The notes under the pieces: model-generated
The model's database searches: none
What the model saw: only the letters and a program-made list of their open reading frames with translations
What the model was told of the DNA's origin: nothing
Shown here: positions 1 through 64,000 of the stretch, piece by piece
Layout of the letters: each line of letters begins with the position of its first letter
Position numbering within the stretch: the first letter of the stretch is position 1
Program-made: the position numbers and the translations under genes
NCBI GenBank assembly: GCA_001822835.1
Contig: MHSS01000013.1
Coordinates: 10,321 to 74,320, forward strand
DNA length: 64,000 nt
Source of the DNA: Candidatus Terrybacteria bacterium RIFCSPHIGHO2_01_FULL_48_17
Lineage (GTDB): Bacteria > Patescibacteriota > Minisyncoccia > Terrybacterales > 2-01-FULL-58-14
Direction of reading: 5' to 3'

Positions 1-548
1 TGCGTGATCAGTTGGGGGAAAAGCTTCCCGTAGGAACGATGGCCATTGATGCGATATTTTCACCTGTACGCATGGTTAATTTTGAGGTTGAAAATATGCG
101 ATTCCGCGAACGGACCGATTACAATCGATTAAAGCTTACCATTGAAACTGACGGTTCCGTGGATCCCGAAGAGGCATTCCAAAGGGGCGTTGCGTTGTTG
201 GTTCAGCAATTCTCCTCGCTTACCGGGATTCCGACGGCTGGATTAAAACAATCCACCGTTTCTGCTTCCACTATTAAAAAGACAGAAGCAGTGACAAAAG
301 CGGCAAAAGCTTCCGTATCCCAGCCCGTTTCCAAAGCTCTTGATGGTGACATTTTGAAACAACCTATCGCTATGTTGGGTCTTCCTGGGCGCGTGGGCTC
401 GGCCTTAAAATCTGCTGGTATTCAAACAGTTGCTGGACTTGTACGGAGGCGCGCATCAGAGCTTTTAAAACTTCCCGGCATAAGCGATCGGGCAATTCAG
501 GAAATACGGACTGCGCTTGGGACAGTGCGATTAACGTTAAAAGAATAA
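1..548 (+). CDS. rpoA: DNA-directed RNA polymerase alpha subunit, C-terminal part (5' end lies outside the window)
   Basis: Frame is open to the window edge. The translation contains the alpha-CTD helix-hairpin-helix region (ELLKLPGISDRAIQEIRTALG) and is followed by rplQ, as in the conserved rpoA-rplQ arrangement. Confidence 0.85.
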   Translation, partial: RDQLGEKLPVGTMAIDAIFSPVRMVNFEVENMRFRERTDYNRLKLTIETDGSVDPEEAFQRGVALLVQQFSSLTGIPTAGLKQSTVSASTIKKTEAVTKAAKASVSQPVSKALDGDILKQPIAMLGLPGRVGSALKSAGIQTVAGLVRRRASELLKLPGISDRAIQEIRTALGTVRLTLKE

Positions 549-554
549 GCGAGT

Positions 555-902
555 ATGCGGAAACGCAAAAAGGGGAAAAAATTTGGGAGAGAACGAAGTC
601 AAAGAAAAGCGTTTTTGAGCGGGCTTGCCCGCAATCTTTTGATGCATGGGCATATTGAAACGACGCTACCGCGCGCAAAAGCGGTGCGAAAGGTAGCGGA
701 ACGCGCGATAACGGTTGGGAAAAAACAGGATCTGGCTGGTAGGCGCCGCCTTGCAGGAATGTTTTCTCAAGAAGCGGCCAGAAAGATTTTTTCGGATATT
801 GCCCCTCGTTATCAGCAAAGGGCGGGAGGATATACCAGAATACGAAAACTAGGACCAAGACACGGGGACGCAGCACCACGCGCGATCATCGAGCTTGTGT
901 GA
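555..902 (+). CDS. rplQ: 50S ribosomal protein L17
   Basis: 115-aa basic protein (MRKRKKG...TRIRKLGPRHGDAAP..IIELV) with a typical L17 C-terminus, immediately downstream of rpoA. Confidence 0.9.
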   Translation: MRKRKKGKKFGRERSQRKAFLSGLARNLLMHGHIETTLPRAKAVRKVAERAITVGKKQDLAGRRRLAGMFSQEAARKIFSDIAPRYQQRAGGYTRIRKLGPRHGDAAPRAIIELV

Positions 903-903
903 T

Positions 904-1263
904 ATGAATCAAGTGCGACACACGATTGATGCAAAAGGAAAATCACTTGGCCGTGTGGCAAGCGAGGTTGTGCGTTTATTGCAGGAGAAAGACCTTCCCA
1001 CCTTTTTACCTAACAACATTTCAAATGTTTCTGTCGTTGTTTTAAATATCCAGAAATTGCGTCCTTTTGGGAAAGGGGCAGCAACCAAAAAAATTACTCG
1101 TCATACAGGTTACCCCGGAGGTTTGCGCGTAAAATCTGTGCCGGAATTATTCAAAAAAAATCCAGCCAAGGTTTTTCGACACGCAGTTGAAGGCATGCTG
1201 CCTGCCAATAAGCTACGCAAAAGAATGCTACGGCGATTGGTGATTCACAATGATGAGGAATAA
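904..1263 (+). CDS. rplM: 50S ribosomal protein L13
   Basis: ATG at 904 (MNQVRHTIDAKGKSLGRVASEVV...). The ORF-track start at 895 is a TTG that overlaps the rplQ stop. Precedes rpsI as in the rplM-rpsI operon. Confidence 0.9.
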   Translation: MNQVRHTIDAKGKSLGRVASEVVRLLQEKDLPTFLPNNISNVSVVVLNIQKLRPFGKGAATKKITRHTGYPGGLRVKSVPELFKKNPAKVFRHAVEGMLPANKLRKRMLRRLVIHNDEE

Positions 1264-1265
1264 CT

Positions 1266-1772
1266 ATGCCCAAAGTTACGACAAAAAAATCAGCGCCCAA
1301 AAAAGCTTCTCGCCGTCCTGTTGCGAAACAAAAGGCGCAACCCCAAAGACCGATAAAACCAAGCGAGCCACGTTTTATTCCATCAAAATATGTTGAAGGC
1401 GTGGGTCGTCGTAAAACGGCTATCGCACGCGTGAGGATTTTTACGAAAGGCGATAAAGAAATAGTGGTTAATGGACGGGCGCTTGAAAACTACTTTCCGG
1501 TGGCTGGCCATCGTGATGAGGTACGTGCACCATTGCAGCGTCTTAATATTGAAGATAAGTTTCGTATTTCCGTACAAGCGCATGGCAGCGGCGTGCATGC
1601 CCAGGCTCAGGCCATACGCCATGGATTGGCACGGGCCCTTGTGCGGTTTAATCCGGACTTTCGCAAACGCCTGAAACGGGCAGGATATCTTACGCGCGAT
1701 GCCCGTATGGTTGAACGCAAAAAAGCGGGGCTGAAAAAGGCAAGAAGGGCGCCCCAATGGCAAAAACGATAG
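1266..1772 (+). CDS. rpsI: 30S ribosomal protein S9 with a Lys/Ala/Pro-rich N-terminal extension
   Basis: C-terminal S9 signature ...GSGVHAQAQAIRHGLARAL...RKRLKRAGYLTRDARMVERKK.GLKKARRAPQW.KR. Confidence 0.9.
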   Translation: MPKVTTKKSAPKKASRRPVAKQKAQPQRPIKPSEPRFIPSKYVEGVGRRKTAIARVRIFTKGDKEIVVNGRALENYFPVAGHRDEVRAPLQRLNIEDKFRISVQAHGSGVHAQAQAIRHGLARALVRFNPDFRKRLKRAGYLTRDARMVERKKAGLKKARRAPQWQKR

Positions 1773-1775
1773 TGA

Positions 1776-2010
1776 AGCTCGTGGAGGACTAATTTGCGAA
1801 ACGCAAGCCGCCCCAGCGAGACGGCTTGCTCTGTCCTCGGTTCGCTCCCGAGCACATAATGCGTTATGTGCTCGGACCATGCCCGCTCGCCTGCGGAGGT
1901 TCGCAAATCAGCCTCCACTCGCTTACCGGAGGAACGAAAATAAGGCAAGCGCTTTCGCTAAATCGCTCAGCACAAACACGCTGCGCCAGAAAGAAAAAGA
2001 AAAGATAAAA
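1776..2010 (+). ncRNA. Candidate structured RNA or 3'UTR element: about 230 nt with no ORF and four or more perfect hairpins
   Basis: Perfect stems: GCAAGCCG..CGGCTTGC; CGAGCACATAA-tgcg-TTATGTGCTCG (11 bp); GGAGG..CCTCC; CGCTTgCC..GGcAAGCG. Lies between the rpsI stop and a bidirectional terminator. Confidence 0.2.
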
Positions 2011-2014
2011 GAAT

Positions 2015-2036
2015 CCCGCACTCGGCGGGGTTTTGT
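2015..2036. terminator. Bidirectional Rho-independent terminator between convergent genes
   Basis: cccgcACTCGgcggg stem followed by gttttgtg on the + strand. A T-rich run (ttcttttatcttttctttttc) sits on the opposite strand. Confidence 0.5.
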
Positions 2037-2120
2037 GTAGATAAAAAGAGCAATGGGCGTTTCTGCGTTGTCCTTCGTCGAGCTCAGGATCCCGAGCGGC
2101 GTCGAGGGATTCTGTGATAC

Positions 2121-3500
2121 TCACAATCCAATCGCGCCTCCGATATCAATCGTTGGCCTTGTGGGAATTCGAAATCTTACCAGCCGGCCATCAGGAAACG
2201 CTACGAATAGGGATTGGATACGCAAGTCAACATCAAGAGCACCGATCGTTTCATTAAGAATCGTGGCACTATTTCTGCCACCTCGTTCATCCAACTCAAA
2301 TATACGAATATCTTGTGATGTGCTCACGATCACGTGTTCTTCGCCCGGAGCAAACGACGCATCAAGCAAGTCTCGTGAAGCACGCAATATTAGCGTTTCA
2401 TCTCCTTTTTTTCTTTGGGGTTGTTCGGGCCGTTCTTTGAGAAAATGTACCCGCACTTCATTTGGGGTGCGAAACAATATTTTTTCTCCACTGGGAGAAA
2501 ATTCAAATCCTAACACGCGTTCATGCAACTGAAGGGCTTGGGTTTGATCAGTATCCAGAAACCAGAGTGGGCCATTCTGGGCATATATTGTTATTTTGCC
2601 CTCATGCGTGATAATTTTTATCGGCGCATCTGGAGTTTTTATTGCCGAATTGGTAAGTTGCGTTTTTTCTTCCGGATTTTCCGAATTTATTCTCCAAAGA
2701 TACCCTTCTGTATCGAGGGCGATAATATGGCTAGCGTCCCATCCGAAGGCAATGACATTACGCATAAGCGTTTTTTGCGGGGCTGGGTTTAAAAGTCCCA
2801 GTACGACAAGATTTTGGCCTGAGCGCGCCGCAAGCATCTTCCCGTCGCCTCGAACGAGTGCATCAGAAAGACCGGCAGGAAGGGGGCTGATATGTGGATT
2901 TTGTTTATCCTCAAGATCGACCAATACAGTCGTTCCGTTTTCGAGTACCGTAGTTGCTTTTGGGCTTTCGTTTGCCCATACTGCCGTAACTGCCGATATG
3001 TCTTGTGTTGAAAAAAGAACAGTAAGATCCTTATCGTCGACTACCTTGAGGCCATCGTTTGAAATAAGCAAAAGAAAGCTCTGTTTTGGTGATGAAATGA
3101 TTGTTGAGGGAAAAGCCGCAGAGCGTGTCGCAATAACATCAAGCTTTTGTGGCCATAGTTGTGCAAAAGGGAACAGGAGCGTTTTTCCCGGCTCAATGGC
3201 AGCAATCTTTTTCCATGGTGTGAAACCAGCCCGCATCGCTTCGATATTTAAAGAGCCGGGGATAAGGTTTGCAAAATATGCTTTCGAAGAAATTGCTGAA
3301 GTAGTTTTGCTCCGTTTGGTTTCAACAGAAACAGTCGTTCCGTATGGAAATGGGAACACAGCAAGCGCGCCGGTTTTCACGATGGCGCCTTCTCTTAAAG
3401 ATAGCCGCCATCCCATAGCATAAAGTGCGGTAAGCGGTATTGCGATTAACGCTATAAGGATCGCCGCCCTTACTATAATTTGCCGTGTTCCTCGGCTCAT
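2121..3500 (-). CDS. Hypothetical membrane-anchored protein (N-terminal TM helix, large extracytoplasmic domain)
   Basis: 459-aa ORF with a hydrophobic N-terminus (IIVRAAILIALIAIPLTALYAMGW). I recognise no catalytic motif. Confidence 0.55.
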   Translation of the reverse strand: MSRGTRQIIVRAAILIALIAIPLTALYAMGWRLSLREGAIVKTGALAVFPFPYGTTVSVETKRSKTTSAISSKAYFANLIPGSLNIEAMRAGFTPWKKIAAIEPGKTLLFPFAQLWPQKLDVIATRSAAFPSTIISSPKQSFLLLISNDGLKVVDDKDLTVLFSTQDISAVTAVWANESPKATTVLENGTTVLVDLEDKQNPHISPLPAGLSDALVRGDGKMLAARSGQNLVVLGLLNPAPQKTLMRNVIAFGWDASHIIALDTEGYLWRINSENPEEKTQLTNSAIKTPDAPIKIITHEGKITIYAQNGPLWFLDTDQTQALQLHERVLGFEFSPSGEKILFRTPNEVRVHFLKERPEQPQRKKGDETLILRASRDLLDASFAPGEEHVIVSTSQDIRIFELDERGGRNSATILNETIGALDVDLRIQSLFVAFPDGRLVRFRIPTRPTIDIGGAIGL

Positions 3501-3582
3501 ATGCTTTAGCTTACCATATGGGCTTTCCTTGCGAGAGTAGGGCTTATAGGGTATGGTAGAATTTGCAACATATTTTATTGTT

Positions 3583-4848
3583 ATGGCGGGAAGGTTCGTT
3601 ATTAATGGGGGAAAACCGCTTTACGGCACCGTCGGGGTGGCGGGTGCTAAAAATGCTGTTTTAAAACTTATCGCAGCATGTCTTTTGACGAAAGAGTCAT
3701 GCACGCTCCATAATATTCCCGATATTTCCGACGTTTCCCAAATGCTTGCGATTTTAGAAAGCATGGGAGTGCGCGTTGAACGTCCCCAGAAAGGAACTGT
3801 TTCTATCGCTGCCGATAGGGTTGACCCCAAAAATATCGCTACCTCTCTCGTCTCAAAGCTGCGTGCATCCGTGGTGCTTTTGGGGCCGTTGCTTGTTCGT
3901 TTTGGCGAAATTCGCTTGCCTTATCCTGGGGGAGATCGTATTGGCGCACGACCACTTGATGCGCATCGCAGCATATTTGAACAATTTGGTGCAGAAATTA
4001 TTTCTTGGGATACGCTTTTGCATCTTCGTATCCCAAGAAACGGTCTTAGGCCCGGCCGGATTGTCCTTCCCGAATTTTCCGTGACTGCAACGGAAAACGC
4101 GATGCTTACTGCTTCGCTGTTGCCGGGTAAAACAATGCTTCATATCGCAGCCGCAGAACCGCACGTGCAAGATCTTGCCGCCTTGCTTGTTCGTATGGGG
4201 ATTAATATTCAGGGGGCAGGAACTCATGATCTTATCATTTTCGGGGAAAAAACGCTTTCGGGCGCTACGCACACGACCATCCCCGATCCTCTGGATGCAG
4301 CTACCTTCCTTATTTTTGGTGCCGCAACGCGCGGAGAGATAGAAATATGTGGCGCGCGCGAGGATCATCTTCTTTTAGTTCTTGAGAAGCTTAAAGAAAT
4401 GGGGGTTGGGCTTAAGGTTGATGGATCCTCTATTTCCGTTTCCGGAAAAGGGCAGCTTCGCGCAACTCGTCGCATTCAAGCAATGCCCTATCCAGGAATT
4501 CCCTCAGATCTTCAGGCGTTATTTGCGGTTCTTGCCACCCAAGCAGAAGGAGAAACCCAAATACACGATCCTCTTTTTGAAGGGCGCTTCCTCTACGTCA
4601 ATGAGCTTAAGCGCATGGGGGCGGCGGCAGAACAACATAATTCCCACGAGGCCCTTATCCGTGGCGTTACCAAGCTTTCTGGAATGAGGATCTCCTCATT
4701 TGATATTCGCGCCGGAGCTGCTATGGTACTTGCGGGGCTTATTGCTGGCGGTCAGACCATTATTGAAGGGGTAGAGCATATCGACCGCGGTTATGAGGAT
4801 CTAGATGGAAGGTTGAGAAGCTTGGGGGCAGATATTATCCGACAATGA
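3583..4848 (+). CDS. murA: UDP-N-acetylglucosamine 1-carboxyvinyltransferase (MurA)
   Basis: MAGRFVINGGKPLYGTVGVAGAKNAVLKLIAA.. matches the MurA N-terminus. The fold (EPSP synthase-like) runs the whole length. An alternative upstream ATG sits at 3553. Confidence 0.9.
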   Translation: MAGRFVINGGKPLYGTVGVAGAKNAVLKLIAACLLTKESCTLHNIPDISDVSQMLAILESMGVRVERPQKGTVSIAADRVDPKNIATSLVSKLRASVVLLGPLLVRFGEIRLPYPGGDRIGARPLDAHRSIFEQFGAEIISWDTLLHLRIPRNGLRPGRIVLPEFSVTATENAMLTASLLPGKTMLHIAAAEPHVQDLAALLVRMGINIQGAGTHDLIIFGEKTLSGATHTTIPDPLDAATFLIFGAATRGEIEICGAREDHLLLVLEKLKEMGVGLKVDGSSISVSGKGQLRATRRIQAMPYPGIPSDLQALFAVLATQAEGETQIHDPLFEGRFLYVNELKRMGAAAEQHNSHEALIRGVTKLSGMRISSFDIRAGAAMVLAGLIAGGQTIIEGVEHIDRGYEDLDGRLRSLGADIIRQ

Positions 4849-4925
4849 CCAATGCCCCAAGCTCAAATATCCAATTCGTCGAATTGGTAATTATGATTTA
4901 GACATTCATCGGACATTTATTGGAT

Positions 4926-4953
4926 ATTGGGATTTTGACATTGGGATTTTCAC
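4926..4953. repeat. Intergenic repeat family A (ATTGGGATTTTGACA x2), partial copy, 7 nt upstream of the mreB start
   Basis: attgggattttgacattgggattttcac is the reverse complement of the tandem aaatcccaatgtcaaa units at 33804-33834 and resembles 10196-10215. Confidence 0.5.
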
Positions 4954-4959
4954 AAAATT

Positions 4960-5973
4960 ATGTTCATACGCAAAATCGGCATTGATCTTGGCACCACCAA
5001 TTCTCTTGTTTTCCTTCCTCGCAAGGGCGTTGTGTTGAACGAGCCGACGGTGGTTGCCGTTTCTATTTTGGATAAAAAGGTGGTGGCTGTCGGGCATGCA
5101 GCCAAAGAGATGATCGGCAGAACTCCAGAAACGATCGTTGCGAGCCGTCCCATGAAAGACGGTGTCATCGCCGATTATCGTATTACCGAAGCAATGCTGC
5201 GGTATTTCGTTTCGCGAGCACTCGGTTCATTTCGAATTGTTCGACCTGATGTGATGATTTCGGTTCCTGCCGGAATCACTTCAACCGAGCGGAGAGCCGT
5301 TATTGAGGCGGCGCGTTCCGCAGGTGCACGCGAGGCCTATGTCGTAAAGGAGCCCATTTTGGCAGCAATTGGTGCCGGCCTTCCCATTAATGCGCCTTCC
5401 GGTTCCATGATTGTAAATTCCGGCGGCGGAACGACGGAAGTTGCAGTGTTATCACTCGGCGGACTTGTTGCGGTTTCGTCCGTGCGCGTTGCCGGAAACC
5501 GACTGGACGCTGCAATTATGGAGTTTATGAAGAGAAAATATAACGTAGCAATTGGGGAGCGCACAGCGGAGCAAATTAAAATTGCCATAGGAGCCGCCCT
5601 CCCCTTGAAAGAAAATCCAAAAATGGCGGTGAAGGGACGGGATCTTGCTGGCGGTTTGCCAAAAATTATTGAAGTGAAATCAAATGAAATTACCGATGCA
5701 ATGGCGGATCCTTTGCGGGAAATCGTGCGCGCGGTAAAGGCCGTGTTGCGGGAAACCCCCCCGGAACTTGCTGCTGATGTAATAGAAAACGGTATGGTAT
5801 TATCCGGCGGCACGGCCCTGTTGCGTCATTTGGATAGGTTATTGGAGCAAGCAACGGGAGTGCCCGCGCGTGTAGCCGACGAATCTCTCTTCTGCGTTGC
5901 AAAAGGAACAGGGGCGGCGCTTGAAAGTTTGGATGTATACAAGCAGAGCATATCTTCTCTTAGGAGACCATAA
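4960..5973 (+). CDS. mreB: Rod shape-determining protein MreB (actin homologue)
   Basis: MFIRKIGIDLGTTNSLVF...EPTVVA... is the actin/MreB phosphate-1 motif. The 337-aa length is typical. Confidence 0.92.
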   Translation: MFIRKIGIDLGTTNSLVFLPRKGVVLNEPTVVAVSILDKKVVAVGHAAKEMIGRTPETIVASRPMKDGVIADYRITEAMLRYFVSRALGSFRIVRPDVMISVPAGITSTERRAVIEAARSAGAREAYVVKEPILAAIGAGLPINAPSGSMIVNSGGGTTEVAVLSLGGLVAVSSVRVAGNRLDAAIMEFMKRKYNVAIGERTAEQIKIAIGAALPLKENPKMAVKGRDLAGGLPKIIEVKSNEITDAMADPLREIVRAVKAVLRETPPELAADVIENGMVLSGGTALLRHLDRLLEQATGVPARVADESLFCVAKGTGAALESLDVYKQSISSLRRP

Positions 5974-7058
5974 TGCAAATTGGTATTCATGCTGCAGCAT
6001 TAGTCCGCCCGCGTATCGCGGGCGTTGAACGCTACACCCGCGAGCTTTTGGGGGCGCTTTTGGCGCTTCCGGAATCTCGGAGCCATACGTTTGTCCTTTT
6101 CACACCAACACGCCCCGATTTTGACGTTTCTCAAACGCCGCATGCAAAATTCCATATCGTGCCGCAAAATATTGCTTTTACCCAATTTGGGTTAAGTAAA
6201 GCGTTCTTACGGATGAAGCTCGACTCTTTTTTTGTGCCGGCACATGTGTTGCCCCGCGTGCTGCCTGGTAAAACCGTGGTGACAGTACACGGGCTAGAAT
6301 TTGAACACGCGCCGTGGGCATATCCTAAAACCCAGCGCCTGTGGCTTCGCGTAATGACTAAGGATGCGGTGAAACGGGCGGATAAGGTGATCGCTATATC
6401 GGAGGCGACCAAGCGGGATCTTGTTGAGCGTTATCACGTACCTGAAGATAAGATTAGTGTTATTCATCACGGATTTTCTGTTCAGGAAACTCAAGACGAA
6501 ATAGCATCTAAGGCACAGGTGGGCCGAAAACCATATTTTTTATTTTTCGGACGCCTTGAGCAAAAAAAGAATATTGCCAGCATAGTGCGTGCGTTTACCA
6601 CATTTAAAACCTTAACTCGTTTTCCGCACCGGCTGTTGCTGGCGGGTGCTGCGGGTTTTGGATTTTCCCAAATTAAGAAAGAAGTTGACACAAGCCCGGC
6701 TAAAAATGATATCGTACGATTGGGTTATGTGCCCGATACGCTACGGGGGCATTTACTCAAGTATGCGGCCGCGTTTGTATTTCCATCGTGGGCAGAAGGA
6801 TTCGGTCTTCCTATTCTTGAGGCGCAAGCAGCCGGTGTGCCCGTGATTACGTCAGACACAACAGCCATGCCGGAGATTGCTGGCGGCGGGGCGCTTTTTG
6901 TGGATCCCAAAGACCCAGAAATGCTGGCACAGGCAATGCGAAAAATAGTTCAAGACCCGAAACTTCGGCAAAAGCTTATTGTTGCAGGGCTGGTAAACCT
7001 TAAACGGTTCTCGTGGGAAGAAACCGCACGACGGACTTTAGGAATACTCATAGAATAA
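5973..7058 (+). CDS. Glycosyltransferase family 4 (GT-B, glycosyl transferase group 1)
   Basis: C-terminal EGFGLPILEAQAAGVPVITSD motif (the EX7E-type region of GT4). Its start overlaps the mreB stop (ATAATG). Confidence 0.85.
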   Translation: MQIGIHAAALVRPRIAGVERYTRELLGALLALPESRSHTFVLFTPTRPDFDVSQTPHAKFHIVPQNIAFTQFGLSKAFLRMKLDSFFVPAHVLPRVLPGKTVVTVHGLEFEHAPWAYPKTQRLWLRVMTKDAVKRADKVIAISEATKRDLVERYHVPEDKISVIHHGFSVQETQDEIASKAQVGRKPYFLFFGRLEQKKNIASIVRAFTTFKTLTRFPHRLLLAGAAGFGFSQIKKEVDTSPAKNDIVRLGYVPDTLRGHLLKYAAAFVFPSWAEGFGLPILEAQAAGVPVITSDTTAMPEIAGGGALFVDPKDPEMLAQAMRKIVQDPKLRQKLIVAGLVNLKRFSWEETARRTLGILIE

Positions 7059-7109
7059 TTTTGTATTTCGAATCGTCGGTTTGGATTTTGGGTTTTGGAT
7101 TTTTTGTTT

Positions 7110-8213
7110 ATGCGCTTAGCTTTTGTTACGGAGCCACTTACGCGTTTTGGTGGGGCAGAAAAAGTGCTTCGCGTTTTGCATGAAATGTATCCTGACGCTC
7201 CGATCTACGCACCCTATTATGACCCAGTCGTGGTCGCACGGTTTTTTCCCAAGGCAGAAGTGCGTACCTCCTTTTTACAACGTTTGCCATGGCGCATGCT
7301 GGGGGCGCGCATGCTCTTGCCGCTGCTTGCAGTGGCGGTTGAGTCGTTTGATCTCCGTGATTTTGATCTAGTTGTTTCTTCAAGCTCGGCATTTGCAAAA
7401 GGGGCAGTTACGCGCTCCCATGCCCGTCACGTGGCGTACGTACATACACCACCCCGGTTTTTGTGGGAAGACCGCCATCTTTATCTTGAGGCGCTACGAA
7501 TGCCACTAATAATAAAATGGGGTATTGCCCCTCTTCTTCATTGGTTGCGCACGTGGGATCAGCATACCGCATACCGGGTTGATGGTTTTTTCGCAAATTC
7601 CAGCTATACAGCGCAAAGGGTTAAAAAATATTGGGGAAAAGATGCGCAAGTACTTTACCCTCCCGTAGATACACAATCGTACGCTGGCGATGCAAACTCC
7701 TTTCCGCAAAAACCCTATGCGCTCGCAATTTCTCGTTTTACTCCCCACAAACGTCTTGGGCTTGCGCTCGAAGCATTTCATCGGTTACCGGCACTGTCAT
7801 TGGTAATTGTCGGCGAAGGACCGCAGGAAGGGCTTTTAAAGAATCAAGCGCCGCCAAATGCCGTTTTCCTTCCCTGGCAGGAAACGGAGAACCTTCGTAC
7901 CCTTATGGCACATGCAGAATTTTTCGTAATGCCACAAGTCGAAGATTTTGGAATTACCGCGATTGAATCAATGGCAGAAGGAACTCCTGTGCTTGCATAT
8001 CGTGGTGGCGGGGCGCTTGAAACCGTGAAAGAAGGAGAGACCGGAGAATTTTTTGACGATCAGGACGTATTTTCGCTTGCTAATGGTATCCGTAGAATCC
8101 GTGAAGGGGTGCGTCGGGGCATATATAGAAAACAATTTCTACAAGAATATGTTCAGCGCTTTTCCGAAGATAAGTTTCGCAGCACTGTGGAAAACCTCAT
8201 AAGCCCCTCATAA
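7110..8213 (+). CDS. Glycosyltransferase family 4 (second copy)
   Basis: EDFGITAIESMAEGTPVLAYRGGGALETV motif. Start chosen at ATG 7110 (MRLAFVTEP) because 7095-7109 belongs to a TTTGGATTTTGGG repeat. Confidence 0.8.
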   Translation: MRLAFVTEPLTRFGGAEKVLRVLHEMYPDAPIYAPYYDPVVVARFFPKAEVRTSFLQRLPWRMLGARMLLPLLAVAVESFDLRDFDLVVSSSSAFAKGAVTRSHARHVAYVHTPPRFLWEDRHLYLEALRMPLIIKWGIAPLLHWLRTWDQHTAYRVDGFFANSSYTAQRVKKYWGKDAQVLYPPVDTQSYAGDANSFPQKPYALAISRFTPHKRLGLALEAFHRLPALSLVIVGEGPQEGLLKNQAPPNAVFLPWQETENLRTLMAHAEFFVMPQVEDFGITAIESMAEGTPVLAYRGGGALETVKEGETGEFFDDQDVFSLANGIRRIREGVRRGIYRKQFLQEYVQRFSEDKFRSTVENLISPS

Positions 8214-8237
8214 CGGGTATAGTGTTATAATAAAAAC

Positions 8238-8801
8238 ATGAACGAACAACTTTTCGCCTACGTAACAGATGGCCTTGCAAAGGGCATTAAGAAAGAAGCG
8301 CTTGAAGCCAATTTATTAAAAGCCGGATGGCAAAAAGAGGTGGTTGATCAGGCATTCGCACAAGCGGGAGGGTCTTTTCCCGGATCCTCAACCTTGTCTG
8401 GGATCCCACAAACGGCGCAAGGTGTTGTCGGAGCTGGCAATGGTTCTGGGCTTGGTTCTGCATCCGTGATCCCGCCCGGGGTTTCTGGTTGGGGATGGGG
8501 TCCGTTCCTGCTTACTTGGATTTGGGGAATTGCGCATAAGGTTTGGATAAGCTTGTTGATCTTTATTCCGTTTATTGGGTGGATTATGTGGATTATGTTG
8601 GGGGTTAAGGGGCGTGAATGGGCTTGGCGCGCACAACGCTGGGAGAGCGTTGATCATTTTAATCGCGTACAACGAAAATGGTCTATGTGGGGGGTCATTT
8701 TATCGGTGATCCCACCATTTGCAATTCTACTTATTTTTATGATTCTGGTACTTTTTGCAGGACCGTCTTCTCTTGATACAACTCCGCCTCCCATATATTA
8801 G
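8238..8801 (+). CDS. Hypothetical membrane protein (soluble N-terminal domain, Trp-rich TM C-terminal domain)
   Basis: 187 aa. WGWGPFLLTWIWGI..LIFIPFIGWIMWIMLG hydrophobic segments. No identifiable catalytic motif. Confidence 0.55.
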   Translation: MNEQLFAYVTDGLAKGIKKEALEANLLKAGWQKEVVDQAFAQAGGSFPGSSTLSGIPQTAQGVVGAGNGSGLGSASVIPPGVSGWGWGPFLLTWIWGIAHKVWISLLIFIPFIGWIMWIMLGVKGREWAWRAQRWESVDHFNRVQRKWSMWGVILSVIPPFAILLIFMILVLFAGPSSLDTTPPPIY

Positions 8802-8828
8802 GAAGATTCGATACCTTGATTCTTTACG

Positions 8829-8859
8829 CAAAAACCCGCTTTTAAAGCGGGTTTTTTAT
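8829..8859. terminator. Bidirectional Rho-independent terminator
   Basis: aaaaACCCGCttttaaaGCGGGTtttttatt, with A-run and T-run on both sides, between convergent genes. Confidence 0.6.
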
Positions 8860-9566
8860 TGAAGATTTATAGCCATTACATATGGTTTGTGCACCGAAAG
8901 ATACAGGGTGCGTTTTTTGTTTGTGCGCGCTGCCCACCAAAATTCACCATAACTGAAGTGCCACCATTCATTGGGAATTGAGGCAAACCCTACTGCCTCC
9001 ATTGTCTTTCGTAAGATTCGGCGATTGCGTAGGATATATGCGGGAAGATTTTGATAATCGCGGTATTTCTGATCTTGCCATTCGGTCGGCACGCAGCGCT
9101 TGAATGCTTTTCGCATCGGGAGCAACCGGCCGGTTTTTGCATAAGCAAGTGTAACGTCTATAGCCCCGCCTGTGGTGTGGGGCGGCGGATACGTATCGTC
9201 AGCCGGCACGGCAAACCGATCTGCTTGTTTACGCGCCTCTTCGCGGTTTTGCGCAAGCCCCAGGCGTTCAATTTGCTCTGCTTGGTTTTCGTGAATACCG
9301 GCTTGTGTTCTTGGCGCACGCCACGCGTCGCGTACCACGAGCGTGATATCTGACGGGAGATTTTTTGCGGTAGCATTAAGCAAAATCCCAATACCAAGTC
9401 GCACTACCGCACGATTGTCTTCTCTCAGTATGTTTTTTGACTGGTAAAGCCGTACCATGACGCTTGGGCATGCTTGAGCGATATCAACGAAGGGCTCCGT
9501 AGTGTCAAAGAGCTCGATCTGTTCGAGCTCCTGTTCTTTTCCGATAAGGTCTTCTGGGATTCGCAC
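8856..9566 (-). CDS. D-alanyl-D-alanine dipeptidase (VanX/DdpX-like, peptidase M15D)
   Basis: HTTGGAIDVTL (SxHxxGxAxD-type zinc site) and C-terminal EWWHFSYGE motif characteristic of VanX-type dipeptidases. Confidence 0.7.
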   Translation of the reverse strand: MRIPEDLIGKEQELEQIELFDTTEPFVDIAQACPSVMVRLYQSKNILREDNRAVVRLGIGILLNATAKNLPSDITLVVRDAWRAPRTQAGIHENQAEQIERLGLAQNREEARKQADRFAVPADDTYPPPHTTGGAIDVTLAYAKTGRLLPMRKAFKRCVPTEWQDQKYRDYQNLPAYILRNRRILRKTMEAVGFASIPNEWWHFSYGEFWWAARTNKKRTLYLSVHKPYVMAINLQ

Positions 9567-9853
9567 TAGCGTTCTCCTTGCAGCGACAGTACCTTTTCTT
9601 CAAGCTTTTGTTCGAATTGCTCCATAGCCTTAGGAAAGCCACTCCATTTTTGTGCTATTCCTTCGCGTTCTCCCATGACAAAGTAACGGGCTCGGCGTAA
9701 GAGAGAGAGGGAGGTGTGGTAAACGTCCTGGTCAAGCTCTACACATTCTGCGAGCAGAGTGGTTATGGTGTTTTCGCCGTCGCCGCGGTTTTCAAAATAT
9801 TCCAAAACGTGCATATAAAAACTAGATAGCCTCGCTTCTTTCGTGCGGTTCAT
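9566..9853 (-). CDS. Hypothetical small protein
   Basis: 95-aa ORF in an operon-like position upstream of the dipeptidase. No recognisable motif. Confidence 0.35.
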   Translation of the reverse strand: MNRTKEARLSSFYMHVLEYFENRGDGENTITTLLAECVELDQDVYHTSLSLLRRARYFVMGEREGIAQKWSGFPKAMEQFEQKLEEKVLSLQGER

Positions 9854-9951
9854 GGCCTCTCCTTTTTTGTTGTAAAAATAAACTACGGTGTCTTTCTAGC
9901 ACCGTAGCGTTTTGTTGTCAATTCTGATATCTGATCTCTGATTTCTGATTC

Positions 9952-10191
9952 TTACCTCGTGGTGTAAGGCAACAATGCCAAAAATCGTGCCCGCTTAATT
10001 GATCGTGCAAGCCGGCGTTGGTGTGTAGCGCACACGCCCGTTTTACGTGGCGGTAAAACTTTTGCTTGCGCCGATATGAATTTACGCAGAGACGGTATAT
10101 CTTTGTAGTCAATGTCTACTACGTTTTGGGTACAGAAAAAACAGTTTGCTGCAGGCAGGCGTTTTTGTCGTCTAGTAGGTTTTGGAGGCAT
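9952..10191 (-). CDS. rpsR: 30S ribosomal protein S18
   Basis: CFFCTQNVVDIDYKDIPSLRKFISAQAKVLPPRKTGVCATHQRRLARSIKRARFLALLPY matches S18 almost residue-for-residue in the conserved core. Start set at the internal ATG (MPPKPTRRQ) at 10191. Confidence 0.85.
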   Translation of the reverse strand: MPPKPTRRQKRLPAANCFFCTQNVVDIDYKDIPSLRKFISAQAKVLPPRKTGVCATHQRRLARSIKRARFLALLPYTTR

Positions 10192-10195
10192 AGCT

Positions 10196-10315
10196 ATGAA
10201 AATCCCAATGCCAAATGAAATTTCAAGTTCCAATATCAAAAACCGAACGCGCGAACCTTGGACATTATGTCATTGGGCATTTATTTGGCATTTGAGCTTG
10301 GGCATTCCGCGTGTA
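10196..10315. repeat. Intergenic repeat family A, full-length copy (about 120 bp) between ssb and rpsR
   Basis: gaaaatcccaatgccaaatg ... catttatttggcatttgagctt parallels 33804-33920 (aaatcccaatgtcaaa ... atttatttgacatttgagcttt). Confidence 0.5.
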
Positions 10316-10322
10316 GCGCGGC

Positions 10323-10802
10323 CTAGAATGGTATATCTTTAGGATCAATATCGTCAGGGGGCTTTTCATCCTCAAATGTCATCGGTGCTCCTTCTTCAAT
10401 AACGGGAATTTCCTCCTCTTTTTTCGTTTCCTCTGTTTTCGGCTCTGTGCCTTGTGCCTTGTATGCTGCTCCCTGGCCTTTTGGTCCAAGCTGCAAGCGT
10501 TCCGCCACAATTTCAGTTCGCCATCGTTTCTGGCCGTCTTGTCCTTCCCACGAGCGCGTCTGCAGCCGCCCTTCGATGAGCACGAGATTTCCTTTTTTGA
10601 GGTATTCGCGCGCAATCTCTGCGAGCCGTCCCCAGCATACCACGGTATGAAATTCGGCCTGTTGTTGTTTTTGTCCTGCTTTATCCATAAAAATGCGATT
10701 GGTTGCCATCCGGAAATTCGCAACTGGCTGTCCGCCTTGCGTCATGCGTGCTTCAACATCTATTGCGACGTTACCCAGGAGAAAGACTTTGTTTAAATTC
10801 AT
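10323..10802 (-). CDS. ssb: Single-stranded DNA-binding protein
   Basis: MNLNKVFLLGNV...FRMATN...EFHTVVCWGRLAEIA..YLKKGNLVLIEGRLQTRSWE OB-fold signature. Acidic C-terminal tail DDIDPKDIPF (the canonical tip is DDDIPF). Confidence 0.9.
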   Translation of the reverse strand: MNLNKVFLLGNVAIDVEARMTQGGQPVANFRMATNRIFMDKAGQKQQQAEFHTVVCWGRLAEIAREYLKKGNLVLIEGRLQTRSWEGQDGQKRWRTEIVAERLQLGPKGQGAAYKAQGTEPKTEETKKEEEIPVIEEGAPMTFEDEKPPDDIDPKDIPF

Positions 10803-10813
10803 AATATGTATGA

Positions 10814-11254
10814 TTATGATTGAATGGATTCGGTAGCAGCCACCGCTTCGTCTATCTTTTTATCTATTTCGCCTGGTGGCGCGGACTGCTCTTCCGGTGG
10901 GCTCGGCGGTTTTGGCGTCTGCGGCTGTATCGCGACGCGCGGTTTGGTCTCGCGTTGTTCTTCAATAATAAGCATGCGCAAAAGAACCTGATCGTGTTTC
11001 ATCCCCTCGCGGATTTTTTCTGGAGCGGTGCTTGGGCCTGTAAAAATCAACCATCCAAAAAACGCTTGTTTGTGGTGTTTGACGGGATACGAGAGAATAT
11101 GTCGTTTGGGATCTGGCATTTCGCGTATTGAGCCCTCTGCGGAACCCACCAGTGCGGAAAGCTTTTCCAACCATGTTCGTACTTCCCCTTCAGGGGTTTG
11201 GGGGCTTAAGAGATACGCCATTTCATATCCTTTGAGTTGTTTTTCGTCTTCCAT
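10814..11254 (-). CDS. rpsF: 30S ribosomal protein S6 with a Pro/Glu-rich C-terminal extension
   Basis: YEMAYLLSPQ....AEGSI....LSYPVKHHKQAFFGWLIF matches the S6 core. Sits in the classic rpsF-ssb-rpsR order. Confidence 0.85.
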   Translation of the reverse strand: MEDEKQLKGYEMAYLLSPQTPEGEVRTWLEKLSALVGSAEGSIREMPDPKRHILSYPVKHHKQAFFGWLIFTGPSTAPEKIREGMKHDQVLLRMLIIEEQRETKPRVAIQPQTPKPPSPPEEQSAPPGEIDKKIDEAVAATESIQS

Positions 11255-11261
11255 AATCGTT

Positions 11262-12284
11262 TTATATACGAAAAGTCAGGACATCGCCATCTTGCACAGT
11301 ATACTCGCGTCCCTGTGTTTCGACAAGCCCCTTCTCGCGTGCCTGTGTAAATCCTCCCGCGGCAACTAATTGGTGCCACGGCAGCGCATCGCACTTTATG
11401 AATTTTTCGGCAAAATCACTATGCACCATTGCTGCAGCTTCTACGGCCGTGGTACCTGTTTTGCAGAGCCATGATCTAATTTCGTTTCCACCGGCTGCGG
11501 TGAAAAAGGTTATAAGCGAAAGGAGTTTTTTTGCTGCCGCAATAATATCTGGGGCGCAAGATATAAAGCCAAGCTCGCGCAATTCCTCCGGAGAGAGTGA
11601 TTGGGCGTCAAGTTCCGTTTGCGCATCCAGCACACTGGCAGCAATATCTCTTGGCGAGGGTTTTGCGCCATTGAGAACAATTAGCATTGGTTTCGCAGAC
11701 AAGAGGGGAACTTCCTTCAAATAATCTACTACTGATATATTTCCTCTCACGTGTTGTTGCGCAGAGATGCCACGCCCAAATGCCTCGCGCATATCTTTCC
11801 AGACGGCAAGTGCTTGCTGCGCGGTTTTTTCTCCCGACCGGGCCATGGCCTCAAATCGTTGAACCTCCTTCTCTGCGGTTTCAAGATCTTTCATAATAAG
11901 CTCTGTCTCGAGTATAGATAAATCATCTTTTGGCTGGGGACTATCGGCAATATCTTTTGTAACAAAATTGCGGAGTACAACAATAATGACATCGGTTTCT
12001 CTGATATGCGCCAGAAATTGGTTGCCCAACCCCTCGCCTTGGTGCGCGCCTTTCACTAAGCCGGCAATATCTATTACCTCAATAGTTGCTGGGGTGCGTT
12101 TTGCGATACCGAGGATTTCTGCAAGCTTATCGAGACGTTCGTCTAAAATGGCGATCACGGCTCGGTTAGGGTCAATTGTGGTAAAAGGGTAAGGCGCAAT
12201 AGCGACAGATTGTCTAGAGAGCGCCGAAAAAAGCGTTGATTTGCCCGCGTTGGGAAGGCCGACGATACCTAGGGAATAGGGCAT
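11262..12284 (-). CDS. ychF: Ribosome-binding ATPase YchF (Obg-family GTPase with C-terminal TGS domain)
   Basis: GIVGLPNAGKSTLF Walker A, DIAGLVKGA, and C-terminal TGS (..GFIKAEV-like: FIKCDALPWHQLVAAGG...REKGLVETQGREYTVQDGDVLTFRI). Confidence 0.9.
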   Translation of the reverse strand: MPYSLGIVGLPNAGKSTLFSALSRQSVAIAPYPFTTIDPNRAVIAILDERLDKLAEILGIAKRTPATIEVIDIAGLVKGAHQGEGLGNQFLAHIRETDVIIVVLRNFVTKDIADSPQPKDDLSILETELIMKDLETAEKEVQRFEAMARSGEKTAQQALAVWKDMREAFGRGISAQQHVRGNISVVDYLKEVPLLSAKPMLIVLNGAKPSPRDIAASVLDAQTELDAQSLSPEELRELGFISCAPDIIAAAKKLLSLITFFTAAGGNEIRSWLCKTGTTAVEAAAMVHSDFAEKFIKCDALPWHQLVAAGGFTQAREKGLVETQGREYTVQDGDVLTFRI

Positions 12285-12311
12285 AGGGTACAGGGTTTAG
12301 GGTACAGGGAT
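12285..12311 (+). repeat. G-quadruplex-type motif (GGG-N4)x4, repeat family C
   Basis: aGGGtacaGGGtttaGGGtacaGGGa, directly abutting the ychF start codon (on the non-coding side) and 34 nt upstream of suhB. Confidence 0.4.
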
Positions 12312-12344
12312 TAGTTCCATAACGCAACGTGGTAGAATAAAATC

Positions 12345-13103
12345 ATGGAACGCCTCGAACTGGCAAAACAATTGGCGCAGGAAGCCGGGGAAATCGTGCT
12401 CGGATATGCGAAAAAGGGTTTTAGAACAAGCCAAAAAGACGGAGGGTCGCTGGTCACCGAAGCTGACCTTGCCGCGGAAAAGCATATTTTGGCCAAAATC
12501 AAAGAGTATTTTCCAGATGACGGGATCGTTGCAGAAGAGATGGGCGCGCAGGAAGGAAAATCTGATTTTTCGTGGCATATTGATCCCCTAGATGGCACGA
12601 CAAATTTCGCGCACGGCCTTCCTTTATATGGGGTTTCTATAGGAATTACCAAAGGAGTTATCCCATATGCCGGTGCCATTTTCCTGCCGCCGTTTGGCGA
12701 ACTTTATGAGGCCGAACGCGGACGTGGCGCACGATTAAATGGTTCTCTTTTATCAGTTTCGGGAACCGAAGAAACCTCAAGCGGTATTATTGCGCTCGCC
12801 GGGCCTCGTTTTGTCGATTCCGTACGGGACGACGAACTGCCTCTCCAAAAGATTATTTCGCGCATACGGAGAATTCGTGTGTTGGGAAGCATTGTTATGA
12901 ATCTCTGCCTCGTTGCGAAGGGCGCTGCAGATGGAGGTCTTTGCGTGCGGCAAAACTCATGGGATGCTGTTGCGGGCGTGTCGTTAGTTGAGGAAGCAGG
13001 AGGTATTGCGGTTGATTTTCTGGGAGAACCATACACGACAAAAAGTGAGAATTTACTTGTAGGAAACCCAAAGGTTGTCTCTTTTCTGCAAAAGTTAGTA
13101 TGA
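12345..13103 (+). CDS. Inositol monophosphatase family protein (SuhB/IMPase-like)
   Basis: WHIDPLDGTTNFAHGLP metal-binding motif and the AEEMG upstream motif. Confidence 0.8.
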   Translation: MERLELAKQLAQEAGEIVLGYAKKGFRTSQKDGGSLVTEADLAAEKHILAKIKEYFPDDGIVAEEMGAQEGKSDFSWHIDPLDGTTNFAHGLPLYGVSIGITKGVIPYAGAIFLPPFGELYEAERGRGARLNGSLLSVSGTEETSSGIIALAGPRFVDSVRDDELPLQKIISRIRRIRVLGSIVMNLCLVAKGAADGGLCVRQNSWDAVAGVSLVEEAGGIAVDFLGEPYTTKSENLLVGNPKVVSFLQKLV

Positions 13104-14581
13104 AAATAAACCCAACCATATTTCGTGAATACGATATTCGTGGGGTTGCTGGCGAATCTTTTACCTCTCAGGCAATTGCCGAGTATGAACGATGGTACGG
13201 CCCGTTTCCCGGCATCACCATCACTCTTGAGGCCGCAGAATACATCGGTAAAGCCTATGGAACATATATCCGTCGAGAAAAAGGCAAACGCGTGATCGTG
13301 GGAAGGGAAATTAGACCTTTTGCAAAAGAGCTTACCGAGAGTTTTGTAAAAGGAGTTTTGAGTACGGGATGCGACGTTTATGACGCCGATGAAGTACTTA
13401 CGCCGCTTGTTTATTTCGCCGTTGCTTTTTTTGGTTTTGATGGTGGCGTCAATGTTACCGGGAGCCACAATGTGTATTTCTACAATGGTTTCAAAATGAT
13501 GTCCCGAAATGTCCGTCCTATTTTTGGCGAAAAACTGCAAACCTTGCGGCAAATGGTAGAAAATGAAGATTTTGAAAAGGGAAATGGAACGTATGCTATA
13601 CAAGAAATCTATCCAGCATACGAGAAATATATCCTTGCGCAGGTTAAATTGGCGAGGTCGTTGAAAATCGTTATGGATTGTGGCAACGGAAGTAGCGGTC
13701 CTTTCGCGCCGCAATTGTTTAAAAAACTTGGATGTAAGGTAACGGGCATGTATACGGAACCGGACGCAACATTTCCAAACCATATTCCCGATCCGGAAAT
13801 GCCAAATACGCTCGTGGAACTCCAAAAGCGGGTTGTGAGAGAGCGAGCAGATTTAGGAGTGGCGTTTGATGCAGATGGCGACCGCGTTGGTTTTGTAGAT
13901 GAAAAAGGGGCGTTCATTGACGCAGATAAGTTCATCCTTATTTTGGCGCGCGATATTTTACAACGTCATCCCGGTAAAAAGATTTTATATGACGTGAAGT
14001 GCTCGCGATTGCTGCAGGAACTTATTCCGCTGTATGGGGGGGTGCCTTTTATGCATAAAACCGGCCATGGCCCCATAAAGGATACGCTTCATGCCGATTC
14101 TGATATTATTCTTGCCGGAGAAGTTTCGGGGCACCTTTATTTTGTGGAGGATTGGTTTCGTTTCGATGACGCCCTTTTTGGCGCCGCACAGATCTTAAAA
14201 CTTGTGGCCGCGCACGCCAGGCCATTTTCTTCGTTTTTCGAAGAAATACCGGTGACGGTACGTACCCCGGAACTGAAACTTCCCTGTGCTGATGAGAAGA
14301 AGTTTCAGGTAGTCGATACCATTTCCGACTTCTTCAGCTCGAGATACAAAACCATAACCATCGATGGGGTTCGTGTTTTGTTTGATGAGAAAAGCTGGGG
14401 CTTGATTCGTGCTTCAAACACCTCCGGTTATTTAACGATCCGCATTGAAGCAGATACAAAAGAGCGGCTGCTTGAAATTAAAAATATCTTTGCCGATAAA
14501 CTTGAAGAGTTTTCTGAAATTAGAGATAAGCTTAATAGACACGAAGTTTCCTCATTTACGGGCCGTCTTGGATGGGTTTGA
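13100..14581 (+). CDS. Phosphomannomutase/phosphoglucomutase (alpha-D-phosphohexomutase family)
   Basis: Active-site loop TGSHNVYFYNGFK (the TASHNP-type phosphoserine loop), about 490 aa, four-domain architecture. Confidence 0.85.
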   Translation: MKINPTIFREYDIRGVAGESFTSQAIAEYERWYGPFPGITITLEAAEYIGKAYGTYIRREKGKRVIVGREIRPFAKELTESFVKGVLSTGCDVYDADEVLTPLVYFAVAFFGFDGGVNVTGSHNVYFYNGFKMMSRNVRPIFGEKLQTLRQMVENEDFEKGNGTYAIQEIYPAYEKYILAQVKLARSLKIVMDCGNGSSGPFAPQLFKKLGCKVTGMYTEPDATFPNHIPDPEMPNTLVELQKRVVRERADLGVAFDADGDRVGFVDEKGAFIDADKFILILARDILQRHPGKKILYDVKCSRLLQELIPLYGGVPFMHKTGHGPIKDTLHADSDIILAGEVSGHLYFVEDWFRFDDALFGAAQILKLVAAHARPFSSFFEEIPVTVRTPELKLPCADEKKFQVVDTISDFFSSRYKTITIDGVRVLFDEKSWGLIRASNTSGYLTIRIEADTKERLLEIKNIFADKLEEFSEIRDKLNRHEVSSFTGRLGWV

Positions 14582-14633
14582 CGTTTCTTGGTATGGGAAG
14601 CAGGACGCCCCATAATTGTGGGGCGTTTATGTT

Positions 14634-15479
14634 TTATAGTTCTGGTTCAACTTGTATTGTTGCATCAGCCCGGAGTTTTTCTTCCAATGCCTTGCGCACC
14701 GTTTGTACGATTGGGTATGCGTTTTCAATGGTCGTGTGGGCTTTTACCCGAATGTGAAGGTCAATAAAAGGATCTTCGGCGGTTCCGCGGCTTCGAATAT
14801 GGTGGCATTCGATTACTCCGGGAATTTTTTCGACAACCGTTCGGATTTCTTGCTCGTCAAATACTTTTGCATCAATGAGTATTTGAATATTCTCCCAAAT
14901 GAGCTCGCGGACGGCAATAAAGATGATAAGCCCGGCAATCGCAAGTGCGGCAAGTGGGTCCAGAACCGATACTCCTATTTTGAGTGCGCCGTAACCTACT
15001 AAGACGGCCCCTCCGGCAAAAAGGTCGCTTACTGTGTGCGTCGCATCTGCCTTAAGCAATCGTGATTGCCAACGTTTCCCAAGGAAACGCTCGATACTGG
15101 CAATGAGGGCATTTAAAACGAGCGTTCCTACAAGTAGCCAGAAGGCGATGGGAGAGAACACAACGGCGCTTCCCGATATAAGTTTTTCAATGCCTTGCTG
15201 TGCCACCACCACTCCACCAGCGAAAACCATAAGGCCGATGATCACTACGGCGAGTGGCTCAAAACGTTTATGTCCGTACGGATGTGCTTCGTGTGCGGGA
15301 CGAGCTGCGAGCCAAATACCGAAAATTGCGACGATATTCGCCCCACTATCAGAGAACGCATGAATCGCATCGGCCAGAATACTTGAACTTCCGGTAAGCA
15401 CATGAAGCACGATTCGCGTGATTGCAACACTAAGGTTTAAAGCAAGGATAATACCAAGCGCGGTAATCTGTCGCTTCAT
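14634..15479 (-). CDS. Cation diffusion facilitator family transporter
   Basis: Six TM segments, the HAFSD-x-GANIVAI signature in TM2, and a C-terminal cytoplasmic domain (...IHHIRSRGTAEDPFIDLHIRV). Confidence 0.85.
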   Translation of the reverse strand: MKRQITALGIILALNLSVAITRIVLHVLTGSSSILADAIHAFSDSGANIVAIFGIWLAARPAHEAHPYGHKRFEPLAVVIIGLMVFAGGVVVAQQGIEKLISGSAVVFSPIAFWLLVGTLVLNALIASIERFLGKRWQSRLLKADATHTVSDLFAGGAVLVGYGALKIGVSVLDPLAALAIAGLIIFIAVRELIWENIQILIDAKVFDEQEIRTVVEKIPGVIECHHIRSRGTAEDPFIDLHIRVKAHTTIENAYPIVQTVRKALEEKLRADATIQVEPEL

Positions 15480-15594
15480 TCGTTTTCACCTCGTAAGGTT
15501 CTGTGTATTCAATTATAACCTATTTAGCGTATTTTGGCAACAATTAAAAATTCCCGCCATCCGGGAAGCACGAAAGGGGAAGCCATGGGTTAAG

Positions 15595-16575
15595 TTAGAT
15601 AAGCCCCATTTTCTCTTTTACCTCGTGTAGCGTTTTTTGGGCAATGTTGCGTGCTGCATTGCGACCCGTTTCCAAAACAGCATCAATGTATTCCGGCGTG
15701 TTTTCTAGCCGCTTTCGTTTTTGTTGGAATAAGCTAAGCTCCCTGGCAACTACTTCTCCAAGCTCTTTTTTAAAAATATCATATCCTCGGCTCCTATATT
15801 CACGAACAAGCTCTTTGGCGTCTTTTCCGGAAAAGGCACTAAATATGGTAAGTAAATTCGAAAGCGCCGGTTTTCCGTTAGGATCGTACACAATTTCGGT
15901 TCCTGAATCTGTAACAGCCCGCTTGATTTTTTTGCGGATAAGATCGGGCACATCCGAAAGCGCGATATACGAATCCTCAACATGGGACTTCGACATTTTT
16001 TTTGTCGGTTCCTTCAATGACATAATGCGCGCGCCTTGCTGCGCAAGAATCGCTTTAGGTTCTGGGAATAGGTTTCCAAAACGGGAATTAAAGCGTTTTG
16101 CAATGGTGCGCGTAAGTTCAAGATGTTGAACTTGATCTTCACCAACCGGAACACCCTCGGTTTTGTAAAGTAGGATATCCGCAGCCATAAGCACGGGGTA
16201 TAAAAGCAGCCCCGCGTTAACGCCCTGTTTTGCAAATTGTTGCGCCTTATCTTTATATTGGGTCATGCGCTCAAGTTCGCCGATTTGGGCCACCGTGGTT
16301 AAAAGCCACATAAGTTCCGTATGTTCTGGTATGTGCGACTGCACAAAGAGCGTGCAGCGCTTAGGATCAAGCCCGAGCGCTAAATAATCAAGCGCAATGT
16401 TTTTGGTACGTTGCTGCATCTCTTTCGGTTCATAGGGCTCGGTAATGGCGTGCAAGTCAACGATTAAAAACAAGCACTCGTGCTCTTGTTGCAGTTCAAT
16501 CCATTGTTTAATCGCCCCCAAGTAGTTTCCAATATGGAGGGTACCGGATGGTTGAATGCCGGAGAGGATACGCAT
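15595..16575 (-). CDS. trpS: Tryptophan--tRNA ligase
   Basis: MRILSGIQPSGTLHIGNYLGAI (HIGH motif region) and KMSKS. Confidence 0.92.
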   Translation of the reverse strand: MRILSGIQPSGTLHIGNYLGAIKQWIELQQEHECLFLIVDLHAITEPYEPKEMQQRTKNIALDYLALGLDPKRCTLFVQSHIPEHTELMWLLTTVAQIGELERMTQYKDKAQQFAKQGVNAGLLLYPVLMAADILLYKTEGVPVGEDQVQHLELTRTIAKRFNSRFGNLFPEPKAILAQQGARIMSLKEPTKKMSKSHVEDSYIALSDVPDLIRKKIKRAVTDSGTEIVYDPNGKPALSNLLTIFSAFSGKDAKELVREYRSRGYDIFKKELGEVVARELSLFQQKRKRLENTPEYIDAVLETGRNAARNIAQKTLHEVKEKMGLI

Positions 16576-16681
16576 AAAACGAGGGAATAGGAACCAGGGA
16601 ACAGGGAATAGCGGAATTGACTCTTTATTTTGATTCTGTTATCATTCTAGCGAAGTTGTTTGACAAAGGAAAGGAATAGAA

Positions 16682-17128
16682 ATGATTGTTGCGCCTGGTA
16701 TGTTTGCGACTGTTGTTATGTGTGTGGCCGTGTTGGGGTTGGCGTGTTTTTTGATTGGACGCACGAAAGAAAAAGGTTGGGAATTCTTTATCGGCGCTGG
16801 AGCGTTTATACTATTTGGGTTGGTTGTGTTTTCGATAGCTCTCTACGGCGGCATTGCGCGCGATAACGGTTTTGGCAATCCTCAAACCTCTCTTGAGCCG
16901 GGAGTGTATGAGATTTATGGAAAAAGATTGGGAAACGAAGTGCTTTATCTTTTAGCGGCGGAAGTGCGCCCGCAATCTACGACAGAGCCAAATTTCGTAA
17001 AACTTGCCTATAAGGATGTCGAACGATCGCCTACGCAGCCGGGAACTTTCATGGTAGTTAGGGTTACGCGCTGTTTCACAGTAACTGATTGCCTCACAAA
17101 ATTAGATTTTGTTTTTGTAGGAGAATAA
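16682..17128 (+). CDS. Hypothetical membrane protein
   Basis: Two N-terminal TM helices, then a soluble domain. No motif recognised. Confidence 0.45.
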   Translation: MIVAPGMFATVVMCVAVLGLACFLIGRTKEKGWEFFIGAGAFILFGLVVFSIALYGGIARDNGFGNPQTSLEPGVYEIYGKRLGNEVLYLLAAEVRPQSTTEPNFVKLAYKDVERSPTQPGTFMVVRVTRCFTVTDCLTKLDFVFVGE

Positions 17129-17142
17129 ACCAATACACTTTT

Positions 17143-17176
17143 CCTCGGCGCGAGCCGAGGAATTTCTTTTTTTCTT
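17143..17176 (+). terminator. Rho-independent terminator
   Basis: CCTCGGCgcgaGCCGAGG followed by aatttctttttttcttcc. Confidence 0.55.
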
Positions 17177-17424
17177 CCCTCTTTTCTTTCTGCGAGCGAG
17201 ACCGTTTTCTTTCTAAAATGCGATCCCAATCTACGAATAGCATCCGAATGCTCCGAATATTGACGTTGCGCAAGTGGCGTGGCTGCGAGCGGGTTACGAG
17301 CGCGGAACGGGCATGGTTCGAGCGGAGTCGCGTTTGACGCGACGGAGCGAGAGAGTGAAGCGCGAGTCCCCGAGCTCGCCACGCTGGGGCGAGCAAGGAA
17401 AGCGAGCAACCATGCCATCGCGCC

Positions 17425-19215
17425 TTACACCTCTATAATAACGGGTAAAACCATGGGTCTTCGCTGCGTCTTCTCAAACAAAAACCTGCCCAGCTCCTCT
17501 TTGATGCTCTCTTTGACATGCATCCAATTTGGCTGTTGCTGTGCTCGTTGTGCATGCCCCTCAATATTATTACGTACCAAATCGCGCGCCTCCCGTAGCA
17601 ATTGTTGTGATTCTTTCAGATATACAAATCCCCGCGAAATAACATCCGGGCTTCCTTTTACTTTTCCTGCATGCGTATCAACGACCGCAATAATCACAAA
17701 CATGCCGTCCCCGGCCATTTGTTGCCGATCCCGAAGCACTATTTCTTTCACATCCCCAACGCCAAGGCCGTCTACAAAAACATACTGTGCCGGCGCCTTT
17801 TCCCTCCGTACCTGTATTTTGTCATGGCCCACCTCAATAATTGCGCCATTGAATCCCACAGCTACGTTCTCTCGGGGTATGCCCATGGTTTCTGCAAGCT
17901 CGGCGTGCGTTTTCAGCATTGAATACTGGCCGTGGATGGGTACCAAAAACCTTGGTTTCACCAGCGCAAGCATGAGTTTCAGATCTTCGGCATACGCATG
18001 GCCTGAAGCGTGAATATCCATCATGCGATAGTGGAATACATGGGCTCCTTGCCGCATAACCGCATCTTTTAGATACTGCACTTGCCGTTCGTTTCCCGGA
18101 ACGATTGATGAGGAGAAAATGACCGTATCGTTTGGATGTAGCGTTATAAACCTATGTTCGCGGTTTGCAATGCGCATGAGTACCGCCCGCGCTTCGCCCT
18201 GCGCCCCGGTACAGAAAACCGCAACGCGTTTTGGGTCTATTTTTTCGGCATCCCTAACGTCCACGAGCATTCCTTGAGGAATTTTAAGGTGTCCAAGCGC
18301 GCGTGCTACTTCAACATTTGCTTTCATGCTGTAGCCATCAATAGCAACTTTACGGCCATATTTTTCGGCCAATAAGAATCCTTGTTGTAGCCGCCCGATG
18401 AGCGATGCAAACGTTGCCATGATAACGCGCCCCTCGGCATTTTTAAAAATAGGGTCGAGGTTTTCCATAATGACGGATTCTGAAAGCGAGTAGCCTGGGT
18501 GTTCGGCTCCTGTTGAATCCGACAGCAGGCATAACACACCTCGAGAGCCGATTTCCGCAATTTTTTGCAAGTCCGCCGGCTCATCTCCAACGGGCTTGAA
18601 ATCGAACTTGAAATCGCAGGTATGCACGATGGTGCCGATGGGCGTTTTAATGGCAAGGCCAATGGAATCTGGAATATTATGGTTTACGTGAAAGTGCTCA
18701 ATGATGAATGGGTCCAAACGCATTGGCGTGGGGTCGCCTTTTTTGAGCAGGTGGATTTGGGGTTTTGGTGAGTCGGGGAAATCCTCCTGGCGTTTTAAAA
18801 TCATGCCGCGCGTGAGCGCCGTGGTATAGACCGGCGGGTTGCCTAGATCTCTGAGAAGATAGGGTAGAGCTCCCATGTGGTCGTAGTGGCCGTGGGTGAT
18901 AAAGATGCCGTGGATAGTTTTCTCTTTGCCGCGCAAATACGAGATATTGGGAATGATAAAGTCAATGCCCGGCGTATCTTCTTCCGGAAAACGCAGGCCG
19001 ATATCAATAATAAGGCGGTCATCGCCGTACTCGATAACCATCATGTTGCGGCCGACTTCTTCAAAGCCGCCCAACGGGATAACACGAACGGCTTTTTGGG
19101 TCGGTTTGGGCATTTCCAGACGCTGTTCTTCGGGATAGCGTCTGCGCCTATGCGGCTGCATGTGGCGCGGTTGCCGCGGCGTCCTGCGACGTGCAGATAG
19201 TGGAGATGTCATCAT
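17425..19215 (-). CDS. rnj: Ribonuclease J (metallo-beta-lactamase/beta-CASP RNase) with an Arg-rich N-terminal extension
   Basis: VRVIPLGGFEEVGRNMMVIEYGDDRLIIDIGL...ITHGHYDHMGALPYLL (HxHxDH). About 560-aa core. An alternative start is MPKPTQ at about 19113. Confidence 0.88.
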   Translation of the reverse strand: MMTSPLSARRRTPRQPRHMQPHRRRRYPEEQRLEMPKPTQKAVRVIPLGGFEEVGRNMMVIEYGDDRLIIDIGLRFPEEDTPGIDFIIPNISYLRGKEKTIHGIFITHGHYDHMGALPYLLRDLGNPPVYTTALTRGMILKRQEDFPDSPKPQIHLLKKGDPTPMRLDPFIIEHFHVNHNIPDSIGLAIKTPIGTIVHTCDFKFDFKPVGDEPADLQKIAEIGSRGVLCLLSDSTGAEHPGYSLSESVIMENLDPIFKNAEGRVIMATFASLIGRLQQGFLLAEKYGRKVAIDGYSMKANVEVARALGHLKIPQGMLVDVRDAEKIDPKRVAVFCTGAQGEARAVLMRIANREHRFITLHPNDTVIFSSSIVPGNERQVQYLKDAVMRQGAHVFHYRMMDIHASGHAYAEDLKLMLALVKPRFLVPIHGQYSMLKTHAELAETMGIPRENVAVGFNGAIIEVGHDKIQVRREKAPAQYVFVDGLGVGDVKEIVLRDRQQMAGDGMFVIIAVVDTHAGKVKGSPDVISRGFVYLKESQQLLREARDLVRNNIEGHAQRAQQQPNWMHVKESIKEELGRFLFEKTQRRPMVLPVIIEV

Positions 19216-19296
19216 AATAAAAGATAGGACTATTGTAATTTTTTAGATGTATGATATAAAAGATGTTGTTGTTCTTTGAGAAAGGAAGGTGTTTTG

Positions 19297-19464
19297 ATGG
19301 TGCAATTGCTGCTAAAGTTTTTGCCCAATATCCAAGGTCGAATGGCGTGCCCTATGTGCAATGGCCGTGGGGCTCATGTCATTGGCGGTTTGCTTATTTC
19401 AGAGTGTATGCTTTGCAGGGGGTTGCGTTTTGTTGACGTAAATCCCTCTGCGGAAACCACATAA
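19297..19464 (+). CDS. Small zinc-ribbon protein (CPMC...CMLC)
   Basis: 55 aa from an ATG preceded by GGAAGG. Two CxxC knuckles 15 residues apart. Followed by a terminator. Confidence 0.35.
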   Translation: MVQLLLKFLPNIQGRMACPMCNGRGAHVIGGLLISECMLCRGLRFVDVNPSAETT

Positions 19465-19470
19465 TAAAAT

Positions 19471-19497
19471 CCTCGCCTCAGCGCGAGGCGTTTGTTA
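19471..19497 (+). terminator. Rho-independent terminator
   Basis: CCTCGCctcaGCGCGAGG then cgtttgtt. Confidence 0.5.
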
Positions 19498-19560
19498 TAG
19501 TTGAAGAGAGAAACAATATTGGTATGGTGTCATTATAGCACGGGTTTCTTTTTTGCACAA

Positions 19561-19644
19561 GCCCGGGTGGCGGAATTGGCAGACGCGCTAGCTTCAGGAG
19601 CTAGTGGGAGCAATCTCGTGGGAGTTCGAATCTCCCCCCGGGCA
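19561..19644 (+). tRNA. tRNA-Leu (anticodon CAG), class II with long variable arm
   Basis: GCCCGGG acceptor / CCCGGGC, D-arm GCGGAATTGGCAGACGC, anticodon stem-loop CTAGC-TTCAGGA-GCTAG, T-arm GGAGTTCGAATCTCC. CCA is not encoded. Confidence 0.9.
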
Positions 19645-19774
19645 TATCACTCGTTACCGTCGTGGGTTTTCGCGCCTCCATCTATTTTTTCTTTATTGAT
19701 CCCACTGCCAACCCGATGAAAACCCGCGACGGTAACTCGCTTACGGGAGGAAATATATGCCCATAGGTATTAAA

Positions 19775-20818
19775 CTAATGGGCAAGTTTTTTCTTGAGGT
19801 CTTCGATAATATTGACGGCAATAGCATCAAGCATAAGGCGTTCCGCAAGAGCGGAAGAGAAGGCGAGCCCCAGCACATACATGTAAAATATACGAACAAG
19901 CTCTGTTTCCCCTTTTGCTTTTATCACGCGAAAAGGGATATGAGCTCTTTTTATAAATGTCGTCGTAATACGCATTCGCTTTTTAATACGTGTATGTTCC
20001 CGTGGGTCTTGCAGAATAAAAGCCGTAAGGATGTCGTGGTAAGCGCGCTGCCTGTTTGAAAGGTTATCATATATATTTACCTCGTTGTGATTGAGTTCCG
20101 GAAACGCATGCATAAACGCCGGAATTTTTGCGTTTTCATTAATATTTGTTTTCCAGGAATATGCAACGGCTTCCATTCGTGAAGATCCAAGAATCATGGG
20201 AATGCGTCCATCAACCAGGCGGGCAAGCTTTTTCCCTTCTACAATCAGGGTTTCTATATTAAGTTGCCTTTCCAGCGCGGCAATCTGTCGTGGGAGAGAT
20301 GTAGGCGCAAGGCCAAGTTTCGTAAGTACCATCGCAAACGCTCCAAATTGTACTCCGGTTGCAAATCGCGGGGGGATGCCGGTCGGTATTTGCGCAAGAG
20401 GCACGCCATCTCGCCTGGCGCGTTCCGCGAGCTTTCCTCCCGATGCTATGGCTACAATGTGTAATTGTCTTTTTCGTGCTTCATCATACGCAGAAAGCGC
20501 CTCTTCGGTATTTCCTGAATATGAGATCACGAGAACAAGAGAACGTGCCTTTTGGGGGAAATGGGGTAATCCGTAATCGCGATGAATGGCAATCGGCACT
20601 TTAATGCCATAGCCCGTATCACGCAATCCCTCAAAAATTGAAGCAGCCAAGGCAGAGCCCCCCATGCCGCAGACGATAACATGAGTTACCTCATGTGGTA
20701 TTTTTCTCACATTTGACGCCCTTCCTGCGGCAAGGCCTTGGGAAAATTGTGCAGGAAAACCGCGGATAAGCTTCCACGCCTCCTTCGCTGGCTTATTTGT
20801 CTGTATTCGTTTTCTCAT
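19775..20818 (-). CDS. Bifunctional phosphoglucose/phosphomannose isomerase (archaeal-type, SIS domains)
   Basis: Two SIS domains. VIVCGMGGSALAA and LVLVISYSGNTEE motifs. About 345 aa, typical of the PGI/PMI family. Confidence 0.8.
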   Translation of the reverse strand: MRKRIQTNKPAKEAWKLIRGFPAQFSQGLAAGRASNVRKIPHEVTHVIVCGMGGSALAASIFEGLRDTGYGIKVPIAIHRDYGLPHFPQKARSLVLVISYSGNTEEALSAYDEARKRQLHIVAIASGGKLAERARRDGVPLAQIPTGIPPRFATGVQFGAFAMVLTKLGLAPTSLPRQIAALERQLNIETLIVEGKKLARLVDGRIPMILGSSRMEAVAYSWKTNINENAKIPAFMHAFPELNHNEVNIYDNLSNRQRAYHDILTAFILQDPREHTRIKKRMRITTTFIKRAHIPFRVIKAKGETELVRIFYMYVLGLAFSSALAERLMLDAIAVNIIEDLKKKLAH

Positions 20819-20833
20819 TTGTGTTGATTCACA

Positions 20834-22666
20834 TTACTTTGGCACGCGCTTGGTAACCACGTACCACTTTTCTATAGTAGCAAATCGGTGCTGGGATGCG
20901 GGTAAAAATTCAATTGTAACCTCTTTAACCCGGTTATCAACGATATAGTGGAAGCGCTCGCTCCACAAGAAAATAGCCGGAAGATCTTGTGCAATAAGTT
21001 GCTGCACTTTTTGTGCAACACCTTGACGCATATCGGGATCTTGCAGTTTGCGTCCCTCTTGTAAAAGATCATCAACATTGTCGTTATCATAGAGCGCGAG
21101 ATTTCTTCCCGGGTCGAATTTTTGGGAGGAATGAAATAGCGTAAAAAGATCCGGATCCGGAAAAATATCCACACCAACAAGTAATGCCGTGTAGCTTCGC
21201 TGCTCGATCGTATCTCGAAGCTCTGCCGCGGGTAACACCTGAATGTCCACCCCAACGCCAACAGCCCGCCATTGCTCCGCAATCGTTTGTGCTACATTTT
21301 CAAGCTCGCCCTCCGTGGTAGTTATGGTAACGCGAAGCTCAATCACATTTGGTTCTTCCCCTTTGCGACGCATACGCGGCGTTTCTCCCTCGGTATTGTC
21401 GCTGGTATTTTCCTCGGGGAAGGCCCACCCATCTGCCTCTAAGATATTGCGGCTATGTTCCGGCGCGTAATCATATACGGGAAGTTCGTTTGTAAAACCC
21501 TTCACTTTTTTGGGTAAAGGGCCATTAAGAACTTCACCCGCTTCTTGTCCTCCCAGCGTCTCTAGAATCTTATTTTTGTCTGTGGCATAGGCCAGAGCTT
21601 TTCGGACTACGGAATCAGCCAGAGCTTTAGACAGGGTTTGGTTAAAATAGACCGCAAATATGCGTGGCATTGGAGGGCGCATGACATGAGTTCCTGGTGT
21701 GAGGGTTATATCATTAAGCATGCTTTCAGAAATCCCCGACACCGCATCTAATTCTTGCCGGGTAAATGCGGAAAGCGCATCTTGGGGTGTCTCGAAGAGT
21801 CGCAGTATTACCGAGTCGATATATGGTTGTCGACGCGAGGACTCGTTGCGTTCGAGGGTAAATGATATAAATACCCCCTCGCGTGTACGTTCAAATTTTG
21901 CAAGTCGATACGGTCCAAGCCCAACCGGTTTAAGATTAAGCTCTGAAAGCGAAATATTTTCCGGCTCAACGTCTTGCCAAAGGTGTTTGGGCAGGATTCC
22001 AAGGGTCGTCGCATGCAGCAAAGGCGCGAATGGTGCGGGAAGCGTAAACCGAACCGTACGCTCATCCATCGCTTCTGCTTCTACCCCGAGCCATTGAGTA
22101 AAGAAAGGGGAGCGCACAGCAGGATTTTGTACAAGCTGAACAGTAAAAATGACGTCTTCTGCCGTTACTTTTTCTCCGTCAGGCCATTTAAGATCGTTTT
22201 TGAGAGTAAATTCGATAACCTTCCCAAACTCGCCTAAAGCATATTGTTCTGCAATATCTGGTTCGAGTTCCCCCTCGGCGTTATAACGCATAAGCCCGGC
22301 ATAGGTGAGTACAACCAAGTCGCGATCAGCCGTGGTCGCGGGAATTACAGGGTTGATAAAGAGCACTTGGCCGGAAACTCCCTCGGTAAAAGTACCGCCG
22401 CGCGCGGAAACCGTTACGGTTTCACGCACGTATAATACCGATCCGATGAGTATCAGTCCTGCCAGAGTCAGGGCAATGCCTGTGCTCAATGCTACGCGTT
22501 CGCGAAACGTGAGGGATCGCGGAAATGCAAAAAGCTGCCGCAAGGCAGGCAGTTTCCGTGTTGATTGTTTCCAGCCAGGAAAGTTGAGTGCTTGAGAAAG
22601 AAAAAGAGCGGTACGCCTCTTAAGCGAGAACGCCGCCTTTTTAAGGGCTTGAAATACGGGGGGCAT
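20834..22666 (-). CDS. ABC transporter substrate-binding protein, family 5 (peptide/nickel type), membrane anchored
   Basis: About 600 aa, N-terminal TM anchor, conserved family-5 segments (VLTYAGLMRYNAEGELEPDIAEQY, DGEKVTAEDVIFT). Start moved to the internal ATG at 22666 to avoid secG. Confidence 0.75.
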   Translation of the reverse strand: MPPVFQALKKAAFSLKRRTALFLSQALNFPGWKQSTRKLPALRQLFAFPRSLTFRERVALSTGIALTLAGLILIGSVLYVRETVTVSARGGTFTEGVSGQVLFINPVIPATTADRDLVVLTYAGLMRYNAEGELEPDIAEQYALGEFGKVIEFTLKNDLKWPDGEKVTAEDVIFTVQLVQNPAVRSPFFTQWLGVEAEAMDERTVRFTLPAPFAPLLHATTLGILPKHLWQDVEPENISLSELNLKPVGLGPYRLAKFERTREGVFISFTLERNESSRRQPYIDSVILRLFETPQDALSAFTRQELDAVSGISESMLNDITLTPGTHVMRPPMPRIFAVYFNQTLSKALADSVVRKALAYATDKNKILETLGGQEAGEVLNGPLPKKVKGFTNELPVYDYAPEHSRNILEADGWAFPEENTSDNTEGETPRMRRKGEEPNVIELRVTITTTEGELENVAQTIAEQWRAVGVGVDIQVLPAAELRDTIEQRSYTALLVGVDIFPDPDLFTLFHSSQKFDPGRNLALYDNDNVDDLLQEGRKLQDPDMRQGVAQKVQQLIAQDLPAIFLWSERFHYIVDNRVKEVTIEFLPASQHRFATIEKWYVVTKRVPK

Positions 22667-22682
22667 GGAAAAAAGCCGCACT

Positions 22683-22904
22683 TTAAGAGAACAAGAGATT
22701 TGCAACGGCAATTGCTAAAAATCCGATTGCGAGTGCGATTGTTGCGCGAAAGAGGAGCTTTTCAACCCCGCGACGAGAAGCAAATACATTTCCTTCGCCG
22801 CCAAAGGCAGACCCAAGACCGGTTCCGCGTTGTTGCAACAAGATCGTACTGATAAGCAAAACCGCGAAGACGATTTGTAGGATATTCAGAATTAAATTCA
22901 GCAT
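22683..22904 (-). CDS. secG: Preprotein translocase subunit SecG
   Basis: 73 aa, two TM helices, central LLQQRGTGLGSAFGGEG and RRGVEKLLFRAT, diagnostic of SecG. Confidence 0.8.
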   Translation of the reverse strand: MLNLILNILQIVFAVLLISTILLQQRGTGLGSAFGGEGNVFASRRGVEKLLFRATIALAIGFLAIAVANLLFS

Positions 22905-22910
22905 ATCTAG

Positions 22911-23288
22911 TTATATAAGGAAGTGTACCACTCCTAACATAAGCGAGGTAAGCACAAGCGGTAGGATACCATTGATGGTAAGCTGCGGCAAGAGAAGGTC
23001 CAAAAACCAAAGCATCCCAAGGTTTATCACGATGCCAAAAAGGCCTGCGGTAAGGATCAATAAGGGAAATGACAACAGTTTTACCAGTGGCTTCATCAGC
23101 GCGTTGATAACGCCAAGAACGAGTCCGGCAATCACAAGCTCATATCCCTCGCCGGTCCATTCAATAGAGTTGGGGAAGTATTGGGGTAGGAGCCATACGG
23201 CAAGCCATAGACCCAATGTGTTTTCGAGTATGGTTATAGCAAAAACCATGGGTGTTTTTATGGTAGCATTTTTGGATGGCGGCAACAC
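22911..23288 (-). CDS. DUF360-like four-TM membrane protein (phage holin IV-like superfamily)
   Basis: Small polytopic protein with a PLVKLLSFPLLILTAGLFGIVINLGMLWFL hydrophobic pattern. Confidence 0.5.
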   Translation of the reverse strand: MLPPSKNATIKTPMVFAITILENTLGLWLAVWLLPQYFPNSIEWTGEGYELVIAGLVLGVINALMKPLVKLLSFPLLILTAGLFGIVINLGMLWFLDLLLPQLTINGILPLVLTSLMLGVVHFLI

Positions 23289-23350
23289 CCTTGACAGAAG
23301 CGTCTTACAATGCTAACCTCTTATTAGCTGTTTTACAGAAGGGAGAAGAG

Positions 23351-23596
23351 ATGGAATCTCAAGCCGAATTCCTGCAGTTTGTGTTGGCGTCGCTGGGGGC
23401 AGGGTTTGCTTCCATTGTTGCTTTTGTTTGTGGGATAGTATCCGCTGTTCAAATGGTGCGCGCGACCGATGAATGGGATCGTAACAGGGATGCATGGCCC
23501 GATGCGCGTTGGTCGATTTTGTTCTTTGTGATTGCTTGTTTGATGGCCAGCGCAGCCGCAACATTAAGCGTTGTTGCGTGGTACCTCCAGAATTAG
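23351..23596 (+). CDS. Hypothetical small membrane protein
   Basis: Two TM helices. Start at ATG 23351 (MESQAEF). Confidence 0.35.
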   Translation: MESQAEFLQFVLASLGAGFASIVAFVCGIVSAVQMVRATDEWDRNRDAWPDARWSILFFVIACLMASAAATLSVVAWYLQN

Positions 23597-23604
23597 CAAA
23601 ATAC

Positions 23605-23634
23605 GCGCCCCAGAGGGCGCGTTCTTATTTTATT
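23605..23634. terminator. Bidirectional Rho-independent terminator
   Basis: aaatacGCGCCCcagaGGGCGCgttcttatttt. Confidence 0.55.
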
Positions 23635-24947
23635 TCACGCAGCTTATGATGATAAGCGCGCGCGAATCTGTGCGCCTCATCGCGTACGTGCATGAGAAGT
23701 AAGCGGAAGGGGTGATTTTGGGGGAGCCCGATGGGTTCTTTTTTGTCCGGCACGTAAATCTCTTCGTGTTTTTTGGCTAGTGCAAGCACGAGCGGTTTTT
23801 TCTGTACTCGGTACCTCAAACCCTGCAACGCCACTAGAGCAGTGTTAAGCTGCGGCTTTCCGCCATCAATGAGGATTATATCGGGCAAAGCCCACTCGGT
23901 ATGCCGTATGCGTCGCATAAGCACTTCCTTTATCATTGCTACATCATTCGCACCAACCACTGTTTTGATCCGAAATTTCCGATATTCGTTTTTGTTAGGC
24001 GTAAGATATTTGTGTAAATTCGTTTTCCCATTTGTATTAATTCGTGTGCCATCAAATACCACCATTGAAGCCGTTGCGGCAGTGCCTTGAATATTTGAAA
24101 TATCATACCCCTCGATTCTCCATGTCGTAGGTTCGTTTTGAGGAAGTATGCTATGCAGTCCGGGGGGCAACCCCCCCAGTAATTTTGTATCTCGTGTTTT
24201 GTATCTTGTATGGTGGGCTTCAAGCACCGTTTTGTGCTCGAATATTCTCGCGAGGCCGTAAATTTCATCTCTTATGTTTGCCGCTTTCTCAAAATCTTCT
24301 TTGTAAGCGGTCTCTCCCATTTCTTTTTCCAGTTTTTTCAAAAGATCTGTTTTTTGGCCTCGAAGCACCGCTTGAATGTTTTCTATATTTCGTCGATATC
24401 TTTTCTTAAGCGTTGATAACTGATCCTTGTTTTCTGGCAACTTATAGGGAATAGGACAGAGACCAAGATCGTACCATAAACAATGTTTCGGTATGCCTTT
24501 GTGGGCAGCATAGGGAAAGATCCGGCGAAGCAGGCGGAGCGTTTTTTTAAGCGCCGCGGCATCGGTGAACGGCCCGATTATCGTTTCAAGCCCCTCTGTA
24601 TTTCGGCGGACATATACAACCCGCGGGAATTCTTCTTTGGTAAAACCAACAGAAAGGTATGTTTTATCGTCGCGCAAGAGCACGTTGTATGGCGGGCGAT
24701 TTTTTTTGATAAGTTTCGCTTCCAAAATCAATGCCTCAATTTCGGATTCTGTACCTTGTACCCTAAACCCCGCTATCTTGTTGACCATTGCCCGCTTAAC
24801 CGGTTCAAGCTCCGCATTTTTTCTAAAATACGATTGCAGTCGGCTTCTCAAATTTGTTGCTTTTCCGATATATAAAATCTTTCCCTTGCGGTCGAGGAAA
24901 AAATATACTCCCGGGGTTTGCGGTGCTTTAGAAACGTTGACTGCCAT
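23625..24947 (-). CDS. uvrC: Excinuclease ABC subunit C, short form (GIY-YIG + UvrBC + RNase H-like; no C-terminal HhH2 domain)
   Basis: PGVYFFLDRKGKILYIGKATNLRSR (GIY-YIG). C-terminus IRDEAHRFARAYHHKLR (RNase H-like endonuclease domain). The ORF ends at 440 aa without helix-hairpin-helix repeats. Confidence 0.85.
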   Translation of the reverse strand: MAVNVSKAPQTPGVYFFLDRKGKILYIGKATNLRSRLQSYFRKNAELEPVKRAMVNKIAGFRVQGTESEIEALILEAKLIKKNRPPYNVLLRDDKTYLSVGFTKEEFPRVVYVRRNTEGLETIIGPFTDAAALKKTLRLLRRIFPYAAHKGIPKHCLWYDLGLCPIPYKLPENKDQLSTLKKRYRRNIENIQAVLRGQKTDLLKKLEKEMGETAYKEDFEKAANIRDEIYGLARIFEHKTVLEAHHTRYKTRDTKLLGGLPPGLHSILPQNEPTTWRIEGYDISNIQGTAATASMVVFDGTRINTNGKTNLHKYLTPNKNEYRKFRIKTVVGANDVAMIKEVLMRRIRHTEWALPDIILIDGGKPQLNTALVALQGLRYRVQKKPLVLALAKKHEEIYVPDKKEPIGLPQNHPFRLLLMHVRDEAHRFARAYHHKLREIK

Positions 24948-25004
24948 AATACTCTATGGTATAGGTAAGGCGTGTTTTTTTACAAGCGAAAGGGAGGGTA
25001 ATCT

Positions 25005-25454
25005 ATGGACGTACGCGAGATTCCGAGAATGCTTTTTAAAGAGTTTGCTTGTGGCATTCATGAAAAACCGCACCCGCGCCTATCACAGCATGCAGCATTG
25101 GTAGGCGCGATTTCGGGATTGGAACATGGGGTAATTGCGCTTGAGGAATCTGTTTTTGGAAACATTACGGTTTCGCTTTATGCTTTCGAGGAAGATGTGC
25201 ACGAATGGCATCGCCGCATTTTTGAGATTCGTGCAGGCACGTCTGATGCTGGTCACTGGGCATATGGAAGCGGAAATCTTATGGAGGAGAATATCTGGTT
25301 CTCGGTTAAGAATGAGCATCCTCTTGGGAGTGCGACTGCGCTTATGGCAAAGATGCTCACACGAGCATCCGAGCTTGCGCTTTCGGTGGCAATAGAAAAA
25401 ACAGGATTCTGGGAATGTGATCGTAACCCTGAAGGTGATTATTCAAAACCTTGA
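25005..25454 (+). CDS. Hypothetical protein
   Basis: 149-aa ORF, no recognised motif. Confidence 0.4.
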   Translation: MDVREIPRMLFKEFACGIHEKPHPRLSQHAALVGAISGLEHGVIALEESVFGNITVSLYAFEEDVHEWHRRIFEIRAGTSDAGHWAYGSGNLMEENIWFSVKNEHPLGSATALMAKMLTRASELALSVAIEKTGFWECDRNPEGDYSKP

Positions 25455-25472
25455 TAGTAAGAAGGAGGTCTA

Positions 25473-25706
25473 GTGGTGATAACAGCGATCGTTACAGCAA
25501 TTATCGCGTTCGTGCTTTTGATCTGGGTCGCTTCTGGGATGAATTATCACTATTTAATAGTTCTACTGAAGGCCGATTTACGCGGAATGCCATTGTGGTT
25601 TGCGCTGTTGTTGTTCGTGCCCGCGGTCTTACTCGGGCCTTTTGCGGGGCGGGTGATTGAACCGCTTCTAGATCGCCATTACCCCTACCCGGAAGATGAG
25701 CAGTGA
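25473..25706 (+). CDS. Hypothetical small membrane protein
   Basis: 77 aa, two TM helices, followed by a terminator at 25738. Confidence 0.4.
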   Translation: MVITAIVTAIIAFVLLIWVASGMNYHYLIVLLKADLRGMPLWFALLLFVPAVLLGPFAGRVIEPLLDRHYPYPEDEQ

Positions 25707-25737
25707 GAGAAGACCGAAACCGAATAACGGGTAACAC

Positions 25738-25763
25738 GAGCCCTCACTGGGCTCTTTTTGTTT
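25738..25763 (+). terminator. Rho-independent terminator
   Basis: GAGCCCtcactGGGCTC tttttgttt. Confidence 0.5.
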
Positions 25764-25777
25764 GTGCACCATCAGGG

Positions 25778-25806
25778 TTGCGCAGGGCTTGACACGGCCG
25801 TATAAT
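25778..25806 (+). promoter_or_regulatory. Sigma-70-type promoter upstream of uvrA (TTGCGC-17-TATAAT)
   Basis: -35 TTGCGC (25778-25783), 17-nt spacer, -10 TATAAT (25801-25806). Confidence 0.4.
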
Positions 25807-25944
25807 AAGTAACTATGCCCCGTTAGAGGATTGCGGGGCGATGATGGATGGTGTCGTAAAACCATTATCTATATCTTGAAAGACGTCGTAAAAGTCCGAG
25901 GACCTTTACGACCATTCGCGATAGCGGTAATTCTCTAACAGGGT

Positions 25945-28821
25945 ATGCCCGAACCAGACGTAATTCGTATCAAAGGTGCCCGCGTCCATAATCTCAAAAA
26001 CGTGGATGTGGACATTCCGCGCAATAAGCTCGTGGTGATCACGGGCATTTCTGGTTCGGGAAAGTCGTCGTTGGCGTTTGATACATTGTATGCGGACGGC
26101 CAGCGCAGATACGTTGAATCGTTGTCTGCCTACGCGCGCCAATTTTTGGGCGCCATGGAAAAGCCGGACGTGGACACCATTGAAGGGATTTCACCCGCAA
26201 TCGCCATTGACCAAAAAAGCGTGTTGCGCAATCCGCGCTCCACGGTAGGCACCATTACCGAAATTTACGATTACTTGCGGCTTTTGTTTGCACGCGTAGG
26301 AACGCCGCATTGTCCTGAATGCGGACGCGGGGTATCTGCACAAACGCCAACGCAGATCGTGCGACAAATCTTGGCTTTGCCCAAAAAAACAGAAATTTCT
26401 CTTTTGGCTCCTATCGTCCGTGAACGGAAAGGAGAGTATCGCTCACTTCTTGAAGAGATTGGCCGTGCTGGGTTCCGCCGTCTGCGCCTTGATAGCGAGA
26501 CCTTGCCGCTGGAAGAAGCACTAGAAAGGAAGCTTGAGCGCTACAAAGCCCACTCTATTGAAGTTGTGATTGATCGTCTAACGGTCGGGGGTTCAAAAGA
26601 TGACAAACTGCGCATTTCCTCATCAGTAGAGACGGCCCTGAAAATGGGTAAAGGAATACTCATTGTTAATAAATCCAAAGCTCAAAGCACAAAATCTAAA
26701 AACGATACCGAGGATTTATTGTTTTCGGAGGCGTTAGCGTGTGAACACTGCGGGATTAATCTTCCGCCCATTGAGCCGCGCACTTTCTCATTTAATTCTC
26801 CGCATGGCGCATGCCCCGTATGTACCGGCATCGGCTATAAATTGGAGGTTGACTCAAAATTGGTTATACCAAACCCGCGTCTCTCAATTGCCGAGGGCGC
26901 GATTAAAGCGTGGATGTCTGCATCACATCGGGTAGGAAGGCAATCGTGGTACTGGTGGATGCTCGAGGAGCTTGCCCAAAAACTTGGATTTGATGTAAAT
27001 ACGCCATGGGAGAAGCTTTCCGCCAAAGTGCAAAAAGTGGTGCTCTATGGAGAAGAACAGGATACGGGGGAAAGGATACAGGGGACAGATGGCACCGACG
27101 GGAGATTCGAAGGGGTGATCCCAAACTTAATGCGGAGATGGAAGGAAACGGATTCTGATTGGACGCGCGGCGAGATTGAAAAATATATGCGCATTCGGAT
27201 ATGCGAGGCCTGCCAAGGGAAACGCCTTCGGCCTGAAGCGCTTGCCGTTAAAATCCACGGCCATACTATTGATGAAGTAACAGCGCTGAGCATTGAAGCT
27301 CTCGATGCTTTTTTCCGTACGTTTCTTTTCGGAAAAGAAAAATTAAGCGCAAACGAAGCAAAAATCGCAAAACCAATCGTAAAAGAGGTATTAAATCGTC
27401 TTAAGTTTTTATTAGAGGTTGGGTTGCCGTATCTTGCGCTTGATCGTTCGTCGACCACATTAGCAGGCGGCGAAGCACAACGGATACGGCTCGCAACGCA
27501 AATTGGCACGCGTCTGACGGGGGTGCTTTATATTTTGGATGAACCCTCCATCGGGCTTCATGCGCGCGACCAGGAGCGACTCATCGAAACGCTGAAGGAA
27601 TTACGCGACTTGGGCAATACGGTTGTAGTGGTTGAGCACGACCCACAGACGATCAGGGCGGCAGATTGGGTTATTGATGTCGGTCCCGGAGCAGGGAAGC
27701 ATGGCGGCCGGATTACGTTTTCCGGAACACCAAAAGAGCTTTTTCGATCAAAAACGTTAACCGGTGAGTATCTTTCGGGAAAGAGAAAAATCGCTGTTCT
27801 TCCAACAGGAAAACAGAAAGAAAAAGGAGAAACGAAGTATTTGGTTGTGAAGGGCGCGCGCGAACACAACCTGAAACATATTGATGTTTCGATTCCGCTT
27901 GGAAAATTTGTGTGTGTTTCTGGCGTTTCCGGATCGGGCAAGTCATCTTTGGTCAACGATATTTTGGGTCGGGCTCTCATAAGATATTTTTGGAAGGCAA
28001 AAGATGAGCCGGGAGCGCACGCCAGTTTGGAGGGTCTTGAATATTTGAATAAAGCAATCATTGTTGACCAATCACCCATAGGTCGCACACCACGTTCAAA
28101 TCCGGCAACATATACGGGTGCATTTACGCCCATTCGCGACCTTTTTGCATCAACGAAAGAAGCGAAGGTGCGTGGTTATGGCGCCGGCCGTTTTTCATTT
28201 AATGTAAAGGGCGGCAGATGCGAAACGTGTCAAGGTGAGGGAATGCAAAAAATCGAGATGCAGTTTTTGCCGGACGTGTGGGTTGAGTGCGAAGAGTGCA
28301 ACGGCACGCGTTATACCAAAGAGGCGCTTGAGATTGAATGGCATGGAAAAAACATCGCCGAAGTTCTGACTATGACGATTGAGGAAGCAGCAGCATTTTT
28401 TTCCTCGATTTCATCAGTATCTACAAAATTGCAGACCCTTACGGACGTAGGGTTAGGTTATATGCAGCTTGGACAGCCAGCCACCACGCTTTCCGGTGGT
28501 GAGGCGCAACGGGTGAAACTTGCGACAGAGCTTGCGCGGAAAGCAACCGGCAAAACGCTCTATATTTTGGACGAACCGACAACGGGCTTGCACTTTTCCG
28601 ATATCGAAAAATTATTGAAACTTTTGCGCGGCCTGGTCGAAAAGGGTAATACTGTTTTGGTGATCGAACACAACCTTGATGTCATCGCTAATGCCGATTG
28701 GGTGATTGATTTAGGGCCCGAAGGGGGAGAGGGTGGAGGGCACATTATTGCCAGCGGGAGGCCTTTGGATCTTATAAAAAATAGCAAAAGCTACACAGGT
28801 CAGTTTTTGAGAAAAAGGTGA
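25945..28821 (+). CDS. uvrA: Excinuclease ABC subunit A
   Basis: Two ABC ATPase modules ([17 protein letters not shown]; [13 protein letters not shown]), zinc-finger Cys clusters (CEHCG...; CETCQGEG...CEECNGTRY), 958 aa. Confidence 0.95.
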
Positions 28822-28897
28822 GTATTTTCGATTGCGTTTGTGCTATACTAGAAGGGTCGAGATGGTCAGCAAATAATCGAGGTATCTTTTTATTGTT

Positions 28898-29407
28898 ATG
28901 AATCAAAAAATGCTTTTCATAATACTCGGATTGCTCGTGGTAGTGGCGGTAGGCGGGATTGTATGGTGGGTGGCGCAACCTCAATCTGTTCCTTCAACGC
29001 CTGAAAATCAGCCCGAAGAATCGTCCGAGGAGGTAAGCGACCAGCCGCCGCCGGAATATACCGATGAGCCCGGCATTGTGTTATTTACCGAACACACCAC
29101 CGCAACGGTGAGCCAAGAACTTGAGTTCGCTTGGTTGCTGAATGGTCCCGAAGGAAGCACGTCCATGCACACCGCAATACACTGGGGCGACATATCCCAT
29201 CCGGGATCGTTTGGTTCCGATGTTGCTCCTTCGCAGTCGGGATATCCCAATTTAACGAGCGATTTTGCAAACGGTGAGTTTGCTGTTCCTGAATTATTCA
29301 CCACAAAACTCTCATTTACGAAAGCCGGAACGTATTACTACCGCGTGCATGCTATCGTCGACGGACAAAATTACTGGACCTTTGAATATACGCTTGTAGT
29401 GGAATAA
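28898..29407 (+). CDS. Hypothetical secreted/membrane-anchored protein
   Basis: N-terminal signal-anchor MLFIILGLLVVVAVGGIVWWVA, then a Pro/Glu-rich linker and a beta-rich domain. Confidence 0.5.
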   Translation: MNQKMLFIILGLLVVVAVGGIVWWVAQPQSVPSTPENQPEESSEEVSDQPPPEYTDEPGIVLFTEHTTATVSQELEFAWLLNGPEGSTSMHTAIHWGDISHPGSFGSDVAPSQSGYPNLTSDFANGEFAVPELFTTKLSFTKAGTYYYRVHAIVDGQNYWTFEYTLVVE

Positions 29408-29520
29408 CAACAACATTGGAGCAAGGCCATGTGAACGTATTGGCAAAATAATAACGGATCGCTGGGCGATCCGTTATTCCTTTTCAGGGTATGAGAAATG
29501 GGCGAAAATGAAAGGGCGTT

Positions 29521-30528
29521 ATGTTCTCCCCCCTTGTTTTTGTCGCAGCTCTTGCTATTTTCCCGGCCCTTTTTTGGTTTTGGTTTTATTTCGTCTATCT
29601 TGCACGAACCGAGAAAGGAATAAGGAAAATAGGGATGGGCCTTTTTGTCGCGGGGCTAATTACCTCGGCTGCCGCATATGTTATCGAGCGTGCGGGTTTT
29701 GATCTGCTTCCTTCTTTCGGTGGCATTGGGGAATCGCTTCTTTTTATTTTCCGCGGAGGAACCCCAAGGGAAACTTCCGATATTTTGTGGTTGGCGCTGT
29801 ATAGTTTTCTTTTTGTTGCCCTTGTCGAAGAAGGAGTAAAATATATCGGCATTCGTCTTTTCGTGTTTCCTTCTCTTAAAGTTGACCGCGTGGTCGATAT
29901 GATCCGGGGCGGTGTTGCGATCGGTCTTGGTTTCGCGACCGCAGAAAACATTCTCTATTTTTTCGGGGCATTGGAAGGCGGAGGATTAGGGGAGCTTGCG
30001 GAGGTATTTTTTCTACGTTTTGCGTTGTCCACCTTTGCGCATACTCTCTATTCGGCAATCATGGCATATTATCTTGGAATCGCGAAATTTCATGTTCTGT
30101 ACCGCGCGCAATTTTTACGGTCAGCTCTTTTGCTGCCCGTGATAGTGCACGGGATATTTAATTTTTTTATTATTTTGGGAATAAACGTTGTCTCGCTTTT
30201 GGCATTAGCCATTGTGTTTGTGGTGTTACTTGGATGGTTTTCTTCTCGCATAAATTTTCAGGCATTTTTGCCGGCAGCCGAGGCCAAAAGAGCATTGCTT
30301 CCTCTTTTTCCGAATCGTAAAGAGTTTGAGGCATTCGTTTCTCATGAGAGAGTAACGTATGAGGTTATTCGAAAACTTGGGTTTTGCCCGTTTTGTCTGG
30401 CAAAAAAAGAATTTGCCGATCAGGAAACGTGTAAAAATTGCAATGCCAGGTTGCGACCCCCAAAAAGTACTAAACCAGAATTAATTTCAAAAAAAATTGA
30501 GGTATCGCCCGCCGATGTAGGAGAGTAA
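29521..30528 (+). CDS. PrsW-family intramembrane metalloprotease with C-terminal zinc ribbon
   Basis: LVEEGVKY (EExxK), FATAENILY, FAHTLYSAIMAYY (HxxxB) motifs of PrsW/CPBP-type proteases. C-terminal CPFC...CKNC. Confidence 0.7.
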   Translation: MFSPLVFVAALAIFPALFWFWFYFVYLARTEKGIRKIGMGLFVAGLITSAAAYVIERAGFDLLPSFGGIGESLLFIFRGGTPRETSDILWLALYSFLFVALVEEGVKYIGIRLFVFPSLKVDRVVDMIRGGVAIGLGFATAENILYFFGALEGGGLGELAEVFFLRFALSTFAHTLYSAIMAYYLGIAKFHVLYRAQFLRSALLLPVIVHGIFNFFIILGINVVSLLALAIVFVVLLGWFSSRINFQAFLPAAEAKRALLPLFPNRKEFEAFVSHERVTYEVIRKLGFCPFCLAKKEFADQETCKNCNARLRPPKSTKPELISKKIEVSPADVGE

Positions 30529-30556
30529 GCCGTTAAGCTAAAAGCATAAAATTCAA

Positions 30557-31540
30557 ATGCTAAAACATATTTTATCCCAATCAATTCTTGCGACGGTGGC
30601 GTATGCGGATGCGCTAAACATGCCGCTTACCGCAATGGAGGTATGGCGGGGATTGGTTGGGGTACAGGGCACAGGGTACAGGGGACAGGGAATAGAGAAT
30701 AGGGCAAAGAACGCTTCGAGTTTTTCAGAGATTTTCTTTATGCTCAAATTACTAAAAGAGCAAAAGAAAATCTCGGAGCAGCGCGGCTTTTATTTTTTGC
30801 CAGGGAAAGAGGATTTGGTTGCGGAGCGCTTGTGGCGCATGCGGGTGGCGGACGAAAAATGGAAAAAACTGATGGGTATTGTGCGGTGGTTGCGCGCGGT
30901 TCCTTTTTTGCGGGCGGTTTTTGTTACCGGTTCTTTGGCGTTAAATAACACGCGCGAAAATAGCGACTACGATATTTTTTTGGTAAGCGCTCCCGGCCGC
31001 ATTTTTACTGTACGGTTTTTTGTAACACTTATGTTAAAAATGTTTGGCATGTATCGTTCGGATGCATGTGTAGCGGATCACGTCTGTCCCAACCACTATG
31101 TTACCGAGCGAAGTTTAGCGATTCCGTTCCATTCGCTCTACACCGCCCATATTTTTGCAACATGCGTGCGCACATGGAGCGTTGACCAAGATATCAAGGA
31201 ACGGTTCATGCATGTAAATAACTGGATACATGACTATATACAAATAGCGCCAGAAATCCCTCGCGCAAATCGGCATACGCTTCCGGATATATGGGTTGCG
31301 AAAATAATACGCGGTATTGGCGAGGTTACGTTGGGCCCGCCCGTGGGCGGGGTATTGGAAGGGATGGCTCGCTTCCTCCAGCTTGTCAAAATCCGCGCAA
31401 ATCCCAAAACAAAGTATCCTGGCAGCGGACACGTGGTCGCAAACGATGAGATGTTGGCATTTCATCCAAGCTCACCCGAATTCGGGGTACTTGACAAATA
31501 TCATACTAATATGCTACAATATAAAACGTCAGTAGATTGA
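30557..31540 (+). CDS. Pol-beta-superfamily nucleotidyltransferase domain protein (hypothetical)
   Basis: GSLALNNTRENSDYDIFLV fits the hG[GS]-x10-DxD minimal NTase motif. An alternative start at ATG 30740 lies downstream of a GGGTACAGGG repeat tract. Confidence 0.55.
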   Translation: MLKHILSQSILATVAYADALNMPLTAMEVWRGLVGVQGTGYRGQGIENRAKNASSFSEIFFMLKLLKEQKKISEQRGFYFLPGKEDLVAERLWRMRVADEKWKKLMGIVRWLRAVPFLRAVFVTGSLALNNTRENSDYDIFLVSAPGRIFTVRFFVTLMLKMFGMYRSDACVADHVCPNHYVTERSLAIPFHSLYTAHIFATCVRTWSVDQDIKERFMHVNNWIHDYIQIAPEIPRANRHTLPDIWVAKIIRGIGEVTLGPPVGGVLEGMARFLQLVKIRANPKTKYPGSGHVVANDEMLAFHPSSPEFGVLDKYHTNMLQYKTSVD

Positions 31541-33340
31541 GAAAGAAGGAATCCAAAAGAGAGGCGAAAACGGCTGTGGCCTGCGAAGGGATGAGGGCTA
31601 CGGTTCCCACGGTCTATGTTTTGCGGAGCCTGCGATGCGCGGAAGGACGAGCGGGGTGGAATAGCTCGTTTCTGGGGCGCCATCCTATCGCAATCTCCGT
31701 CCCCAAGCCGCTGGGCCAAAGAGGAAGAGCCGCGCCTCTCAAGGGCGATGGGATTGCCTAACACAATCCTTCGCTTCTCTTTTGGGTTTCTTATAGAGCC
31801 CCCTTGACAATGATGGTCGAGTTGTGCTAAGAGGAGTATACGATTTTAAAGATTAAATTGAGGTTCCTTCGGTTCTCTCCCTGCATTTATCATTCATCAT
31901 TAAGAATTATCACAAGACGAATGCAGAGAGAGGGCCGGATGGGCTCTCTTCTGATGAAATCCAGACGGCTGATCACCGTCTGGTCGGGTCCCAACCGTTG
32001 TTGCGCCCAAAAGGGGCATGCCCCGCCATCTTGCGGGGAGGAGCTATCCAAATCGCCCCTCGTCGGGTTTGCCTGGCGAGTATAAGCGAAGAGGAAGAGT
32101 TCTGCGGCAGCGGGGAGGCTGTGCCCGTTTATCGCCCTGTTGGCGATGGCGGGATCCCGCCCCGACGCTCTTGGGGACGCTCAAGAGAAGAAGGGGAAAT
32201 GCCTGATTGATCTGTCAAACAGTGGGGGCAAGCCGGACTTTCTTTCTGTCCCCCCTAAAGCAGCAGGGAGCGCAAGCGCTTGTGCGCAACGCTCGTCACG
32301 GCCCGGCGGTGGTCGAGAAGTTCTCTGCTGCAATTTAAGCACCTTTTCAAAAGAACGGATCCGAGGGAAACGATAACCTCGGAGCCCTCTCCCTGAACCA
32401 GTTTCATTTTCTGAACTCTGTACCCTGATGTCTGTACCCTGTTAACTGATTCAGAGAGAGGGACGCCCGTCTCTGCCGGTCTGGCTGGCACGTGTGGTGC
32501 CGGAAATGCTGGCTCCCGCCCGGCTCGATTGGAGCCGAGGGGCCTCTACGGGCGACCTCGCGCGATGGCGGCTAACCCGAGCCCTTTCCCGGGGCAAGCC
32601 CCGTCCGCGGCGGGGTGTGCAGGTTTCGGGCGATGCCGCAAAAAAGGTAGAATCATCTGAGGAGCGTGGAACCATTAAGGTTCCCGGGAAACTTGTGGGA
32701 AAGCGCTCCTCGGCCGGTCATAGTTCTTTGTTAGGGGATAAGCCCATTCGAGCCGATAAGTTCGGCTCTCCCTCCCTACATTTTTTTTCGAAAGCTTACG
32801 TGAAGAGCAGAAAGCGCCAACTATCTTTTTTTAACGCTTCTCTCTTATCACTTATTACTTTAAAGAATGTAGAGAGGGGGAGGATCTCTTTGCCGCAAGC
32901 TTCGGCGGAGAGGGTAGGGCCCGGGAATTCCTGCCCGAGTGCTACGAAAACGGCGCTCGAAAGCCTCGACCCCGCTTAATGAGGGTCGCTCCAGGGGGCT
33001 GCACAAACGCGGTCACTAAGTGCGGCGGTCAGTTACCGTCGCCGGAGCGGTCCAGCTCTTATTGCCGGAGCATCATAATCTCCGGCACCCCTCTCTGCAT
33101 TTATCATTCTTCATTTGTCATTGATAAATACAGAGAGGGGTTCTCACAACCCCATATTTTTACCCAGGGTCCGCCTGTAAAAAGGTGGCAAATGCCTAAA
33201 GGGCCCTAATGGTGTTTATACGCCCCGGTGTTGGCTCCAAGAGTCGATGCCGGGTCTTTCTTTATATACGAACTATGGGGGTCCGACCCCCATAGTATTT
33301 TTAGAAAAGCCTGCCGAAGAGTTTATCTGGGCTGGCTGAA
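31541..33340. other. 1.8-kb ORF-poor, GC-rich non-coding region with three related hairpins (CTCTCTG/CAGAGAG stems)
   Basis: No ORF over 161 aa on either strand, and none with recognisable motifs. Hairpins at 31866-31925, 32450-32474 and 33085-33137 (19-bp stem). Two hairpin loops begin CATTTATCATTC(A/T)TCATT. Confidence 0.4.
33274..33303 (+). terminator. Rho-independent terminator closing the ORF-poor region
   Basis: CTATGGGGGTCcgaCCCCCATAG tattttta. Confidence 0.55.
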
Positions 33341-33344
33341 GGGC

Positions 33345-33371
33345 TTGACAAGCCCTTTTGCTTTGTATAAA
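33345..33371 (+). promoter_or_regulatory. Sigma-70-type promoter for groES-groEL (TTGACA-15/16-TATAAA)
   Basis: TTGACA at 33345-33350, TATAAAT at 33366-33372, immediately upstream of CIRCE. Confidence 0.5.
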
Positions 33372-33387
33372 TAGATAAGTGGCGGCA

Positions 33388-33414
33388 TTAGCAGTAAACA
33401 CGTCGGACTGCTAA
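33388..33414 (+). promoter_or_regulatory. CIRCE operator (HrcA binding site)
   Basis: TTAGCAGTA-N9-GACTGCTAA is the 9-9-9 CIRCE architecture (consensus TTAGCACTC-N9-GAGTGCTAA), 100 nt upstream of groES. Confidence 0.8.
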
Positions 33415-33515
33415 TGAGAGAAGCCGATACGCGCCGATAGCCACGCTGATTTACGCTTAAGCTTATATCCGCGCAAATCCGCGTTGCAATCCGTGTTAAT
33501 TCATTTCTACAAATT

Positions 33516-33803
33516 ATGATAAAAATTAAACCTCTCGGTGACCGCGTGGTATTGGAGGCGGTCACGGAAGAGCAAAAGACAAAGTCGGGCATTTATCTTC
33601 CCGATACTGCAGATAAGGAAAAGCCGGAGCAAGGGAAAGTTGTTGCCGTGGGTCCCGGTAAAATGGAAGAAGGCAAGCGCATCCCGCTTGAGGTGAAAGT
33701 CGGGGATACGGTGCTTTTCACGAAATACGGACCCAATGAGGTAAAGGTCGATAATAAAGAATACCTTATTGCAAGGGAAGAAGACATCTTAGCTGTATTA
33801 GAA

Positions 33804-33806
<3 letters not shown>
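33516..33806 (+). CDS. groES: Co-chaperonin GroES
   Basis: [14 protein letters not shown]...[24 protein letters not shown] 96 aa. Confidence 0.93.
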
Positions 33807-35568
<1,762 letters not shown>

Positions 35569-35608
35569 AACAGGGTTTAAGGTATAGATATCAGGGGACA
35601 GACACATG

Positions 35609-35641
35609 CCCCGGTGTACGCACACCGGGGCGCCCTCTTTT
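35609..35641 (+). terminator. Rho-independent terminator after groEL
   Basis: CCCCGGTGTacgcACACCGGGG cgccctctttt. Confidence 0.6.
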
Positions 35642-35649
35642 CCAATAGT

Positions 35650-36216
35650 ATGGTATACTATCTATATATGTTTACTATTTTTATCGTCGCTCTAGCGCTT
35701 TTGTTCTTTTTCGTCATATATCTTTATAATCGTTTGGTTGGTTTGCGGGTTCGTGTCAAGGAGGCATGGTCGGATATTGAGGTGCAGCTCAAACGCCGGC
35801 ATAACCTTATTCCTAATCTAGTCGAAACCGTAAAGGGATATGCAGGGCATGAAAAGGGCGTATTCGAGAAAGTCACCGAGGCGCGCGCAAAAGCACTTAA
35901 TGCGCAAACACCAAAAGAGCTGGGTGCGGCAGAAAATATGCTGACCGGGGCGCTCAAATCTCTGTTTGCGGTTGCAGAAGCATACCCAGACCTTAAAGCG
36001 TCATCTAATTTCGTTGAGTTGCAGCGCGAGTTGACGGATACCGAAGACAAAATCCAGGCAGCGCGGCGTTTTTATAATGCCAACGTGCGCGACTATAACA
36101 CCGCTATTGCCCTTTTCCCCGCAAACATGATGGCACAAATGTTTGGGTTTAAGGCGTCCGAATTTTTCGAAGTCGAGGAGGAAGAAGTGAGGTCAGTACC
36201 CGTAGTGAAATTCTAA
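35650..36216 (+). CDS. lemA: LemA family protein
   Basis: Single N-terminal TM then [44 protein letters not shown] ... [27 protein letters not shown]. Paired with htpX as is common. Confidence 0.8.
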
Positions 36217-36221
36217 AAAGA

Positions 36222-36355
36222 TACAATCACCAAGATACAAGGCACAAACAAATTTCAATAATCAACCTTCAAGAAACAAACGGGGTTTCGGTTATTGGGA
36301 TTTGAGATTTGTTTGGTTATTGTCTCTTGTATCTTGTTTCTTGTGGCGACGCTTT
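36222..36355. repeat. Intergenic repeat family B (about 130 bp, CAAGATACAAG / CTTGTATCTTG inverted termini)
   Basis: aagatacaatcaccaagatacaagg...cacaaaca...ggttattg..tttgtttggttattgtctcttgtatcttgtt. Second copy at 56878-56990. Confidence 0.5.
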
Positions 36356-36396
36356 ACACCCATCGTTCTTCAAACATCACCAAAACATTCGTGCTG

Positions 36397-37236
36397 ATGT
36401 TTACGTTTATTGTACTACTTGGCGTAATCGGGGCTGCTTTTTCGGCGTACTTTGAAACGCCGACTATTTTTTATATGGTGCTCGCGTTTTCCGTGCTCAC
36501 CACCTTTTTCTCTTATTGGTTTTCCGATAGGGTGGTGATCGCGCTTTCGGGTGCCAAACCCATTCAAAAACAGGATGATCCGCCATTATGGCGCATGATC
36601 GAAAACCTATCGATTACCGCAGGCCTTCCGATGCCAAAAGTGTATGTGGTGGAGGATCCAAGCCCCAATGCTTTTGCAACCGGGAGGGATCCAAAACATT
36701 CTGTTATTGCGGTAACTACCGGTTTGCGCCGGATGTTGGACGAATCGGAGCTTGAGGGAGTATTGGCGCACGAGCTTTCGCATATTGGTAACCGCGACAT
36801 GCTTGTCGCAACCATTGCCGCGGTGCTCGCCGGAATCATTGTGACCATCGTGCATATTTTTGTCCGTATGACGTTACGGGGAGGGCTTGGAGGGAATCGA
36901 CGGGGAAATGCTGGCGCCATTGCCTTAGTTGGTCTTATCGCCGCTCTTATTCTGGGGCCACTTGCCGCAACTTTGTTGCGCCTTGCGATATCCCGCAGCC
37001 GCGAGTTTTTGGCAGATGCGTCGGGTGCATTGCTTACGCGTTATCCGGACGGTCTTGCGCGCGCATTGGAAAAAATTGGCAACGCGCGGATTCCCATGCG
37101 GCATCGTTCAGACGCCATTGCGCATCTTTGGCTTTCTGATCCCCAAATTGAGGAACGCAAAACCTCATGGTTTGCAAAAATGTTTATGACCCATCCACCC
37201 ATGGAGGAGCGTATCCGCGCCCTTCGTCAACAGTAA
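36397..37236 (+). CDS. htpX: Zinc metalloprotease HtpX (peptidase M48)
   Basis: HELSHIGNRD (HExxH) and a downstream E in ...FLADASGALLT. Four TM segments. Start placed at ATG 36397 because 36295-36355 is repeat family B sequence. Confidence 0.82.
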   Translation: MFTFIVLLGVIGAAFSAYFETPTIFYMVLAFSVLTTFFSYWFSDRVVIALSGAKPIQKQDDPPLWRMIENLSITAGLPMPKVYVVEDPSPNAFATGRDPKHSVIAVTTGLRRMLDESELEGVLAHELSHIGNRDMLVATIAAVLAGIIVTIVHIFVRMTLRGGLGGNRRGNAGAIALVGLIAALILGPLAATLLRLAISRSREFLADASGALLTRYPDGLARALEKIGNARIPMRHRSDAIAHLWLSDPQIEERKTSWFAKMFMTHPPMEERIRALRQQ

Positions 37237-37299
37237 TCTACTACCTTTAATCTATCGCAACCCGGTTGCGATAGATTGCCGTAGATTACCGGACTACTT

Positions 37300-38301
37300 A
37301 TGCCGCCGACCTTTTCTCAAAGTTCCGATCCGAATATACCCTACTCGTCTCCTGCGTCCCTGCCGGGGGTGCCTCCCGAGCCACCAAAACTGAAATCGTT
37401 TGGGGTGTTTTTTTCCGAGGCGCTTCGAGAAATAAAGGAAATATCTTATGTATTAGTTCCATTGGGGCTTTTACTTTTTTTGCTTCAGGCAGTGTTGCCC
37501 GCGTTTTTAGGGTTTTTGCCGCAAGCCATTGATGCAATTCTTTCGTTCCCTGTTGCGCTTGCAAGTTTTTTATTCTATTTCCTTGCACCAATCATAATTT
37601 TACAGACAATTGCACTAAACCAATCCGGCGGCCGTCTTGAATTTCGCGAGGCAATAAACAGGGGATTTGGCGTGCTCTTTCCATACGGCATTGTTCTTTT
37701 CATTGCAGGGATAATCCGCTTTGGTGCTTTTGTTCCTTTTATTATTCCCGGAATTATTGTTGCTGTTTTTTTGGCATTGGTTGAGCCGGCTGCCGCCATT
37801 GAGGGGAGGCGTGGGTTTGATGCGCTCGCGCGTTCCTGGGCGTTAGTGCGCGGATCTGGGTGGAGCGTTTTTGGACGTCTTTTGCTGCTCTGGCTTATAT
37901 TAATTGCGGTTGCGGTCTTACTCGTCCTGCCGGTATTTTTGGTGACTATTGGCTTGACCCTTTGGGGAGGATATCAGGCAACACAGGAATCTGGTGGCGT
38001 TATGGACGAAACCACGTTTTTTCAACAATTTGAAGGGCAATTGGCATTTCCGCAACTTATTTTTAACACGTGGGCTTCCGCAGTGGGCATTGCGGTGCTC
38101 TTTTTTACATTTGCATTCGATTTTGTTCTTTTCCGAAATCTTGTTGCAATAAAAGGCGACGTTGTGGATGTGAAGAAAGGAAAGTTTTATGCGCTTTTGG
38201 TGTGGGGCATTATTGCCGGAATCATTTTGGTGGCCTTATTTTTGCTTCTGATCGTATTCGCTATAATGCAAACAAGCAATCCTTCATTTTTTGCAAACTA
38301 A
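37300..38301 (+). CDS. Hypothetical polytopic membrane protein
   Basis: Pro-rich N-terminus then six or more TM helices. No motif recognised. Confidence 0.5.
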   Translation: MPPTFSQSSDPNIPYSSPASLPGVPPEPPKLKSFGVFFSEALREIKEISYVLVPLGLLLFLLQAVLPAFLGFLPQAIDAILSFPVALASFLFYFLAPIIILQTIALNQSGGRLEFREAINRGFGVLFPYGIVLFIAGIIRFGAFVPFIIPGIIVAVFLALVEPAAAIEGRRGFDALARSWALVRGSGWSVFGRLLLLWLILIAVAVLLVLPVFLVTIGLTLWGGYQATQESGGVMDETTFFQQFEGQLAFPQLIFNTWASAVGIAVLFFTFAFDFVLFRNLVAIKGDVVDVKKGKFYALLVWGIIAGIILVALFLLLIVFAIMQTSNPSFFAN

Positions 38302-38312
38302 TTTTATTTGTT

Positions 38313-39893
38313 ATGCAAACCTTACCACCAACGGTTCCGCCACCCCCAAGTGCGGAGCAACCACCAAGTATTGGTTCCTTCGAATCTTTTGGGGCAAGCA
38401 CCAGCGGGTCGCGAAAACAGATATTTTCAACGCCAACGCTTCTTAAGTTTGCAGTCGTACTGCTTGCGCTGTTGCTTTTGGGCGGCGGGGGACTCTACGC
38501 ATATTTTTCTCTTATTCGTCCTCCGGCCGATGTGTTAGAGCGCGTTATTACCAATTTCTCAAAACTAGAAACGTATCATTTTGATTTAACCTTATCGGGC
38601 AACGTTAATGAGAGTACCTCGTCGGCAATTCCTTTGTTTAGGTTTATGGCTTCTGCCTTGCCATTGGGTCGATCGTTTAATCCTACAGCAGCCCAATTTT
38701 CCGAAGGTATACCATTTGAAGAACAACCGGAGCGTGAACAATTTAATCTTCCTGATTCGGAGACGACTATGGTTCCCGCATTTGCCGGCGCTTTGACATT
38801 TCAGATTGGCGGGGATGTGCGTACAACCAAAGGAAATGAAGCTATCGCGATTGTACCTTCAATTGAGTTTGGGGACGCGACCGCAAAATTGAACGCGGGT
38901 GGACAGCTTCGGGTTTTCGCGCCCTCAAAAAAACTTTTCGTAAAAATTGATCGACTGGAAGGTTTGGGAGAGTTGTTTGAGCTGCCGCCAGACATTCAGG
39001 GTCAGTGGCTTGTGGCTGATGAATCAACGCTTGAACAAATGGGCATTGATCTTGAGGAATTGACGAAAAAGCTTGAGCAACAAGAAGAGCAGCCTACGTC
39101 CGAAGATCAGGAACTTGAGCAGGATTTAGAACGTGCTTTTGCAAACTCATTTACGTTAACATATGAGGGAACCCAAGAATTAAATGGACAAAGCGCATTC
39201 CATTACAAGACCGCGTTTGATTTTGCAGCGTTTAAGACCGAAATACTTACCCTACGCGAGAAATATAAAAATCGGCTCGACGAGCCAACCCTTAGTTTTT
39301 TGAAAGACCTGACCCCTGAATCGTTAGATGAGTTTGGTAGGGTATTGAAGCGCATGGAGGGCGAAGCGTGGATTTTGAAACAAAAACTCCTTCCGTTGAA
39401 AGCAACGTTTGTAATCGAGCTTGCCGATGACAACCTTGGCCAAACTGCTGCCTTGAATCTTGAGCTTTCGTTCTCAAAATTTGATGAAGAGATTGTCATT
39501 GAAGAACCGCAAGGAGCAAGAAATCTGATGGATTTGATGGGGCCGCTTACCGGCTCTCAAAATCTGGATGCCCCAATGCCTTTTGGGGAAGCGAGCGAAA
39601 AGGATCGGCAAAGAAGCAGAGATCTCACATATGCCATGGTTGCTCTTTTGCTTTACCAAAATACTAGCGGTTCTTTTCCTTCAACACAAAACGAGCTGAA
39701 TCGGGGATTGCCGTGCGCGGAGCTAGCGCTTACGGAGTGCCCGCAAGATCCCACAGGCCCGCCCGCATTTTACGGATATCGTTCGGATGGCGAGACCTTC
39801 GAGCTCACTGCGATCCTCGATGATCCCGAATGCGATCTCGGTGGCGCTGTACGCGAGGATGCCTTGTGTGTTTTCCGCGTGAAAGGCCCTTAA
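38313..39893 (+). CDS. Hypothetical membrane-anchored extracytoplasmic protein with Cys-containing C-terminal domain
   Basis: Start at ATG 38313 (MQTLPPTVPPPP...). The 38070 extension overlaps the previous gene. Signal-anchor, then about 450-aa domain. The C-terminus has four Cys. Confidence 0.5.
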   Translation: MQTLPPTVPPPPSAEQPPSIGSFESFGASTSGSRKQIFSTPTLLKFAVVLLALLLLGGGGLYAYFSLIRPPADVLERVITNFSKLETYHFDLTLSGNVNESTSSAIPLFRFMASALPLGRSFNPTAAQFSEGIPFEEQPEREQFNLPDSETTMVPAFAGALTFQIGGDVRTTKGNEAIAIVPSIEFGDATAKLNAGGQLRVFAPSKKLFVKIDRLEGLGELFELPPDIQGQWLVADESTLEQMGIDLEELTKKLEQQEEQPTSEDQELEQDLERAFANSFTLTYEGTQELNGQSAFHYKTAFDFAAFKTEILTLREKYKNRLDEPTLSFLKDLTPESLDEFGRVLKRMEGEAWILKQKLLPLKATFVIELADDNLGQTAALNLELSFSKFDEEIVIEEPQGARNLMDLMGPLTGSQNLDAPMPFGEASEKDRQRSRDLTYAMVALLLYQNTSGSFPSTQNELNRGLPCAELALTECPQDPTGPPAFYGYRSDGETFELTAILDDPECDLGGAVREDALCVFRVKGP

Positions 39894-39898
39894 GAGAT

Positions 39899-40429
39899 AT
39901 GAAATGCCCCTCTTGTAAATCACAACTGGAAACCATTGATTTCAAAAGCGTGAAAGTGGAGCGCTGCCCTTCGTGCGGCGGACTGTGGTTTGACGATCAC
40001 GAACTGCATAAGGCCCAACGAACAGAGGATCCGTTTTTGGGATTTTTGCATGTGGATCCGTGGGAAAATCCAGACAAATTTAAGCTTGCGCCGGGAAGCC
40101 GCGTATGCCCGAAAGATCAATTGCCGCTTTATCGTGCAACGTACGACGGGTCTGACATTACTGTGGATGTGTGCCAAGACGAACATGGCATGTGGCTTGA
40201 TCAGGACGATTGGCGTGCCATTCTTGATTGGGCGCACGCGCATCTGGCGCAGGATTCATTTGGGGGCTACCTGAAACATCTTGGCGAAGAGTTTGCCGAG
40301 GTGTTTTCCGGCCACGGAACCCCAGCTCAGGAAGCAAAAGACATTTGGGTGGTAACGAAACTGATATCGTATAAATTTCTTTCCAAAGCCCCGATACTTG
40401 GACGGATGATTTCGCAACTTCCGACATAA
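39899..40429 (+). CDS. Zinc-ribbon domain protein (hypothetical)
   Basis: MKCPSCKSQLETIDFKSVKVERCPSCGGLWFD: CPxC-x15-CPxCGG zinc ribbon at the N-terminus. Confidence 0.5.
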   Translation: MKCPSCKSQLETIDFKSVKVERCPSCGGLWFDDHELHKAQRTEDPFLGFLHVDPWENPDKFKLAPGSRVCPKDQLPLYRATYDGSDITVDVCQDEHGMWLDQDDWRAILDWAHAHLAQDSFGGYLKHLGEEFAEVFSGHGTPAQEAKDIWVVTKLISYKFLSKAPILGRMISQLPT

Positions 40430-40472
40430 CGAGAAGATGGGAGAGAGAAGATGGAATGTGGGAAAGCGCGCC

Positions 40473-40500
40473 TTGCGAAGGCGCGTGCGTTCATTATAAT
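40473..40500 (+). promoter_or_regulatory. Candidate promoter for tRNA-Ser (TTGCGA-16-TATAAT)
   Basis: TTGCGA 40473-40478, TATAAT 40495-40500. The -35 is embedded in a GCGCGCC..GGCGCGtGC hairpin. Confidence 0.35.
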
Positions 40501-40607
40501 GGGAGACGAAAGGAGGGTTCGCATAGTGGCCTAGTGCGGTTGCTTGTTCCCGATTTGTCCAAAGAGCCTACAGGCGATTGGTAACAAATCGCAATCCCGT
40601 GGAACGG

Positions 40608-40694
40608 CGGTGGGGTGCCAGAGTGGCCGAATGGGTCTGCTTGGAGAGCAGATATACGGGAAACCGTATCGCGAGTTCGAATCTCGCCCCCACC
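40608..40694 (+). tRNA. tRNA-Ser (anticodon GGA), class II
   Basis: GGTGGGG/CCCCACC acceptor, D-loop GTGGCCGAATGG, anticodon stem-loop TCTGC-TTGGAGA-GCAGA, long variable arm TATACGGGAAACCGTATC, T-arm GCGAGTTCGAATCTCGC, discriminator G. Confidence 0.88.
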
Positions 40695-40845
40695 GCCGTG
40701 CTTCGGGAGAGAGCAACTATAGGGAGAAGATAAGTTCGCCCGCCTTCGCTAAAGCTTCGGCGGGTAAAAATCTCGCCCCCTCCGTATGATCGAGCGCTCT
40801 TGTTGGCAGTACGCTTCGTACGAGTGATCTTAAACAAATCTATCT

Positions 40846-41253
40846 ATGCCAAAATCTGATCAAGAACTGAAACAGTATTATCAGGCATTTTTAGATAATA
40901 ATGGACTTATTCATGTGGTATTTGCAGTCCCTGCGAAGGATTCGCAAGATAACATGCGCAAGGCCGAACTGATCGAGCACGATATTCTTGCCTTGTACAA
41001 AACGCATCCGGGAAAACGATTTCGAATGCTCGTTGACCTAGTACCATTGGGAGAAAACCACTTTATTCCTGAAGGAGCCCGCGAAGTATATTTCCGTATC
41101 GCTTCCAACCCGCAGCTTGAGAAAATGGCAGTGGTTGGTCTTAACCCGCATCTTAAGGGAACCATTCAGTTTTTGGCTCAGGTGAGCAGCGGAGAGGGTC
41201 GTATCCAGTGGTTTGAAGATGAGGTAAAGGCCCTGGAATGGCTTATGGCATAA
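40846..41253 (+). CDS. Hypothetical protein (possible STAS-like fold)
   Basis: 135 aa. No catalytic motif. The STAS call comes only from the hydrophobic periodicity. Confidence 0.45.
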   Translation: MPKSDQELKQYYQAFLDNNGLIHVVFAVPAKDSQDNMRKAELIEHDILALYKTHPGKRFRMLVDLVPLGENHFIPEGAREVYFRIASNPQLEKMAVVGLNPHLKGTIQFLAQVSSGEGRIQWFEDEVKALEWLMA

Positions 41254-41463
41254 TGGCTTGCAGTACAGTCCAATCCGTTCCATACTAAAGAGAAGATGGT
41301 TGGGAAAGTAAGGCGTTGGTATCAATCGCTTCCGCCGCGCAAACAACGTGCTGTGCGGCTTTTTCTCCTTGGATTTATCCTCCTTGTGATAAGTATGTTG
41401 GGTTTGTGGGGTTCGCTGCCATATTATCAGTCGATAAATCCATAGGCCCGTTTTTAATTTTTT

Positions 41464-43224
41464 ATGCTCACGCCTGTTGAAGAAATTAAAGCGCGGCTCG
41501 ATATTGCTGATGTCGTGCAGGGTTATATAAAACTGCAGAGAGCCGGGGCAAATTTTAAAGCCACATGCCCCTTTCACGCCGAAAAAACACCATCCTTTTT
41601 TGTCTCACCGGAGCGGCAAACCTGGCATTGTTTTGGGTGTAATATCGGTGGCGATATGTTCAGCTTCGTCGAGCGTATCGAGGGAGTTGAATTTAAAGAT
41701 GCGCTGCGGCTGTTAGCACGGCGTGCGGGCGTAACACTTACCCCTCCGACGCCTGAAGCAAAAAAATCATCTGAAGCAAAAACGCGTATTGCCGAGGCCA
41801 ATGAACTTTCCTGCCAGTTTTTTGAAACGCAGCTTGCGCGCTCACGTCAAGGGAATGCGGCAAAGGTCTATCTTAAATCGCGCGGCGTGAACGAAGAAAC
41901 TATCCGAACCTTTCGTATCGGGTTTGCCCCTTATACGCCAGATGGGCTGACCAGTTTTCTTCGCACGAGAGGATATTTGGAGAATGAAATGGTAAGTGCC
42001 GGCCTCGCGATAGCCGATAAGGGTTACGGGATAAAAGATAGGTTCCGCGGCCGGATTATGTTTCCGATTTCGGATCGTGCAGGGCGCGTGCTTGGTTTTT
42101 CCGGTCGCATTTTCGGGCGTCAGGAGCAGGAATACGATCCTAAATACTTAAATACTTCTCAAACTCCGCTTTTTGATAAAAGCCGGGTGCTTTTTGGGTT
42201 GGCTCAGGCAACGCCGCATATCCGTCCCAAAAATACCGTGATTTTAGTGGAAGGACAGATGGATTGTGTTTTATCCCATCAAGTAGGCGTGGCCAATACT
42301 GTTGCGACATCCGGCACGGCGCTTACCTCTTTTCAGTTGCGTTTATTGAAGCGCCTGGCAGATACTCTGGTGATGGCATTTGATGCCGATAGCGCCGGCG
42401 AGGCAGCTGCGCGCCGCGGGGTGGACTTGGCGTTGCAAGAAGGTTTTATGGTTAAAGCAGTCGCTATTGATGCCGGTAAAGACCCTGCAGATTTTATCCG
42501 TCAGGATCCCGATTTGTGGAAAAAGCGGGTCGAAGAACCCATGCCTGTAATTTTATTTTTTCTGGATCGTCTTATTTCCCATAACGATGTTTCAACGGCC
42601 GAAGGCAAGCGTCTGGTGGGAAAAGAAATTTTGCCTCTGGTTGCGCAAATAAGTAACGCCATTGAGCGAGGCCATTTGGTTTCAGAGATTGCGCGACGAC
42701 TTCATGTGCGGGAGGAAACTATATGGGAAGAATTGTCGCGGCTTGTAAAAGAAAAAAAACATACGGCACCATCTCGTGTTACACCAGAAAATGCTCCCAT
42801 AATCTCTTCAAGGCGCGAGAAGCTTGAGGTGCGGCTGTTGGCAACGCTTTTATTGGTGCCGCAAGCACCCGAAGAAGTGAATTCTTTTGAGTTTTCGCAT
42901 GGGGCGCTTCAGGAACTCGCGGCAGCTCTTCAGCAAAATCGCGGCAATGTTCCCGAACATTTAGGCCTTGTGTTTGAACCCGTTTTGTTTCTTGCAGAGG
43001 AGTTAAAATCCGGAGAGATTGATGCCGCACAAGAGCTTCTGACCTGTCTGCGGGAACTTAATGCCCTTGTGGTGCGCGAACGTTTAGAAACACTGACAAC
43101 TGAATTGGAAGATGCGGAGCATGCCGGGGATATTGCGCGCATTGAAAAACTTGGCTTGGAAGTGCAGGAGCACTCCCGGAAATTGGGAAATATTTTGGGC
43201 AAGAATCTTAAATCGGTTGCTTAG
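41464..43224 (+). CDS. dnaG: DNA primase
   Basis: [35 protein letters not shown] (CHC2 zinc-binding domain). TOPRIM segment [14 protein letters not shown]...AFDADSAG. Confidence 0.9.
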
Positions 43225-43238
43225 TTTTTATACACATT

Positions 43239-44477
43239 ATGCGAAAGACCATAAAGTCCAAAAGGGGCCGCGCAAAGGCAAAACAAATACGAAAAACGCG
43301 TCTCGCAAAGAGGGGCAAAAAGAAAAGCGCGTCCATTAAAAAACCCAGGCGCAAACGTACAGTAAACGTCGGCATTACTCCCGAGGTGGTTTCTGAATTG
43401 ATTCGTCGCGGCAGGCAACGAGGATTCGTTACTTTCAACGAAATCGCAACACTGATCCCTCATATCGAGCAGGACATTGAGGGGCTTGAACGCTTATATC
43501 ACGATCTGGCACAGGAGAATCTTGAAATCGTTGAGCCAAAAGGATATTTGGAGGTGGATAAAGACAAGGAAGAGGAAGAAGAACCAAAAGACCTTAAACG
43601 TGTTTTGTCGCGCCGGCCAAAACACATCCCGACGCCGGGTGACTACGATTCGGTTCAGCTGTATTTGCGTGAAATAGGCCGCGAACGATTTTTAACGGCA
43701 GATGAGGAAAAGGATCTTTCCCGTCGCATTGAAAAAGGGGATCGCGAGGCATGGCGGAAATTGGTTGTGGCAAACCTACGGCTGGTTGTATCCATTGCAA
43801 AACGATATGTGGGGCGCTCACCCAATCTCACATTGCTTGATCTTGTGCAAGAAGGAAATTTGGGGCTTTTCCGCGCGGTCGATAAATTTGACTTTCGTCG
43901 CGGTTATAAATTTTCAACCTACGCTACTTGGTGGATCAGGCAAGCAATAACGAGGGCACTGGCTGATCAGGCACGTACCATTCGTATCCCGGTGCATATG
44001 GTAGAAACGATTTCCAAATATACACAGGTGAAACGACGGCTTTTACAAGACCTCGGCCGCGAACCCCTTGCAGAAGAGATTGCATCGGAACTTAATATAC
44101 AAGTTGATAAAGTGCATCATATTCAGCGAATCTCCCAAGATACGGTCTCGTTGGAAACGCCGGTTGGGGACGACGAGGAAGATTCGTTGTTGGGAGAATT
44201 TGTCGAAGACGAAAAACAATTAAATCCTCATGAAATAACAACGCGCGAGATCGTTCGAGATGAAATAAAAGCTATTCTCGGGGATTTGACACCGCGAGAA
44301 CAAAAGATTTTAAAAATGCGGTTTGGGCTTGATGAATACCAAGGGCAAACCCATACACTTGAGGAAGTGGGGGCAGAGTTTGGCGTAACGCGCGAGCGCA
44401 TCCGCCAAATTGAAGCGAAAGCGCTTGAAAAGATCAGGCAACATCACGCGGCGCGCAAGCTTGCAAGTACTTCGTAG
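43239..44477 (+). CDS. rpoD: RNA polymerase sigma factor RpoD (sigma-70) with basic N-terminal extension
   Basis: Region 2.4 [17 protein letters not shown]; region 4.2 [24 protein letters not shown]. In a dnaG-rpoD operon. Confidence 0.93.
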
Positions 44478-44499
44478 GTGAGCGTGCTACCATAAAATT

Positions 44500-44841
44500 A
44501 TGGGACGAGGTCCTGAAAGAATTCCCACACGATTTTTTAAAGAACAGGTGGCGGAGAGAATAGGCCGCGGCCCCGGTCGCCTTCCCTTGAATAGGGCTGA
44601 ACGAAAACGGATGCTTGGCACGTCGGTGAGTCCCAAACGTGCTTTAATTAGCGAGCGTCGATATGGTAGAGAAATGAGCCGGCGCGATTTTAAGAAATTT
44701 TTTGATCTCACACAACGTCCTTTGCCAGGAAGAGAAAAACCCCGTATTCGAGAACGAGTCGCGGATCGCCTCCAGCGTTATTTACGGCGCGGAAAATTTA
44801 AATCGCGCCCGCCGAAGGGATGGACGCCTTCAAAGATCTAG
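44500..44841 (+). CDS. Hypothetical highly basic protein (Arg/Lys-rich)
   Basis: 113-aa ORF. Overlaps the ORF-track model at 44702, so coding status is uncertain. Confidence 0.3.
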   Translation: MGRGPERIPTRFFKEQVAERIGRGPGRLPLNRAERKRMLGTSVSPKRALISERRYGREMSRRDFKKFFDLTQRPLPGREKPRIRERVADRLQRYLRRGKFKSRPPKGWTPSKI

Positions 44842-44866
44842 GATAGTATTGGTGTGTTCGCTATCT

Positions 44867-45178
44867 ATGCTTAATCTTTCACGCGATCAGGTCCGAAAAA
44901 TTCTGGAATACCTTGAAGCAGAAACCAATATTACACAGAAACAACTGTGGCGCGTACTTGAGAAGCACGGCGGTATTTTGCGCGATGGCGTTGATACAGC
45001 CGAGGAACGGAAGTTCGGACATCAAATACGTCCGCAAGAACGCGGTGACTTCTTTGACGAAATTGCAAAAGAAATGCATTTGACCCACGAGCAGCAACGA
45101 AAACTAAGGTATGCTATAAGTCCGCAGCATATTCGAGAGACGCTGCGCAGGATTGAAAAAGAAGCAAAGAATAACTAA
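44867..45178 (+). CDS. Hypothetical protein
   Basis: Start at ATG 44867 (MLNLSRDQVRKILEYLE). The upstream extension to 44702 would overlap the previous ORF. Confidence 0.4.
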   Translation: MLNLSRDQVRKILEYLEAETNITQKQLWRVLEKHGGILRDGVDTAEERKFGHQIRPQERGDFFDEIAKEMHLTHEQQRKLRYAISPQHIRETLRRIEKEAKNN

Positions 45179-45206
45179 TCTTGGCGCCATCTGAAACGGT
45201 TCATAT

Positions 45207-45524
45207 ATGGTAGATAAAAGAAGATATCGTGACCGTGCTGAATATAACAAACAGGCAGTTGCTAAACGAAGACGGAAATTGAAATTGCTTGCGATTGAAT
45301 ATCTCGGCGGAAAGTGTTTGGCATGTGGCTATACGCGATGCGCCGCTGCATTTGATATTCATCATCGCAATCCGCAAAAAAAAGAATTTGGTCTTTCGAC
45401 GAAAGGATTGACACGCAGTTGGGCACGTATTAAAAATGAGTTAGAGAAATGCATTTTGCTCTGCGCGAATTGTCATCGTGAGATACATGTAGGATTTCGT
45501 AATCTTCCCAAACATTTACATTAA
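45207..45524 (+). CDS. HNH endonuclease (YajD-like), ends 10 nt before the intron-containing tRNA-Asn
   Basis: CLACGY...FDIHHRNP...LLCANCHREIH: an HNH beta-beta-alpha metal finger flanked by two Cys pairs. Confidence 0.7.
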   Translation: MVDKRRYRDRAEYNKQAVAKRRRKLKLLAIEYLGGKCLACGYTRCAAAFDIHHRNPQKKEFGLSTKGLTRSWARIKNELEKCILLCANCHREIHVGFRNLPKHLH

Positions 45525-45534
45525 CAATTTGTAT

Positions 45535-45848
45535 TCCGGGGTAGCTCAATGGTAGAGCAGCTCCCTGTCTTAAGGCAGCTTTTGGGGGAAACCCCAAATG
45601 AAAAATTTCGGGATAACGGTGAACCCTTCGATCGGCATAGGACAAGCGTACCTAACGGTAAAGGCAACACCGTGGGAACCCCCGCCACCCCTTTTTATTT
45701 TATGGAAGGCGGGGGGCGCCGTAGAGACTAGATACCGAAACGCCTACCGTCGATTTTTTCGATCATGGCGATGATATAGTCCACCCTCGCAAGAAACTGC
45801 GAGATTCGTGTAAGGAGTTGGTTGTCGGTTCGAATCCGACCCCCGGAG
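45535..45848 (+). tRNA. tRNA-Asn (anticodon GUU) interrupted by a 242-nt group I intron in the anticodon loop
   Basis: 5' exon TCCGGGGTAGCTCAATGGTAGAGCAGCTCCCTGT; 3' exon TAAGGAGTTGGTTGTCGGTTCGAATCCGACCCCCGGAG. The acceptor TCCGGGG pairs with CCCCGGA. Spliced loop is CTGTTAA, U1 and discriminator G73 as in tRNA-Asn. Confidence 0.8.
45569..45810 (+). ncRNA. Group I self-splicing intron (no internal ORF)
   Basis: The 5' exon ends in U paired to G of the internal guide GCAG (45574-45577). The intron ends in G. Conserved-core elements are present: R-like CGTAGAGACTAGATACCG and S-like GATGATATAGTCCACC. Confidence 0.75.
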
Positions 45849-45851
45849 CAG
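45835..45851 (+). repeat. 17-bp direct repeat, copy 1 (3' end of tRNA-Asn): TCCGACCCCCGGAGCAG
   Basis: Identical 17-mer recurs at 46876-46892. Confidence 0.6.
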
Positions 45852-46130
45852 ATCTCGTGATTTAGGGTCAGAAACCATAAATCGTGAGAATGGAGACGTT
45901 TTGCGCGCCGCGGCAGAGACGCCGTAGCAAGCCATCGTTCGTGAGAGGACCTATTCCCTTTGGCGTAACCTTGATGCGCGGACCCTCCACCACGACGGCC
46001 TAGCGTATTGATTCTCTGGCGCCGTCATGTCCCTGTGTATAATCTTCGCGCTTGCCAGCTTCGCTTGCTCGTGCTACGAAGGAGATACAAACGCCTCACC
46101 CAGCCGAAAGGTCCGGTGAGGTCTTGTTAT

Positions 46131-46745
46131 ATGCAAACCGTCCTCTTTATCGACGGGAGAAATTTCCTCGGCAAGCTCAAGCAGGTATTTAAGGCAGCAC
46201 ACCGGCCGATGCCCTCATGGGCCACGTTTGACTTCCGCGGTCTGGTCGATCACGTCCTTAAAGGCGTTGCGGTAGACGAGCGGAGGATCTATTTCGCGCG
46301 CCTTGTCTTTCATCCCCAGACCGCCGATAAATCCCGCGCGCTTATCGAGGAGCGCAGACACCTAAAACGCCACCTTGAATCGACCGGATTTACATATATC
46401 GTGAGCGGGCATGTGCGCGCCAATGTCGTGAAGGACGCGTACGGGCATGAGGCCCTCGCGTTTAAGGAAAAGGGTGTCGATACCAAGATTGTCACGGATC
46501 TCGTGGTGGCTGCGTGCGATCGCAAGGTGAAAACCGCCATCATCGCAAGCTCCGATTCCGATTTGCAGCCCGCGGTCAAGGAGCTTAAGTTGCGCCGTAT
46601 AGAGCAGATCTACCTTGGCTTTGAGATCGAACCCAACAAAGGGCTCACCTACACGACCGACCGCACCATCCTCATCCGGAACGCAGAAGTACTACAATTT
46701 ATGGGCACGTCTACGTTGCCCTTCGAATCCAAAGAAGCTGCCTAG
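46131..46745 (+). CDS. NYN-domain (LabA/PIN-like) ribonuclease family protein
   Basis: LFIDGRNF (DG-N motif), VSGHV, ASSDSD acidic motif typical of NYN/LabA. Start at ATG 46131. Confidence 0.7.
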   Translation: MQTVLFIDGRNFLGKLKQVFKAAHRPMPSWATFDFRGLVDHVLKGVAVDERRIYFARLVFHPQTADKSRALIEERRHLKRHLESTGFTYIVSGHVRANVVKDAYGHEALAFKEKGVDTKIVTDLVVAACDRKVKTAIIASSDSDLQPAVKELKLRRIEQIYLGFEIEPNKGLTYTTDRTILIRNAEVLQFMGTSTLPFESKEAA

Positions 46746-46875
46746 CGGCGACAACGAAACGGACACGGTGAACACCGTGAACAGTAGTGAACACTTCTAC
46801 CAGGTATGGACCAAGGCGAAGGGGTTTGTGACGAGCATCTGACAAGAGGTTCCCTGGCCGGGCAGGCTAACTTCG

Positions 46876-46892
46876 TCCGACCCCCGGAGCAG
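46876..46892 (+). repeat. 17-bp direct repeat, copy 2: TCCGACCCCCGGAGCAG
   Basis: Exact match to the tRNA-Asn 3' end. Confidence 0.6.
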
Positions 46893-47051
46893 TATCGGGC
46901 ATCGAGCATATGAATACTCGATGCGTCCTTTTTATAGGGTACCGACCAATTCTTGGATTCGATCATTTTTTCAAACGGGTATCTCCGTAATCCTAAATCG
47001 AGCGCCAATACGATGAGCGCTCGATTTGGCTCGATACGGTACAATACTTCT

Positions 47052-47672
47052 ATGAGATATTTTCGATCCTCGACTCTGCTTGCGATCGTAGCGTTTATCG
47101 CGGCAAATGCCATGCCGTTTGTCTTTGGCGAAAACCTTAATCTTTTCTCGCTCCTCTTGTTCTACTGGCTTGAGACGGCAGTCATCGGCTGTTATAACAT
47201 CATGAAGCTTGCAATCATTAAGGAGTCCTATGCCGCTAAGGCGGTAAGGAATTTTGCGGCGTCGTGGATCATCGCACTAGGCCTTTATTTTATCTTCCTG
47301 ATGGTATTTACGCAGCTCATTCCTGGTCTTGAGCGCGAATTTCCCACATTGAAAGTAACACTATTGATATTTTTCTCGTATGCGGGGAGCCACGGCGTTT
47401 CGTTTTGGCAAAATTTCATAGGCAAACGCGAATATAAGTCCACAACGGCGAAGGAACAAATCAAGGCACCCGCCGGACGGCTCCTTGTGCTCCACTTTGC
47501 AATTGTCATTGGAGCGCTGGTCTTTGGCGGTCGTCTCTCCTCTACAATTGCCCTGCGACTATTCATCACCTTAAAAACACTTATTGACCTTGACGCGCAC
47601 TTTAAAGAACATGCCGTAGCGGCAAAACGATCACAACGCGATTTCAATGCGCCGCGAAGCGATAAGGGGTAG
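47052..47672 (+). CDS. Hypothetical polytopic membrane protein
   Basis: Five or six TM helices. Start set at the internal ATG 47052 (MRYFRSSTLLAIVAF). Confidence 0.45.
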   Translation: MRYFRSSTLLAIVAFIAANAMPFVFGENLNLFSLLLFYWLETAVIGCYNIMKLAIIKESYAAKAVRNFAASWIIALGLYFIFLMVFTQLIPGLEREFPTLKVTLLIFFSYAGSHGVSFWQNFIGKREYKSTTAKEQIKAPAGRLLVLHFAIVIGALVFGGRLSSTIALRLFITLKTLIDLDAHFKEHAVAAKRSQRDFNAPRSDKG

Positions 47673-47699
47673 GAGATCTCATATGGTATAATAAAAATA

Positions 47700-48860
47700 A
47701 TGGGCGCAAACCGCGGCTTCACGCTCCTGGAGCTCATTATCGTTATCGCAATCCTTGCGATTTTGGCGGTGATTATTACATTAGCATTGAACCCCGCGGA
47801 ATTACTGGCTCGATCTAGAGATGCGCAGCGGCTTTCTGATTCGCGAACCCTCTCCACGGCGCTTCAGCTTTATACGGCAGAGGGCTCCAATCCCGATTTA
47901 GACGGCTCCATTTTAAACAATTGCGAGAACGGGGTAAGCCCTAACGCTTCTATTTTTATAAGTGGTGACGGACAAGCAGGGAATGATATTACAGACACCA
48001 CCTTTTCGGGGAGGGGCACTCCTGACGTCTTGGTGGCAAATCAGGATAATATGAGCATAAATGGATCGGGATGGATTCCAGTCGATTTCGCGACCGCACA
48101 TAGCGGTCTTGCTAATCTTCCTCTCGATCCTCGGTTTTCCGTGGCGAATCTAGCAGATGTAACCGAAGATGATTTTTTATATCTCTATGGTTGCGGGGAA
48201 AACCCTTTGGTATTTGAACTGAATACAAACATGGAATCCGATAAATTCTCCAATGGCGGCTCCGAAGATAAGGAATCCAAGGACGGCGGCAACACATCTA
48301 ATCTTTATGAAATAGGTACTGACTTATCTGTTATTGGGGGAGGCGGGGGCGCGGTGAGTTATAAAGTATTCATAACCTCCCAACAATATTATGGGAATGC
48401 TATGGGAGGGATAAGCGGGGCAGATTCTAAATGTCAAGCACGCGCCAACGCGGTAGGCCTTGGTGGAGTTACATGGAAAGCGTGGATTGTCGCAGATGGT
48501 TCGAGTCCGTCTAGTGCTTTTGTACACTTTGCCACGCCGATCTATCGGATCGATGGAGCACAAGTAGTAGATAACTGGGCAGATCTTATAGATGGAACAA
48601 TTGTTAACCCTATTAATGTTACGGAAAACGGGTCTTCGATCGGCAATGTGCAGGTTTGGACTGGTGATGACGGAAATACTATTGGGGAAGTTCCAGATAC
48701 AGTCAGGTCTTGTGCAACCAATTGGGATAATGCCACCGGCGCCTCAACGGGCTGGTACGGCCTTTCCGGATCTACCAATAGCCAATGGGTAGGAGGGAAT
48801 TTCGGAAATTGTAGTAGTTGGAATTTTCGGCTTTACTGTTTTTCGCAATCACCCTATTGA
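47700..48860 (+). CDS. Type IV pilin-like protein (prepilin-type N-terminal cleavage/methylation domain), 386 aa
   Basis: MGANRG|FTLLELIIVIAILAILA is the class III signal peptide with G-1, F+1, E+5. Large Gly/Ser/Asn-rich C-terminal domain. Confidence 0.75.
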   Translation: MGANRGFTLLELIIVIAILAILAVIITLALNPAELLARSRDAQRLSDSRTLSTALQLYTAEGSNPDLDGSILNNCENGVSPNASIFISGDGQAGNDITDTTFSGRGTPDVLVANQDNMSINGSGWIPVDFATAHSGLANLPLDPRFSVANLADVTEDDFLYLYGCGENPLVFELNTNMESDKFSNGGSEDKESKDGGNTSNLYEIGTDLSVIGGGGGAVSYKVFITSQQYYGNAMGGISGADSKCQARANAVGLGGVTWKAWIVADGSSPSSAFVHFATPIYRIDGAQVVDNWADLIDGTIVNPINVTENGSSIGNVQVWTGDDGNTIGEVPDTVRSCATNWDNATGASTGWYGLSGSTNSQWVGGNFGNCSSWNFRLYCFSQSPY

Positions 48861-48910
48861 GATTTCTCATTTTTCAATAACTTCGGATGGCTATGGTCGA
48901 ATAGATAATA

Positions 48911-48943
48911 TAAAAATCCCCGCAAGAACTTGCGGGGATTTAT
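48911..48943. terminator. Bidirectional Rho-independent terminator
   Basis: aaaaATCCCCGCaagaactGCGGGGATttat. Confidence 0.6.
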
Positions 48944-48950
48944 GCGCCTC

Positions 48951-49349
48951 TTATTCTTTAAGCAATAGATCGGCATCCGAAAACTTCGGATATTCCCATA
49001 TTTTTGTTCCCTGAAAGACAATCACTTGGTCGCCTAGCGCATAGGAATGGAGTAACGTCCATCCGTCGATAAAGCATTGTTTGCAAAGAGCGACTTTAAT
49101 TATTCCAAGAAATTTGTCCCATTGTTCCCGACCCGTCCCTAACTTTCCTTCAAACCGCGGAACAGACCAAATGCCGTAATACAATGTAGATGTCTTGCAG
49201 CGGATGCACGATGCGACATTTCTGTTTTTCCAACAGAAAGAACAAGTATCATCAGGAATGTCATAAAATTTCGTTCCGGGACGGCAGCGCGCCGCACACT
49301 CGTCGCAAATGGGGTCAACATTTCCCATGCCGGTATAAATTGCCCTCAT
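48951..49349 (-). CDS. Cys-rich hypothetical protein (multiple CxxC pairs; probable zinc-binding)
   Basis: CDECAARC...CSFC...CIRC...CKQC. 132 aa. Confidence 0.45.
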   Translation of the reverse strand: MRAIYTGMGNVDPICDECAARCRPGTKFYDIPDDTCSFCWKNRNVASCIRCKTSTLYYGIWSVPRFEGKLGTGREQWDKFLGIIKVALCKQCFIDGWTLLHSYALGDQVIVFQGTKIWEYPKFSDADLLLKE

Positions 49350-49449
49350 TAAAGGCCTCCTCTTTATTTATGATAATGAACGAGTTTACCCTAGCATTAT
49401 TTTTGTGTATGATCAACAAAAACGAAAACCCTTGCCGAAGCAAGGGTTA

Positions 49450-50022
49450 TTATAATGGCGCAAGATCTATAAGGGTTATCTTTCCATCGTTGTTTATATT
49501 TCGGAAATTGATTTCTGTGACGCGTCCGCTTTTTTGCTGCGCGAAATCAGCAAACATATCCGCAAGAAATTGTTCCGCTTCTTCCCAGCTCACAAGAGCA
49601 TGTCCTCCTCCCTCTTTATTTTTTTCTAAGTGCACTGCTCCAAAAACAAAGTGCTTGTAGGGGAAGAGTCGGACATGGAAACGACTATTTTGGATATCAG
49701 GATATGCAAATTGGGCGGAAGTTTTTACGCGCTCGTTGGCGATATAGAGAAATTGAGGCGTTCCTGAAGTCCGCGTCCAGCCGTTTTCTTGTAGGCGCGT
49801 TCCAATTTTCCCGACGGTTGCGTGAACAAAAACTATATTGACCGGATCGGTGATACGCTCTTTAGGGAAGGGTAGAGACTCTTCGCGCCATACTGTGTAT
49901 GGAGAGAAGAGAATATCGCTTTCCTCTATGTTGAGCATAACGCGTTGTTGCGACGGAAGAGGAAACTGGAACGCAACCAGTAGTATAGCAATTGTCAAAA
50001 AACCAATAGCGGTTCGTATCAC
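49450..50022 (-). CDS. Hypothetical secreted protein
   Basis: N-terminal signal/anchor IGFLTIAILLVAF. 190 aa. No recognised motif. Confidence 0.45.
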   Translation of the reverse strand: MIRTAIGFLTIAILLVAFQFPLPSQQRVMLNIEESDILFSPYTVWREESLPFPKERITDPVNIVFVHATVGKIGTRLQENGWTRTSGTPQFLYIANERVKTSAQFAYPDIQNSRFHVRLFPYKHFVFGAVHLEKNKEGGGHALVSWEEAEQFLADMFADFAQQKSGRVTEINFRNINNDGKITLIDLAPL

Positions 50023-50163
50023 GCCATTTCTCCTGCTTGAATTTTAATTATTATACCACTCTAATTTTTGTATGTCAATTTTGTTGAACGTACGACCAAG
50101 GATTTATTTTCTTGCGAGCTTAGCACGGAACGGATACGCTACATATAGATAGCTTTATATCAA

Positions 50164-51399
50164 ATGGCATCACGCCCTTTAATATCAAATGCATTATTTG
50201 GGCGCGCACAACAAGAAGCGCGTAATACCATTCATGCCTGCGTGCACCGTTTGGGCTTTAAAGCATCGGCACACGCTGTTTTGGGGTACCCGCACGTATG
50301 GGCGCGCGACAGCATGATAACCTCTCTTGGTGCGCTGGCCTCTCAAGACCCTGTTCTTATTTCTTCTGTTGAGGCGAGTTTGGAAACGTTAGCAAAACAT
50401 CAAACCGCATTGGGCGCTATTCCTACCAACGTAGATACGCGATCCCAAAAACCGGAACCCCACAACCAAACACAGGTTGATTCTTCGCCATGGTATATCA
50501 TTGGGCTTGAAGCGTTCGTGCGTTCGCAGAAACCAGGGTTGTTATTTATACGTAGGCGCTTTTCGCACGTAGAGGGAGCATTGGGATGGCTCTTTTTCCA
50601 AGATCAAAATAACGATGGGCTTTTGGAAATACAGGAAGCATGGGATTGGGAAGACCTTTTTGCGGTGCGCGGCACAGGTCTTTACATCAATGTATTGTGG
50701 CACGAGGCGCTAAAAAAAGGCGCAGCGCTTGCCAGTAAGGTGGGCAAAGAGACGTTAGCGCGAGCGTGGCGCAGGGAAGCCGTGTTCGTAAAGGAGCGCA
50801 TCAATGCTCGTTTGTGGGATGCGTTTCCGCCGGCGGAATCCCCCAAAAAGGGGGAATGGAGTTTTGCGCGTATGCGTAAGGGACGGCGCGGTCCATTTTA
50901 TTTTCCTTACTATACGTTTTGGCGGTTTGGCCGCTGGTGTGATGCGCTTGGAAATCTGTTGGCGATTCTTTGTGGGGTCGCGAGCGCTTCGCAAACGCGG
51001 ATCATTCTTGATTATATGGCGCGAGCGGGGATTGCGCATCCGTATCCTACAAAAGCGATTACTCCTTCTATTACGCCACACAATAGCGACTGGCGAAACT
51101 ACTATCGGAAATATCGCTTGAATTTGCCAAACCAATATCATAACGGCGGCATTTGGCCTTTTATTGGAGGACTCCATGTGGCGGCATTAGTGAAAGCAGG
51201 AAGGCAGAAAAAGGCGGAAGCGTTATTGGTTAAGTTGATGCAGGCGAATCAGAAAGGGAAGAAAAGCAAATGGGAGTTTAACGAATGGCTGCACGGAAAG
51301 ACAGGTAGGCCCTTGGGTATGGCAAAGCAGGCATGGAGCGCAGGCATGTTTTTATATGCGCTTGAAGCGGTAAGGCGGAAAAACAATTTATTCTTTTAG
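50164..51399 (+). CDS. Six-hairpin (alpha/alpha)6 glycoside hydrolase, GH100/GH63-like (neutral invertase / amylo-alpha-1,6-glucosidase family)
   Basis: GYPHVWARDSMIT and ..NDGLLEIQEAWDWED.. patterns resemble the neutral invertase/GDB1 C-domain. Family assignment is approximate. Confidence 0.55.
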   Translation: MASRPLISNALFGRAQQEARNTIHACVHRLGFKASAHAVLGYPHVWARDSMITSLGALASQDPVLISSVEASLETLAKHQTALGAIPTNVDTRSQKPEPHNQTQVDSSPWYIIGLEAFVRSQKPGLLFIRRRFSHVEGALGWLFFQDQNNDGLLEIQEAWDWEDLFAVRGTGLYINVLWHEALKKGAALASKVGKETLARAWRREAVFVKERINARLWDAFPPAESPKKGEWSFARMRKGRRGPFYFPYYTFWRFGRWCDALGNLLAILCGVASASQTRIILDYMARAGIAHPYPTKAITPSITPHNSDWRNYYRKYRLNLPNQYHNGGIWPFIGGLHVAALVKAGRQKKAEALLVKLMQANQKGKKSKWEFNEWLHGKTGRPLGMAKQAWSAGMFLYALEAVRRKNNLFF

Positions 51400-51500
51400 G
51401 AGACGAAAAGATAGTCGGCATCTCCCGCGCGAGTGTCTTTAAAGCACGGCTTGTGGTATAATAAAGCAAAGGGCGATTTCACATAGCTTTTTCTATTTTT

Positions 51501-52259
51501 ATGTTTTTATCAATCTTTTTTGTTCCAGTTGTCATTTTTCTCTTTTTCCTTTTCGCAGGCATCCGTATTGTCAACCAGTACGAGCGCGGTGTGGTGCTAA
51601 CGTTTGGGCGCTATAGTACTACCCTTGGGCCGGGGCTCAAATGGATTTTTCCCATTGTGCAGTCGATGCTTCGGGTAGATATTCGTGTGGCCACCGTAGA
51701 TATTCCGCAGCAGGAGGTAATTACAAGAGATAACGTTCCCGTGGGCATTAATGCCGTTGTTTATTTCCAAGTGGAGAGGGCAGAAGACGCCGTATTGAAA
51801 GTGCAAAACTATGTTTTTGCAATAGCTCAATACGCGCAGGGAGTGTTGCGCGATGTCATAGGCAATGTGGAACTTGACACGTTGCTCACCGAGCGCGAAA
51901 AGATCGCAGAAGAAATCAAAAAAATCGTGGATGAGGCAACAGCTGCATGGGGTGTGAATGTAACATATATCAAGATTCAAGATATTGAGTTGCCTGCAGA
52001 TATGAAGCGCGCCATGGCAAAGCAGGCGGAATCGGAACGCGAGCGTCGTGGTGTTATCATCAAGGCGGAAGGAGAGCTTGGTGCTGCGGAAAACTTAAAA
52101 AAAGCAGCCGCACTTTTATCAGAAACCTCCGGCGGTTTGACTCTGCGGACGCTTGAGACGATTGAGAAGATAAACCCCGACCCCTCAAAGACCGTAGTAT
52201 TCCTCTTGCCCGTAGAGATCATGGAGGGAATCAAAAATCTATTTGGGAAAAAGGAGTAA
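51501..52259 (+). CDS. SPFH/band 7 (stomatin/prohibitin-like) membrane protein
   Basis: N-terminal TM, then IRIVNQYERGVVLTFGRY...RVDIRVATVDIPQQEVITRDNVPVGINAVVYFQV (band-7 core). Confidence 0.85.
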   Translation: MFLSIFFVPVVIFLFFLFAGIRIVNQYERGVVLTFGRYSTTLGPGLKWIFPIVQSMLRVDIRVATVDIPQQEVITRDNVPVGINAVVYFQVERAEDAVLKVQNYVFAIAQYAQGVLRDVIGNVELDTLLTEREKIAEEIKKIVDEATAAWGVNVTYIKIQDIELPADMKRAMAKQAESERERRGVIIKAEGELGAAENLKKAAALLSETSGGLTLRTLETIEKINPDPSKTVVFLLPVEIMEGIKNLFGKKE

Positions 52260-52292
52260 CGCTTTTGTTGTTGGAAAATCAAAGCTAAACAA

Positions 52293-52314
52293 CCGGCGTA
52301 TGCCGGCTGTTTTA
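52293..52314. terminator. Rho-independent terminator (between convergent genes)
   Basis: CCGGCgtatGCCGG ctgtttt. Confidence 0.5.
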
Positions 52315-52352
52315 CTTTCATCGTCCTCGATTCATATGCTGACTATTGGCGG

Positions 52353-52751
52353 TTATGGCGATGTATTCAATTTTTTGGGAAATGCTAAGGCCATTCCGAT
52401 TAGGGACAATGCGCTCAAAAGCCACATGATCTTAATTTCCCCTCCAAGAAAAAAGAATACCAATCCAAGGATCGCAATGGCTTCTGCCAACGCAAGAGAT
52501 ATCACAAAGAGAGCTTGTTGTTTTTGCGGTGTTATTGGAAGAGCAGATTCGCGTAGCGGTGCCGAAAGTCGATAAATGACAACAAGATCGCCAAAGGCAA
52601 GAAAGAGCATACCATAGAAGAAAATACGAGGTACCGCAAAATCGATTTCAAAAACGGTTCCTGAGGCATGAATCGCAAATGCAATAAGATTGTATATAAC
52701 GATGGCACCGACAAAGGCAAACCAGAGAACTTTTTGGGTTTTTTGCGGCAT
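52353..52751 (-). CDS. Hypothetical membrane protein (four TM)
   Basis: 132-aa hydrophobic ORF. No motif. Confidence 0.45.
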   Translation of the reverse strand: MPQKTQKVLWFAFVGAIVIYNLIAFAIHASGTVFEIDFAVPRIFFYGMLFLAFGDLVVIYRLSAPLRESALPITPQKQQALFVISLALAEAIAILGLVFFFLGGEIKIMWLLSALSLIGMALAFPKKLNTSP

Positions 52752-52759
52752 ATGTTTGT

Positions 52760-53583
52760 TTACTTTATTTGTTTTAAAAATTCATCGGCGAGCTGCCCGG
52801 TTTCGCTTGAATGCTGGAAGAACGATTTCCATACCACGACGATATCAATGTCGTTAAATACGGCCCGCTGAACCTCGCGGATGGTGTCGCCTCCTGCCAT
52901 GGCAAGTAAGATCCCGTAATTTCCTTTGATGCGGTGGATTTCGTGGTGCGGGAGCCGCTTTTCGCGGTTGAACGTTTCTTCGTCTACCCCTCGGTGCAAT
53001 ACCACAACATCGGGGGGCTTTTTTAATGCGCGAAGGACAGAGAGGGGGAATTCAATATTCATCGTATCAATCATAGAATCGAGGCCGCGCGCTTCACATT
53101 GTTGGATAAAGGCATTAAGTGTTTCTGTCGGAGCTGCGGCAGAGGCAATTGCTCCGGATGCTCCTGCGTCTGCCGCAATGTCAACTTCGGTGGCGCCCCG
53201 GTCAAATGTTTTTAAATCCGCAACCACATAGGGAATTGTGGGGGTTGGCGTGATGGGCTCGCCCGTATGCGACGTTGCAACGCGTGAGGTGCGTATCCCC
53301 TTACCCATTCCTGCCAATAAGCGCATAGCCATTTCTCCTAGAGGAGAAAGCTGGGGTCTTGTGTCTGCAAACGCGGGGACGAACGATCCCCCCTGCAGAT
53401 GTGTCGTCCACCACCAGACAATCGTGCGAATCCCTTGTATGCCATATCGTTTAATAAGGGGTGTACCTGCTTCGATAATAATTCGGTCGTTCCTTGGAAG
53501 CACTGCAATAATTTCCCTAGCTTCCTCAAGCGTTGAGTTAAGCGCAATTTGCAAATACCGCTGTTTTCGTGAGAGCTTTGGCA
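52760..53583 (-). CDS. 3-hexulose-6-phosphate synthase-like (OMP decarboxylase fold; RuMP pathway)
   Basis: YLQIALNSTLEEAREIIAVLPRNDRIIIEAGTPLIKRYG matches the HPS N-terminal signature (LQVALD...IEVGTPLI). The long N-terminal extension in the ORF track (to 53827) was discarded as Cys-rich junk. Confidence 0.65.
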
Positions 53584-53611
53584 TTATTTTTATTGTACCA
53601 TAGATACATCT

Positions 53612-54055
53612 ATGAAGATTAAGGGGGCAGATATTACGAAAATGAAAGTTGATGCGATTATAAACGCCGCAGATACATATTTGCAGCATGGCGGGGGAGT
53701 GGCTGCTGCAATCGTAAATGCAGGCGGACCCAGAATACAGGAGGAAAGCAATCGGGTTGGATTTTGTCCTATCGGTGGGGCATGCGTTACGGGGGCAGGG
53801 ACACTCCATGCAAGACATGTTATCCATGTTCCTACGATTGATTGGGAAAGCGGGCAGCGCGCTGACGCAGAAGATATTTTTGCCGGCGCAAAAGCTGCGC
53901 TTAAGATGGCGCAGTCGTTGGGGTTAAAAAGCGTTGCTTTTCCGCTTTTGGGAGCCGGCGTTGTAGGCATTCCCGAAGAAATCGCCGAAGAACAAATTGC
54001 TAAAGCCGCAGACCTTTTCCCTGACATGCAAATAACGCTTTGCGTAAGGGAATAA
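53612..54055 (+). CDS. Macro domain protein (ADP-ribose / O-acetyl-ADP-ribose binding)
   Basis: VDAIINAADTYLQHGGGVAAAIVNAGG (macro-domain nucleotide-binding loop). 147 aa. Confidence 0.8.
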   Translation: MKIKGADITKMKVDAIINAADTYLQHGGGVAAAIVNAGGPRIQEESNRVGFCPIGGACVTGAGTLHARHVIHVPTIDWESGQRADAEDIFAGAKAALKMAQSLGLKSVAFPLLGAGVVGIPEEIAEEQIAKAADLFPDMQITLCVRE

Positions 54056-54077
54056 CTACAAGGTATGATAGTAACAT

Positions 54078-55439
54078 ATGGAAGAATTTGACGTTATTGT
54101 GATCGGCGCAGGATCGGGTTTGCAGGTTTCTGCTGCAGCCAGCCGCAAGGGCATGAAAGTTGCTGTGGTTGAAGAGGGACCCATGGGTGGAACCTGCCTT
54201 AACCGCGGCTGCATTCCTTCAAAAATGTTGATTCACGCTGCGGAGATTGCACAGACCGTACAAAACGCGGCAAAATTTGGTATTGATGCTGAATTGAAAG
54301 GTATTCGTTTTGCAGAGATTACGAAAAGAGTGGCTGCAACAGTTGACGAAGAGGCAACAGATATTGAAGAAGCCAACAAGAAAAATCCAAATATTACCTT
54401 GTTTAAGGCACGCGGGAAGTTTGTCGGTGAAAAAACGCTTGAGATTGAGGGGAAGCAAATCAAAGGGGAAACCATTGTGATTGCAGCCGGAACCCGTCCG
54501 GTGGCGCCCCCGATTCCCGGGCTTGATCACGTAGAATATCTTACCAGCGACAACGGCCTTCGGCTTGAAAAACTGCCAAAAAGCATGGTGATGGTAGGCG
54601 GCGGCTATATTGCTTCCGAGCTTGCACACTTTTTCGGGTCGTTGGGAACGGAAATGACTATTATTGAAATGGCACCGAAGCTGTTAGGCAGATCAGACAG
54701 CGATATCGCCAATACCTTTACCGAAGCATTTTCACAACGCTTTAACGTGTTGCTTGAACACAAGGTTATTAAAGTTGCAAAAGGCGGCGAGGGCGTCATA
54801 GTGACGGTGCAGGACAAGGACGGGAAGGAGAAAACCGTTTCGGGCGAGACGCTCTTTTTGGCAGTAGGCCGCAGGCCCAACACCGATGTTTTGGATTTGG
54901 AAAAAACTGGAGTTGAACTAACAGACAAGGGGTATGTAAAAACAAACGAATATCTTGAAACGAACATGCCCGGCATTTGGGCATTGGGCGACATTGCCGG
55001 CAAATGGTTTTTCAAACACTCGGCAAACCTTGAGGCAGAGTATGTGTGGCGCAATGCGTTATTGGGAGAAAAAGCGCCAGTTGATTATTCTGCCATACCC
55101 CATTCGGTCTTTACCGACCCTCAAATTGCGGGAGTCGGCGCGACAGAAGACGAATTGAAAACTGCCGGAACGCCGTATAAAAAAGGAGTGTATAAGTACC
55201 GCCATACCGGCATGGGGCAGGCAATGATGGAGCTTCACGGCTTCGTGAAAGCGCTGGCAGACGGGAAAGGAGAAAAAATCCTCGGCTGCCAAATTTTAGG
55301 GCCCGATGCATCAACGCTTATTCATGAGGTAGCCGTTGCAATGAAAAATGGGTTAACCGTACAGCAACTTGCCAAAACCGTGCATGCGCACCCCGCGCTT
55401 TCAGAGGTAGTGCAGCGTGCGTTTTTAGCGATTCGATAA
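54078..55439 (+). CDS. lpdA: Dihydrolipoyl dehydrogenase family pyridine nucleotide-disulfide oxidoreductase
   Basis: GAGSGL FAD motif, redox-active GGTCLNRGCIPSK, NAD motif VGGGYIASELA, C-terminal dimerisation domain with HAHP. Confidence 0.85.
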   Translation: MEEFDVIVIGAGSGLQVSAAASRKGMKVAVVEEGPMGGTCLNRGCIPSKMLIHAAEIAQTVQNAAKFGIDAELKGIRFAEITKRVAATVDEEATDIEEANKKNPNITLFKARGKFVGEKTLEIEGKQIKGETIVIAAGTRPVAPPIPGLDHVEYLTSDNGLRLEKLPKSMVMVGGGYIASELAHFFGSLGTEMTIIEMAPKLLGRSDSDIANTFTEAFSQRFNVLLEHKVIKVAKGGEGVIVTVQDKDGKEKTVSGETLFLAVGRRPNTDVLDLEKTGVELTDKGYVKTNEYLETNMPGIWALGDIAGKWFFKHSANLEAEYVWRNALLGEKAPVDYSAIPHSVFTDPQIAGVGATEDELKTAGTPYKKGVYKYRHTGMGQAMMELHGFVKALADGKGEKILGCQILGPDASTLIHEVAVAMKNGLTVQQLAKTVHAHPALSEVVQRAFLAIR

Positions 55440-55480
55440 AAAGAATTCCCGTTGAGCGTGGGAATAATATATAAGTTTAC

Positions 55481-55506
55481 AACCCGTTTTTGAGCGGGTT
55501 TTCTTG
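55481..55506 (+). terminator. Rho-independent terminator
   Basis: AACCCGtttttgaGCGGGTT ttcttg. Confidence 0.6.
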
Positions 55507-55568
55507 ACAAAGAAGGGGACGTTGGCGCATTATGGGAAGACGATATTTTACAAACAAAAAAGGAGCAT

Positions 55569-56270
55569 TTGATGGAAAAGGAAGATCAGAAGGATCCGCG
55601 AGTGATACTTGCAGGTCTTATTGTCATCGTTTGGGTGTTGGGACTTATCGGATTTTTTATCTGGGCGTGGGCCTTTAACGGCGCTTCCCATTTTATCCCT
55701 CATGTGATTGGGGTTGCTTTTGCAGGAAGCTCCGTTGCCTCCGAAAGATTTACGCTGGAAGCAGTTAAAGAATCGTTGCTAAGCTTTTTGGGTGCAGAAA
55801 TGTTAGTCGGTTTTCTTATGGCCGCAGCGATTCTTGTGCTCACGAGACGCCCCACCACGCTTCATCCGACATTGCATCGTCCCTCGGTTTCTGTTTCTTT
55901 GTTGGGCTTTAGCTTTAATCTACTTGGAGCTGCCCTTCGCGAGGAAGTAGTATTTCGTTGGTTGCCCTTGGTAGCCATCGCGGCCATTTTGCCCGATACT
56001 GTCTCTGTTACGACCAGTTTAATTCTTGGTTCCTCTGTAATTTTCGCATTGGAGCATTTGAGGAATTTCGATCCGGAAGATCGGCACTGGATTATGGTGG
56101 TGTCTCATTTTGTAAGCGGCCTTTTCTTCGTATACGCATTTTTACGATGGGGATTTGCAGGAGCTGTTTTTGTGCATTACTTCCATAACTTTTTTGTGAT
56201 GATAGGGCCGGTAGCAGCATTTAGAGCATATCCCAAGGCACTATCTTTCCTTGAATTGCGGAAACCATAA
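55569..56270 (+). CDS. CPBP family intramembrane metalloprotease (CAAX protease/Abi-like)
   Basis: EEVVFRWLPL (EExxxR), FALEHL (FxxxH), HYFHNF (HxxxN/D) in successive TM helices. Confidence 0.75.
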   Translation: MMEKEDQKDPRVILAGLIVIVWVLGLIGFFIWAWAFNGASHFIPHVIGVAFAGSSVASERFTLEAVKESLLSFLGAEMLVGFLMAAAILVLTRRPTTLHPTLHRPSVSVSLLGFSFNLLGAALREEVVFRWLPLVAIAAILPDTVSVTTSLILGSSVIFALEHLRNFDPEDRHWIMVVSHFVSGLFFVYAFLRWGFAGAVFVHYFHNFFVMIGPVAAFRAYPKALSFLELRKP

Positions 56271-56276
56271 AAAGAA

Positions 56277-56301
56277 CCCGCCACACGGCGGGATTTTTAT
56301 T
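56277..56301 (+). terminator. Rho-independent terminator
   Basis: CCCGCCacacGGCGGG atttttatt. Confidence 0.55.
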
Positions 56302-56420
56302 ATGTGATAATATGTTCACGAGATTAAGCAGGTCATGCTCTTTTTTAATATGCTATATCCTATTTTTCATATTCTTATTGGCTTGTCTAGCTCCTAATGC
56401 GTTTGTTATAGTACGAGCAT

Positions 56421-56876
56421 ATGAAAAAACCATTCTCCTTTATTTTTCGAGCTCTTGATCGCTTAGCCCCGCCGCAGCGTGCCTATGCGCATTGCGATGT
56501 GCCCTGCGGCATTTATACGCCGGAGCCCGCACAAACCGCGGCCGATACCGTTGCCAAGATGGTTGAAAAGATACAGGCGCTTCCGAAAGAGAACCCGCCG
56601 ACAGAGGACACGCGAAATTCTTTCGTGCGCATGGTTGTGACAAAAGAAGAACATGCGGAAAAATGCAAGCGGGAATTGTTAATTCTGTGGACCGATTTTT
56701 TCAAACAGGAACATCTTGCCATGTTCCCCGATTTGCACCAAACGTTTTGGAAAGCAGCAAAGCTTTGCTCAAAAAACAAACAATCAGTAGATGCTGAGGC
56801 AGCAAAGCAATTGCAAGAAGCGGTTGCGCATATTGCCGAGATATTTGCAAAGGCGAAAGCAGCAGTAAGCAAATAA
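56421..56876 (+). CDS. sodN: Nickel superoxide dismutase precursor (NiSOD)
   Basis: Leader MKKPFSFIFRALDRLAPPQRAYA followed by HCDVPCGIYTPEPAQ (the His-Cys-x-x-Pro-Cys-Gly-x-Tyr Ni-hook) and ILWTDFFKQEHLAMFPDLHQ four-helix core. Confidence 0.85.
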   Translation: MKKPFSFIFRALDRLAPPQRAYAHCDVPCGIYTPEPAQTAADTVAKMVEKIQALPKENPPTEDTRNSFVRMVVTKEEHAEKCKRELLILWTDFFKQEHLAMFPDLHQTFWKAAKLCSKNKQSVDAEAAKQLQEAVAHIAEIFAKAKAAVSK

Positions 56877-56877
56877 C

Positions 56878-56990
56878 CAAGGAACAAGATACAAGATAAC
56901 AAACAAGATACAAATACCAAGACACAAACACCGCGCGAGTTTGGTTATTGATTATTGGAGCTTGTTTGGTTATTGTTTCTTGTATCTTAT
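56878..56990. repeat. Intergenic repeat family B, second copy (between sodN and sodX)
   Basis: aacaagatacaagataacaaacaagatacaaa...cacaaaca...tttggttattg...tttgtttggttattgtttcttgtatctt. Confidence 0.5.
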
Positions 56991-57270
56991 GAATATGTTT
57001 CGCCGTTTCATTATTGAAGGCATGAGCATGTTTCCGGCTTTTCGGCCTGGCGATCGAGTTGTAGCTTTGCGCAAGGCCGCATATCAGGCCGGGGACGCTG
57101 TGGTGGTTAAAGATCCCCGCGATGGGAGGATGTTGTTAAAACGCGTGCGCGCACACCGGGAAAATTCCTATTTTTTGGTGGGGGATAACCATGAGCAAAG
57201 CACTGATAGCCGTATGTTTGGCAGTGTTTCAAAAAACGCTATTTTAGGAAAGATTGTCGTAAGATATTAG
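56989..57270 (+). CDS. sodX: NiSOD maturation peptidase (signal peptidase I/S26-like)
   Basis: IIEGMSMFPAFRPGDRVV (catalytic Ser in a GxSMxP-type box), VVKDPRDG, LVGDNHEQSTDSRMFG (SPase box E-like). Start at ATG 56989 because upstream codons are repeat sequence. Confidence 0.7.
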   Translation: MNMFRRFIIEGMSMFPAFRPGDRVVALRKAAYQAGDAVVVKDPRDGRMLLKRVRAHRENSYFLVGDNHEQSTDSRMFGSVSKNAILGKIVVRY

Positions 57271-57411
57271 AGGTATTATTCGCAATGGTTTTGTAGCATA
57301 ATACCCGTAAAGCGTGTGGCTTGCGATAACGAGTGCCGTTCCTTTAGGGACGGAATTTTCTTTTAAGGCCATTCGTGTAAAGGTGAAAAAAATGGTACAA
57401 TAAAAGAAAGA

Positions 57412-59085
57412 ATGCCTGTTCCAATAGATCAGCTGAAAAAAGTATTGCAGTCAGGAAAATTCATTTCCGACGCTGATTTAACGCGGGCAGAAGGCCTTAC
57501 CAAGACCCGCAAAAAACCTTTTGAGCAGATCTTGGTTGAGGAAAATCTTATTGCCGATGAGCATCTTGGAAAGTTGGTTGCCGACATTCTTGGCGTCCCT
57601 TTTGTGAATTTAAGGGAAGTGGAAATTGATCCCGGAGTGCTGCGAATCGTTCCCGAAGTTGTTGCGCGTTCACAAAATGCTATTGCCTTTGAGCGTACTA
57701 AAGACGGCCTCAAAATCGCCATGGCCGATCCAAAACAGCTTGAATTTATCAGCAATCTTGAAAAGAAAGTCGGTGAGAACACAGGGGTGTATTATGCAAC
57801 ATTGCATGATATCCATGCGGCCTTTGGCCGCTATAAAAAAGAAGTAGGCGAGGCCTTTCAGGAAATTCTGGAACGCGAGCGGGCCAGTCGCACAAAAGCC
57901 ACAGAAGACAAAGAGGCGGTAGGAGTCAAAATTGTTGATTCACTCCTCGCTTATGGGTATGAAAATCGTGCCTCTGATATCCATCTTGAGCCGCAGGACG
58001 AGCGGGTGATAGTTCGATTTCGTATCGACGGAGTGTTACATGATGTTACGGAACTTCCCAAAGATTTACATGAACTTGTGGTCGCGCGCATTAAAGTGAT
58101 GAGTCGGCTACGTACGGATGAGCATCGTTTGCCGCAAGACGGAAAACTTTCCTTCAGTCAGGAAGGGGATCGTGTGGATGTGCGCGTGTCGATCGTGCCT
58201 ATTGTTGAGGGTGAAAAAGTAGTATTGCGCCTATTGGCTGAGGGGGCACGGCAATTTTCGCTTGAGAATCTTGGATTTTCTGAAAAAAATCTTGAGCTTG
58301 TGCGAGCGGCAGCCCAAAAGCCACACGGGATGATTTTAGTCACCGGCCCTACCGGTTCGGGCAAAACGACAACGCTGTACGCGGTGCTTAAAATGTTGAA
58401 CCGTCGGGAAGTAAATATCGCAACCATCGAAGATCCCGTTGAATATGATATTGAGGGTGTTAATCAGATACAGGCCAATCCCGCAATCGGTATTACCTTC
58501 GCAAACGGTTTGCGCTCAATTGTTCGGCAGGACCCCGATATCATTATGGTGGGAGAGATTCGGGATCAAGAAACGGCAGACATTGCAATAAACGCTGCGT
58601 TGACGGGCCACTTGGTACTTTCGACCTTTCATACTAATGACGCAGCCACTGCCTTACCGCGTCTTTTGGAAATGGAAATTGAGCCATATCTTGTTGCCTC
58701 TACCGTTATTGTGGTCGTTGCGCAACGATTGATACGAAGGATTTGTAACCGTTGCGTGGAGAGCCATATGATATCTCCCGAAGAGCTTGAGAAGATAGTG
58801 CCGCAAGAAGCCCGTTCTGTTTCGTTACAACAACCTCTCCGTTTTTTTAGCGGTAAGGGGTGTAATGCGTGCGGGGGGACTGGTTTTATTGGTCGAGTTG
58901 GGATTTTTGAGGTTTTGACGATGACCGATGCAATTCGAGATTTGGTATTGAGGCGAGCACCGAGCGGCGAAATTGAGCAAGAAGCCAAGAAAGAGGGAAT
59001 GATAACCATGTTCGAAGATGGATTTGCAAAAGCACAGGCGGGCATCACCACGATAGACGAAATCCTTCGTGTGACCCGTGCCTAA
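57412..59085 (+). CDS. pilB: Type IV pilus assembly ATPase PilB (GspE family)
   Basis: N-terminal GSPII domain. Walker A LVTGPTGSGKTTTLYA. Asp/His boxes. Tetracysteine CNRC...CNACGGTGF. Confidence 0.9.
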   Translation: MPVPIDQLKKVLQSGKFISDADLTRAEGLTKTRKKPFEQILVEENLIADEHLGKLVADILGVPFVNLREVEIDPGVLRIVPEVVARSQNAIAFERTKDGLKIAMADPKQLEFISNLEKKVGENTGVYYATLHDIHAAFGRYKKEVGEAFQEILERERASRTKATEDKEAVGVKIVDSLLAYGYENRASDIHLEPQDERVIVRFRIDGVLHDVTELPKDLHELVVARIKVMSRLRTDEHRLPQDGKLSFSQEGDRVDVRVSIVPIVEGEKVVLRLLAEGARQFSLENLGFSEKNLELVRAAAQKPHGMILVTGPTGSGKTTTLYAVLKMLNRREVNIATIEDPVEYDIEGVNQIQANPAIGITFANGLRSIVRQDPDIIMVGEIRDQETADIAINAALTGHLVLSTFHTNDAATALPRLLEMEIEPYLVASTVIVVVAQRLIRRICNRCVESHMISPEELEKIVPQEARSVSLQQPLRFFSGKGCNACGGTGFIGRVGIFEVLTMTDAIRDLVLRRAPSGEIEQEAKKEGMITMFEDGFAKAQAGITTIDEILRVTRA

Positions 59086-60157
59086 TTTACACACTATGCG
59101 TATCCTTATTCCATTTACGGGGGTCTCCCACACGGAGCTTTTGCTTTCCACAAAGCATCTTGCCATGATGCTTAAAGCTGGCGTTCCTTTATTTGAAGCG
59201 CTGGAGGCGTTGGCTGAGGCATCGCGCGGAAAACTTGCAAAAGTATTTGCAGCGGTTCAAAAAAAGGTGGAACAAGGCGAGCAGCTATCGCGCGCGTTGG
59301 CTGTGTACCCGGATATTTTCCCTTCGTTTTACGTGAAGCTGGTGGCTATTGGAGAGTCGTCCGGGACGCTTTCCCAGAACCTTCAAGAAATTGTGACCTA
59401 CTTGGCACGCGAGCAAGAGCTTCGGTCACGTATACGGGGGGCCATGATGTATCCTGTTTTGGTATTGGTTGTGTTTGTTTTGGTTTTTATGGCGGTTGCG
59501 ATGTTTGTTTTGCCGAATTTGACACGGGTTTTTCGTGTGTTGCATGGCGACATCCCATTTATGACCCAAGTCGTTATTGCGATTGCGGATTTTTTCAAGG
59601 CATATGGGAGCATTGCGGTTCCAGCGTTTGGTTTTGCGATGTTGGCATTCTGGGTGTTGTTAATGCAGCCCTTTATCCATCCCGTAACACATCGGATGTT
59701 CCTTTCTATTCCGCTTATTGGCAATATTGCGCGCCAAGTAAGCATTGCTCGCTTTTCCCGGAATCTTTCGTTGTTGTTATCAGCGGGCATTTCTTTACAC
59801 GAAGCTCTTACTATCGCATCCAATGCTGCGACAAACGTGGTGTATCAAAACGCCATAAAAAAAGTTGCTGTTCCTGTAATGCAGGGAGAAGGATTGGCTG
59901 CAGGTCTTCTGGCACACCCCTCGCTCTTTCCCGGATTTTTCGTGCGCATTGTTTCGGTTGGGGAGCGTTCGGGCAAATTGGACGAGGCCTTAGCGTTTAT
60001 TGCGTCGTTTTACGACCAAGAAGTAGAAGCAACTACCCAAAACTTAACTACGTTGCTTGAGCCGCTTTTATTGGTGGTGGTCGCAATTTTTGTTGGGGGA
60101 TTTGCTCTTGCAGTTATTACTCCCATTTATGAAATCACCGGTCAGCTTCGGCGCTAA
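59078..60157 (+). CDS. pilC: Type IV pilus inner-membrane platform protein PilC (GspF family)
   Basis: Two GspF repeats. About 360 aa. Overlaps the pilB stop. Confidence 0.88.
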   Translation: MPNLHTMRILIPFTGVSHTELLLSTKHLAMMLKAGVPLFEALEALAEASRGKLAKVFAAVQKKVEQGEQLSRALAVYPDIFPSFYVKLVAIGESSGTLSQNLQEIVTYLAREQELRSRIRGAMMYPVLVLVVFVLVFMAVAMFVLPNLTRVFRVLHGDIPFMTQVVIAIADFFKAYGSIAVPAFGFAMLAFWVLLMQPFIHPVTHRMFLSIPLIGNIARQVSIARFSRNLSLLLSAGISLHEALTIASNAATNVVYQNAIKKVAVPVMQGEGLAAGLLAHPSLFPGFFVRIVSVGERSGKLDEALAFIASFYDQEVEATTQNLTTLLEPLLLVVVAIFVGGFALAVITPIYEITGQLRR

Positions 60158-60593
60158 GCAGGGCTTTACGTTCATTGAAGTCCTTCTCGTAAGTTTTATT
60201 CTGGTTATGCTGGTAGGGGTTGCTGCTCCCTTCTTCCGGGATTTTCTTGTAGGCAATGATCTTGAAACAGCAAGCATTGAGATGCTTGCCATGGTGCGGC
60301 GGGCGCGAACGCTTGCCGAAGCCGGAAGGCATAATCAACCTTTTGGCATAGCGGTTAATGCCGGAGGGCGGAGCGTAACGCTTTTTGCGGGATCAAGTTT
60401 CGCCAGCCGCGACCCCCAATTTGATGAGGCGATGACTTTTCCGGGAACCCTTACTGTTTCGGGTCTTTCCGAATTCACTTTTCTTTATCAAAGCGGCTTA
60501 CCCACACAAACGGGAATTATTACCTTTACTGCGCCGGCGCTTGGCGAGAGCCGCGCTATTTTTGTTAATGCACAAGGACTCTCTTCGTTTTAA
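60129..60593 (+). CDS. Prepilin-type pseudopilin (minor pilin)
   Basis: MKSPVSFGAKQG|FTFIEVLLVSFILVML is the class III leader with G-1/F+1/E+5. Start overlaps the pilC 3' end. Confidence 0.7.
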   Translation: MKSPVSFGAKQGFTFIEVLLVSFILVMLVGVAAPFFRDFLVGNDLETASIEMLAMVRRARTLAEAGRHNQPFGIAVNAGGRSVTLFAGSSFASRDPQFDEAMTFPGTLTVSGLSEFTFLYQSGLPTQTGIITFTAPALGESRAIFVNAQGLSSF

Positions 60594-62028
60594 AAAGAAT
60601 GGGCAGTCGGTCGTTGAGATTATTCTTGCGGTTGCGGTATTTTCAATTATCGCCAGCGGCGTTGTCGTGCTTGGGGTCGGAACCTTGCAGGGATATTTGC
60701 GCACTCAAGACGAATCCCGCGCGATTGAAATAGTGCAGGAGGGAATGGATGCTGTTCGATCAATCCGTGACCGTAATTGGAGTTCGTTATCCGTGGGTTC
60801 CCACGGATTATCCGATACGGGGGGGCTGTGGGTTTTTTCCGGTGTTTCAGAAATTGTCGGCAAATACACAAGAACCGTCACCGTAAATTCTGTATCGCGC
60901 AATACCCTGTGCGGCGATCCGGGCAGCGGCACCACTCAAGATCCCGACTCTCGGGGCATAGATGTTTCTGTGATATGGCAGGGACTCGACGGTAATCAGC
61001 GGACCATTTCGACAAACGGCGAACTTACAAGATGGCCAAGCCCAAAGTTTGCAACGTGCGGAGGCCGCGGCTGGAGAAATCCTTTTCAAGAAGTAAGTAT
61101 TGATATTTCAGGAACTCAAGACGGTCGAGCCATCCGGATCCAGGGCGACTATGCCTATATGGTACTTAGTGGAGGAGCACCCAATTTTTTTGTTATAGAT
61201 ACCGCAAACACACAAAACCCTTCTATCGTCGGCTCGTTAAACCTTTCTGGAAATCCCAGGAGTATTTGGGTGTCGGGGGATTATGCATACGTTGCCTCAT
61301 CTCATAACAACCAGGAGCTGCAGATTGTGGATATTACTGTTCCTTCTTCGCCAACACAGGTCGGAAGTTTTGATGCCACGGGTGCCACGGATGCCCTCGG
61401 TGTTTTTTCTGTCGGGACTAGTGCATATTTGGTGCGAGCTTCCAGCAATCAAAACGAATTTTTCGTTATTAATGTAAGTATCCCTTCAGCTCCTTCGTTA
61501 GTGGGTTCGCTTGATTTAGGCGCAAACGCGAATGATGTTACGGTTGTTGGCACCTATGCATTTATTGCCTCATCTCATAACAGCCAAGAATTGCAGGTAG
61601 TGAGTATAAGCGCGCCAACAACGCCCACGCTCGCCGGCTCCTTGAATCTTGCAGGGAATGCAGACGGATTAGCAATTGCATATTTTAGTAATAAGATTGT
61701 CTTAGGGCGAGCTTCCGGCGGTGGCCTTGTGGCGATTGATGTTACATTCCCCACAAGCCCCGGCCTTTTGGGATTGTTGGCAAATACCGCAAATATTGAT
61801 GGCGTATCCTTAGACGCGGCCAATAGCTTAGCGTTTTTGGCGACAGACGCAGGTACTAGCGAATTTCAAGTTATTGATATTTCAAACCCCGCAAGTCCTC
61901 AATTATTCGGGTCGCTTGACGCAAACGCCCGTTTATTTGGAGTGGCGTATCACTCAGGAAAAGATAGGGCATTTGCCGCGGGCATCTCCGATACCGAAGA
62001 GTTTATTGTTGCAGCACCCGAGCCATGA
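60568..62028 (+). CDS. Prepilin-type pilin with LVIVD-repeat beta-propeller domain (putative pilus-tip adhesin)
   Basis: Leader ...RFKKNG|QSVVEIILAVAVF (E+5). At least six repeats of the form GDYAYVASSHNNQELQIVDITVPSSPTQVGS (the LVIVD motif). Confidence 0.7.
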   Translation: MHKDSLRFKKNGQSVVEIILAVAVFSIIASGVVVLGVGTLQGYLRTQDESRAIEIVQEGMDAVRSIRDRNWSSLSVGSHGLSDTGGLWVFSGVSEIVGKYTRTVTVNSVSRNTLCGDPGSGTTQDPDSRGIDVSVIWQGLDGNQRTISTNGELTRWPSPKFATCGGRGWRNPFQEVSIDISGTQDGRAIRIQGDYAYMVLSGGAPNFFVIDTANTQNPSIVGSLNLSGNPRSIWVSGDYAYVASSHNNQELQIVDITVPSSPTQVGSFDATGATDALGVFSVGTSAYLVRASSNQNEFFVINVSIPSAPSLVGSLDLGANANDVTVVGTYAFIASSHNSQELQVVSISAPTTPTLAGSLNLAGNADGLAIAYFSNKIVLGRASGGGLVAIDVTFPTSPGLLGLLANTANIDGVSLDAANSLAFLATDAGTSEFQVIDISNPASPQLFGSLDANARLFGVAYHSGKDRAFAAGISDTEEFIVAAPEP

Positions 62029-62603
62029 CAACGAAGAAGTTTCTTCCAAACGGCTCCTTGGAGTCAAAGGGCGGCTTCACACTGATTGAGGCATTATTGT
62101 ATATCGCCTTGCTTGCTATGGTAATTACATCCGCCGTGGGGGTCACTTTTATGGTATTGGGGAATAGGGAAAAGGGTATTAGTGTGGCAGAAGCGCAAGA
62201 AAATGCCTCACTAGTGTATGCAAGAATTTCCCAAAACGTGCGAGCATCAGATTTCGTTGTGCGAAGCGGCGGAACTAGAACCTTATTTGATATCAATCCA
62301 GGAAGATTATCGCTTCAAATGCCAAGCGGACAAGTTACCATCGATACATATACAAAGGAAGTTCTGTTGGGAAACCGTACCTTTACCATTCGAAAATTGC
62401 GTTTTGACGACGGCTCCCAAGTTGTTGACCTTACTTCGGATTTGGTTGACGTGACACAGTTTGTTATCCGCGACCGCAGACAAGGTACGGAGCCCGATAC
62501 CATAAAAGTGGAATTTACGGTTCAGTATTTTAATCCCGACCAAATATCGCTTTATGATGCCCAGGTCCTAAGAATCTTTACCGTAAACAGAAGAAAGAAT
62601 TAA
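62025..62603 (+). CDS. Prepilin-type pseudopilin
   Basis: ...SKGG|FTLIEALLYIALLAMVI leader motif. 192 aa. Confidence 0.7.
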   Translation: MTTKKFLPNGSLESKGGFTLIEALLYIALLAMVITSAVGVTFMVLGNREKGISVAEAQENASLVYARISQNVRASDFVVRSGGTRTLFDINPGRLSLQMPSGQVTIDTYTKEVLLGNRTFTIRKLRFDDGSQVVDLTSDLVDVTQFVIRDRRQGTEPDTIKVEFTVQYFNPDQISLYDAQVLRIFTVNRRKN

Positions 62604-62604
62604 T

Positions 62605-62985
62605 ATGCAAAAGCAATTACGCGATTCTCACCAAGGAGCTGCGGCCTTAATAAGCGTTTTTATTATGGGCGCGGTGCTGATTTTAGTCGCGGTAACATTA
62701 TCTTTGGTTTCTGTAAGCGCCTTGGATACGACCACAGGATCGCGTGATGGCGCGCGTGCATTTGCTGCTGCAGAGGCCTGTTTGGACGAAGCATTGTTGC
62801 GTTTGATACGCGATGCCACGTTTCCCGGCGTTTCGCTTTCCGGCTGCAGCGTAACGGTTTCTGGAGCGGGGAATACCCGTACCCTTCGTGCAAGTGCTAA
62901 TGTTGCGCAATCGACAAGAACCATTGAGGCGGATTTTGATATCGGTATTCGAAGAATTACCCGATGGATTGAACCGACACTATGA
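62605..62985 (+). CDS. PilX-like pilus assembly/pseudopilin protein
   Basis: HQGAAALISVFIMGAVLILV hydrophobic N-terminus typical of the PilX N-domain. No G-F-xxx-E cleavage site. Confidence 0.45.
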   Translation: MQKQLRDSHQGAAALISVFIMGAVLILVAVTLSLVSVSALDTTTGSRDGARAFAAAEACLDEALLRLIRDATFPGVSLSGCSVTVSGAGNTRTLRASANVAQSTRTIEADFDIGIRRITRWIEPTL

Positions 62986-63986
62986 AACATATTGCCATTG
63001 GTATAGACATTAACGATTCCGCGCTTAACGTGGTTGTTTTGGCTGAAACACCAGAACAGCCGCTCATACAACTTAAGCGCCATATTGCATTACAAGAAGG
63101 TTTGGTTAAAAACGGGGCGGTGGTAAAAGAACAGGACCTTGCTGCGATCATCAGTAGGGAATTGGAGGCACTTTCCGATGCCAAGCAGGGAACTTCGTAT
63201 ACGATAGTGGGGGTTGCTGATAATGAAGTTTTTCCACATCTGGTGGATGTTCCCGCGCAAGGCAACGTGGTAAAATGGAAACAGGAAGCTTTTCGTAGGG
63301 CATTTTCTGCAGTTCCATTTGGCCCACAGGAGCTTACTGCAGATCTTGAAGATTTAGGTATCGAGAAAAAAGGGAAGCGCGCGTTATTATTTGTGGCAGC
63401 GCGAAAGCAAGTAATTGACGGACTTGACCGAGCGATACGCCATGCCGGGCTTGAGCCGCAGGTGTTTGAAATGGCTTCTGTTGCCCTTGCGCGGGCACTG
63501 GTTCCCGAAGCATTTCAAGATAAGAAAAATACCGTGTTGTTGAATATCGGGTTAGCATTTGCAAATATTGCGCTTTTTTGGGAAGGAAGTTTGCGTTTTG
63601 CCGAAAGCTTGCCTTTGCCAAAAAACGGCGAATTGAGCCAATCAACTCTTGCGATGCTTGCCGAGCATATTGAGCGCGCGATGCAGTTTTCTGGTGTACC
63701 GTTTGCGCAATTGGTTTTTACGGGCGATCTTGCTTTTGAGCCAGCGCTTCGTACGAGCTTGCAGAATAATTTTCCGAGAATTCCCCTTAGGGTGGGAGCT
63801 GATAACAAAGAAGACATGGCTATTGCAACTGCGAGGGGCCTTGCAATGCGTGGGCTTGAGGTCGACCCCACGAAGCGAGGCATGAATTTATTACCCACAA
63901 AACAAGAAGCGTCACCCCCGAGGGTATTGGCACCGATCGTATTTATATACCGCCGCGTGCTTGATATTCTCGGGAAAAACAAGTAA
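62982..63986 (+). CDS. pilM: Type IV pilus assembly protein PilM (actin-like ATPase fold)
   Basis: IAIGIDINDSALNVVVL N-terminus (actin-fold phosphate-1 region). About 330 aa. Position right after the pilin genes. Confidence 0.65.
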   Translation: MKHIAIGIDINDSALNVVVLAETPEQPLIQLKRHIALQEGLVKNGAVVKEQDLAAIISRELEALSDAKQGTSYTIVGVADNEVFPHLVDVPAQGNVVKWKQEAFRRAFSAVPFGPQELTADLEDLGIEKKGKRALLFVAARKQVIDGLDRAIRHAGLEPQVFEMASVALARALVPEAFQDKKNTVLLNIGLAFANIALFWEGSLRFAESLPLPKNGELSQSTLAMLAEHIERAMQFSGVPFAQLVFTGDLAFEPALRTSLQNNFPRIPLRVGADNKEDMAIATARGLAMRGLEVDPTKRGMNLLPTKQEASPPRVLAPIVFIYRRVLDILGKNK

Positions 63987-64000
63987 CATATTTTTTATGC

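Follow-up and report, generated by a model that had tools for sequence, protein, structure and literature searches.

A class of group I introns that interrupt patescibacterial tRNA genes at anticodon position 35/36 was described in January 2026 (Nakagawa et al. 2026; PMC13011429), together with its capacity for self-splicing and four intron-encoded HNH genes. In that study, self-splicing was shown in vitro for two introns of the class other than the one considered here, and 15 intron-bearing tRNA-Asn genes were found in 95 complete Patescibacteria genomes; 11 tRNA-Asn introns of that study count as "HEG-less". Endonuclease genes were sought only inside introns longer than 500 bp, most tRNA introns were judged to lack a homing-endonuclease gene (HEG) and to be poorly mobile, and free-standing copies go unmentioned. 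Collaborative homing is an established phage pathway (PMC3984707). Discussion of how endonuclease genes and introns merge and split has so far drawn chiefly on two phage examples.

Here, a window of 64,000 nucleotides from Candidatus Terrybacteria bacterium RIFCSPHIGHO2_01_FULL_48_17 (contig MHSS01000013.1, positions 10,321 to 74,320 of the forward strand) was analysed with respect to an HNH gene that lies directly upstream of a split tRNA-Asn gene. The reading we favour, with a probability of about 0.6, is that this gene encodes a free-standing tRNA-Asn homing endonuclease that forms a collaborative (trans) homing unit with the adjoining ORF-less intron. The features of the locus, in window coordinates, are as follows.

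45207-45524, plus strand: HNH gene with an ATG start, 105 aa, TAA stop codon at 45522-45524; putative free-standing homing-endonuclease gene.
45525-45534, plus strand: spacer of 10 nt from the HNH stop codon to position 1 of the tRNA.
45535-45568, plus strand: 5' exon of tRNA-Asn(GUU), 34 nt, ending ...CUGU, at U35.
45569-45810, plus strand: group I intron at anticodon position 35/36, 242 nt, ORF-less, with G at its 3' end and U before the 5' splice site.
45569-45598, plus strand: 5' segment of the intron, with a short P1 loop, the guide sequence and the P2 hairpin UUUUGGGGGAAACCCCAAA.
45575-45579, plus strand: guide sequence GCAG(C), of which GCAG (45575-45578) pairs with exon CUGU (P1, with a U35-G wobble).
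45811-45848, plus strand: 3' exon of tRNA-Asn, from U36 to discriminator G73, then CA.
45851-45852, no strand: strain-variable junction past the tRNA 3' end; four population contigs diverge after 45851.

When the exons of the window are joined, a canonical tRNA-Asn(GTT) fold with discriminator G is obtained. The intervening DNA matched the Rfam group I intron model (RF00028) over 45555-45803 with 46.5 bits (E 5e-10), slightly missing the gathering score of 50, and has the defining features of the patescibacterial tRNA 35/36 group I intron class. As read from the sequence, CUUA at the 5' end of the intron is able to pair with UAAG of the 3' exon (P10), and the P2 hairpin, 3' of the guide sequence, is GNRA-capped. 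The ribozyme core has its greatest similarity to those of ORF-containing tRNA-Asn introns, and the window intron is assigned to the same lineage as these. No recognisable protein is encoded in any frame of the intron, as the preliminary description had stated; its account of the neighbouring ORF, an HNH protein with flanking Cys pairs whose gene stops 10 nt before exon 1 of tRNA-Asn, also proved correct in every detail. TAACAAT, formed by the end of the ORF and the 10-nt spacer, may provide a -10-like element for the tRNA, because similar A/T-rich elements precede the tRNA in other loci.

The split gene is missed by ARAGORN in its default mode. In intron mode the 242-nt intron is reported and the gene is miscalled Thr(UGU) 33/34, the same two-base boundary artefact that has been described previously (PMC13011429). 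ARAGORN isotype labels for split genes (Thr, His, Asp and others) were treated as such boundary artefacts and excluded from the evidence. A placement of the HNH gene inside the intron, by way of a hidden or degenerate 5' exon further upstream, was also considered and rejected; no such exon was found with up to 7 mismatches allowed.

The window protein carries the motifs C37-x2-C40, DIHHRNP (H52 H53) and C82...C86-A-N-C89-H90-R-E-I-H94, including CILLCANCHREIH. The motif residues by which the HNH superfamily is recognised (His general base, Asn and metal-binding His) are all there, namely H52, H53, N88, H90 and H94, along with the CxxC zinc pairs C37/C40 and C86/C89. The match to Pfam PF01844 (HNH) was sub-threshold, at 18.8 bits against a cut-off of 21.4, and HNH families of the PHROG collection matched at E 3e-27. 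Homologues numbered 470, most of them from Patescibacteria and ~105 aa in length, with E values down to 1e-42, and one Candidatus Terrybacteria genome is annotated with the identical protein. When 32 homologues were aligned, 30 positions were invariant, of which the window protein retains 30/30; its nearest relative is only 69-71% identical. Given the 470 homologues, the PHROG match and the complete set of invariant residues, the ORF is judged to be a real gene and not a chance reading frame.

An AlphaFold model of the protein (pLDDT 84) comprises a helix at residues 7-32, strands at 49-53 and 82-86 and a helix at 87-95, which amounts to a beta-beta-alpha core preceded by a long, basic N-terminal helix. 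From this model, the nuclease core is predicted to be of the zinc-bound beta-beta-alpha-metal type. The 105-aa protein has no separate DNA-binding domain. The best fold matches in the PDB were HNH nucleases (Cas9 HNH, Cap5, Gme HNH and T4 EndoVII), all weak with E >= 0.056, and a profile search of the PDB matched the HNH domain of a group II intron maturase and McrA. Sequence and fold searches of the PDB returned generic weak HNH matches only, with no characterised homing enzyme among them.

To describe where patescibacterial homologues sit, 160 loci were fetched, 80 from species-representative genomes and 80 from metagenomes, and assigned to classes by the position of the tRNA-Asn exons. The HNH ORF lay within the same tRNA-Asn 35/36 group I intron in 139 of the 160 loci (87%). 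It was free-standing in 20, and one further locus was truncated. The free-standing genes are arranged in several ways: 11 share the strand of the tRNA and lie just upstream of it, like the window gene; 6 are divergent from a tRNA on the opposite strand, at a distance of 94-111 nt (5 evaluable); 2 lie downstream, at a distance of ~115 nt; and one, on a short contig, has no tRNA. The window arrangement is a minority, displaced state, the usual home of the gene being inside the intron.

The tRNA-Asn gene adjoining a free-standing HNH gene nevertheless bears, in 15 of the 17 evaluable loci, an ORF-less intron of 175-294 nt, the window included. An intron-less tRNA-Asn gene was found in the other two loci, L008, in which the HNH protein has lost the invariant Cys82, and L163, in which it is intact. 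Rfam identified a group I intron in 11/11 sampled intron-bearing loci. On these counts, an intron next to a free-standing HNH gene is far commoner than the published intron frequency would predict. The preliminary description had proposed that recurrence of homologues beside intron-bearing tRNA genes would bear on its interpretation, and this recurrence is what the survey found, both for the 139 genes inside introns and for the 20 outside.

Numerous contigs from genome assemblies were seen to end in or just after the tRNA-Asn gene, the intron or the 3' exon (L009, L016, L017, L023, L035, L040, L048, L052, L054, L062, L065, L070, L071, L076 and L077). These ends suggest assembly breaks caused by strain heterogeneity, either in intron presence or absence or in variable downstream DNA.

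In the intronic loci, the HNH ORF occupies the P1 loop of the ribozyme. The 5' exon ends 30-45 nt before the start codon, and the 3' exon follows ~230 nt after the stop. After the 5' splice site there is a short spacer, in many loci then a -10-like motif, and then the ORF. This extended -10-like motif, (T)GGTATA(C/A/T), lies ~10 nt before the start of many patescibacterial HNH ORFs (e.g. L005, L009 and L029), which suggests that short-leader or leaderless transcripts would be started inside the intron. The last codons of the intronic ORFs (consensus G-I-T-Q-L-P, ...AUUACGCAGCUUCC...) form both the guide sequence of P10/P1 and the 5' strand of P2, and Rfam group I matches start within the 3' end of these ORFs. 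The tail of an embedded ORF does double duty as ribozyme guide, a compact overlap of protein-coding and RNA-structure constraints. GCAGC was observed right after the HNH motif in 135/135 evaluable intronic ORFs versus 0/20 free-standing ORFs. In the ORF-less introns, including that of the window, this GCAGC and the hairpin lie 6-9 nt past the splice site; what would therefore distinguish ORF-bearing from ORF-less introns is a P1-loop cassette of ~330-350 nt. The tail of the window protein, GFRNLP, was considered as a decayed form of the intronic GITQLP (guide plus P2) and hence as a trace of intronic origin. This argument was dropped, because phage homologues that were never intronic also end in G-x-x-x-[IL]-P, so that the tail cannot polarise the event.

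The nearest relative of each free-standing patescibacterial protein is an intronic protein (71-87% core identity); no phage copy comes as close (63-72%). In neighbour-joining trees the free-standing state requires at least 13 changes in 100/100 bootstrap replicates, compared with ~20 for random labels, a count that is inflated by the shortness of the alignment; at 83-92% identity, several separate clusters of free-standing genes nevertheless stand out. Closely related HNH genes occur with and without an intron (L006 and L039 versus L008; L078 versus L163). Both presence/absence polymorphism and a phylogeny that does not track genomic state, by which homing endonucleases are recognised, were therefore observed in this family.

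Individual loci illustrate further arrangements. In L031 (Andersenbacteria, 1284-2289), the tRNA is preceded by an intact free-standing HNH gene, and its intron holds another; the intronic copy is mutated at two invariant positions (T69N and W72F) and shares 59% identity with the free-standing copy. Decay of HEG copies was also evident in L137 (N88T) and in L008, where the residue lost is changed by C82G. The free-standing HNH genes beside intron-less tRNA-Asn map to 3001-3469 in L008 and 1305-1797 in L163. In L061, a complete free-standing HNH gene is closely preceded by a fragment (1-143) that codes for the N-terminus of a second HNH protein (RTYADRAAYLREA), a sign of HEG copies having duplicated or recombined with one another locally.

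The DNA between rpoD and the HNH gene of the window (44500-45178) contains two small ORFs without family assignment: orf113 (113 aa), which is very Arg/Lys-rich, and orf103 (103 aa), which gave weak HTH-like matches only. Counterparts of the two are missing from the related Terrybacteria locus, and the interval from rpoD to the tRNA is variable. None of the flanking genes orf113, orf103 and NYN recurs beside the HNH gene in the other loci examined, and across loci the sole constant neighbour of the HNH gene is tRNA-Asn or its intron.

These neighbourhoods bear on a host or RNA-level function, in which the protein would be a YajD-like housekeeping HNH protein, an intron maturase or a tRNA-directed nuclease. 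Its small size, its high conservation (~60% identity across candidate phyla) and its constant proximity to a tRNA gene are consistent with such a function. However, no NCBIfam family, YajD-like families included, matched the window protein at E <= 0.1, and apart from tRNA-Asn the gene has no conserved neighbour. No protein is needed for the self-splicing of this intron class (PMC13011429), and the fold matches are to DNA-cutting HNH nucleases. The promoter-like element that the gene has of its own inside introns, its presence/absence polymorphism and its scattered phylogeny are traits of a selfish HEG. Taken together, a host or RNA-level function is very improbable, and its housekeeping variant, which the preliminary description had placed on an equal footing with homing, is ruled out because the flanking protein genes never recur and the family tracks tRNA-Asn in bacteria and phages alike.

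Homologues on viral contigs are abundant (44-62% identity), and a further 428 records come from cultured phages. Among the IMG/VR loci (L171-L250), the HNH gene directly flanks an intron-less tRNA-Asn(GUU) gene in a tRNA array in 55/80. In 33 viral loci the tRNA-Asn gene is just downstream, <=50 nt from the HNH stop or overlapping it; the stop codon of phage HNH genes often lies among nucleotides 1-10 of the tRNA, commonly as the tRNA's own conserved U8-A9-G10 TAG. Annotated genomes of Bacillus phage Bastille (L251), Cronobacter phage CR3 (L252) and Vibrio phage VH1_2019 (L253) agree with this picture. In Bastille, the HNH gene is located between two annotated tRNA-Asn genes. Given that the phage copies reside at intron-less tRNA-Asn, the common denominator of the family is the tRNA-Asn gene and not the intron. 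In the literature searched, coverage of which was incomplete, no tRNA-Asn-specific HNH family in phage tRNA arrays was described.

Such phage loci raise the alternative that the free-standing enzyme has the tRNA-Asn gene or its 5' flank as its target and spreads together with the DNA around it, the intron being a bystander that sometimes hitch-hikes. The placement of phage homologues against uninterrupted tRNA-Asn, with stops often inside its first 10 nt, the intact free-standing gene beside intron-less tRNA-Asn in L163 and the precedent of T4 SegB in a tRNA cluster (PMC2330249) are all consistent with homing of this kind. Against it, the residence of 87% of patescibacterial copies in the 35/36 intron requires a target spanning that site, and the association of free-standing copies with intron-bearing tRNA-Asn (15/17) is far above the published frequency (PMC13011429). 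Homing in which the intron plays no part is thus considered distinctly improbable for the window gene.

Expression signals were sought around the window gene. Its start lies 28 nt after the preceding ORF, and within this interval (45179-45206) the (T)GGTATA -10-like motif is absent; no obvious ribosome-binding site was seen upstream of the gene, and a scan for promoters and terminators around it gave nothing above chance. Given the missing motif and ribosome-binding site, expression of the window HNH gene would need read-through from the rpoD-side genes.

The population represented by the window was examined through 10 contigs that encode the identical protein (of 24 read; groundwater metagenomes). 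These are 99.9-100% identical across the HNH gene, tRNA and intron, and there is accordingly no sign of ongoing gain or loss of the element in this population. Four population contigs (L083, L084, L087 and L088) are 100% identical to the window until 45851, 3 nt past the tRNA-Asn discriminator; beyond this position they pass into a different flank, which carries a minus-strand recombinase-like ORF, for which tool support consists of a weak SHOCT-domain match only. Given this switch of flank, the 3' end of the tRNA resembles a place where an island integrates or is bounded, and the part of the window that bears the NYN-domain gene (to ~47000) may vary between strains. No second copy of the tRNA 3' end, of the sort expected to mark an integrated element, was found in the window.

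The absence of promoter-like motif and ribosome-binding site, the lack of polymorphism among the population contigs and the decay of HEG copies elsewhere in the family (L008, L137 and the intronic copy of L031) would also fit a stranded relic, that is, a HEG that left the intron, or remained after an intron copy was deleted, and now persists unexpressed and immobile beside an immobile intron. Yet the window protein is of full length and has kept every invariant residue despite the 69-71% identity of its nearest relative, whereas an old, unconstrained relic should show damage. We regard the relic explanation as unlikely, though it deserves real weight.

A candidate empty site is present in a sister genome. 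In Terrybacteria GCA_001822905.1, the RpoD protein of which is 74% identical to that of the window, the syntenic order DnaG-RpoD-orf-tRNA-Asn is found without intron and without HNH gene. The anticodon arm of this tRNA-Asn (L257, 5184-5256) is identical to that of the joined exons of the window, and the gene is a natural candidate target. With a filled site in the window and an empty site in the sister genome, a natural substrate pair is available. Three contigs of a relative with 85% RpoD identity all end within ~140 nt of rpoD.

The preferred reading, a collaborative homing unit, can now be stated in mechanistic terms. Given the location of the family and its linkage to tRNA-Asn, the window gene would be a free-standing member of a tRNA-Asn-specific homing-endonuclease family. 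It adjoins an intron that has no endonuclease of its own, and members of its family reside in or beside a self-splicing intron whose insertion site and host gene are both conserved. The homing-endonuclease interpretation advanced in the preliminary description gains support from the layout, which matches collaborative homing, and from the link between the family and the tRNA-Asn intron. The enzyme would recognise and nick or cut the uninterrupted tRNA-Asn gene near the anticodon; the resident copy would be protected, the intron splitting the target site; and a cut allele would be repaired from the window locus, such that the intron is copied together with the endonuclease gene, ~45 bp away. 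By this route, a free-standing HNH gene just outside its intron may still move the intron. We infer a target at or near 35/36, immunity conferred by the intron, present-day activity and co-mobility, the site itself being deduced only from the orthologues that are intron-encoded there. The occurrence of L163 and of most phage copies beside intact tRNA-Asn implies that the intron is not the sole possible route to self-immunity and that the target may differ from 35/36.

Four states of the family were observed: free-standing in phages beside intron-less tRNA-Asn; free-standing beside an ORF-less intron; present in both positions (L031); and embedded in the P1 loop. It is tempting to propose that a single HNH family tracks tRNA-Asn through phages and Patescibacteria, repeatedly switching between free-standing and embedded forms, that these states are natural intermediates of a long-proposed route on which free-standing endonucleases and ORF-less introns fuse into composite mobile introns and that some "HEG-less" tRNA introns are mobilised in trans. 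This wider proposal is tentative, and we would sooner doubt than accept it as a whole. Its interest is that one very abundant family would show every proposed stage at one host gene. If true, the "HEG-less" tRNA introns of Patescibacteria would be partly mobilised in trans, the recent view of them as largely immobile would have to be revised, and surveys limited to intron-internal endonuclease genes would under-count potentially mobile introns.

In comparison with known systems, the closest are the intron-encoded HNH genes of PMC13011429, which share with the window gene the protein family (55-69% identity), host gene, insertion site and intron lineage. The window gene differs from them in that it precedes exon 1 by 10 nt, outside an intron that is itself ORF-less. 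Within the literature searched, coverage of which was incomplete, no free-standing HNH gene beside patescibacterial tRNA introns was described. What appears to be new is therefore the free-standing arrangement; the intron and the intron-encoded HNH were already published in 2026, and the concept is known from phages. I-Ssp6803I, of a cyanobacterial tRNA-fMet intron (cited in PMC3984707), differs in being a PD-(D/E)XK enzyme, in being intron-encoded and in its tRNA and insertion site. The gene for T4 SegB (PMC2330249) is wedged among tRNA genes, as are the window family's homologues in Bastille, CR3 and KVP40-like phages, but SegB belongs to a different nuclease family (GIY-YIG), and the tRNA-Asn genes of the phages are intron-less.

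The arrangement itself is most similar to two phage pairs. As with T4 mobE, which mobilises the nrdB intron carrying the defunct I-TevIII (PMC2790892), and with F-CphI and the psbA intron of cyanophage S-PM2 (PMC6083498; PMC3984707), a free-standing endonuclease gene lies beside a group I intron without a functional one of its own, and co-inheritance of the two is expected. L031, with its free-standing copy beside a mutated intronic one, resembles mobE and the defunct I-TevIII in particular. Unlike these trans-homing pairs, the window locus is situated in a bacterial chromosome, its host gene is a tRNA gene and it is known from sequence alone; moreover, its enzyme is the orthologue of one that is normally encoded in the same intron.

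Follow-up and report, generated by a model that had tools for sequence, protein, structure and literature searches.

Classical bacterial tRNA group I introns reside in tRNA-Leu(UAA) of cyanobacteria and plastids (between positions 34 and 35), in tRNA-fMet (33/34), in tRNA-Arg(CCU) and in tRNA-Ile(CAU) of Azoarcus (36/37, subgroup IC3). Extra hairpins, P7.1 and P7.2, between P7 and the 3′ strand of P3 are the hallmark of subgroup IA. By the use of tFind the number of interrupted tRNA types was raised from the four classical ones to 21 (Williams 2020, preprint; 10.1101/2020.01.27.920355), and this preprint is cited in PMC13011429 for a type 'Asn.4Ug' that was at times mis-scored as 'Thr.2Ug'.

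The systems closest to the locus described here were reported by Nakagawa et al. (mSystems 2026; PMC13011429), who found that 15 of the 22 tRNA genes that carry an intron in 95 complete Patescibacteria genomes code for tRNA-Asn(GUU) and contain a group I intron between positions 35 and 36. No other setting of tRNA introns is as common in Patescibacteria. Insertions at 35/36 are enriched in this phylum, with 19 of 28 across bacteria, and 25 of the 28 introns at 35/36 classify as subgroup IA and not IC (PMC13011429). The intron lengths reported for Patescibacteria range from 184 to 894 nt, and four of the Asn introns contain HNH endonuclease genes; an arrangement with a flanking, non-intronic endonuclease is not mentioned (PMC13011429). 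Precise splicing at 35/36 was obtained in vitro for the tRNA-Asn intron of the Patescibacteria genome GCA_016700035.1, and exon ligation was blocked in a mutant in which the terminal guanosine (omega G) was changed to C (PMC13011429). The 35/36 Asn introns are often called as tRNA-Thr(UGU) with a 33/34 insertion by ARAGORN and tFind (PMC13011429). In phages, collaborative or trans homing is known for free-standing endonucleases encoded next to a group I intron that lacks an ORF, as in the T4-type mobE/I-TevIII system and the F-CphI/psbA system of cyanophage S-PM2 (PMC3984707; PMC2790892; PMC6083498).

Here, a locus at positions 45535-45848 of a 64,000-nt stretch of DNA from a draft Ca. Terrybacteria genome (the window) was analysed by comparative sequence analysis. 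The locus is very probably a tRNA-Asn(GUU) gene that is split between positions 35 and 36 by a 242-nt ORF-less group I ribozyme. It is a further example of the class already published and tested in vitro, and adds one more well-supported case, with comparative evidence on the structure, to introns known to self-splice in vitro. The less ordinary feature of the locus, the position of a free-standing HNH gene next to the tRNA gene, is treated here as a side observation that may merit separate follow-up.

Sequence data and comparative alignments

Relatives of the locus were collected in two ways. Exact-protein look-ups yielded three relatives and four metagenome contigs in which the same split tRNA gene is present; by scanning metagenomes with an alignment of the HNH protein, 80 more loci were added, in nearly all of which a split tRNA was found by ARAGORN in intron mode. 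Alignment A2 comprised 71 non-identical sequences (the window and 70 homologues) and extended from the internal guide to the 3′ end of the tRNA, while alignment A3 comprised 12 sequences of the compact type, which is the form of the window intron. Due to the fact that MAFFT misaligned the P3 3′ strand and P8 between compact introns and introns with hairpins after P7, the helices P3 to P8 were tested in the 12 compact sequences only. The position of the HNH ORF was surveyed in 84 non-redundant related loci with readable context, including the window genome.

Two further searches returned no relatives. An exact-sequence look-up with the protein of the downstream NYN-domain gene gave no record, the collection using a different start codon, and a pattern scan of genome contigs with TAGARCNNNNNNCTGTNTTAANGCAG, which assumes a conserved short P1 loop, gave 40 matches that were all protein-coding, with none in a tRNA gene. 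The conserved motif common to many of these 40 matches is presumably the C-terminal domain of the RNA polymerase alpha subunit.

The split tRNA-Asn gene

The coordinates of all features are compiled in Table 1. The exons at 45535-45568 (TCCGGGGTAGCTCAATGGTAGAGCAGCTCCCTGT) and 45811-45848 (TAAGGAGTTGGTTGTCGGTTCGAATCCGACCCCCGGAG) carry the two acceptor strands TCCGGGG (45535-45541) and CCCCGGA (45841-45847), which are perfect complements, and the latter is directly preceded by the T arm GTCGG-TTCGAAT-CCGAC (45824-45840). Joining of the exons gives 72 nt with the anticodon loop CTGTTAA, U1-A72 and G73, and ARAGORN identified the joined sequence as tRNA-Asn(gtt), reported as 73 bases, with all stems paired. 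The initial annotation, in which a distant pairing of the acceptor strands beside a canonical T arm and a spliced tRNA-Asn with loop CUGUUAA, U1-A72 and G73 had been proposed, was thus accurate for the tRNA part of the locus. The D-arm sequence of exon 1 occurs once in the window. The gene does not contain CCA, which is encoded by many homologues, and CCA addition would therefore be required.

The pair U1-A72 and the discriminator G73 are features of tRNA-Asn, as in E. coli tRNA-Asn. They are widely kept in the aligned sequences (U1, 69/71; A72-G73, 67/70), consistent with an Asn-like tRNA body, and exon 1 ends in CTGT in 71 of the 71 aligned loci. In a related locus (L104) the tRNA-Asn(GUU) gene is uninterrupted, with a score of 72.5 bits for the Rfam tRNA model. 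The spliced product of the window gene is identical to this tRNA at 65 of 72 positions (90.3%), the mismatches being located in stems. Moreover, four independent metagenome contigs from different samples carry the split gene without any sequence difference.

When ARAGORN was run on the window with default settings (no intron mode), only a tRNA-Leu and a tRNA-Ser were reported and the split gene was not. Since default finders miss or mis-name the gene, the genome would seem to be without tRNA-Asn, and completeness estimates would be lowered. A scan of 44400-46200 for promoters and terminators gave nothing beyond chance level.

Table 1. Features of the tRNA-Asn locus and of the adjacent HNH gene (positions in the window)
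Feature	Position	Strand	Description
HNH endonuclease gene, 105 aa	45207..45524	+	ends 10 nt upstream of exon 1; outside the intron
tRNA-Asn exon 1 (tRNA positions 1-35)	45535..45568	+	acceptor 5′ strand, D arm, anticodon-stem 5′ strand, C32 U33 G34 U35
P1 hairpin	45565..45578	+	exon C32-U35 and intron C+1 (45565-45569) with guide GGCAG (45574-45578); loop UUAA
Group I intron, 242 nt, without ORF of its own	45569..45810	+	RF00028 match; helices with covariation support
P2 hairpin UUGGGG-GAAA-CCCCAA	45582..45597	+	6/6 pairs changed on both sides; 97% of cells paired (71 sequences)
P3 5′ strand UUUCGG	45606..45611	+	pairs with 45735-45740; 4/6 pairs covary, 100% paired (12 compact introns)
P4, P5 and variable P5 extension	45617..45672	+	P4 45617-21/45668-72; P5 45625-28/45661-64
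P6 and P6a	45674..45720	+	45674-76 with 45717, 45719-20; 45679-83 with 45711-15
P7 5′ strand (G, bulged A, GACUA)	45724..45730	+	pairs with 45777-45782; pseudoknot with P3
P3 3′ strand CCGAAA	45735..45740	+	partner of 45606-45611
P8 hairpin, closing pairs CGCC ... GGCG	45741..45770	+	3/4 pairs covary, 100% paired (12 compact introns)
P7 3′ strand UAGUCC	45777..45782	+	inside the conserved GAUAUAGUCC element
P9.0 and enclosed P9 hairpin	45783..45809	+	P9.0 A45783-U45809, C45784-G45808; P9 45786-91 with 45798-803
Terminal guanosine (omega G), 3′ splice site	45810..45810	+	G in 71/71, followed by TAA in 71/71
tRNA-Asn exon 2 (positions 36-73)	45811..45848	+	U36 A37 A38, anticodon-stem 3′ strand, five-base variable loop, T arm, acceptor 3′ strand, G73

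Detection and boundaries of the intron

The intron is preceded by U45568 and ends with G45810, and the guide GCAG (45575-45578), AGAGACTAGA (45723-45732) and GATATAGTCC (45773-45782) follow one another within it. A search with the Rfam model RF00028 gave a full-length match (model positions 1-253 of 253) to 45555-45803 with 46.5 bits, which was the only match in the whole 64-kb window; the E value was 8.6e-11 in a search of 501 bases and 1.1e-8 for the whole window on both strands. This score lies 3.5 bits below the curated gathering score of 50 bits, so that default Rfam and curated pipelines do not list the intron, and homologous introns score between 42 and 92 bits on the same model. The claims made initially on this part of the locus, namely a 242-nt intron with a U opposite the guide GCAG, a terminal G and R-like and S-like elements in the right order, all agree with the sequence, and the group I type is borne out; the scan with RF00028 that had been proposed gave a match that is significant but just below the gathering score.

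In the MFE fold of 45535-45848 the acceptor stem is closed across the intron, with a z-score of -3.3 relative to shuffled sequences, and the helices D, P2, P3, P4, P5, P6, P8, P9 and T were recovered unaided. In public records a spurious 60-aa ORF has been placed within the intron by gene callers.

Secondary structure and covariation

The P1 of the window intron consists of just five pairs, with the wobble pair U45568-G45575 marking the 5′ splice site. The guide GCAG is kept in all 71 aligned sequences, and the +1/-1 pair, formed by the first intron base and the base before GCAG, is a Watson-Crick pair in 60/71 (GC 39, AU 16, CG 5). In the MFE fold a competing P1 of 8 bp, which is also that of the Rfam alignment (AGCU-C-CCU with AGG-C-AGCU), is favoured over the five-pair helix, and U33 is opposite an A there. 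This longer P1 was rejected, as the guide flank GCAGCUUCC is constant while the anticodon stems of the homologues differ, and as an A, not a G, faces the splice-site U. A P10 between CUUA (45569-72) and UAAG of the 3′ exon could form in the window, and it was not adopted either, having no equivalent in the other ORF-less relatives.

Within the core, P4 is near invariant and 100% paired in the 12 compact introns, P5 has three covarying pairs in the same set, and the MFE fold concurs for both. P6 and P6a are 89.6% paired with three covarying pairs (12 compact introns); P6a covaries, and the bulged base 45718 of P6 is variable while the flanking pairs are retained. The six standard pairs of P7 are present in essentially all 71 sequences, with the exception of one cell; P7 is effectively invariant, and the support for this helix is therefore conservation, not covariation. 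All six pairs of P9 covary with changes on both sides and 83-88% paired (71 sequences), and both pairs of P9.0 covary with 96.5% paired (71 sequences). All invariant ribozyme positions of the intron family are present in the window intron. A hairpin, AGUA and a second hairpin follow P7 in 47 of the 71 sequences and are absent from the window intron and 19 others; in the window only GAUA lies between P7 and the 3′ strand of P3.

Across alignment A2, 95.3% of the cells are paired, compared with 74% in shuffled alignments; the observed covariation was reached by none of 500 shuffles, and none of the slid registers came near the observed pairing. In alignment A3, 94.7% are paired and 24 of the 47 pairs are changed on both sides. 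As the eleven other introns of the compact type keep the same helices via compensatory changes, the ribozyme fold is clearly under selection. The P1-P9 fold and the P3/P7 pseudoknot, which the initial annotation had put forward for checking, are in agreement with these data: P3 covaries, P7 is fully paired and near invariant, and P7 crosses P3.

Splice register and status of the gene

Since TGT is present at both junctions, an intron in a 33/34 register would also have a U at position -1 and a terminal G. With the same ribozyme placed two bases upstream, between 33 and 34 (intron 45567-45808, preceded by a U and ending with G45808), the gene would be a tRNA-Thr(UGU), and this is what ARAGORN in intron mode calls on the unspliced window and its metagenome copies. 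However, base 45808 is a G in just 52/71 sequences, the anticodon would drift (UGU 62, CGU 8 and AGU 1 of 71), and in the RF00028 alignment U33 is opposite an A and without the wobble G. The position of the 3′ splice site is decided by P9.0, in which bases 45783-84, directly after GTCC, covary with 45808-09, the pair of bases preceding the last G: in the 71 sequences the pair types are AU 59, GC 6 and GU 2 for one of the two base pairs and CG 49, UA 11, AU 8 and UG 2 for the other. With 45808-45809 engaged in P9.0, the terminal guanosine is fixed at 45810. The tRNA body, with U1-A72 and G73 and 90% identity to the uninterrupted tRNA-Asn, speaks against tRNA-Thr as well, and the Thr(UGU) 33/34 mis-call is documented and was disproved for homologues by sequencing of the product spliced in vitro (PMC13011429). 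The assignment as tRNA-Thr(UGU) is therefore considered extremely improbable. The 35/36 register, which had been proposed on tRNA logic, follows from the covariation of P9.0, the invariant G|TAA junction (71/71) and the constant GUU anticodon, and is supported by comparative evidence that goes beyond this logic.

A different question is whether the gene is functional. The RF00028 score below the gathering score, the reduced intron without the hairpins after P7 and a related contig (L050), in which the upstream one of two split genes is degenerate and the other intact, would be compatible with a decaying remnant, that is, a tRNA pseudogene with a non-splicing intron and a working tRNA-Asn encoded elsewhere. 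We regard this as highly improbable, because all tRNA stems are perfectly paired, the invariant ribozyme positions of the family are all retained and the same helices are held by compensatory changes in the eleven other compact-type introns. Furthermore, the locus is identical in four contigs of different samples, and intron-bearing and intron-less copies of one tRNA are seldom found in the same genome (PMC13011429). For the intact tRNA-Asn gene with a 35/36 intron, we infer that the window copy splices in the cell and is the working tRNA-Asn of the genome.

The following splicing steps are proposed for the window intron on the basis of its structure and of how tested homologues behave. In the precursor, exon bases C32-U35 and intron base C+1 would pair with the guide GGCAG as P1, so that the U35-G45575 wobble would be set at the 5′ splice site. 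The catalytic core would be formed by P3-P8 and P4-P6, with P7 as the guanosine site, from which an external guanosine would attack after U35. G45810, positioned by the 2-bp P9.0, would then take the place of the external guanosine, and the 3′-OH of U35 would attack after G45810, by which U35 and U36 would be joined and the loop CUGUUAA restored.

Comparison with described introns

The window locus is like the class described in PMC13011429 in phylum, host tRNA, anticodon, 35/36 insertion and boundaries with U(-1) and omega G, and it shares with this class the miss by default annotation, the Thr(UGU) 33/34 mis-call by ARAGORN and the link to an HNH endonuclease. The intron length of 242 nt is inside the range of the class (184-894 nt; PMC13011429). 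A tRNA-Asn host with an insertion at 35/36 is not 'unusual', as had been stated initially, being the commonest tRNA-intron setting in Patescibacteria (15/22; PMC13011429). Three differences to the class were found: the locus is from a draft Ca. Terrybacteria genome that is not among the 95 complete genomes, the core is without hairpins after P7, unlike in most homologues, and the HNH gene adjoins the tRNA gene and is not located within the intron.

As in classical tRNA introns, a small ORF-less ribozyme is located in the anticodon loop, P1 is formed from loop bases and a standard tRNA is restored, but the insertion point and the host tRNA differ. The core element GUAGAGACUAGA of the window intron is shared with the Azoarcus intron, while the 3′ core, with GAUAUAGUCC followed by P9.0 and P9, is unlike that of IC3.

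The neighbouring HNH endonuclease gene

The ORF upstream of the tRNA gene matched phrog_2255 'HNH endonuclease' with an E value of 3.4e-27 and reached 18.8 bits on Pfam PF01844, for which the cut-off is 21.4. Among 29 homologues, little or no variation is seen at residues H52-H53, N88, H90 and H94 and at the cysteines 37, 40, 86 and 89. In total 470 homologues with 55-67% identity were found, of which the named ones are from Berkelbacteria, Nomurabacteria and Paceibacterota, and a protein listed by NCBI for 'Candidatus Terrybacteria bacterium RIFCSPHIGHO2_01_FULL' has 100% identity to the window protein. This identity and the named homologues place the host in Patescibacteria.

In 73 of the 84 surveyed loci, the HNH ORF lies within the P1 loop of the tRNA-Asn intron. 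It is located outside and upstream on the same strand in six (the window genome, L050, L069, L096, L108 and L122), outside and divergent in four (L080, L089, L091 and L093) and downstream of an uninterrupted tRNA-Asn in one (L104), and unlinked to a tRNA-Asn gene in none. The HNH gene is inside a tRNA-Asn gene or at a distance of at most about 400 nt from one in 84/84 loci, and from this strict linkage we infer that the enzyme may cut the intron-less allele where the intron would be inserted, or close by.

The 3′ end of the window ORF bears on the origin of its position. In intron-borne HNH ORFs the last codons ..ACG CAG CTT CCx AAx GAA.. (T-Q-L-P-K-E) also form the GCAG guide and the P2 hairpin. 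The tail of the window ORF is CGT AAT CTT CCC AAA CAT TTA CAT TAA, in which CTT CCC AAA corresponds to the 5′ strand of P2, while the GCAG guide and the 3′ strand of P2 are lost. This tail looks like a relic of a time at which the ORF was intron-borne, and such a vestige would point to an exit from the intron and not to a stage before entry. A second exon 1 was looked for upstream of the window tRNA-Asn gene and is absent.

The locus with the closest HNH homologue (L050; 67% identity) carries two copies of the split gene. In the upstream copy, exon 1 is followed by an intron that contains the HNH ORF and has a recognisable ribozyme (61 bits); exon 2 of this copy is degenerate, with two mismatches in the acceptor stem and one in the T stem. 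The downstream copy, 130 nt on, is an intact tRNA-Asn gene with an ORF-less intron (80 bits). By its sequence, L050 looks like an intermediate between intron-borne and free-standing HNH genes. In a neighbour-joining tree of the HNH protein the free-standing cases are scattered; as this tree is crude, with about 100 residues and without support values, it gives only a hint that they are not one clade. With the ORF outside the intron in 11 of the 84 loci, scattered in this way, the HNH gene would seem to have left the intron on several occasions in Patescibacteria.

A tentative and rather doubtful extension is that the product of the HNH ORF at 45207-45524 is active as an endonuclease and that this gene, once part of the intron, now acts from a place next to it. 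In such a course of events the split tRNA-Asn gene would have been duplicated in tandem and the upstream copy would then have decayed, with L050 as an apparent half-way stage. The outcome would be a free-standing endonuclease gene 10 nt upstream of the tRNA gene and an ORF-less intron that protects the target site, and the pair could spread jointly by trans ('collaborative') homing. If true, a mechanism known until now from descriptions in phages would have a counterpart at a cellular tRNA gene.

The arrangement of the window HNH gene and the ORF-less intron resembles that of phage collaborative homing (PMC3984707). It differs in that the setting is a cellular tRNA gene and not a phage protein gene, in that the endonuclease has close homologues within the same intron at the same site, and in that the 3′ end of the HNH gene bears the guide/P2 vestige. 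Taken across the surveyed loci, the HNH positions form a natural series from intron-borne to free-standing, which bears on how endonucleases and introns associate and dissociate.

Position of the HNH endonuclease gene relative to the split tRNA-Asn gene

In 73 of the 84 related loci, the HNH homologue was located within the P1 loop of the tRNA-Asn intron. In the window, the intact HNH gene was found outside the intron and the intron itself is ORF-less. The intron-borne HNH ORFs overlap the internal guide GCAG and the 5′ strand of P2, and these same two elements are present in degraded form in the tail of the window ORF (CGT AAT CTT CCC AAA ...).

Eight further metagenome loci have an HNH gene that lies outside the tRNA-Asn gene, either divergently or on the same strand (see table), at distances of about 45-160 nt. 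In a crude tree of the HNH proteins these eight copies were scattered among the intron-borne ones, which suggests that exits of the HNH gene from the tRNA-Asn intron, or entries into it, happened repeatedly. A plausible intermediate on the way to the HNH-outside arrangement of the window is provided by the tandem in locus L050, where the upstream copy combines an HNH-containing intron with an exon 2 that has degenerated (mismatches at two acceptor-stem positions and one T-stem position), while the intact downstream copy has an intron that lacks an ORF and belongs to another structural type.

At locus L104, the uninterrupted tRNA-Asn(GUU) gene is followed by a terminator-like hairpin and then, 121 nt downstream of the gene, by an HNH homologue with its own promoter-like sequence; no group I core was found near these two genes. 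Should the intron-less anticodon region be what the enzyme targets, the enzyme's own target would be present in this genome.

Coordinates and strands of the features in the window and in homologous metagenome loci
Feature	Location	Strand	Remark
Intact HNH endonuclease gene	window 45207-45524	+	3′ end 10 nt upstream of tRNA-Asn exon 1
60-aa ORF (MVEQLPVLRQLL...)	window 45549-45731	+	gene call in public metagenome records
HNH homologue and uninterrupted tRNA-Asn(GUU)	L104:1805-2294		
Tandem pair of split tRNA-Asn genes	L050:139-1222		
HNH gene outside tRNA-Asn gene	L080, L089, L091, L093	divergent	
HNH gene outside tRNA-Asn gene	L069, L096, L108, L122	same strand	

Structural forms of the homologous introns

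At least three structural forms were distinguished in alignment A2 (71 non-identical sequences from the internal guide to the tRNA 3′ end; columns 358-450; example L050:1066-1105). Two extra hairpins after P7, resembling P7.1/P7.2, are present in 47 of the 71 introns, the compact form without them comprises the window intron and 19 others, and in a few introns (L047, L079) P3 and P4 are separated by a large insert.

3′ end of the tRNA-Asn gene and gene calls

The 3′ CCA, encoded by many homologous tRNA-Asn genes in the alignment, is not encoded in the window, where CAG follows the gene directly (45849-45851). Locus L043, a contig from the same population, is identical to the window across the HNH gene and the split tRNA. 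From three bases past the discriminator (window 45851 onward, L043:3645 onward) the two sequences are entirely different, and where the window has its NYN-domain gene, L043 has a gene for a SHOCT-domain protein, encoded on the opposite strand. The tRNA-Asn 3′ end is thereby marked as the site of a strain-level rearrangement or an island boundary.

Since the 60-aa ORF, which recurs at L041:3343-3525, lies entirely within exon 1 and the intron, its annotation as a gene is almost certainly an error that arose because the split tRNA went unrecognised.

Follow-up and report, generated by a model that had tools for sequence, protein, structure and literature searches.

The 3′ end of the tRNA-Asn gene in this groundwater genome of a Candidatus Terrybacteria (Patescibacteria) is probably an integration hotspot that has been used repeatedly, and at which serial integration and decay have left an island devoid of a recombinase, with a 17-bp direct repeat bracketing the remains of one of these events. 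In the window (the whole 64-kb stretch of DNA analysed here), the left copy of the repeat and the roughly 20 nt that open the insert form an attB, at present empty, for a large-serine-recombinase (LSR) element, and the right copy is a tRNA end that has been displaced and now adjoins 39 nt of fossil sequence from a related, older recombinase gene. A third element, termed X and of the same recombinase family, is shown directly by co-occurring strains, in which it sits exactly between the tRNA end and the insert. As an integration scar, the locus is well documented but ordinary, and its kind is not new. It provides a clean natural attB/attL/attR triad for a serine-recombinase element of the Patescibacteria (CPR) at a tRNA end, overlying a cargo island the size of one gene and a recombinase fossil, both of them older layers. 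The mobile elements of this group are poorly charted because its genomes are small, uncultured and metagenome-assembled, and the layered locus indicates that accretion and decay at tRNA ends shape these reduced genomes too.

A split tRNA-Asn gene with a duplicated 3′ end

The tRNA-Asn(GTT) gene lies on the plus strand and is interrupted by a probable group I intron. Exon 1 (45535–45568) comprises tRNA positions 1–35 and ends in CCCTGT, and exon 2 (45811–45848) comprises positions 36–73, with the CCA not encoded and the trailer beginning CAG. The 242-nt intron between them (45569–45810, plus strand) is inserted at position 35/36 of the anticodon loop and matches the full length of the Rfam model RF00028 (46.5 bits, E 2.6e-10), just short of the gathering score (50). 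As is required before a group I 5′ splice site, exon 1 ends in U; the terminal base of the intron is G. Because the intron splits the gene, standard tools miss the tRNA: neither ARAGORN nor Rfam at the gathering threshold reports a tRNA at the unspliced site. We resolved it by a permissive Rfam scan and manual splicing, and ARAGORN calls the joined exons (45535–45568 and 45811–45848) as tRNA-Asn(gtt). The order of rpoD followed by tRNA-Asn is kept in other Patescibacteria, and this conserved synteny indicates that the tRNA is resident. At the present locus the order is rpoD, tRNA-Asn and a DUF6498 gene. Among unrelated Patescibacteria (L015 and L016), the tRNA-Asn 3′ ends are identical across 25 nt. 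Group I introns at the identical insertion site, 35/36, have already been described in Patescibacteria tRNA-Asn genes (PMC13011429).

An earlier note on this DNA had claimed an exact 17-bp repeat whose left copy is the tRNA-Asn 3′ end, and both parts of the claim are confirmed. The 17-mer TCCGACCCCCGGAGCAG occurs exactly twice in the window, at 45835–45851 and at 46876–46892, both on the plus strand, against a chance expectation of 0 (100 shuffles), and no further copies with up to two mismatches were found on either strand of the window. The left copy, in which the functional tRNA 3′ end is extended by 3 nt, is made up of the last T-loop base, the 3′ T-stem, the 3′ acceptor strand, the discriminator G45848 and the 3-nt trailer CAG, and thus covers tRNA positions ~60–73 plus these 3 nt. 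Upstream of the right copy we found no more tRNA similarity (P = 0.72 versus shuffles), and the interpretation of the right 17-mer as the stump of a second tRNA was rejected because this residual similarity is absent. The left junction was recovered in seven independent metagenome contigs and the right junction in at least eight, and this recurrence dismisses an assembly artefact.

Element X occupies the tRNA end in sibling contigs

The left copy of the repeat is a proven recombination target, as revealed by the attB/attL/attR triad of X in sibling contigs. In four contigs (L109, L110, L113 and L114), identity to the window is 100% over as much as 3,645 bp and ends exactly at 45851 (junction J2), past which they carry a hairpin and, in opposite orientation, an LSR gene represented by its C-terminal half. 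A fifth contig, L002, shows 100% identity across 4,901 bp on the insert side, matching the window only from 45845 onward (junction J3), and beyond J3 its minus strand encodes the missing LSR tail. The window junction (J1) joins the tRNA to ATCTCGTG, J2 joins the tRNA to TGTCGGAC and J3 joins ..GCGGGGGAGCAG to ATCTCGTG. All three junctions have in common GGAGCAG, the 7-bp core (45845–45851, listed without strand) shared by attB in the window, attL (J2) and attR (J3). Since attL and attR of X share this core with the window, the window represents the X-free allele and the left repeat a live attB. Both alleles are present in JGI sample 3300002502. By inspection, inverted half-sites are seen at 45836–45842 (CCGACCC) and 45865–45871 (GGGTCAG). 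The insert opens with a trailer hairpin (45853–45889, plus strand) that makes up the B′ side of attB; this is a predicted fold with a weak z-score and consists of a 12-bp RNA stem with two G-U pairs.

Rebuilding attP from both halves of X yields one continuous ORF across the junction between the P arm and TGTCGGAC, and the tail of this ORF aligns in frame with the natural C terminus of the L117 LSR (16 of 34 residues identical, E 2e-7). The attP of X therefore sits inside the recombinase ORF, so that integration exchanges the last ~35 codons. X is known only from its two ends, the assembled recombinase being the half from the zinc ribbon to the C terminus, and the protein database yielded no full-length X recombinase, only a called fragment of 224 aa. 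L002 is compositionally mosaic in its left part.

The LSR family of X also abuts tRNA-Asn elsewhere (L016 and L118; two other organisms), as well as tRNA-Gln (L124) and tmRNA (L121); L124 is a frameshift-rich long-read contig and was used solely for its tRNA-Gln target. The relative in L121 has the full architecture of a resolvase catalytic domain, a Recombinase domain and a zinc ribbon with coiled coil (PF00239, PF07508 and PF13408), as do the homologues P0127, P0146 and P0151. No long direct repeats bound the LSR elements of L118 and L121. X, L118 and L121 share only short cores with their targets, which makes a 17-nt identity atypical for the family, and because the serine-family core at our locus is only the 7 bp of GGAGCAG, the 17-bp identity needs a separate explanation. 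The recombinases observed at the tRNA-Asn site are all of the serine type.

A recombinase relic on the right flank

Directly past the right copy, 39 nt on the minus strand (46893–46931) are a relic of the 3′ end of an LSR gene and represent the P′-arm of an older element, denoted Z. Together, the right copy and the relic (46876–46931) match attL of X at 49 of 56 nt (88%, E 6e-16). In the recombinase frame the relic reads KGRIEYSYARCPILLRG, where X has KGQIEHLYARCPTLLRG and L016 has ..SKSPILLRG. The palindrome previously noticed past the right repeat is present (CATCGAG..CTCGATG, 46900–46923) but is not a separate feature, as it falls within this relic: it is the P′-arm/terminator hairpin of LSR elements, here spanning 46899–46924. 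The hairpin is followed by five T (46929–46933), and together they probably now serve as a terminator. A simple terminator scan left the hairpin uncalled because its loop exceeds 8 nt. The locus thereby holds two cautions for annotation, namely an intron that hides a tRNA from standard tools and a 'palindrome' that is a recombinase relic.

A recombinase-less insert with a single gene

The insert between the copies, denoted Y (45852–46875, plus strand; 1,024 bp), is classed as a recombinase-less cargo island on the basis of its GC content and the absence of any recombinase remnant. The earlier note had described it as GC-rich, free of an integrase and carrying one NYN-domain gene, and all three descriptions hold. 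Measured as that note had proposed, GC is 0.551 in the insert and 0.480 in the window, and the GC3 of the NYN gene (0.683, z = 5.0) is the highest among 56 genes; the insert DNA is compositionally foreign. Pfam searches over every open frame of the two non-coding flanks of the insert returned no matches, nor did tblastn of four LSR proteins against the whole window, and neither a tyrosine integrase nor a remnant of one was found in the insert or the scanned window regions. An assignment of the left end of the insert to a recombinase relic was rejected because similarity is absent. The sole recombinase trace sits outside the island, at 46893–46931. Towards the right end of the insert, three phased GTGAACA repeats (46768–46793, plus strand), spaced by 9 and 10 nt, lie 83–108 nt left of the right repeat. 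The motif has seven copies in the window, three of them in this array, which is also listed by Tandem Repeats Finder. The array may represent putative protein-binding iterons, such as arm-type or directionality-factor sites.

The gene (46131–46745, plus strand) is intact and encodes a predicted NYN/LabA-like ribonuclease of 204 aa with a PIN-like fold, which matches Pfam NYN (PF01936) with E 1.8e-12 and 48.4 bits (cut-off, 24.2). All 42 of the family-invariant residues are present, including D8, E113, D117, D142 and D144, which are invariant across 26 sequences. In the AlphaFold model (pLDDT 88.3), the closest structures by Foldseek are 2qip (E 3.3e-6) and the NYN domain of MARF1 (5yaa), and a sequence search of the PDB gave no relatives. 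The protein resembles known NYN/LabA-like proteins (PF01936; 2qip and 5yaa) in its above-threshold Pfam match, conserved acidic residues and predicted PIN-like NYN fold, and differs from them in belonging to a Patescibacteria-specific subfamily (~196 aa) that has an additional β-hairpin (model residues ~88–114). It is most likely a metal-dependent RNase, as predicted, expressed from its own promoter.

Upstream of the gene, the mRNA has a conserved 5′ leader hairpin (46093–46122, plus strand; GCCUCACC-CAGCCGAAAGGUCC-GGUGAGGU), which shows 85–90% nucleotide identity among the NYN loci of distant Patescibacteria. All 11 base pairs are kept in six sequences, with compensatory changes at three pairs, and the hairpin has no match in Rfam. 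The insert is a complete expression unit.

The NYN gene is widespread in Patescibacteria and has more than 1,500 homologues. The homologue loci L010–L014 and L123 have varied, ordinary chromosomal surroundings without flanking repeats; at one of them, Doudnabacteria L012, 178 nt separate a tRNA cluster from the NYN gene downstream of it. L122 is the only homologue locus with flanking repeats, which are unrelated and 143 nt in length. Neither single-sequence nor profile searches found homologues in IMG/VR viral contigs, which indicates that mobile elements do not habitually carry the gene, and a recurrent mobile cassette was rejected on the basis of these ordinary surroundings and the IMG/VR result. 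A match of the protein to PADLOC HEC-09 (E 8.5e-9) is weak and at the domain level, and we discounted it as evidence of a defence role.

Probable serial integration and decay at the tRNA end

In the scenario that we favour, an element of a Patescibacteria LSR family, Z, would have integrated at the extreme end of tRNA-Asn and later decayed; of its tRNA-proximal arm, only the initial 39 nt would survive, with the hairpin and the last recombinase codons. The foreign segment Y, comprising a promoter, the leader hairpin and the intact NYN/LabA-like RNase gene, would then have recombined into the tRNA end. Y would have arrived with a 17-nt tRNA end of its own, shifting the old 17-nt end and the Z relic 1 kb downstream, and because Y supplied this end, the tRNA would have stayed intact. 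Y now has no recombinase, which either may have been lost or may always have acted in trans, as for a cis-mobilizable element.

This scenario predicts an empty site in which GGTTCGAATCCGACCCCCGGAGCAG is joined to TATCGGGCATCG (the tRNA directly on TATCGGG...) and a circle in which ..CTAACTTCGTCCGACCCCCGGAGCAG is joined to ATCTCGTG. Among ~40 population contigs, in which we carried out the empty-site comparison suggested by the earlier note, neither junction was present, and the left junction was absent from viral contigs. The closest match in an RpoD search of genome contigs (GTDB representatives) was 64% identical; an exact-match metagenome scan with the tRNA end returned two unrelated organisms only; and exact-protein look-ups with both neighbours matched only the same population. 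Of the earlier proposal of a decayed island or a tiny integrative cargo, a recombinase-less island at a hotspot stands; with neither the empty site nor the circle junction found, we infer the arrival of Y itself. The repeat had also been read as an attL/attR footprint. In support of this, the insert is foreign, the tRNA end is a recombination site in siblings and the right copy is joined to a recombinase fragment; what does not hold is that the copies are two plain halves of one simple event.

Several other histories could be envisaged. An unlikely one dispenses with site-specific recombination: linear donor DNA from another Patescibacterium, containing the 3′ part of tRNA-Asn, its native trailer and the NYN gene, would have entered by homology-facilitated illegitimate recombination, with a crossover in the conserved tRNA body and the other end joined at T-loop position 60, so that the last 17 nt were duplicated. 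The recombinase-free insert agrees with this, as do the RNA-type trailer hairpin at its start, which is expected of a native region downstream of a tRNA, the repeat-free arrangement at Doudnabacteria L012 and the sharp left boundary of the 17-nt identity, at which tRNA similarity ends, and the 25 nt shared by L015 and L016 would provide the homology anchor. However, the tRNA-Asn end is demonstrably a recombinase target in the population, the boundary of the repeat in the T-loop is that of classical and serine-recombinase islands (PMC3146451), the phased iterons near the right end resemble recombination accessory sites, and an illegitimate join that spared both an intact tRNA and an intact old end would be a coincidence. 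It is improbable that the NYN gene is native and that the second 17-mer and hairpin stem from imprecise excision or rearrangement by a resident serine-recombinase element, or from a degraded second tRNA-Asn that once carried such an element. The wide occurrence of NYN homologues in Patescibacteria fits a native gene, and the right copy does resemble an attL (a tRNA end with a recombinase arm) rather than an attR. The GC3 of the gene, however, is a 5-sigma outlier in the genome, the rest of a second tRNA is untraceable upstream of the right copy, and the presence of 1 kb of foreign DNA between the copies would follow neither from excision nor from the decay of a second tRNA.

The NYN segment could also be the distal cargo end of an X-like element. 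The window would then descend from the allele occupied by X through loss of the DNA between two GGAGCAG copies, one at attL and one internal, and a single element with a single deletion would account for everything. In favour of this, the X recombinase region has a GC (0.568) near that of the insert, the attL arm of X is 88% identical to the right flank of the window, an attP that consisted of insert tail, 17-mer and hairpin would be similar to the tRNA end across ~56 nt, and the deletion end points would have 7 bp of microhomology. Yet L002 has, immediately to the left of its internal GGAGCAG, DNA that encodes an in-frame recombinase tail homologous to that of L117, which makes this junction the true attR of X and places the NYN segment outside X. 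The minus-strand reading from the 17-mer into the NYN tail is, moreover, unlike LSR tails. This history is largely refuted and very unlikely, and we rejected the window as a deletion derivative of X because the attR arm of X encodes the recombinase tail. A chance repeat or a mis-assembly is hardly credible, given that no copies are expected in shuffles and that both junctions recur in many independent JGI, ENA and Logan assemblies.

The island might also be more than debris, although we regard this as quite unlikely. It would be a recombinase-less 'adaptor' that provides the B′ half of the attachment site for a Patescibacteria LSR family, co-adapted with recombinase elements and moved or retained in cis by accretion. 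If so, the replacement of the last ~35 residues of the recombinase by residues encoded antisense to the tRNA would provide an intrinsic switch between free and integrated states, and possibly set directionality.

Comparison with known integrative elements

Like the tRNA islands and prophages of tyrosine integrases (P4/lambda-like), the locus has a 17-bp block over a tRNA 3′ end, with an element copy that reconstitutes the tRNA, a foreign composition and phased short repeats near one end that recall arm-type or Xis sites; it differs from them in that neither a tyrosine integrase nor a remnant was found in the insert or the parts of the window that were scanned. Another parallel is with the CIMEs related to streptococcal ICEs and IMEs (PMC5704250), which have att-type repeats at a tRNA or other hotspot, lack integrase and transfer genes and share their site with autonomous elements, which lie next to them or in tandem. 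Y likewise has no recombination or transfer genes, and its left end overlaps the attB of X; in contrast to CIMEs, X shares just the 7-bp core with the left site, and a CIME role for Y is putative.

The Dehalococcoides ssrA islands, which use a DsiB/CcrB-type serine recombinase, occur in tandem, and 15 of them are without an integration module and have been proposed as cis-mobilizable elements (PMC3146451). The present locus differs in its target, a Patescibacteria tRNA-Asn (with tRNA-Gln and tmRNA also used by the family), and in the tiny size of its island, which has one gene in 1 kb. In X, the one element with both junctions recovered, the core is 7 bp only and attP lies inside the recombinase ORF, with exchange of the last ~35 codons, and no small second recombinase (DsiA/CcrA-like) was seen here. 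In both systems, however, integration is at the 3′ end of a gene for a small structured RNA, the short repeat of that end starts from the T-loop (17 nt here, 20 nt in Dehalococcoides), and a serine recombinase gene of ~500–540 aa lies on the reverse strand against attL, a likeness of layout. Successive islands accrete in tandem, some of them without an integration module, and the site is polymorphic among co-existing strains.

The repeat at an intron-split tRNA-Asn gene

The locus is a layered hotspot that bears an integration scar, a recombinase-less island of a kind known from tRNA and tmRNA ends. The exact 17-bp repeat of the tRNA end reported in the earlier note is real: TCCGACCCCCGGAGCAG occurs at 45835–45851 and 46876–46892, with no further copy in the window at up to two mismatches and none in shuffled sequence. 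The left copy is the end of a tRNA-Asn(GTT) gene, and the repeat runs from the final base of the T-loop through the 3′ strands of the T-stem and acceptor stem to the discriminator and three trailer bases. Neither ARAGORN nor Rfam at its gathering threshold reports this tRNA, because a predicted 242-nt group I intron (45569–45810; RF00028, 46.5 bits, below the gathering score of 50, E = 2.6e-10) splits the gene; exons 45535–45568 and 45811–45848, spliced in silico, yield a canonical tRNA-Asn(gtt). Its insertion point, between positions 35 and 36, is the site of a recently described class of Patescibacteria tRNA-Asn introns (PMC13011429); the source genome is a Candidatus Terrybacteria from the Rifle aquifer.

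A 105-amino acid plus-strand open reading frame (ORF; 45207–45524) that weakly matches HNH endonucleases (E = 0.0018) stops 10 nt upstream of the intron-containing tRNA, and its GC (0.403) and GC3 (0.302) are both the lowest among the 56 tabulated window genes. HNH genes are found within some tRNA-Asn introns (PMC13011429), and this ORF is possibly an intron-linked, free-standing homing endonuclease. The order rpoD then tRNA-Asn is kept in several Patescibacteria lineages (L018 4134–4207, L028 9358–9430 and L037 2231–2305); two of these contigs terminate at or just past the tRNA, which hints at variable downstream DNA in other Patescibacteria too.

Composition and content of the insert

The 1,024-bp insert between the copies (Y) is GC-rich, as first noticed (0.551 versus 0.480 for the window), and carries a single gene, encoding a NYN/LabA-like predicted RNase (46131–46745; Pfam NYN match). 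The GC3 of this gene, 0.683, ranks first of 56, five standard deviations above the mean, so the gene was acquired recently. Pfam families were absent from the open frames of the insert's non-coding flanks, and tblastn with large serine recombinase (LSR) proteins found no match in the whole window, bearing out the lack of an integrase and extending it to remnants. Nothing unusual stands out among the neighbouring genes that were scanned. Starting 22 nt past the NYN stop, three phased GTGAACA repeats (46768–46793; spacing 9 and 10 nt), three of just seven copies in 64 kb, lie roughly 85–110 nt from the right 17-mer and look like putative protein-binding iterons. The window's second compositional outlier, a 161-amino acid plus-strand ORF without a Pfam match (32494–32979; GC 0.568, GC3 0.574), may be another foreign gene.

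A serine recombinase element at the same site

Exact-protein look-ups with the NYN product and with both neighbours gathered roughly 40 contigs of the same population, which were compared with the window by blastn. In seven distinct contigs the left junction reads as in the window. Four others (L109, L110, L113 and L114), 100% identical to the window over up to 3,645 bp, leave it exactly after 45851, continuing as TGTCGGACATCGAGCATACAAATGCTCGAT.. and then a minus-strand ORF, the zinc-ribbon-to-C-terminus half of an LSR. Relatives in which the Resolvase, Recombinase and zinc-ribbon domains are all present adjoin tRNA-Asn (L016 and L118), tRNA-Gln (L124) and tmRNA (L121) in the same inverted arrangement. 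L002 alone is 100% identical over 4,901 bp rightward from 45845 and differs to the left; directly left of that point the minus strand codes for a peptide with homology to the native tail at the C terminus of the L117 recombinase. Joined via GGAGCAG, the L002 and L109 arms give a single continuous ORF ending ..ARCPTLLPRWNEFRTIRWEELFPYPSVALQQITQLLALPI*, an ending that lines up in frame with the tail of L117. These two junctions thus represent the attL and attR ends of a single element, X, whose attB the window carries unoccupied. The X core, GGAGCAG, comprises the acceptor-stem end, the discriminator and three bases. JGI sample 3300002502 holds both alleles, and the locus documents live serine-recombinase integration in Patescibacteria.

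In the LSR family of X, attP lies inside the recombinase ORF (L109 3646–4393 with L002 1361–1462; L117 2560–2674; L118 10930–11029), and integration swaps the last roughly 35 recombinase codons for codons antisense through the tRNA end (..LLRGSDSNRQPT..). A T-loop-like palindrome, GGTTCGAACC, is found repeatedly in the part that encodes the C terminus (LGSN and FEP motifs). In L002 (1–1455) the end of X, an element that is itself unassembled, is a compositional mosaic: a GC-rich part (0.61) holds a partial minus-strand tRNA-Lys(TTT) at about 398–457 and the N-terminal SAM-like portion of a tyrosine integrase that breaks off near 950, followed by low-GC DNA (0.43) with small ORFs.

A recombinase relic and a proposed order of events

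The right copy and its flank (46876–46931) match attL of X at 49 of 56 nt (E = 6e-16), 32 of 39 past the 17-mer. The matching stretch in X is the recombinase's final coding part, read here in the same frame (window KGRIEYSYARCPILLRG, X KGQIEHLYARCPTLLRG, L016 ..SKSPILLRG); the right copy is therefore a tRNA end fused to the fossil of a related recombinase gene, from an older element, Z. The palindrome earlier noted beyond the right repeat is present, but as part of this relic rather than a separate feature; the hairpin and its T5 probably still terminate transcription. Similarity to the tRNA does not continue upstream of the right 17-mer.

The simplest history, with the order inferred, is serial use of one hotspot. 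Z would have decayed after integrating at the tRNA end; Y, bearing a 17-nt copy of its own, would then have entered the tRNA end by recombination, displacing the old end and the Z relic; X now integrates between tRNA and Y in some members of the population. Tandem accretion of the same pattern marks the serine-recombinase ssrA islands of Dehalococcoides. The LSR elements examined have no more than short cores in common with their targets, so the mode of action of X does not account for the 17-nt identity. The main rival is an illegitimate insertion of donor DNA, facilitated by homology in the conserved tRNA that would have served as its anchor. Neither the empty site with a single repeat that the earlier note proposed to seek nor a circle junction was found among the population contigs, and a genome scan with RpoD gave no close relative for comparison, the best match being 64% identical. 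A window derived by deletion from an X-plus-NYN element is contradicted by the reconstructed attP ORF, which aligns with the L117 tail. Serial use of the hotspot accounts for all features listed earlier. The repeat, foreign composition, X junctions and Z relic are directly established, whereas for Y we infer both site-specific entry and the recombinase that acted.

The NYN protein and its leader hairpin

The NYN protein keeps all residues invariant across 26 homologues, and its model (pLDDT 88) is nearest to the LabA-like protein 2qip and the MARF1 NYN domain. Homologues occupy mostly ordinary chromosomal contexts and are absent from IMG/VR. A 30-nt hairpin with a GNRA loop, GCCUCACC CAGCCGAAAGGUCC GGUGAGGU, lies 5′ of the gene (46093–46122) and is 85–90% conserved in nucleotides ahead of NYN genes in distant Patescibacteria (L122 236–265; L012 ~3951–3980; L010; L011; L123 1–33), exceeding the conservation of the coding sequence. 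Six sequences retain the full set of 11 pairs, with none broken and three compensatory (C–G, G–C and A–U at one position). The hairpin matches no Rfam family and is a candidate for a new motif that regulates in cis or stabilises the mRNA; the putative NYN RNase might itself target it. In L122, which holds the closest NYN homologue (69% amino acid identity, same aquifer), the gene is flanked by 143-nt direct repeats (31–173 and 886–1026, 85% identical) that match no Rfam family and do not resemble the window; they reach almost to the ends of the 1.1-kb contig.

Follow-up and report, generated by a model that had tools for sequence, protein, structure and literature searches.

Whether two adjacent genes still work as one operon when a repeat element stands between them is the question raised by a locus in Candidatus Terrybacteria bacterium RIFCSPHIGHO2_01_FULL_48_17, from which a stretch of 64,000 nucleotides was analysed (MHSS01000013.1:10321-74320; hereafter the window, with positions counted from its first nucleotide). 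An initial annotation had proposed that the two genes encode a nickel superoxide dismutase (NiSOD) and its dedicated maturation protease (sodN and sodX), that the organism was CPR-like, and that such a module was noteworthy there. The organism was placed correctly: Candidatus Terrybacteria belongs to the Parcubacteria group, and the sequence is a MAG from the Rifle aquifer. Here we examine the two genes, the module's occurrence in other genomes, and the hairpin between the genes together with its relatives elsewhere. The features discussed are collected in Table 1.

Table 1. Coordinates of features in the 64,000-nt window
Feature	Position	Strand	Remarks
Hairpin, murA-family/mreB	4849-4950
Hairpin, ssb/rpsR	10199-10299	-
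Orphan family-5 binding protein	20834-22711	-	Generic; neighbours PGI, SecG, holin-like protein
Hairpin, groES/groEL	33805-33916
Hairpin, lemA/M48-htpX	36217-36342
Pyridine-nucleotide-disulfide oxidoreductase	54078-55439	+	Dihydrolipoyl dehydrogenase- or mycothione reductase-like
CPBP/Rce1-like intramembrane protease gene	55569-56270	+	Between the oxidoreductase gene and sodN
Intrinsic-terminator-like GC-rich stem-loop, T-runs on both strands	56277-56292	.	Closes the CPBP/Rce1-like gene; 5' limit of the sodN unit
Promoter-like site, TTGTCT-18 nt-TATAGT, TG before the -10	56383-56412	+	8 nt between the -10 and the sodN ATG
sodN, pre-NiSOD	56421-56876	+	151 aa; profile matches and structure-chain alignment
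sodN leader	56421-56489	+	23 codons
sodN Ni-hook HCDVPCGIY	56490-56516	+	Residues 24-32
Imperfect palindromic hairpin repeat ("family B"), sodN/sodX	56877-56988	.	112 nt; folding, copy search
sodX, minimal S26 Ser/Lys peptidase	56989-57270	+	93 aa; profiles and motif alignment
sodX Ser13 codon	57025-57027	+	Ser box GMSMFP
sodX Lys51 codon	57139-57141	+	Lys box LLKRV
sodX box E, G65-R75	57181-57213	+	GDNHEQSTDSR
Intrinsic-terminator-like stem-loop and T-run	57336-57353	+	Ends the sodN-sodX unit; the pilB promoter follows

The NiSOD precursor and its cleavage site

Translation of the first open reading frame (ORF) gives a precursor that begins MKKPFSFIFRALDRLAPPQRAYA and continues directly into the hook HCDVPCGIY. 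The protein matches the Pfam family Sod_Ni (PF09055) with 146.4 bits (cut-off 25) and the NCBIfam model TIGR02753, "superoxide dismutase, Ni", with 156.1 bits (cut-off 90), and GenBank already lists it under the latter name (OHA47903.1/OHA53614.1). In a phmmer comparison with the PDB, His24 pairs with residue 1 of the mature Streptomyces NiSOD chains 1q0d and 1t6q/1t6u, so that the Ni-hook lies exactly at the predicted cleavage site. The proposed position of the hook, immediately after a 23-residue leader, therefore holds, and the possibility raised at the outset that the HCDxPCG block might lie away from that site is answered by the same alignment. On this evidence the gene is sodN, with its motifs in place and its cleavage site aligned on solved mature chains. 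The mature protein has 128 aa if cut, as predicted, after Ala23 (AYA↓H). In an alignment of 18 close CPR homologues, position -1 is Ala in all, position -3 is A, V or L, and position -2 is aromatic; within the hook, H, C, D, P, C, G and Y never vary. By its sequence, the end of the leader reads as a signal-peptidase-type A-x-A site.

The GenBank model of the protein starts at an ATT 7 codons later, which gives 144 aa and a 16-residue leader and leaves the cleavage site unchanged. We prefer the ATG at 56421, because 8 nt separate it from the end of a promoter-like site that includes an upstream TG. A transcript from this site would probably be leaderless or nearly so.

The leader of Streptomyces SodN has 14 aa, compared with 23 (or 16) here, and Terrybacteria SodN further differs by an 8-residue insertion after helix 1. 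Two residues that hydrogen-bond to His1 in Streptomyces NiSOD, Glu17 and Arg47, are replaced in Terrybacteria SodN by Ala40 and His78, both of which are invariant in the clade of the Terrybacteria protein. What the S. coelicolor/S. seoulensis pair (SodN, SCO5254, structures 1t6u and 1q0d; SodX, SCO5255) shares with the Terrybacteria pair is the sequence HCDxPCGxY at the mature N-terminus, an Ala at position -1, and a leader for a cognate S26 peptidase to remove (PMC3919588). The genomic setting differs as well: sodN and sodX are co-directional in Terrybacteria, whereas in Streptomyces the intergenic region carries the sodN 5' end (PMC3919588), and nothing in the Terrybacteria window points to regulation by Nur or s-SodF.

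A minimal SodX-type peptidase

The downstream gene lies on the same strand as sodN and adjoins it at a distance of 112 nt. Its product scores 61.9 bits with Peptidase_S26 (cut-off 22.9), 62.8-65.9 bits with the signal peptidase I model TIGR02227 (cut-off 47), and 62.0-62.8 bits with TIGR02754, sod_Ni_protease (cut-off 63.25). When translation begins at ATG 56989, TIGR02754 is the top match, tied with TIGR02227, and its 62.8 bits fall 0.45 below the cut-off while positions 3-89 of the 90-position model are covered. We take ATG 56989 as most likely the true start; a mechanical ORF listing begins the gene at TTG 56941 (56941-57270), a position within the repeat whose use would add a hydrophobic, repeat-encoded N-terminal stretch of 16 aa, and we consider this longer form an artefact of the listing. 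No Shine-Dalgarno (SD) sequence was found upstream of sodX.

The Ser box, Lys box and box E all align with those of the solved type I signal peptidases 4nv4 and 4me8. This agrees with the Ser box and box E recognized by the initial annotation, and the catalytic dyad, which it had left to be checked, is present as Ser13 and Lys51. Only 10 residues stand ahead of the Ser box, likewise in most CPR homologues, and SodX thus has no membrane anchor. SodX is established as the cognate maturation peptidase that activates SodN (PMC8346466, PMC3919588). Judged by profiles and motifs, the downstream gene encodes a protease of this SodX type, an S26 enzyme with a Ser/Lys dyad, which is predicted to cleave pre-SodN.

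Occurrence of the module and selection on its genes

A search of 5.8 billion proteins yielded 2128 SodN homologues (E <= 1e-5); those that rank highest carry the names Terrybacteria, Daviesbacteria, Magasanikbacteria and Wildermuthbacteria, and Roizmanbacteria and Levybacteria are also close. When one genome per GTDB species was scanned, at least 552 stretches were found to encode SodN relatives; among the best 80 of these, 29 bear CPR names, and the others are mostly Chloroflexota, Dormibacterota, DPANN or other archaea. In 71 of the same best 80 loci, sodN has an S26 homologue no more than 4 kb away. This homologue is directly downstream on the same strand in about 56-59 and upstream on the opposite strand in 12, and a minimal S26 gene after sodN recurs in many phyla.

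Several Patescibacteria NiSOD clades have been reported as nested in Chloroflexota, an arrangement attributed to horizontal gene transfer (HGT) (preprint 10.1101/2021.01.12.426412), and SOD genes were found in 66-83% of groundwater Patescibacteria MAGs (10.1101/2021.07.28.454184). Terrybacteria SodN is a member of the Patescibacteria/Chloroflexota clade (10.1101/2021.01.12.426412), in most of which sodX follows directly downstream as it does here; the sole difference is a 112-nt hairpin in place of an overlapping or few-nt junction. The view that a NiSOD module is noteworthy in CPR fails, since the module is annotated in GenBank, Patescibacteria NiSOD has been published, and CPR names are frequent among the best GTDB matches. 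The window holds a standard two-gene NiSOD module, ordinary and known, and adds one more example. Many ultra-small groundwater CPR bacteria have, as already published, a cheap iron-independent defence against superoxide, and the carriage of NiSOD implies that these bacteria are exposed to oxygen at least at times.

We know of no repeat element between sodN and sodX in Prochlorococcus marinus MIT9313, where the pair is likewise a two-gene module in a small genome. The NiSOD of that strain belongs to a different clade from Terrybacteria SodN, and its activity depends on the cognate peptidase (Eitinger 2004, as cited in PMC8346466).

Comparison with the 84% relative L003 gives a dN/dS of 0.20 (sodN) and 0.29 (sodX), which indicates that purifying selection acts on both genes in spite of the insertion. 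The two proteins diverge at different rates (57% amino-acid identity to L003 for sodX, 84% for sodN), and sodX evolves faster than its neighbours. The dS of sodN is 0.48 as against 1.0-2.1 in the flanking genes, from which it follows that the central part of sodN has been recently exchanged. In a sister population (L001/L002), SodN carries N66T at a residue that is otherwise invariant, and sodX of L001 has a 9-nt in-frame deletion in box E; these variants may reflect relaxed constraint in that population. The oxidoreductase gene upstream is a redox neighbour of sodN that is kept in L003, and the CPBP/Rce1-like gene is missing there at the corresponding position. Redox genes found near sodN in relatives encode NifU, cysteine desulfurase, DsbA/thioredoxin, glutaredoxin and DsbD.

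Nickel supply in the window

A family-5 substrate-binding protein had been put forward as NikA-class, and this did not survive comparison with the models. The protein scores 87.5 bits with the NikA model TIGR02294 (cut-off 393), its best model is Opp4A (136 bits, cut-off 650), and no permease or ATPase gene adjoins it, nikBCDE included. Pfam scans of the 70 ORFs in the 64-kb window returned no nickel importer; a CDF efflux transporter is encoded at 14634-15479. Nickel uptake is neither supported nor refuted by these 64 kb.

A lineage-specific hairpin between sodN and sodX

The repeat that had been noticed between the two genes is real, and it takes up all of the interval between the sodN stop and the sodX ATG: the hairpin begins 3 nt past the stop and ends at the base preceding the ATG. 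CAA recurs every 7 nt in its 5' arm and TTG every 7 nt in its 3' arm. Folded as RNA, the spacer has a minimum free energy of -30.8 kcal/mol (z -3.1); as DNA the z score is -4.1, and -4.2 on the other strand. A related copy occupies 36217-36342, and 12-mers drawn from the element have 3-6 occurrences in the window, where 0.3 would be expected. The sodX frame is open across the whole element; a readthrough fusion of sodN and sodX was considered and rejected, as the two frames differ (568 mod 3 = 1).

Two assemblies of the 99% sister population carry the element without any difference. In relatives of 77-81% identity, the spacer between sodN and sodX measures only 2-9 nt, which marks the hairpin as a derived, lineage-specific insertion; a 75% relative has a 63-nt spacer with a 10-bp stem only. 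The stretch between the sodN stop and the Gly of the Ser box has a median length of 32 nt in 52 loci and measures 142 nt here; the two genes thus normally abut or overlap. The 112-nt hairpin displaces the stop/start overlap that normally couples them. A different hairpin, of the AATGCAAATT type (z -3.4), fills the junction in L003, again exactly from stop to ATG, and unrelated hairpins lie at the same junction in two other CPR lineages (L016, z -3.5; L055, z -3.7). The sodN-sodX junction has thus been colonised repeatedly by hairpins. Such elements mislead gene callers, with starts placed inside them both here (TTG 56941) and in L003 (ATG 5454).

Palindromic repeats in intercistronic positions are familiar from E. 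coli REP/BIME (as in malE-malF), enterobacterial ERIC, Neisseria Correia elements and the Rickettsia palindromic elements (RPE). The Terrybacteria spacer resembles them in being an imperfect palindrome of about 100-150 nt that is dispersed over transcribed intergenic sites within operons, it fits the description of a multi-copy intergenic palindrome of the REP/REPIN or MITE type, and, as with RPE, some copies elsewhere are translated in frame. It differs from them in its unrelated sequence and in its 7-nt-periodic CAA/TTG arms, and no transposase domain (RAYT, IS) occurs among the ORFs of at least 130 aa in the 64-kb window. Nor does it belong to an Rfam family: the whole window gave no match at gathering thresholds, and at E < 1 only a single chance match to a miRNA precursor (E 0.51).

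Transcription and the possible effect of the hairpin

Co-transcription of the two genes had been called into question because of the repeat. The doubt was reasonable in that a repeat does separate the genes, but the transcription signals argue otherwise: within the spacer (56877-56988) the signal scan picked up neither a promoter-like nor a terminator-like site, and terminator-like sites flank the pair. For these reasons sodN and sodX are most likely co-transcribed, with the transcript ending at the terminator at 57336-57353.

We hypothesize, and hold to be very likely, that sodN-sodX is a working operon that carries an intercistronic hairpin, and that SodX cuts pre-SodN after Ala23 to expose the Ni-binding His1. 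The sodN gene would be transcribed from the promoter that lies 8 nt ahead of its ATG, and translation would yield the 151-aa precursor. SodX, as a cytoplasmic S26 peptidase of 93 aa, would use Ser13 and Lys51 to cut between AYA and H, and the freed His1 would allow nickel to be bound by the N-terminal amine, the amide of Cys2, and the thiolates of Cys2 and Cys6. On the joint transcript, the 112-nt palindromic repeat that was inserted precisely at the junction of the two genes, after the stop of sodN and ahead of the start of sodX, would fold into a long hairpin between the cistrons. Its likeliest effect would be to modulate the relative expression of the two genes and not to abolish it, through mRNA processing or stability or through weaker translational coupling, and so to alter the SodN:SodX ratio. 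If REP, ERIC and Correia elements and the intercistronic RNase III sites of phage T7 are taken as models, an effect on mRNA processing or stability seems the likeliest. Alternatively, the stem may bring the sodN stop and the sodX start together and so preserve reinitiation. Enzyme activity of SodN, its supply with nickel and a role for the hairpin are what we infer from these features.

A different outcome would follow if the hairpin acted as a terminator or insulator that uncouples the two genes, so that sodX would either depend on a separate, weak promoter within the 3' arm or hardly be expressed. The hairpin is indeed long and stable at the folding energy given above, its 3' arm is U-rich, and by eye a TTGATT-17 nt-TATTGT sequence (56949-56977) can be found 11 nt before the sodX ATG that resembles short-leader promoters elsewhere in the window; the faster evolution of sodX and the box E deletion in L001 also speak for uncoupling. 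We nevertheless regard uncoupling as unlikely. The scan reports neither a terminator-like nor a promoter-like site in the spacer, the promoter seen by eye agrees at only 8/12 positions, termination would do harm within groES-groEL and rpsF-ssb-rpsR, both of which contain sister elements, and sodX at a dN/dS of 0.29 is still under selection.

The module might also be a recently transferred passenger that is non-functional here, whether for want of nickel import or because it is decaying. The low dS of sodN relative to its flanks, the reported repeated transfer of NiSOD into Patescibacteria (10.1101/2021.01.12.426412), the absence of a nickel importer from the 64-kb window and the L001/L002 variants at conserved positions all point in that direction. 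Against it stand two intact ORFs with all catalytic and metal-binding residues, dN/dS values well below 1 and a conserved redox neighbourhood, and the absence of a transporter says little when 64 kb of the genome are covered; a passenger module is accordingly rather improbable. Least probable of all, and hardly to be expected, is that the S26 gene encodes the general signal peptidase LepB or another S24/S26 protease and not a dedicated SodX. The profile scores lend this some colour, as TIGR02227 is passed and TIGR02754 is missed by a fraction of a bit, but LepB is difficult to reconcile with a protein of 93 aa that lacks a membrane anchor and covers nearly the whole TIGR02754 model, with a matching minimal gene after sodN in most of the best 80 genomes and in many phyla, or with a SodN leader that ends in an A-x-A site.

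A family of heptad-periodic hairpins

The hairpin family is the more interesting part of the locus than the NiSOD module. Five full hairpins of about 100-125 nt occur in the window, each between the co-directional genes of a classic pair (Table 1), and the arms carry CAA (5') or TTG (3') every 7 nt. The 21-nt terminal motif GGTTATTGTNTCTTGTATCTT was found in at least 120 contigs of JGI metagenomes, with a GC content of 31 to 60% among the matches listed. In 90 of the 124 motif instances listed the complementary arm lies within 260 nt, the modal spans being 95-145 nt, and the metagenome copies usually start 0-25 nt past a stop codon. In the best 80 named GTDB sodN loci the family-B motif had no match at up to 3 mismatches; six CPR loci among them contain 7-nt TTG-periodic runs. 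An alignment of 45 copies with MAFFT and RNAalifold gave no consensus structure, variable inner heptads and nested insertions breaking the alignment.

Fifty-eight copies could be scored for their setting: the neighbouring ORFs are co-directional for 43 of them, divergent for 9 and convergent for 6. We rejected an enrichment between co-directional genes, as 43/58 is in our judgement roughly what a gene-dense, strand-biased genome would give, and the elements are thus better described as intergenic in general than as strictly intercistronic. A role as replacement for the SD sequence was likewise rejected, with SD-like sequences preceding 11 of 34 genes that follow an element and 64 of 237 controls (27%), which is no difference; in the window, none of the five genes downstream of the hairpins has an SD sequence.

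Some junctions are shared with distant relatives. The motif is found at groES-groEL also in L109 (GroEL 56.5% identical), at lemA-htpX in L169 (58-61% identical; GroEL 67.7%), and just upstream of mreB in L147 (56.5% identical). Genomes whose proteins differ by about 40% thus have elements at matching junctions. Such copies would reflect either long retention or repeated colonisation.

A literature search of limited coverage returned no published description of such repeats in CPR, which is weak evidence of novelty. We tentatively raise the possibility, which we ourselves find somewhat doubtful, that the elements form an undescribed, widespread class of the form (NNNNCAA)n-loop-(TTGNNNN)n in CPR-like genomes that acts in intercistronic control at the RNA level, on processing, stability or translation, and is not merely selfish. 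Were such RNA-level control true, the copy between sodN and sodX would set the SodN:SodX expression ratio, and if the elements are conserved intercistronic signals, they would offer a handle on gene regulation in the large and barely known uncultured CPR.

Copies are also met within coding sequence. Half an element is read in frame within a Tgt-like ORF in L149, and in L096 and L166 the elements supply an N-terminal hydrophobic stretch.

Hairpin repeats at operon junctions

Five long imperfect hairpin repeats occur in the window, each filling the gap of a classic operon pair (see the table), and one of them, a copy of the palindromic family-B element, separates sodN from sodX. The five copies fit closely into their gaps, beginning 0-23 nt past the upstream stop codon and ending 0-15 nt before the downstream start, and their arms are periodic at 7 nt, with CAA in the 5' arm and TTG in the 3' arm.

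The 21-nt end motif of the family-B element, GGTTATTGTNTCTTGTATCTT, has exact matches in at least 120 metagenome contigs (L090-L209), and among the matches listed the complementary arm usually follows at a distance of 95-145 nt. Three contigs from distant relatives, whose proteins are 56-68% identical, carry the motif at the same junctions as in the window, namely groES|groEL, lemA|htpX and the position just upstream of mreB.

Certain copies are read in frame, a likeness to the Rickettsia palindromic elements: in L149 a half-element lies within a tRNA-guanine-transglycosylase-like (Tgt-like) ORF, directly ahead of the LFGIVQGG motif, and in L096 and L166 the elements encode an N-terminal polar-then-hydrophobic stretch resembling a signal peptide. 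The window also holds G-rich heptamer arrays of the GGGTACA/GGGAATA type, together with their complement, mostly at gene boundaries; by appearance they are a further variety of this type of periodic element, or half-copies of it.

Coordinates of repeats, motif examples, promoters and genes (window positions unless a contig is named)
Feature	Position	Context
Hairpin repeat	4849-4950	murA-family and mreB
Hairpin repeat	10199-10299	ssb and rpsR
Hairpin repeat	33805-33916	groES and groEL
Hairpin repeat	36217-36342	lemA and M48-htpX
Hairpin repeat	56877-56988	sodN and sodX
G-rich array	12258-12314	
G-rich array	16582-16611	
G-rich array	27060-27088	inside uvrA ORF
G-rich array	30646-30709	
G-rich array	32416-32442	
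21-nt motif	L109 5576-5596	
21-nt motif	L169 2122-2142	
21-nt motif	L147 4047-4067	
Extended -10	8215-8240	gene at 8238
Extended -10	12328-12347	gene at 12345
Extended -10	47680-47702	pilin-like gene at 47700
Extended -10	56404-56423	sodN
Extended -10	57380-57414	pilB
sodN neighbours	54078-56270	dihydrolipoyl-dehydrogenase- or mycothione-reductase-like flavoprotein; CPBP protease
Family-5 protein	20834-22711 (-)	orphan

Variation in sodN and sodX and possible transfer of sodN

Central sodN (56490-56740) is nearly identical in DNA to the corresponding part of the 84% relative L003 (5070-5320), with a dS of 0.48 as against 1.0-2.1 for the flanking genes, a sequence comparison suggesting that sodN has recently recombined or been transferred between the two lineages. 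In the 99% sister population, a 9-nt in-frame deletion within L001 3003-3275 removes T-D-S from SodX box E (window 57202-57210), and in both L001 and L002 sodN codon 66 (56616-56618) carries N66T, although 18 homologues show no variation at this residue; these variants may reflect relaxed constraint or strain variation.

In Streptomyces NiSOD, Glu17 and Arg47 form hydrogen bonds to His1. The aligned SodN residues 40 and 78 (56538-56540 and 56652-56654) are Ala and His, both invariant within this CPR clade, and the window protein further differs from the Streptomyces enzyme by an 8-residue insertion after helix 1.

Start sites and promoters

The GenBank sodN begins at an ATT at 56442 (144 aa) rather than at 56421, and automatic calls place the sodX start inside the repeat (TTG 56941 in the window; ATG 5454 instead of 5526 in L003), thereby adding repeat-encoded residues. 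These problems are caused by the region itself. At many window genes an extended -10 (TGnTAnnnT) lies just 6-10 nt ahead of the ATG with no Shine-Dalgarno sequence (SD), an arrangement which suggests that leaderless mRNAs would be frequent here; other genes, mostly operon-internal, have clear SDs.

Gene neighbourhood

The family-5 solute-binding protein, which the initial annotation had taken as NikA-class, scores far under the NikA, Opp and Dpp cut-offs, and neither an ABC permease nor an ATPase is adjacent to it. Redox genes always surround sodN-sodX, both in the window and in the relatives L087, L089, L210 and L212. The neighbours in relatives at 75-80% identity are cysteine desulfurase, NifU and DsbA/thioredoxin; L087 adds glutaredoxin and DsbD, and L212 a MarR/ArsR-type regulator.
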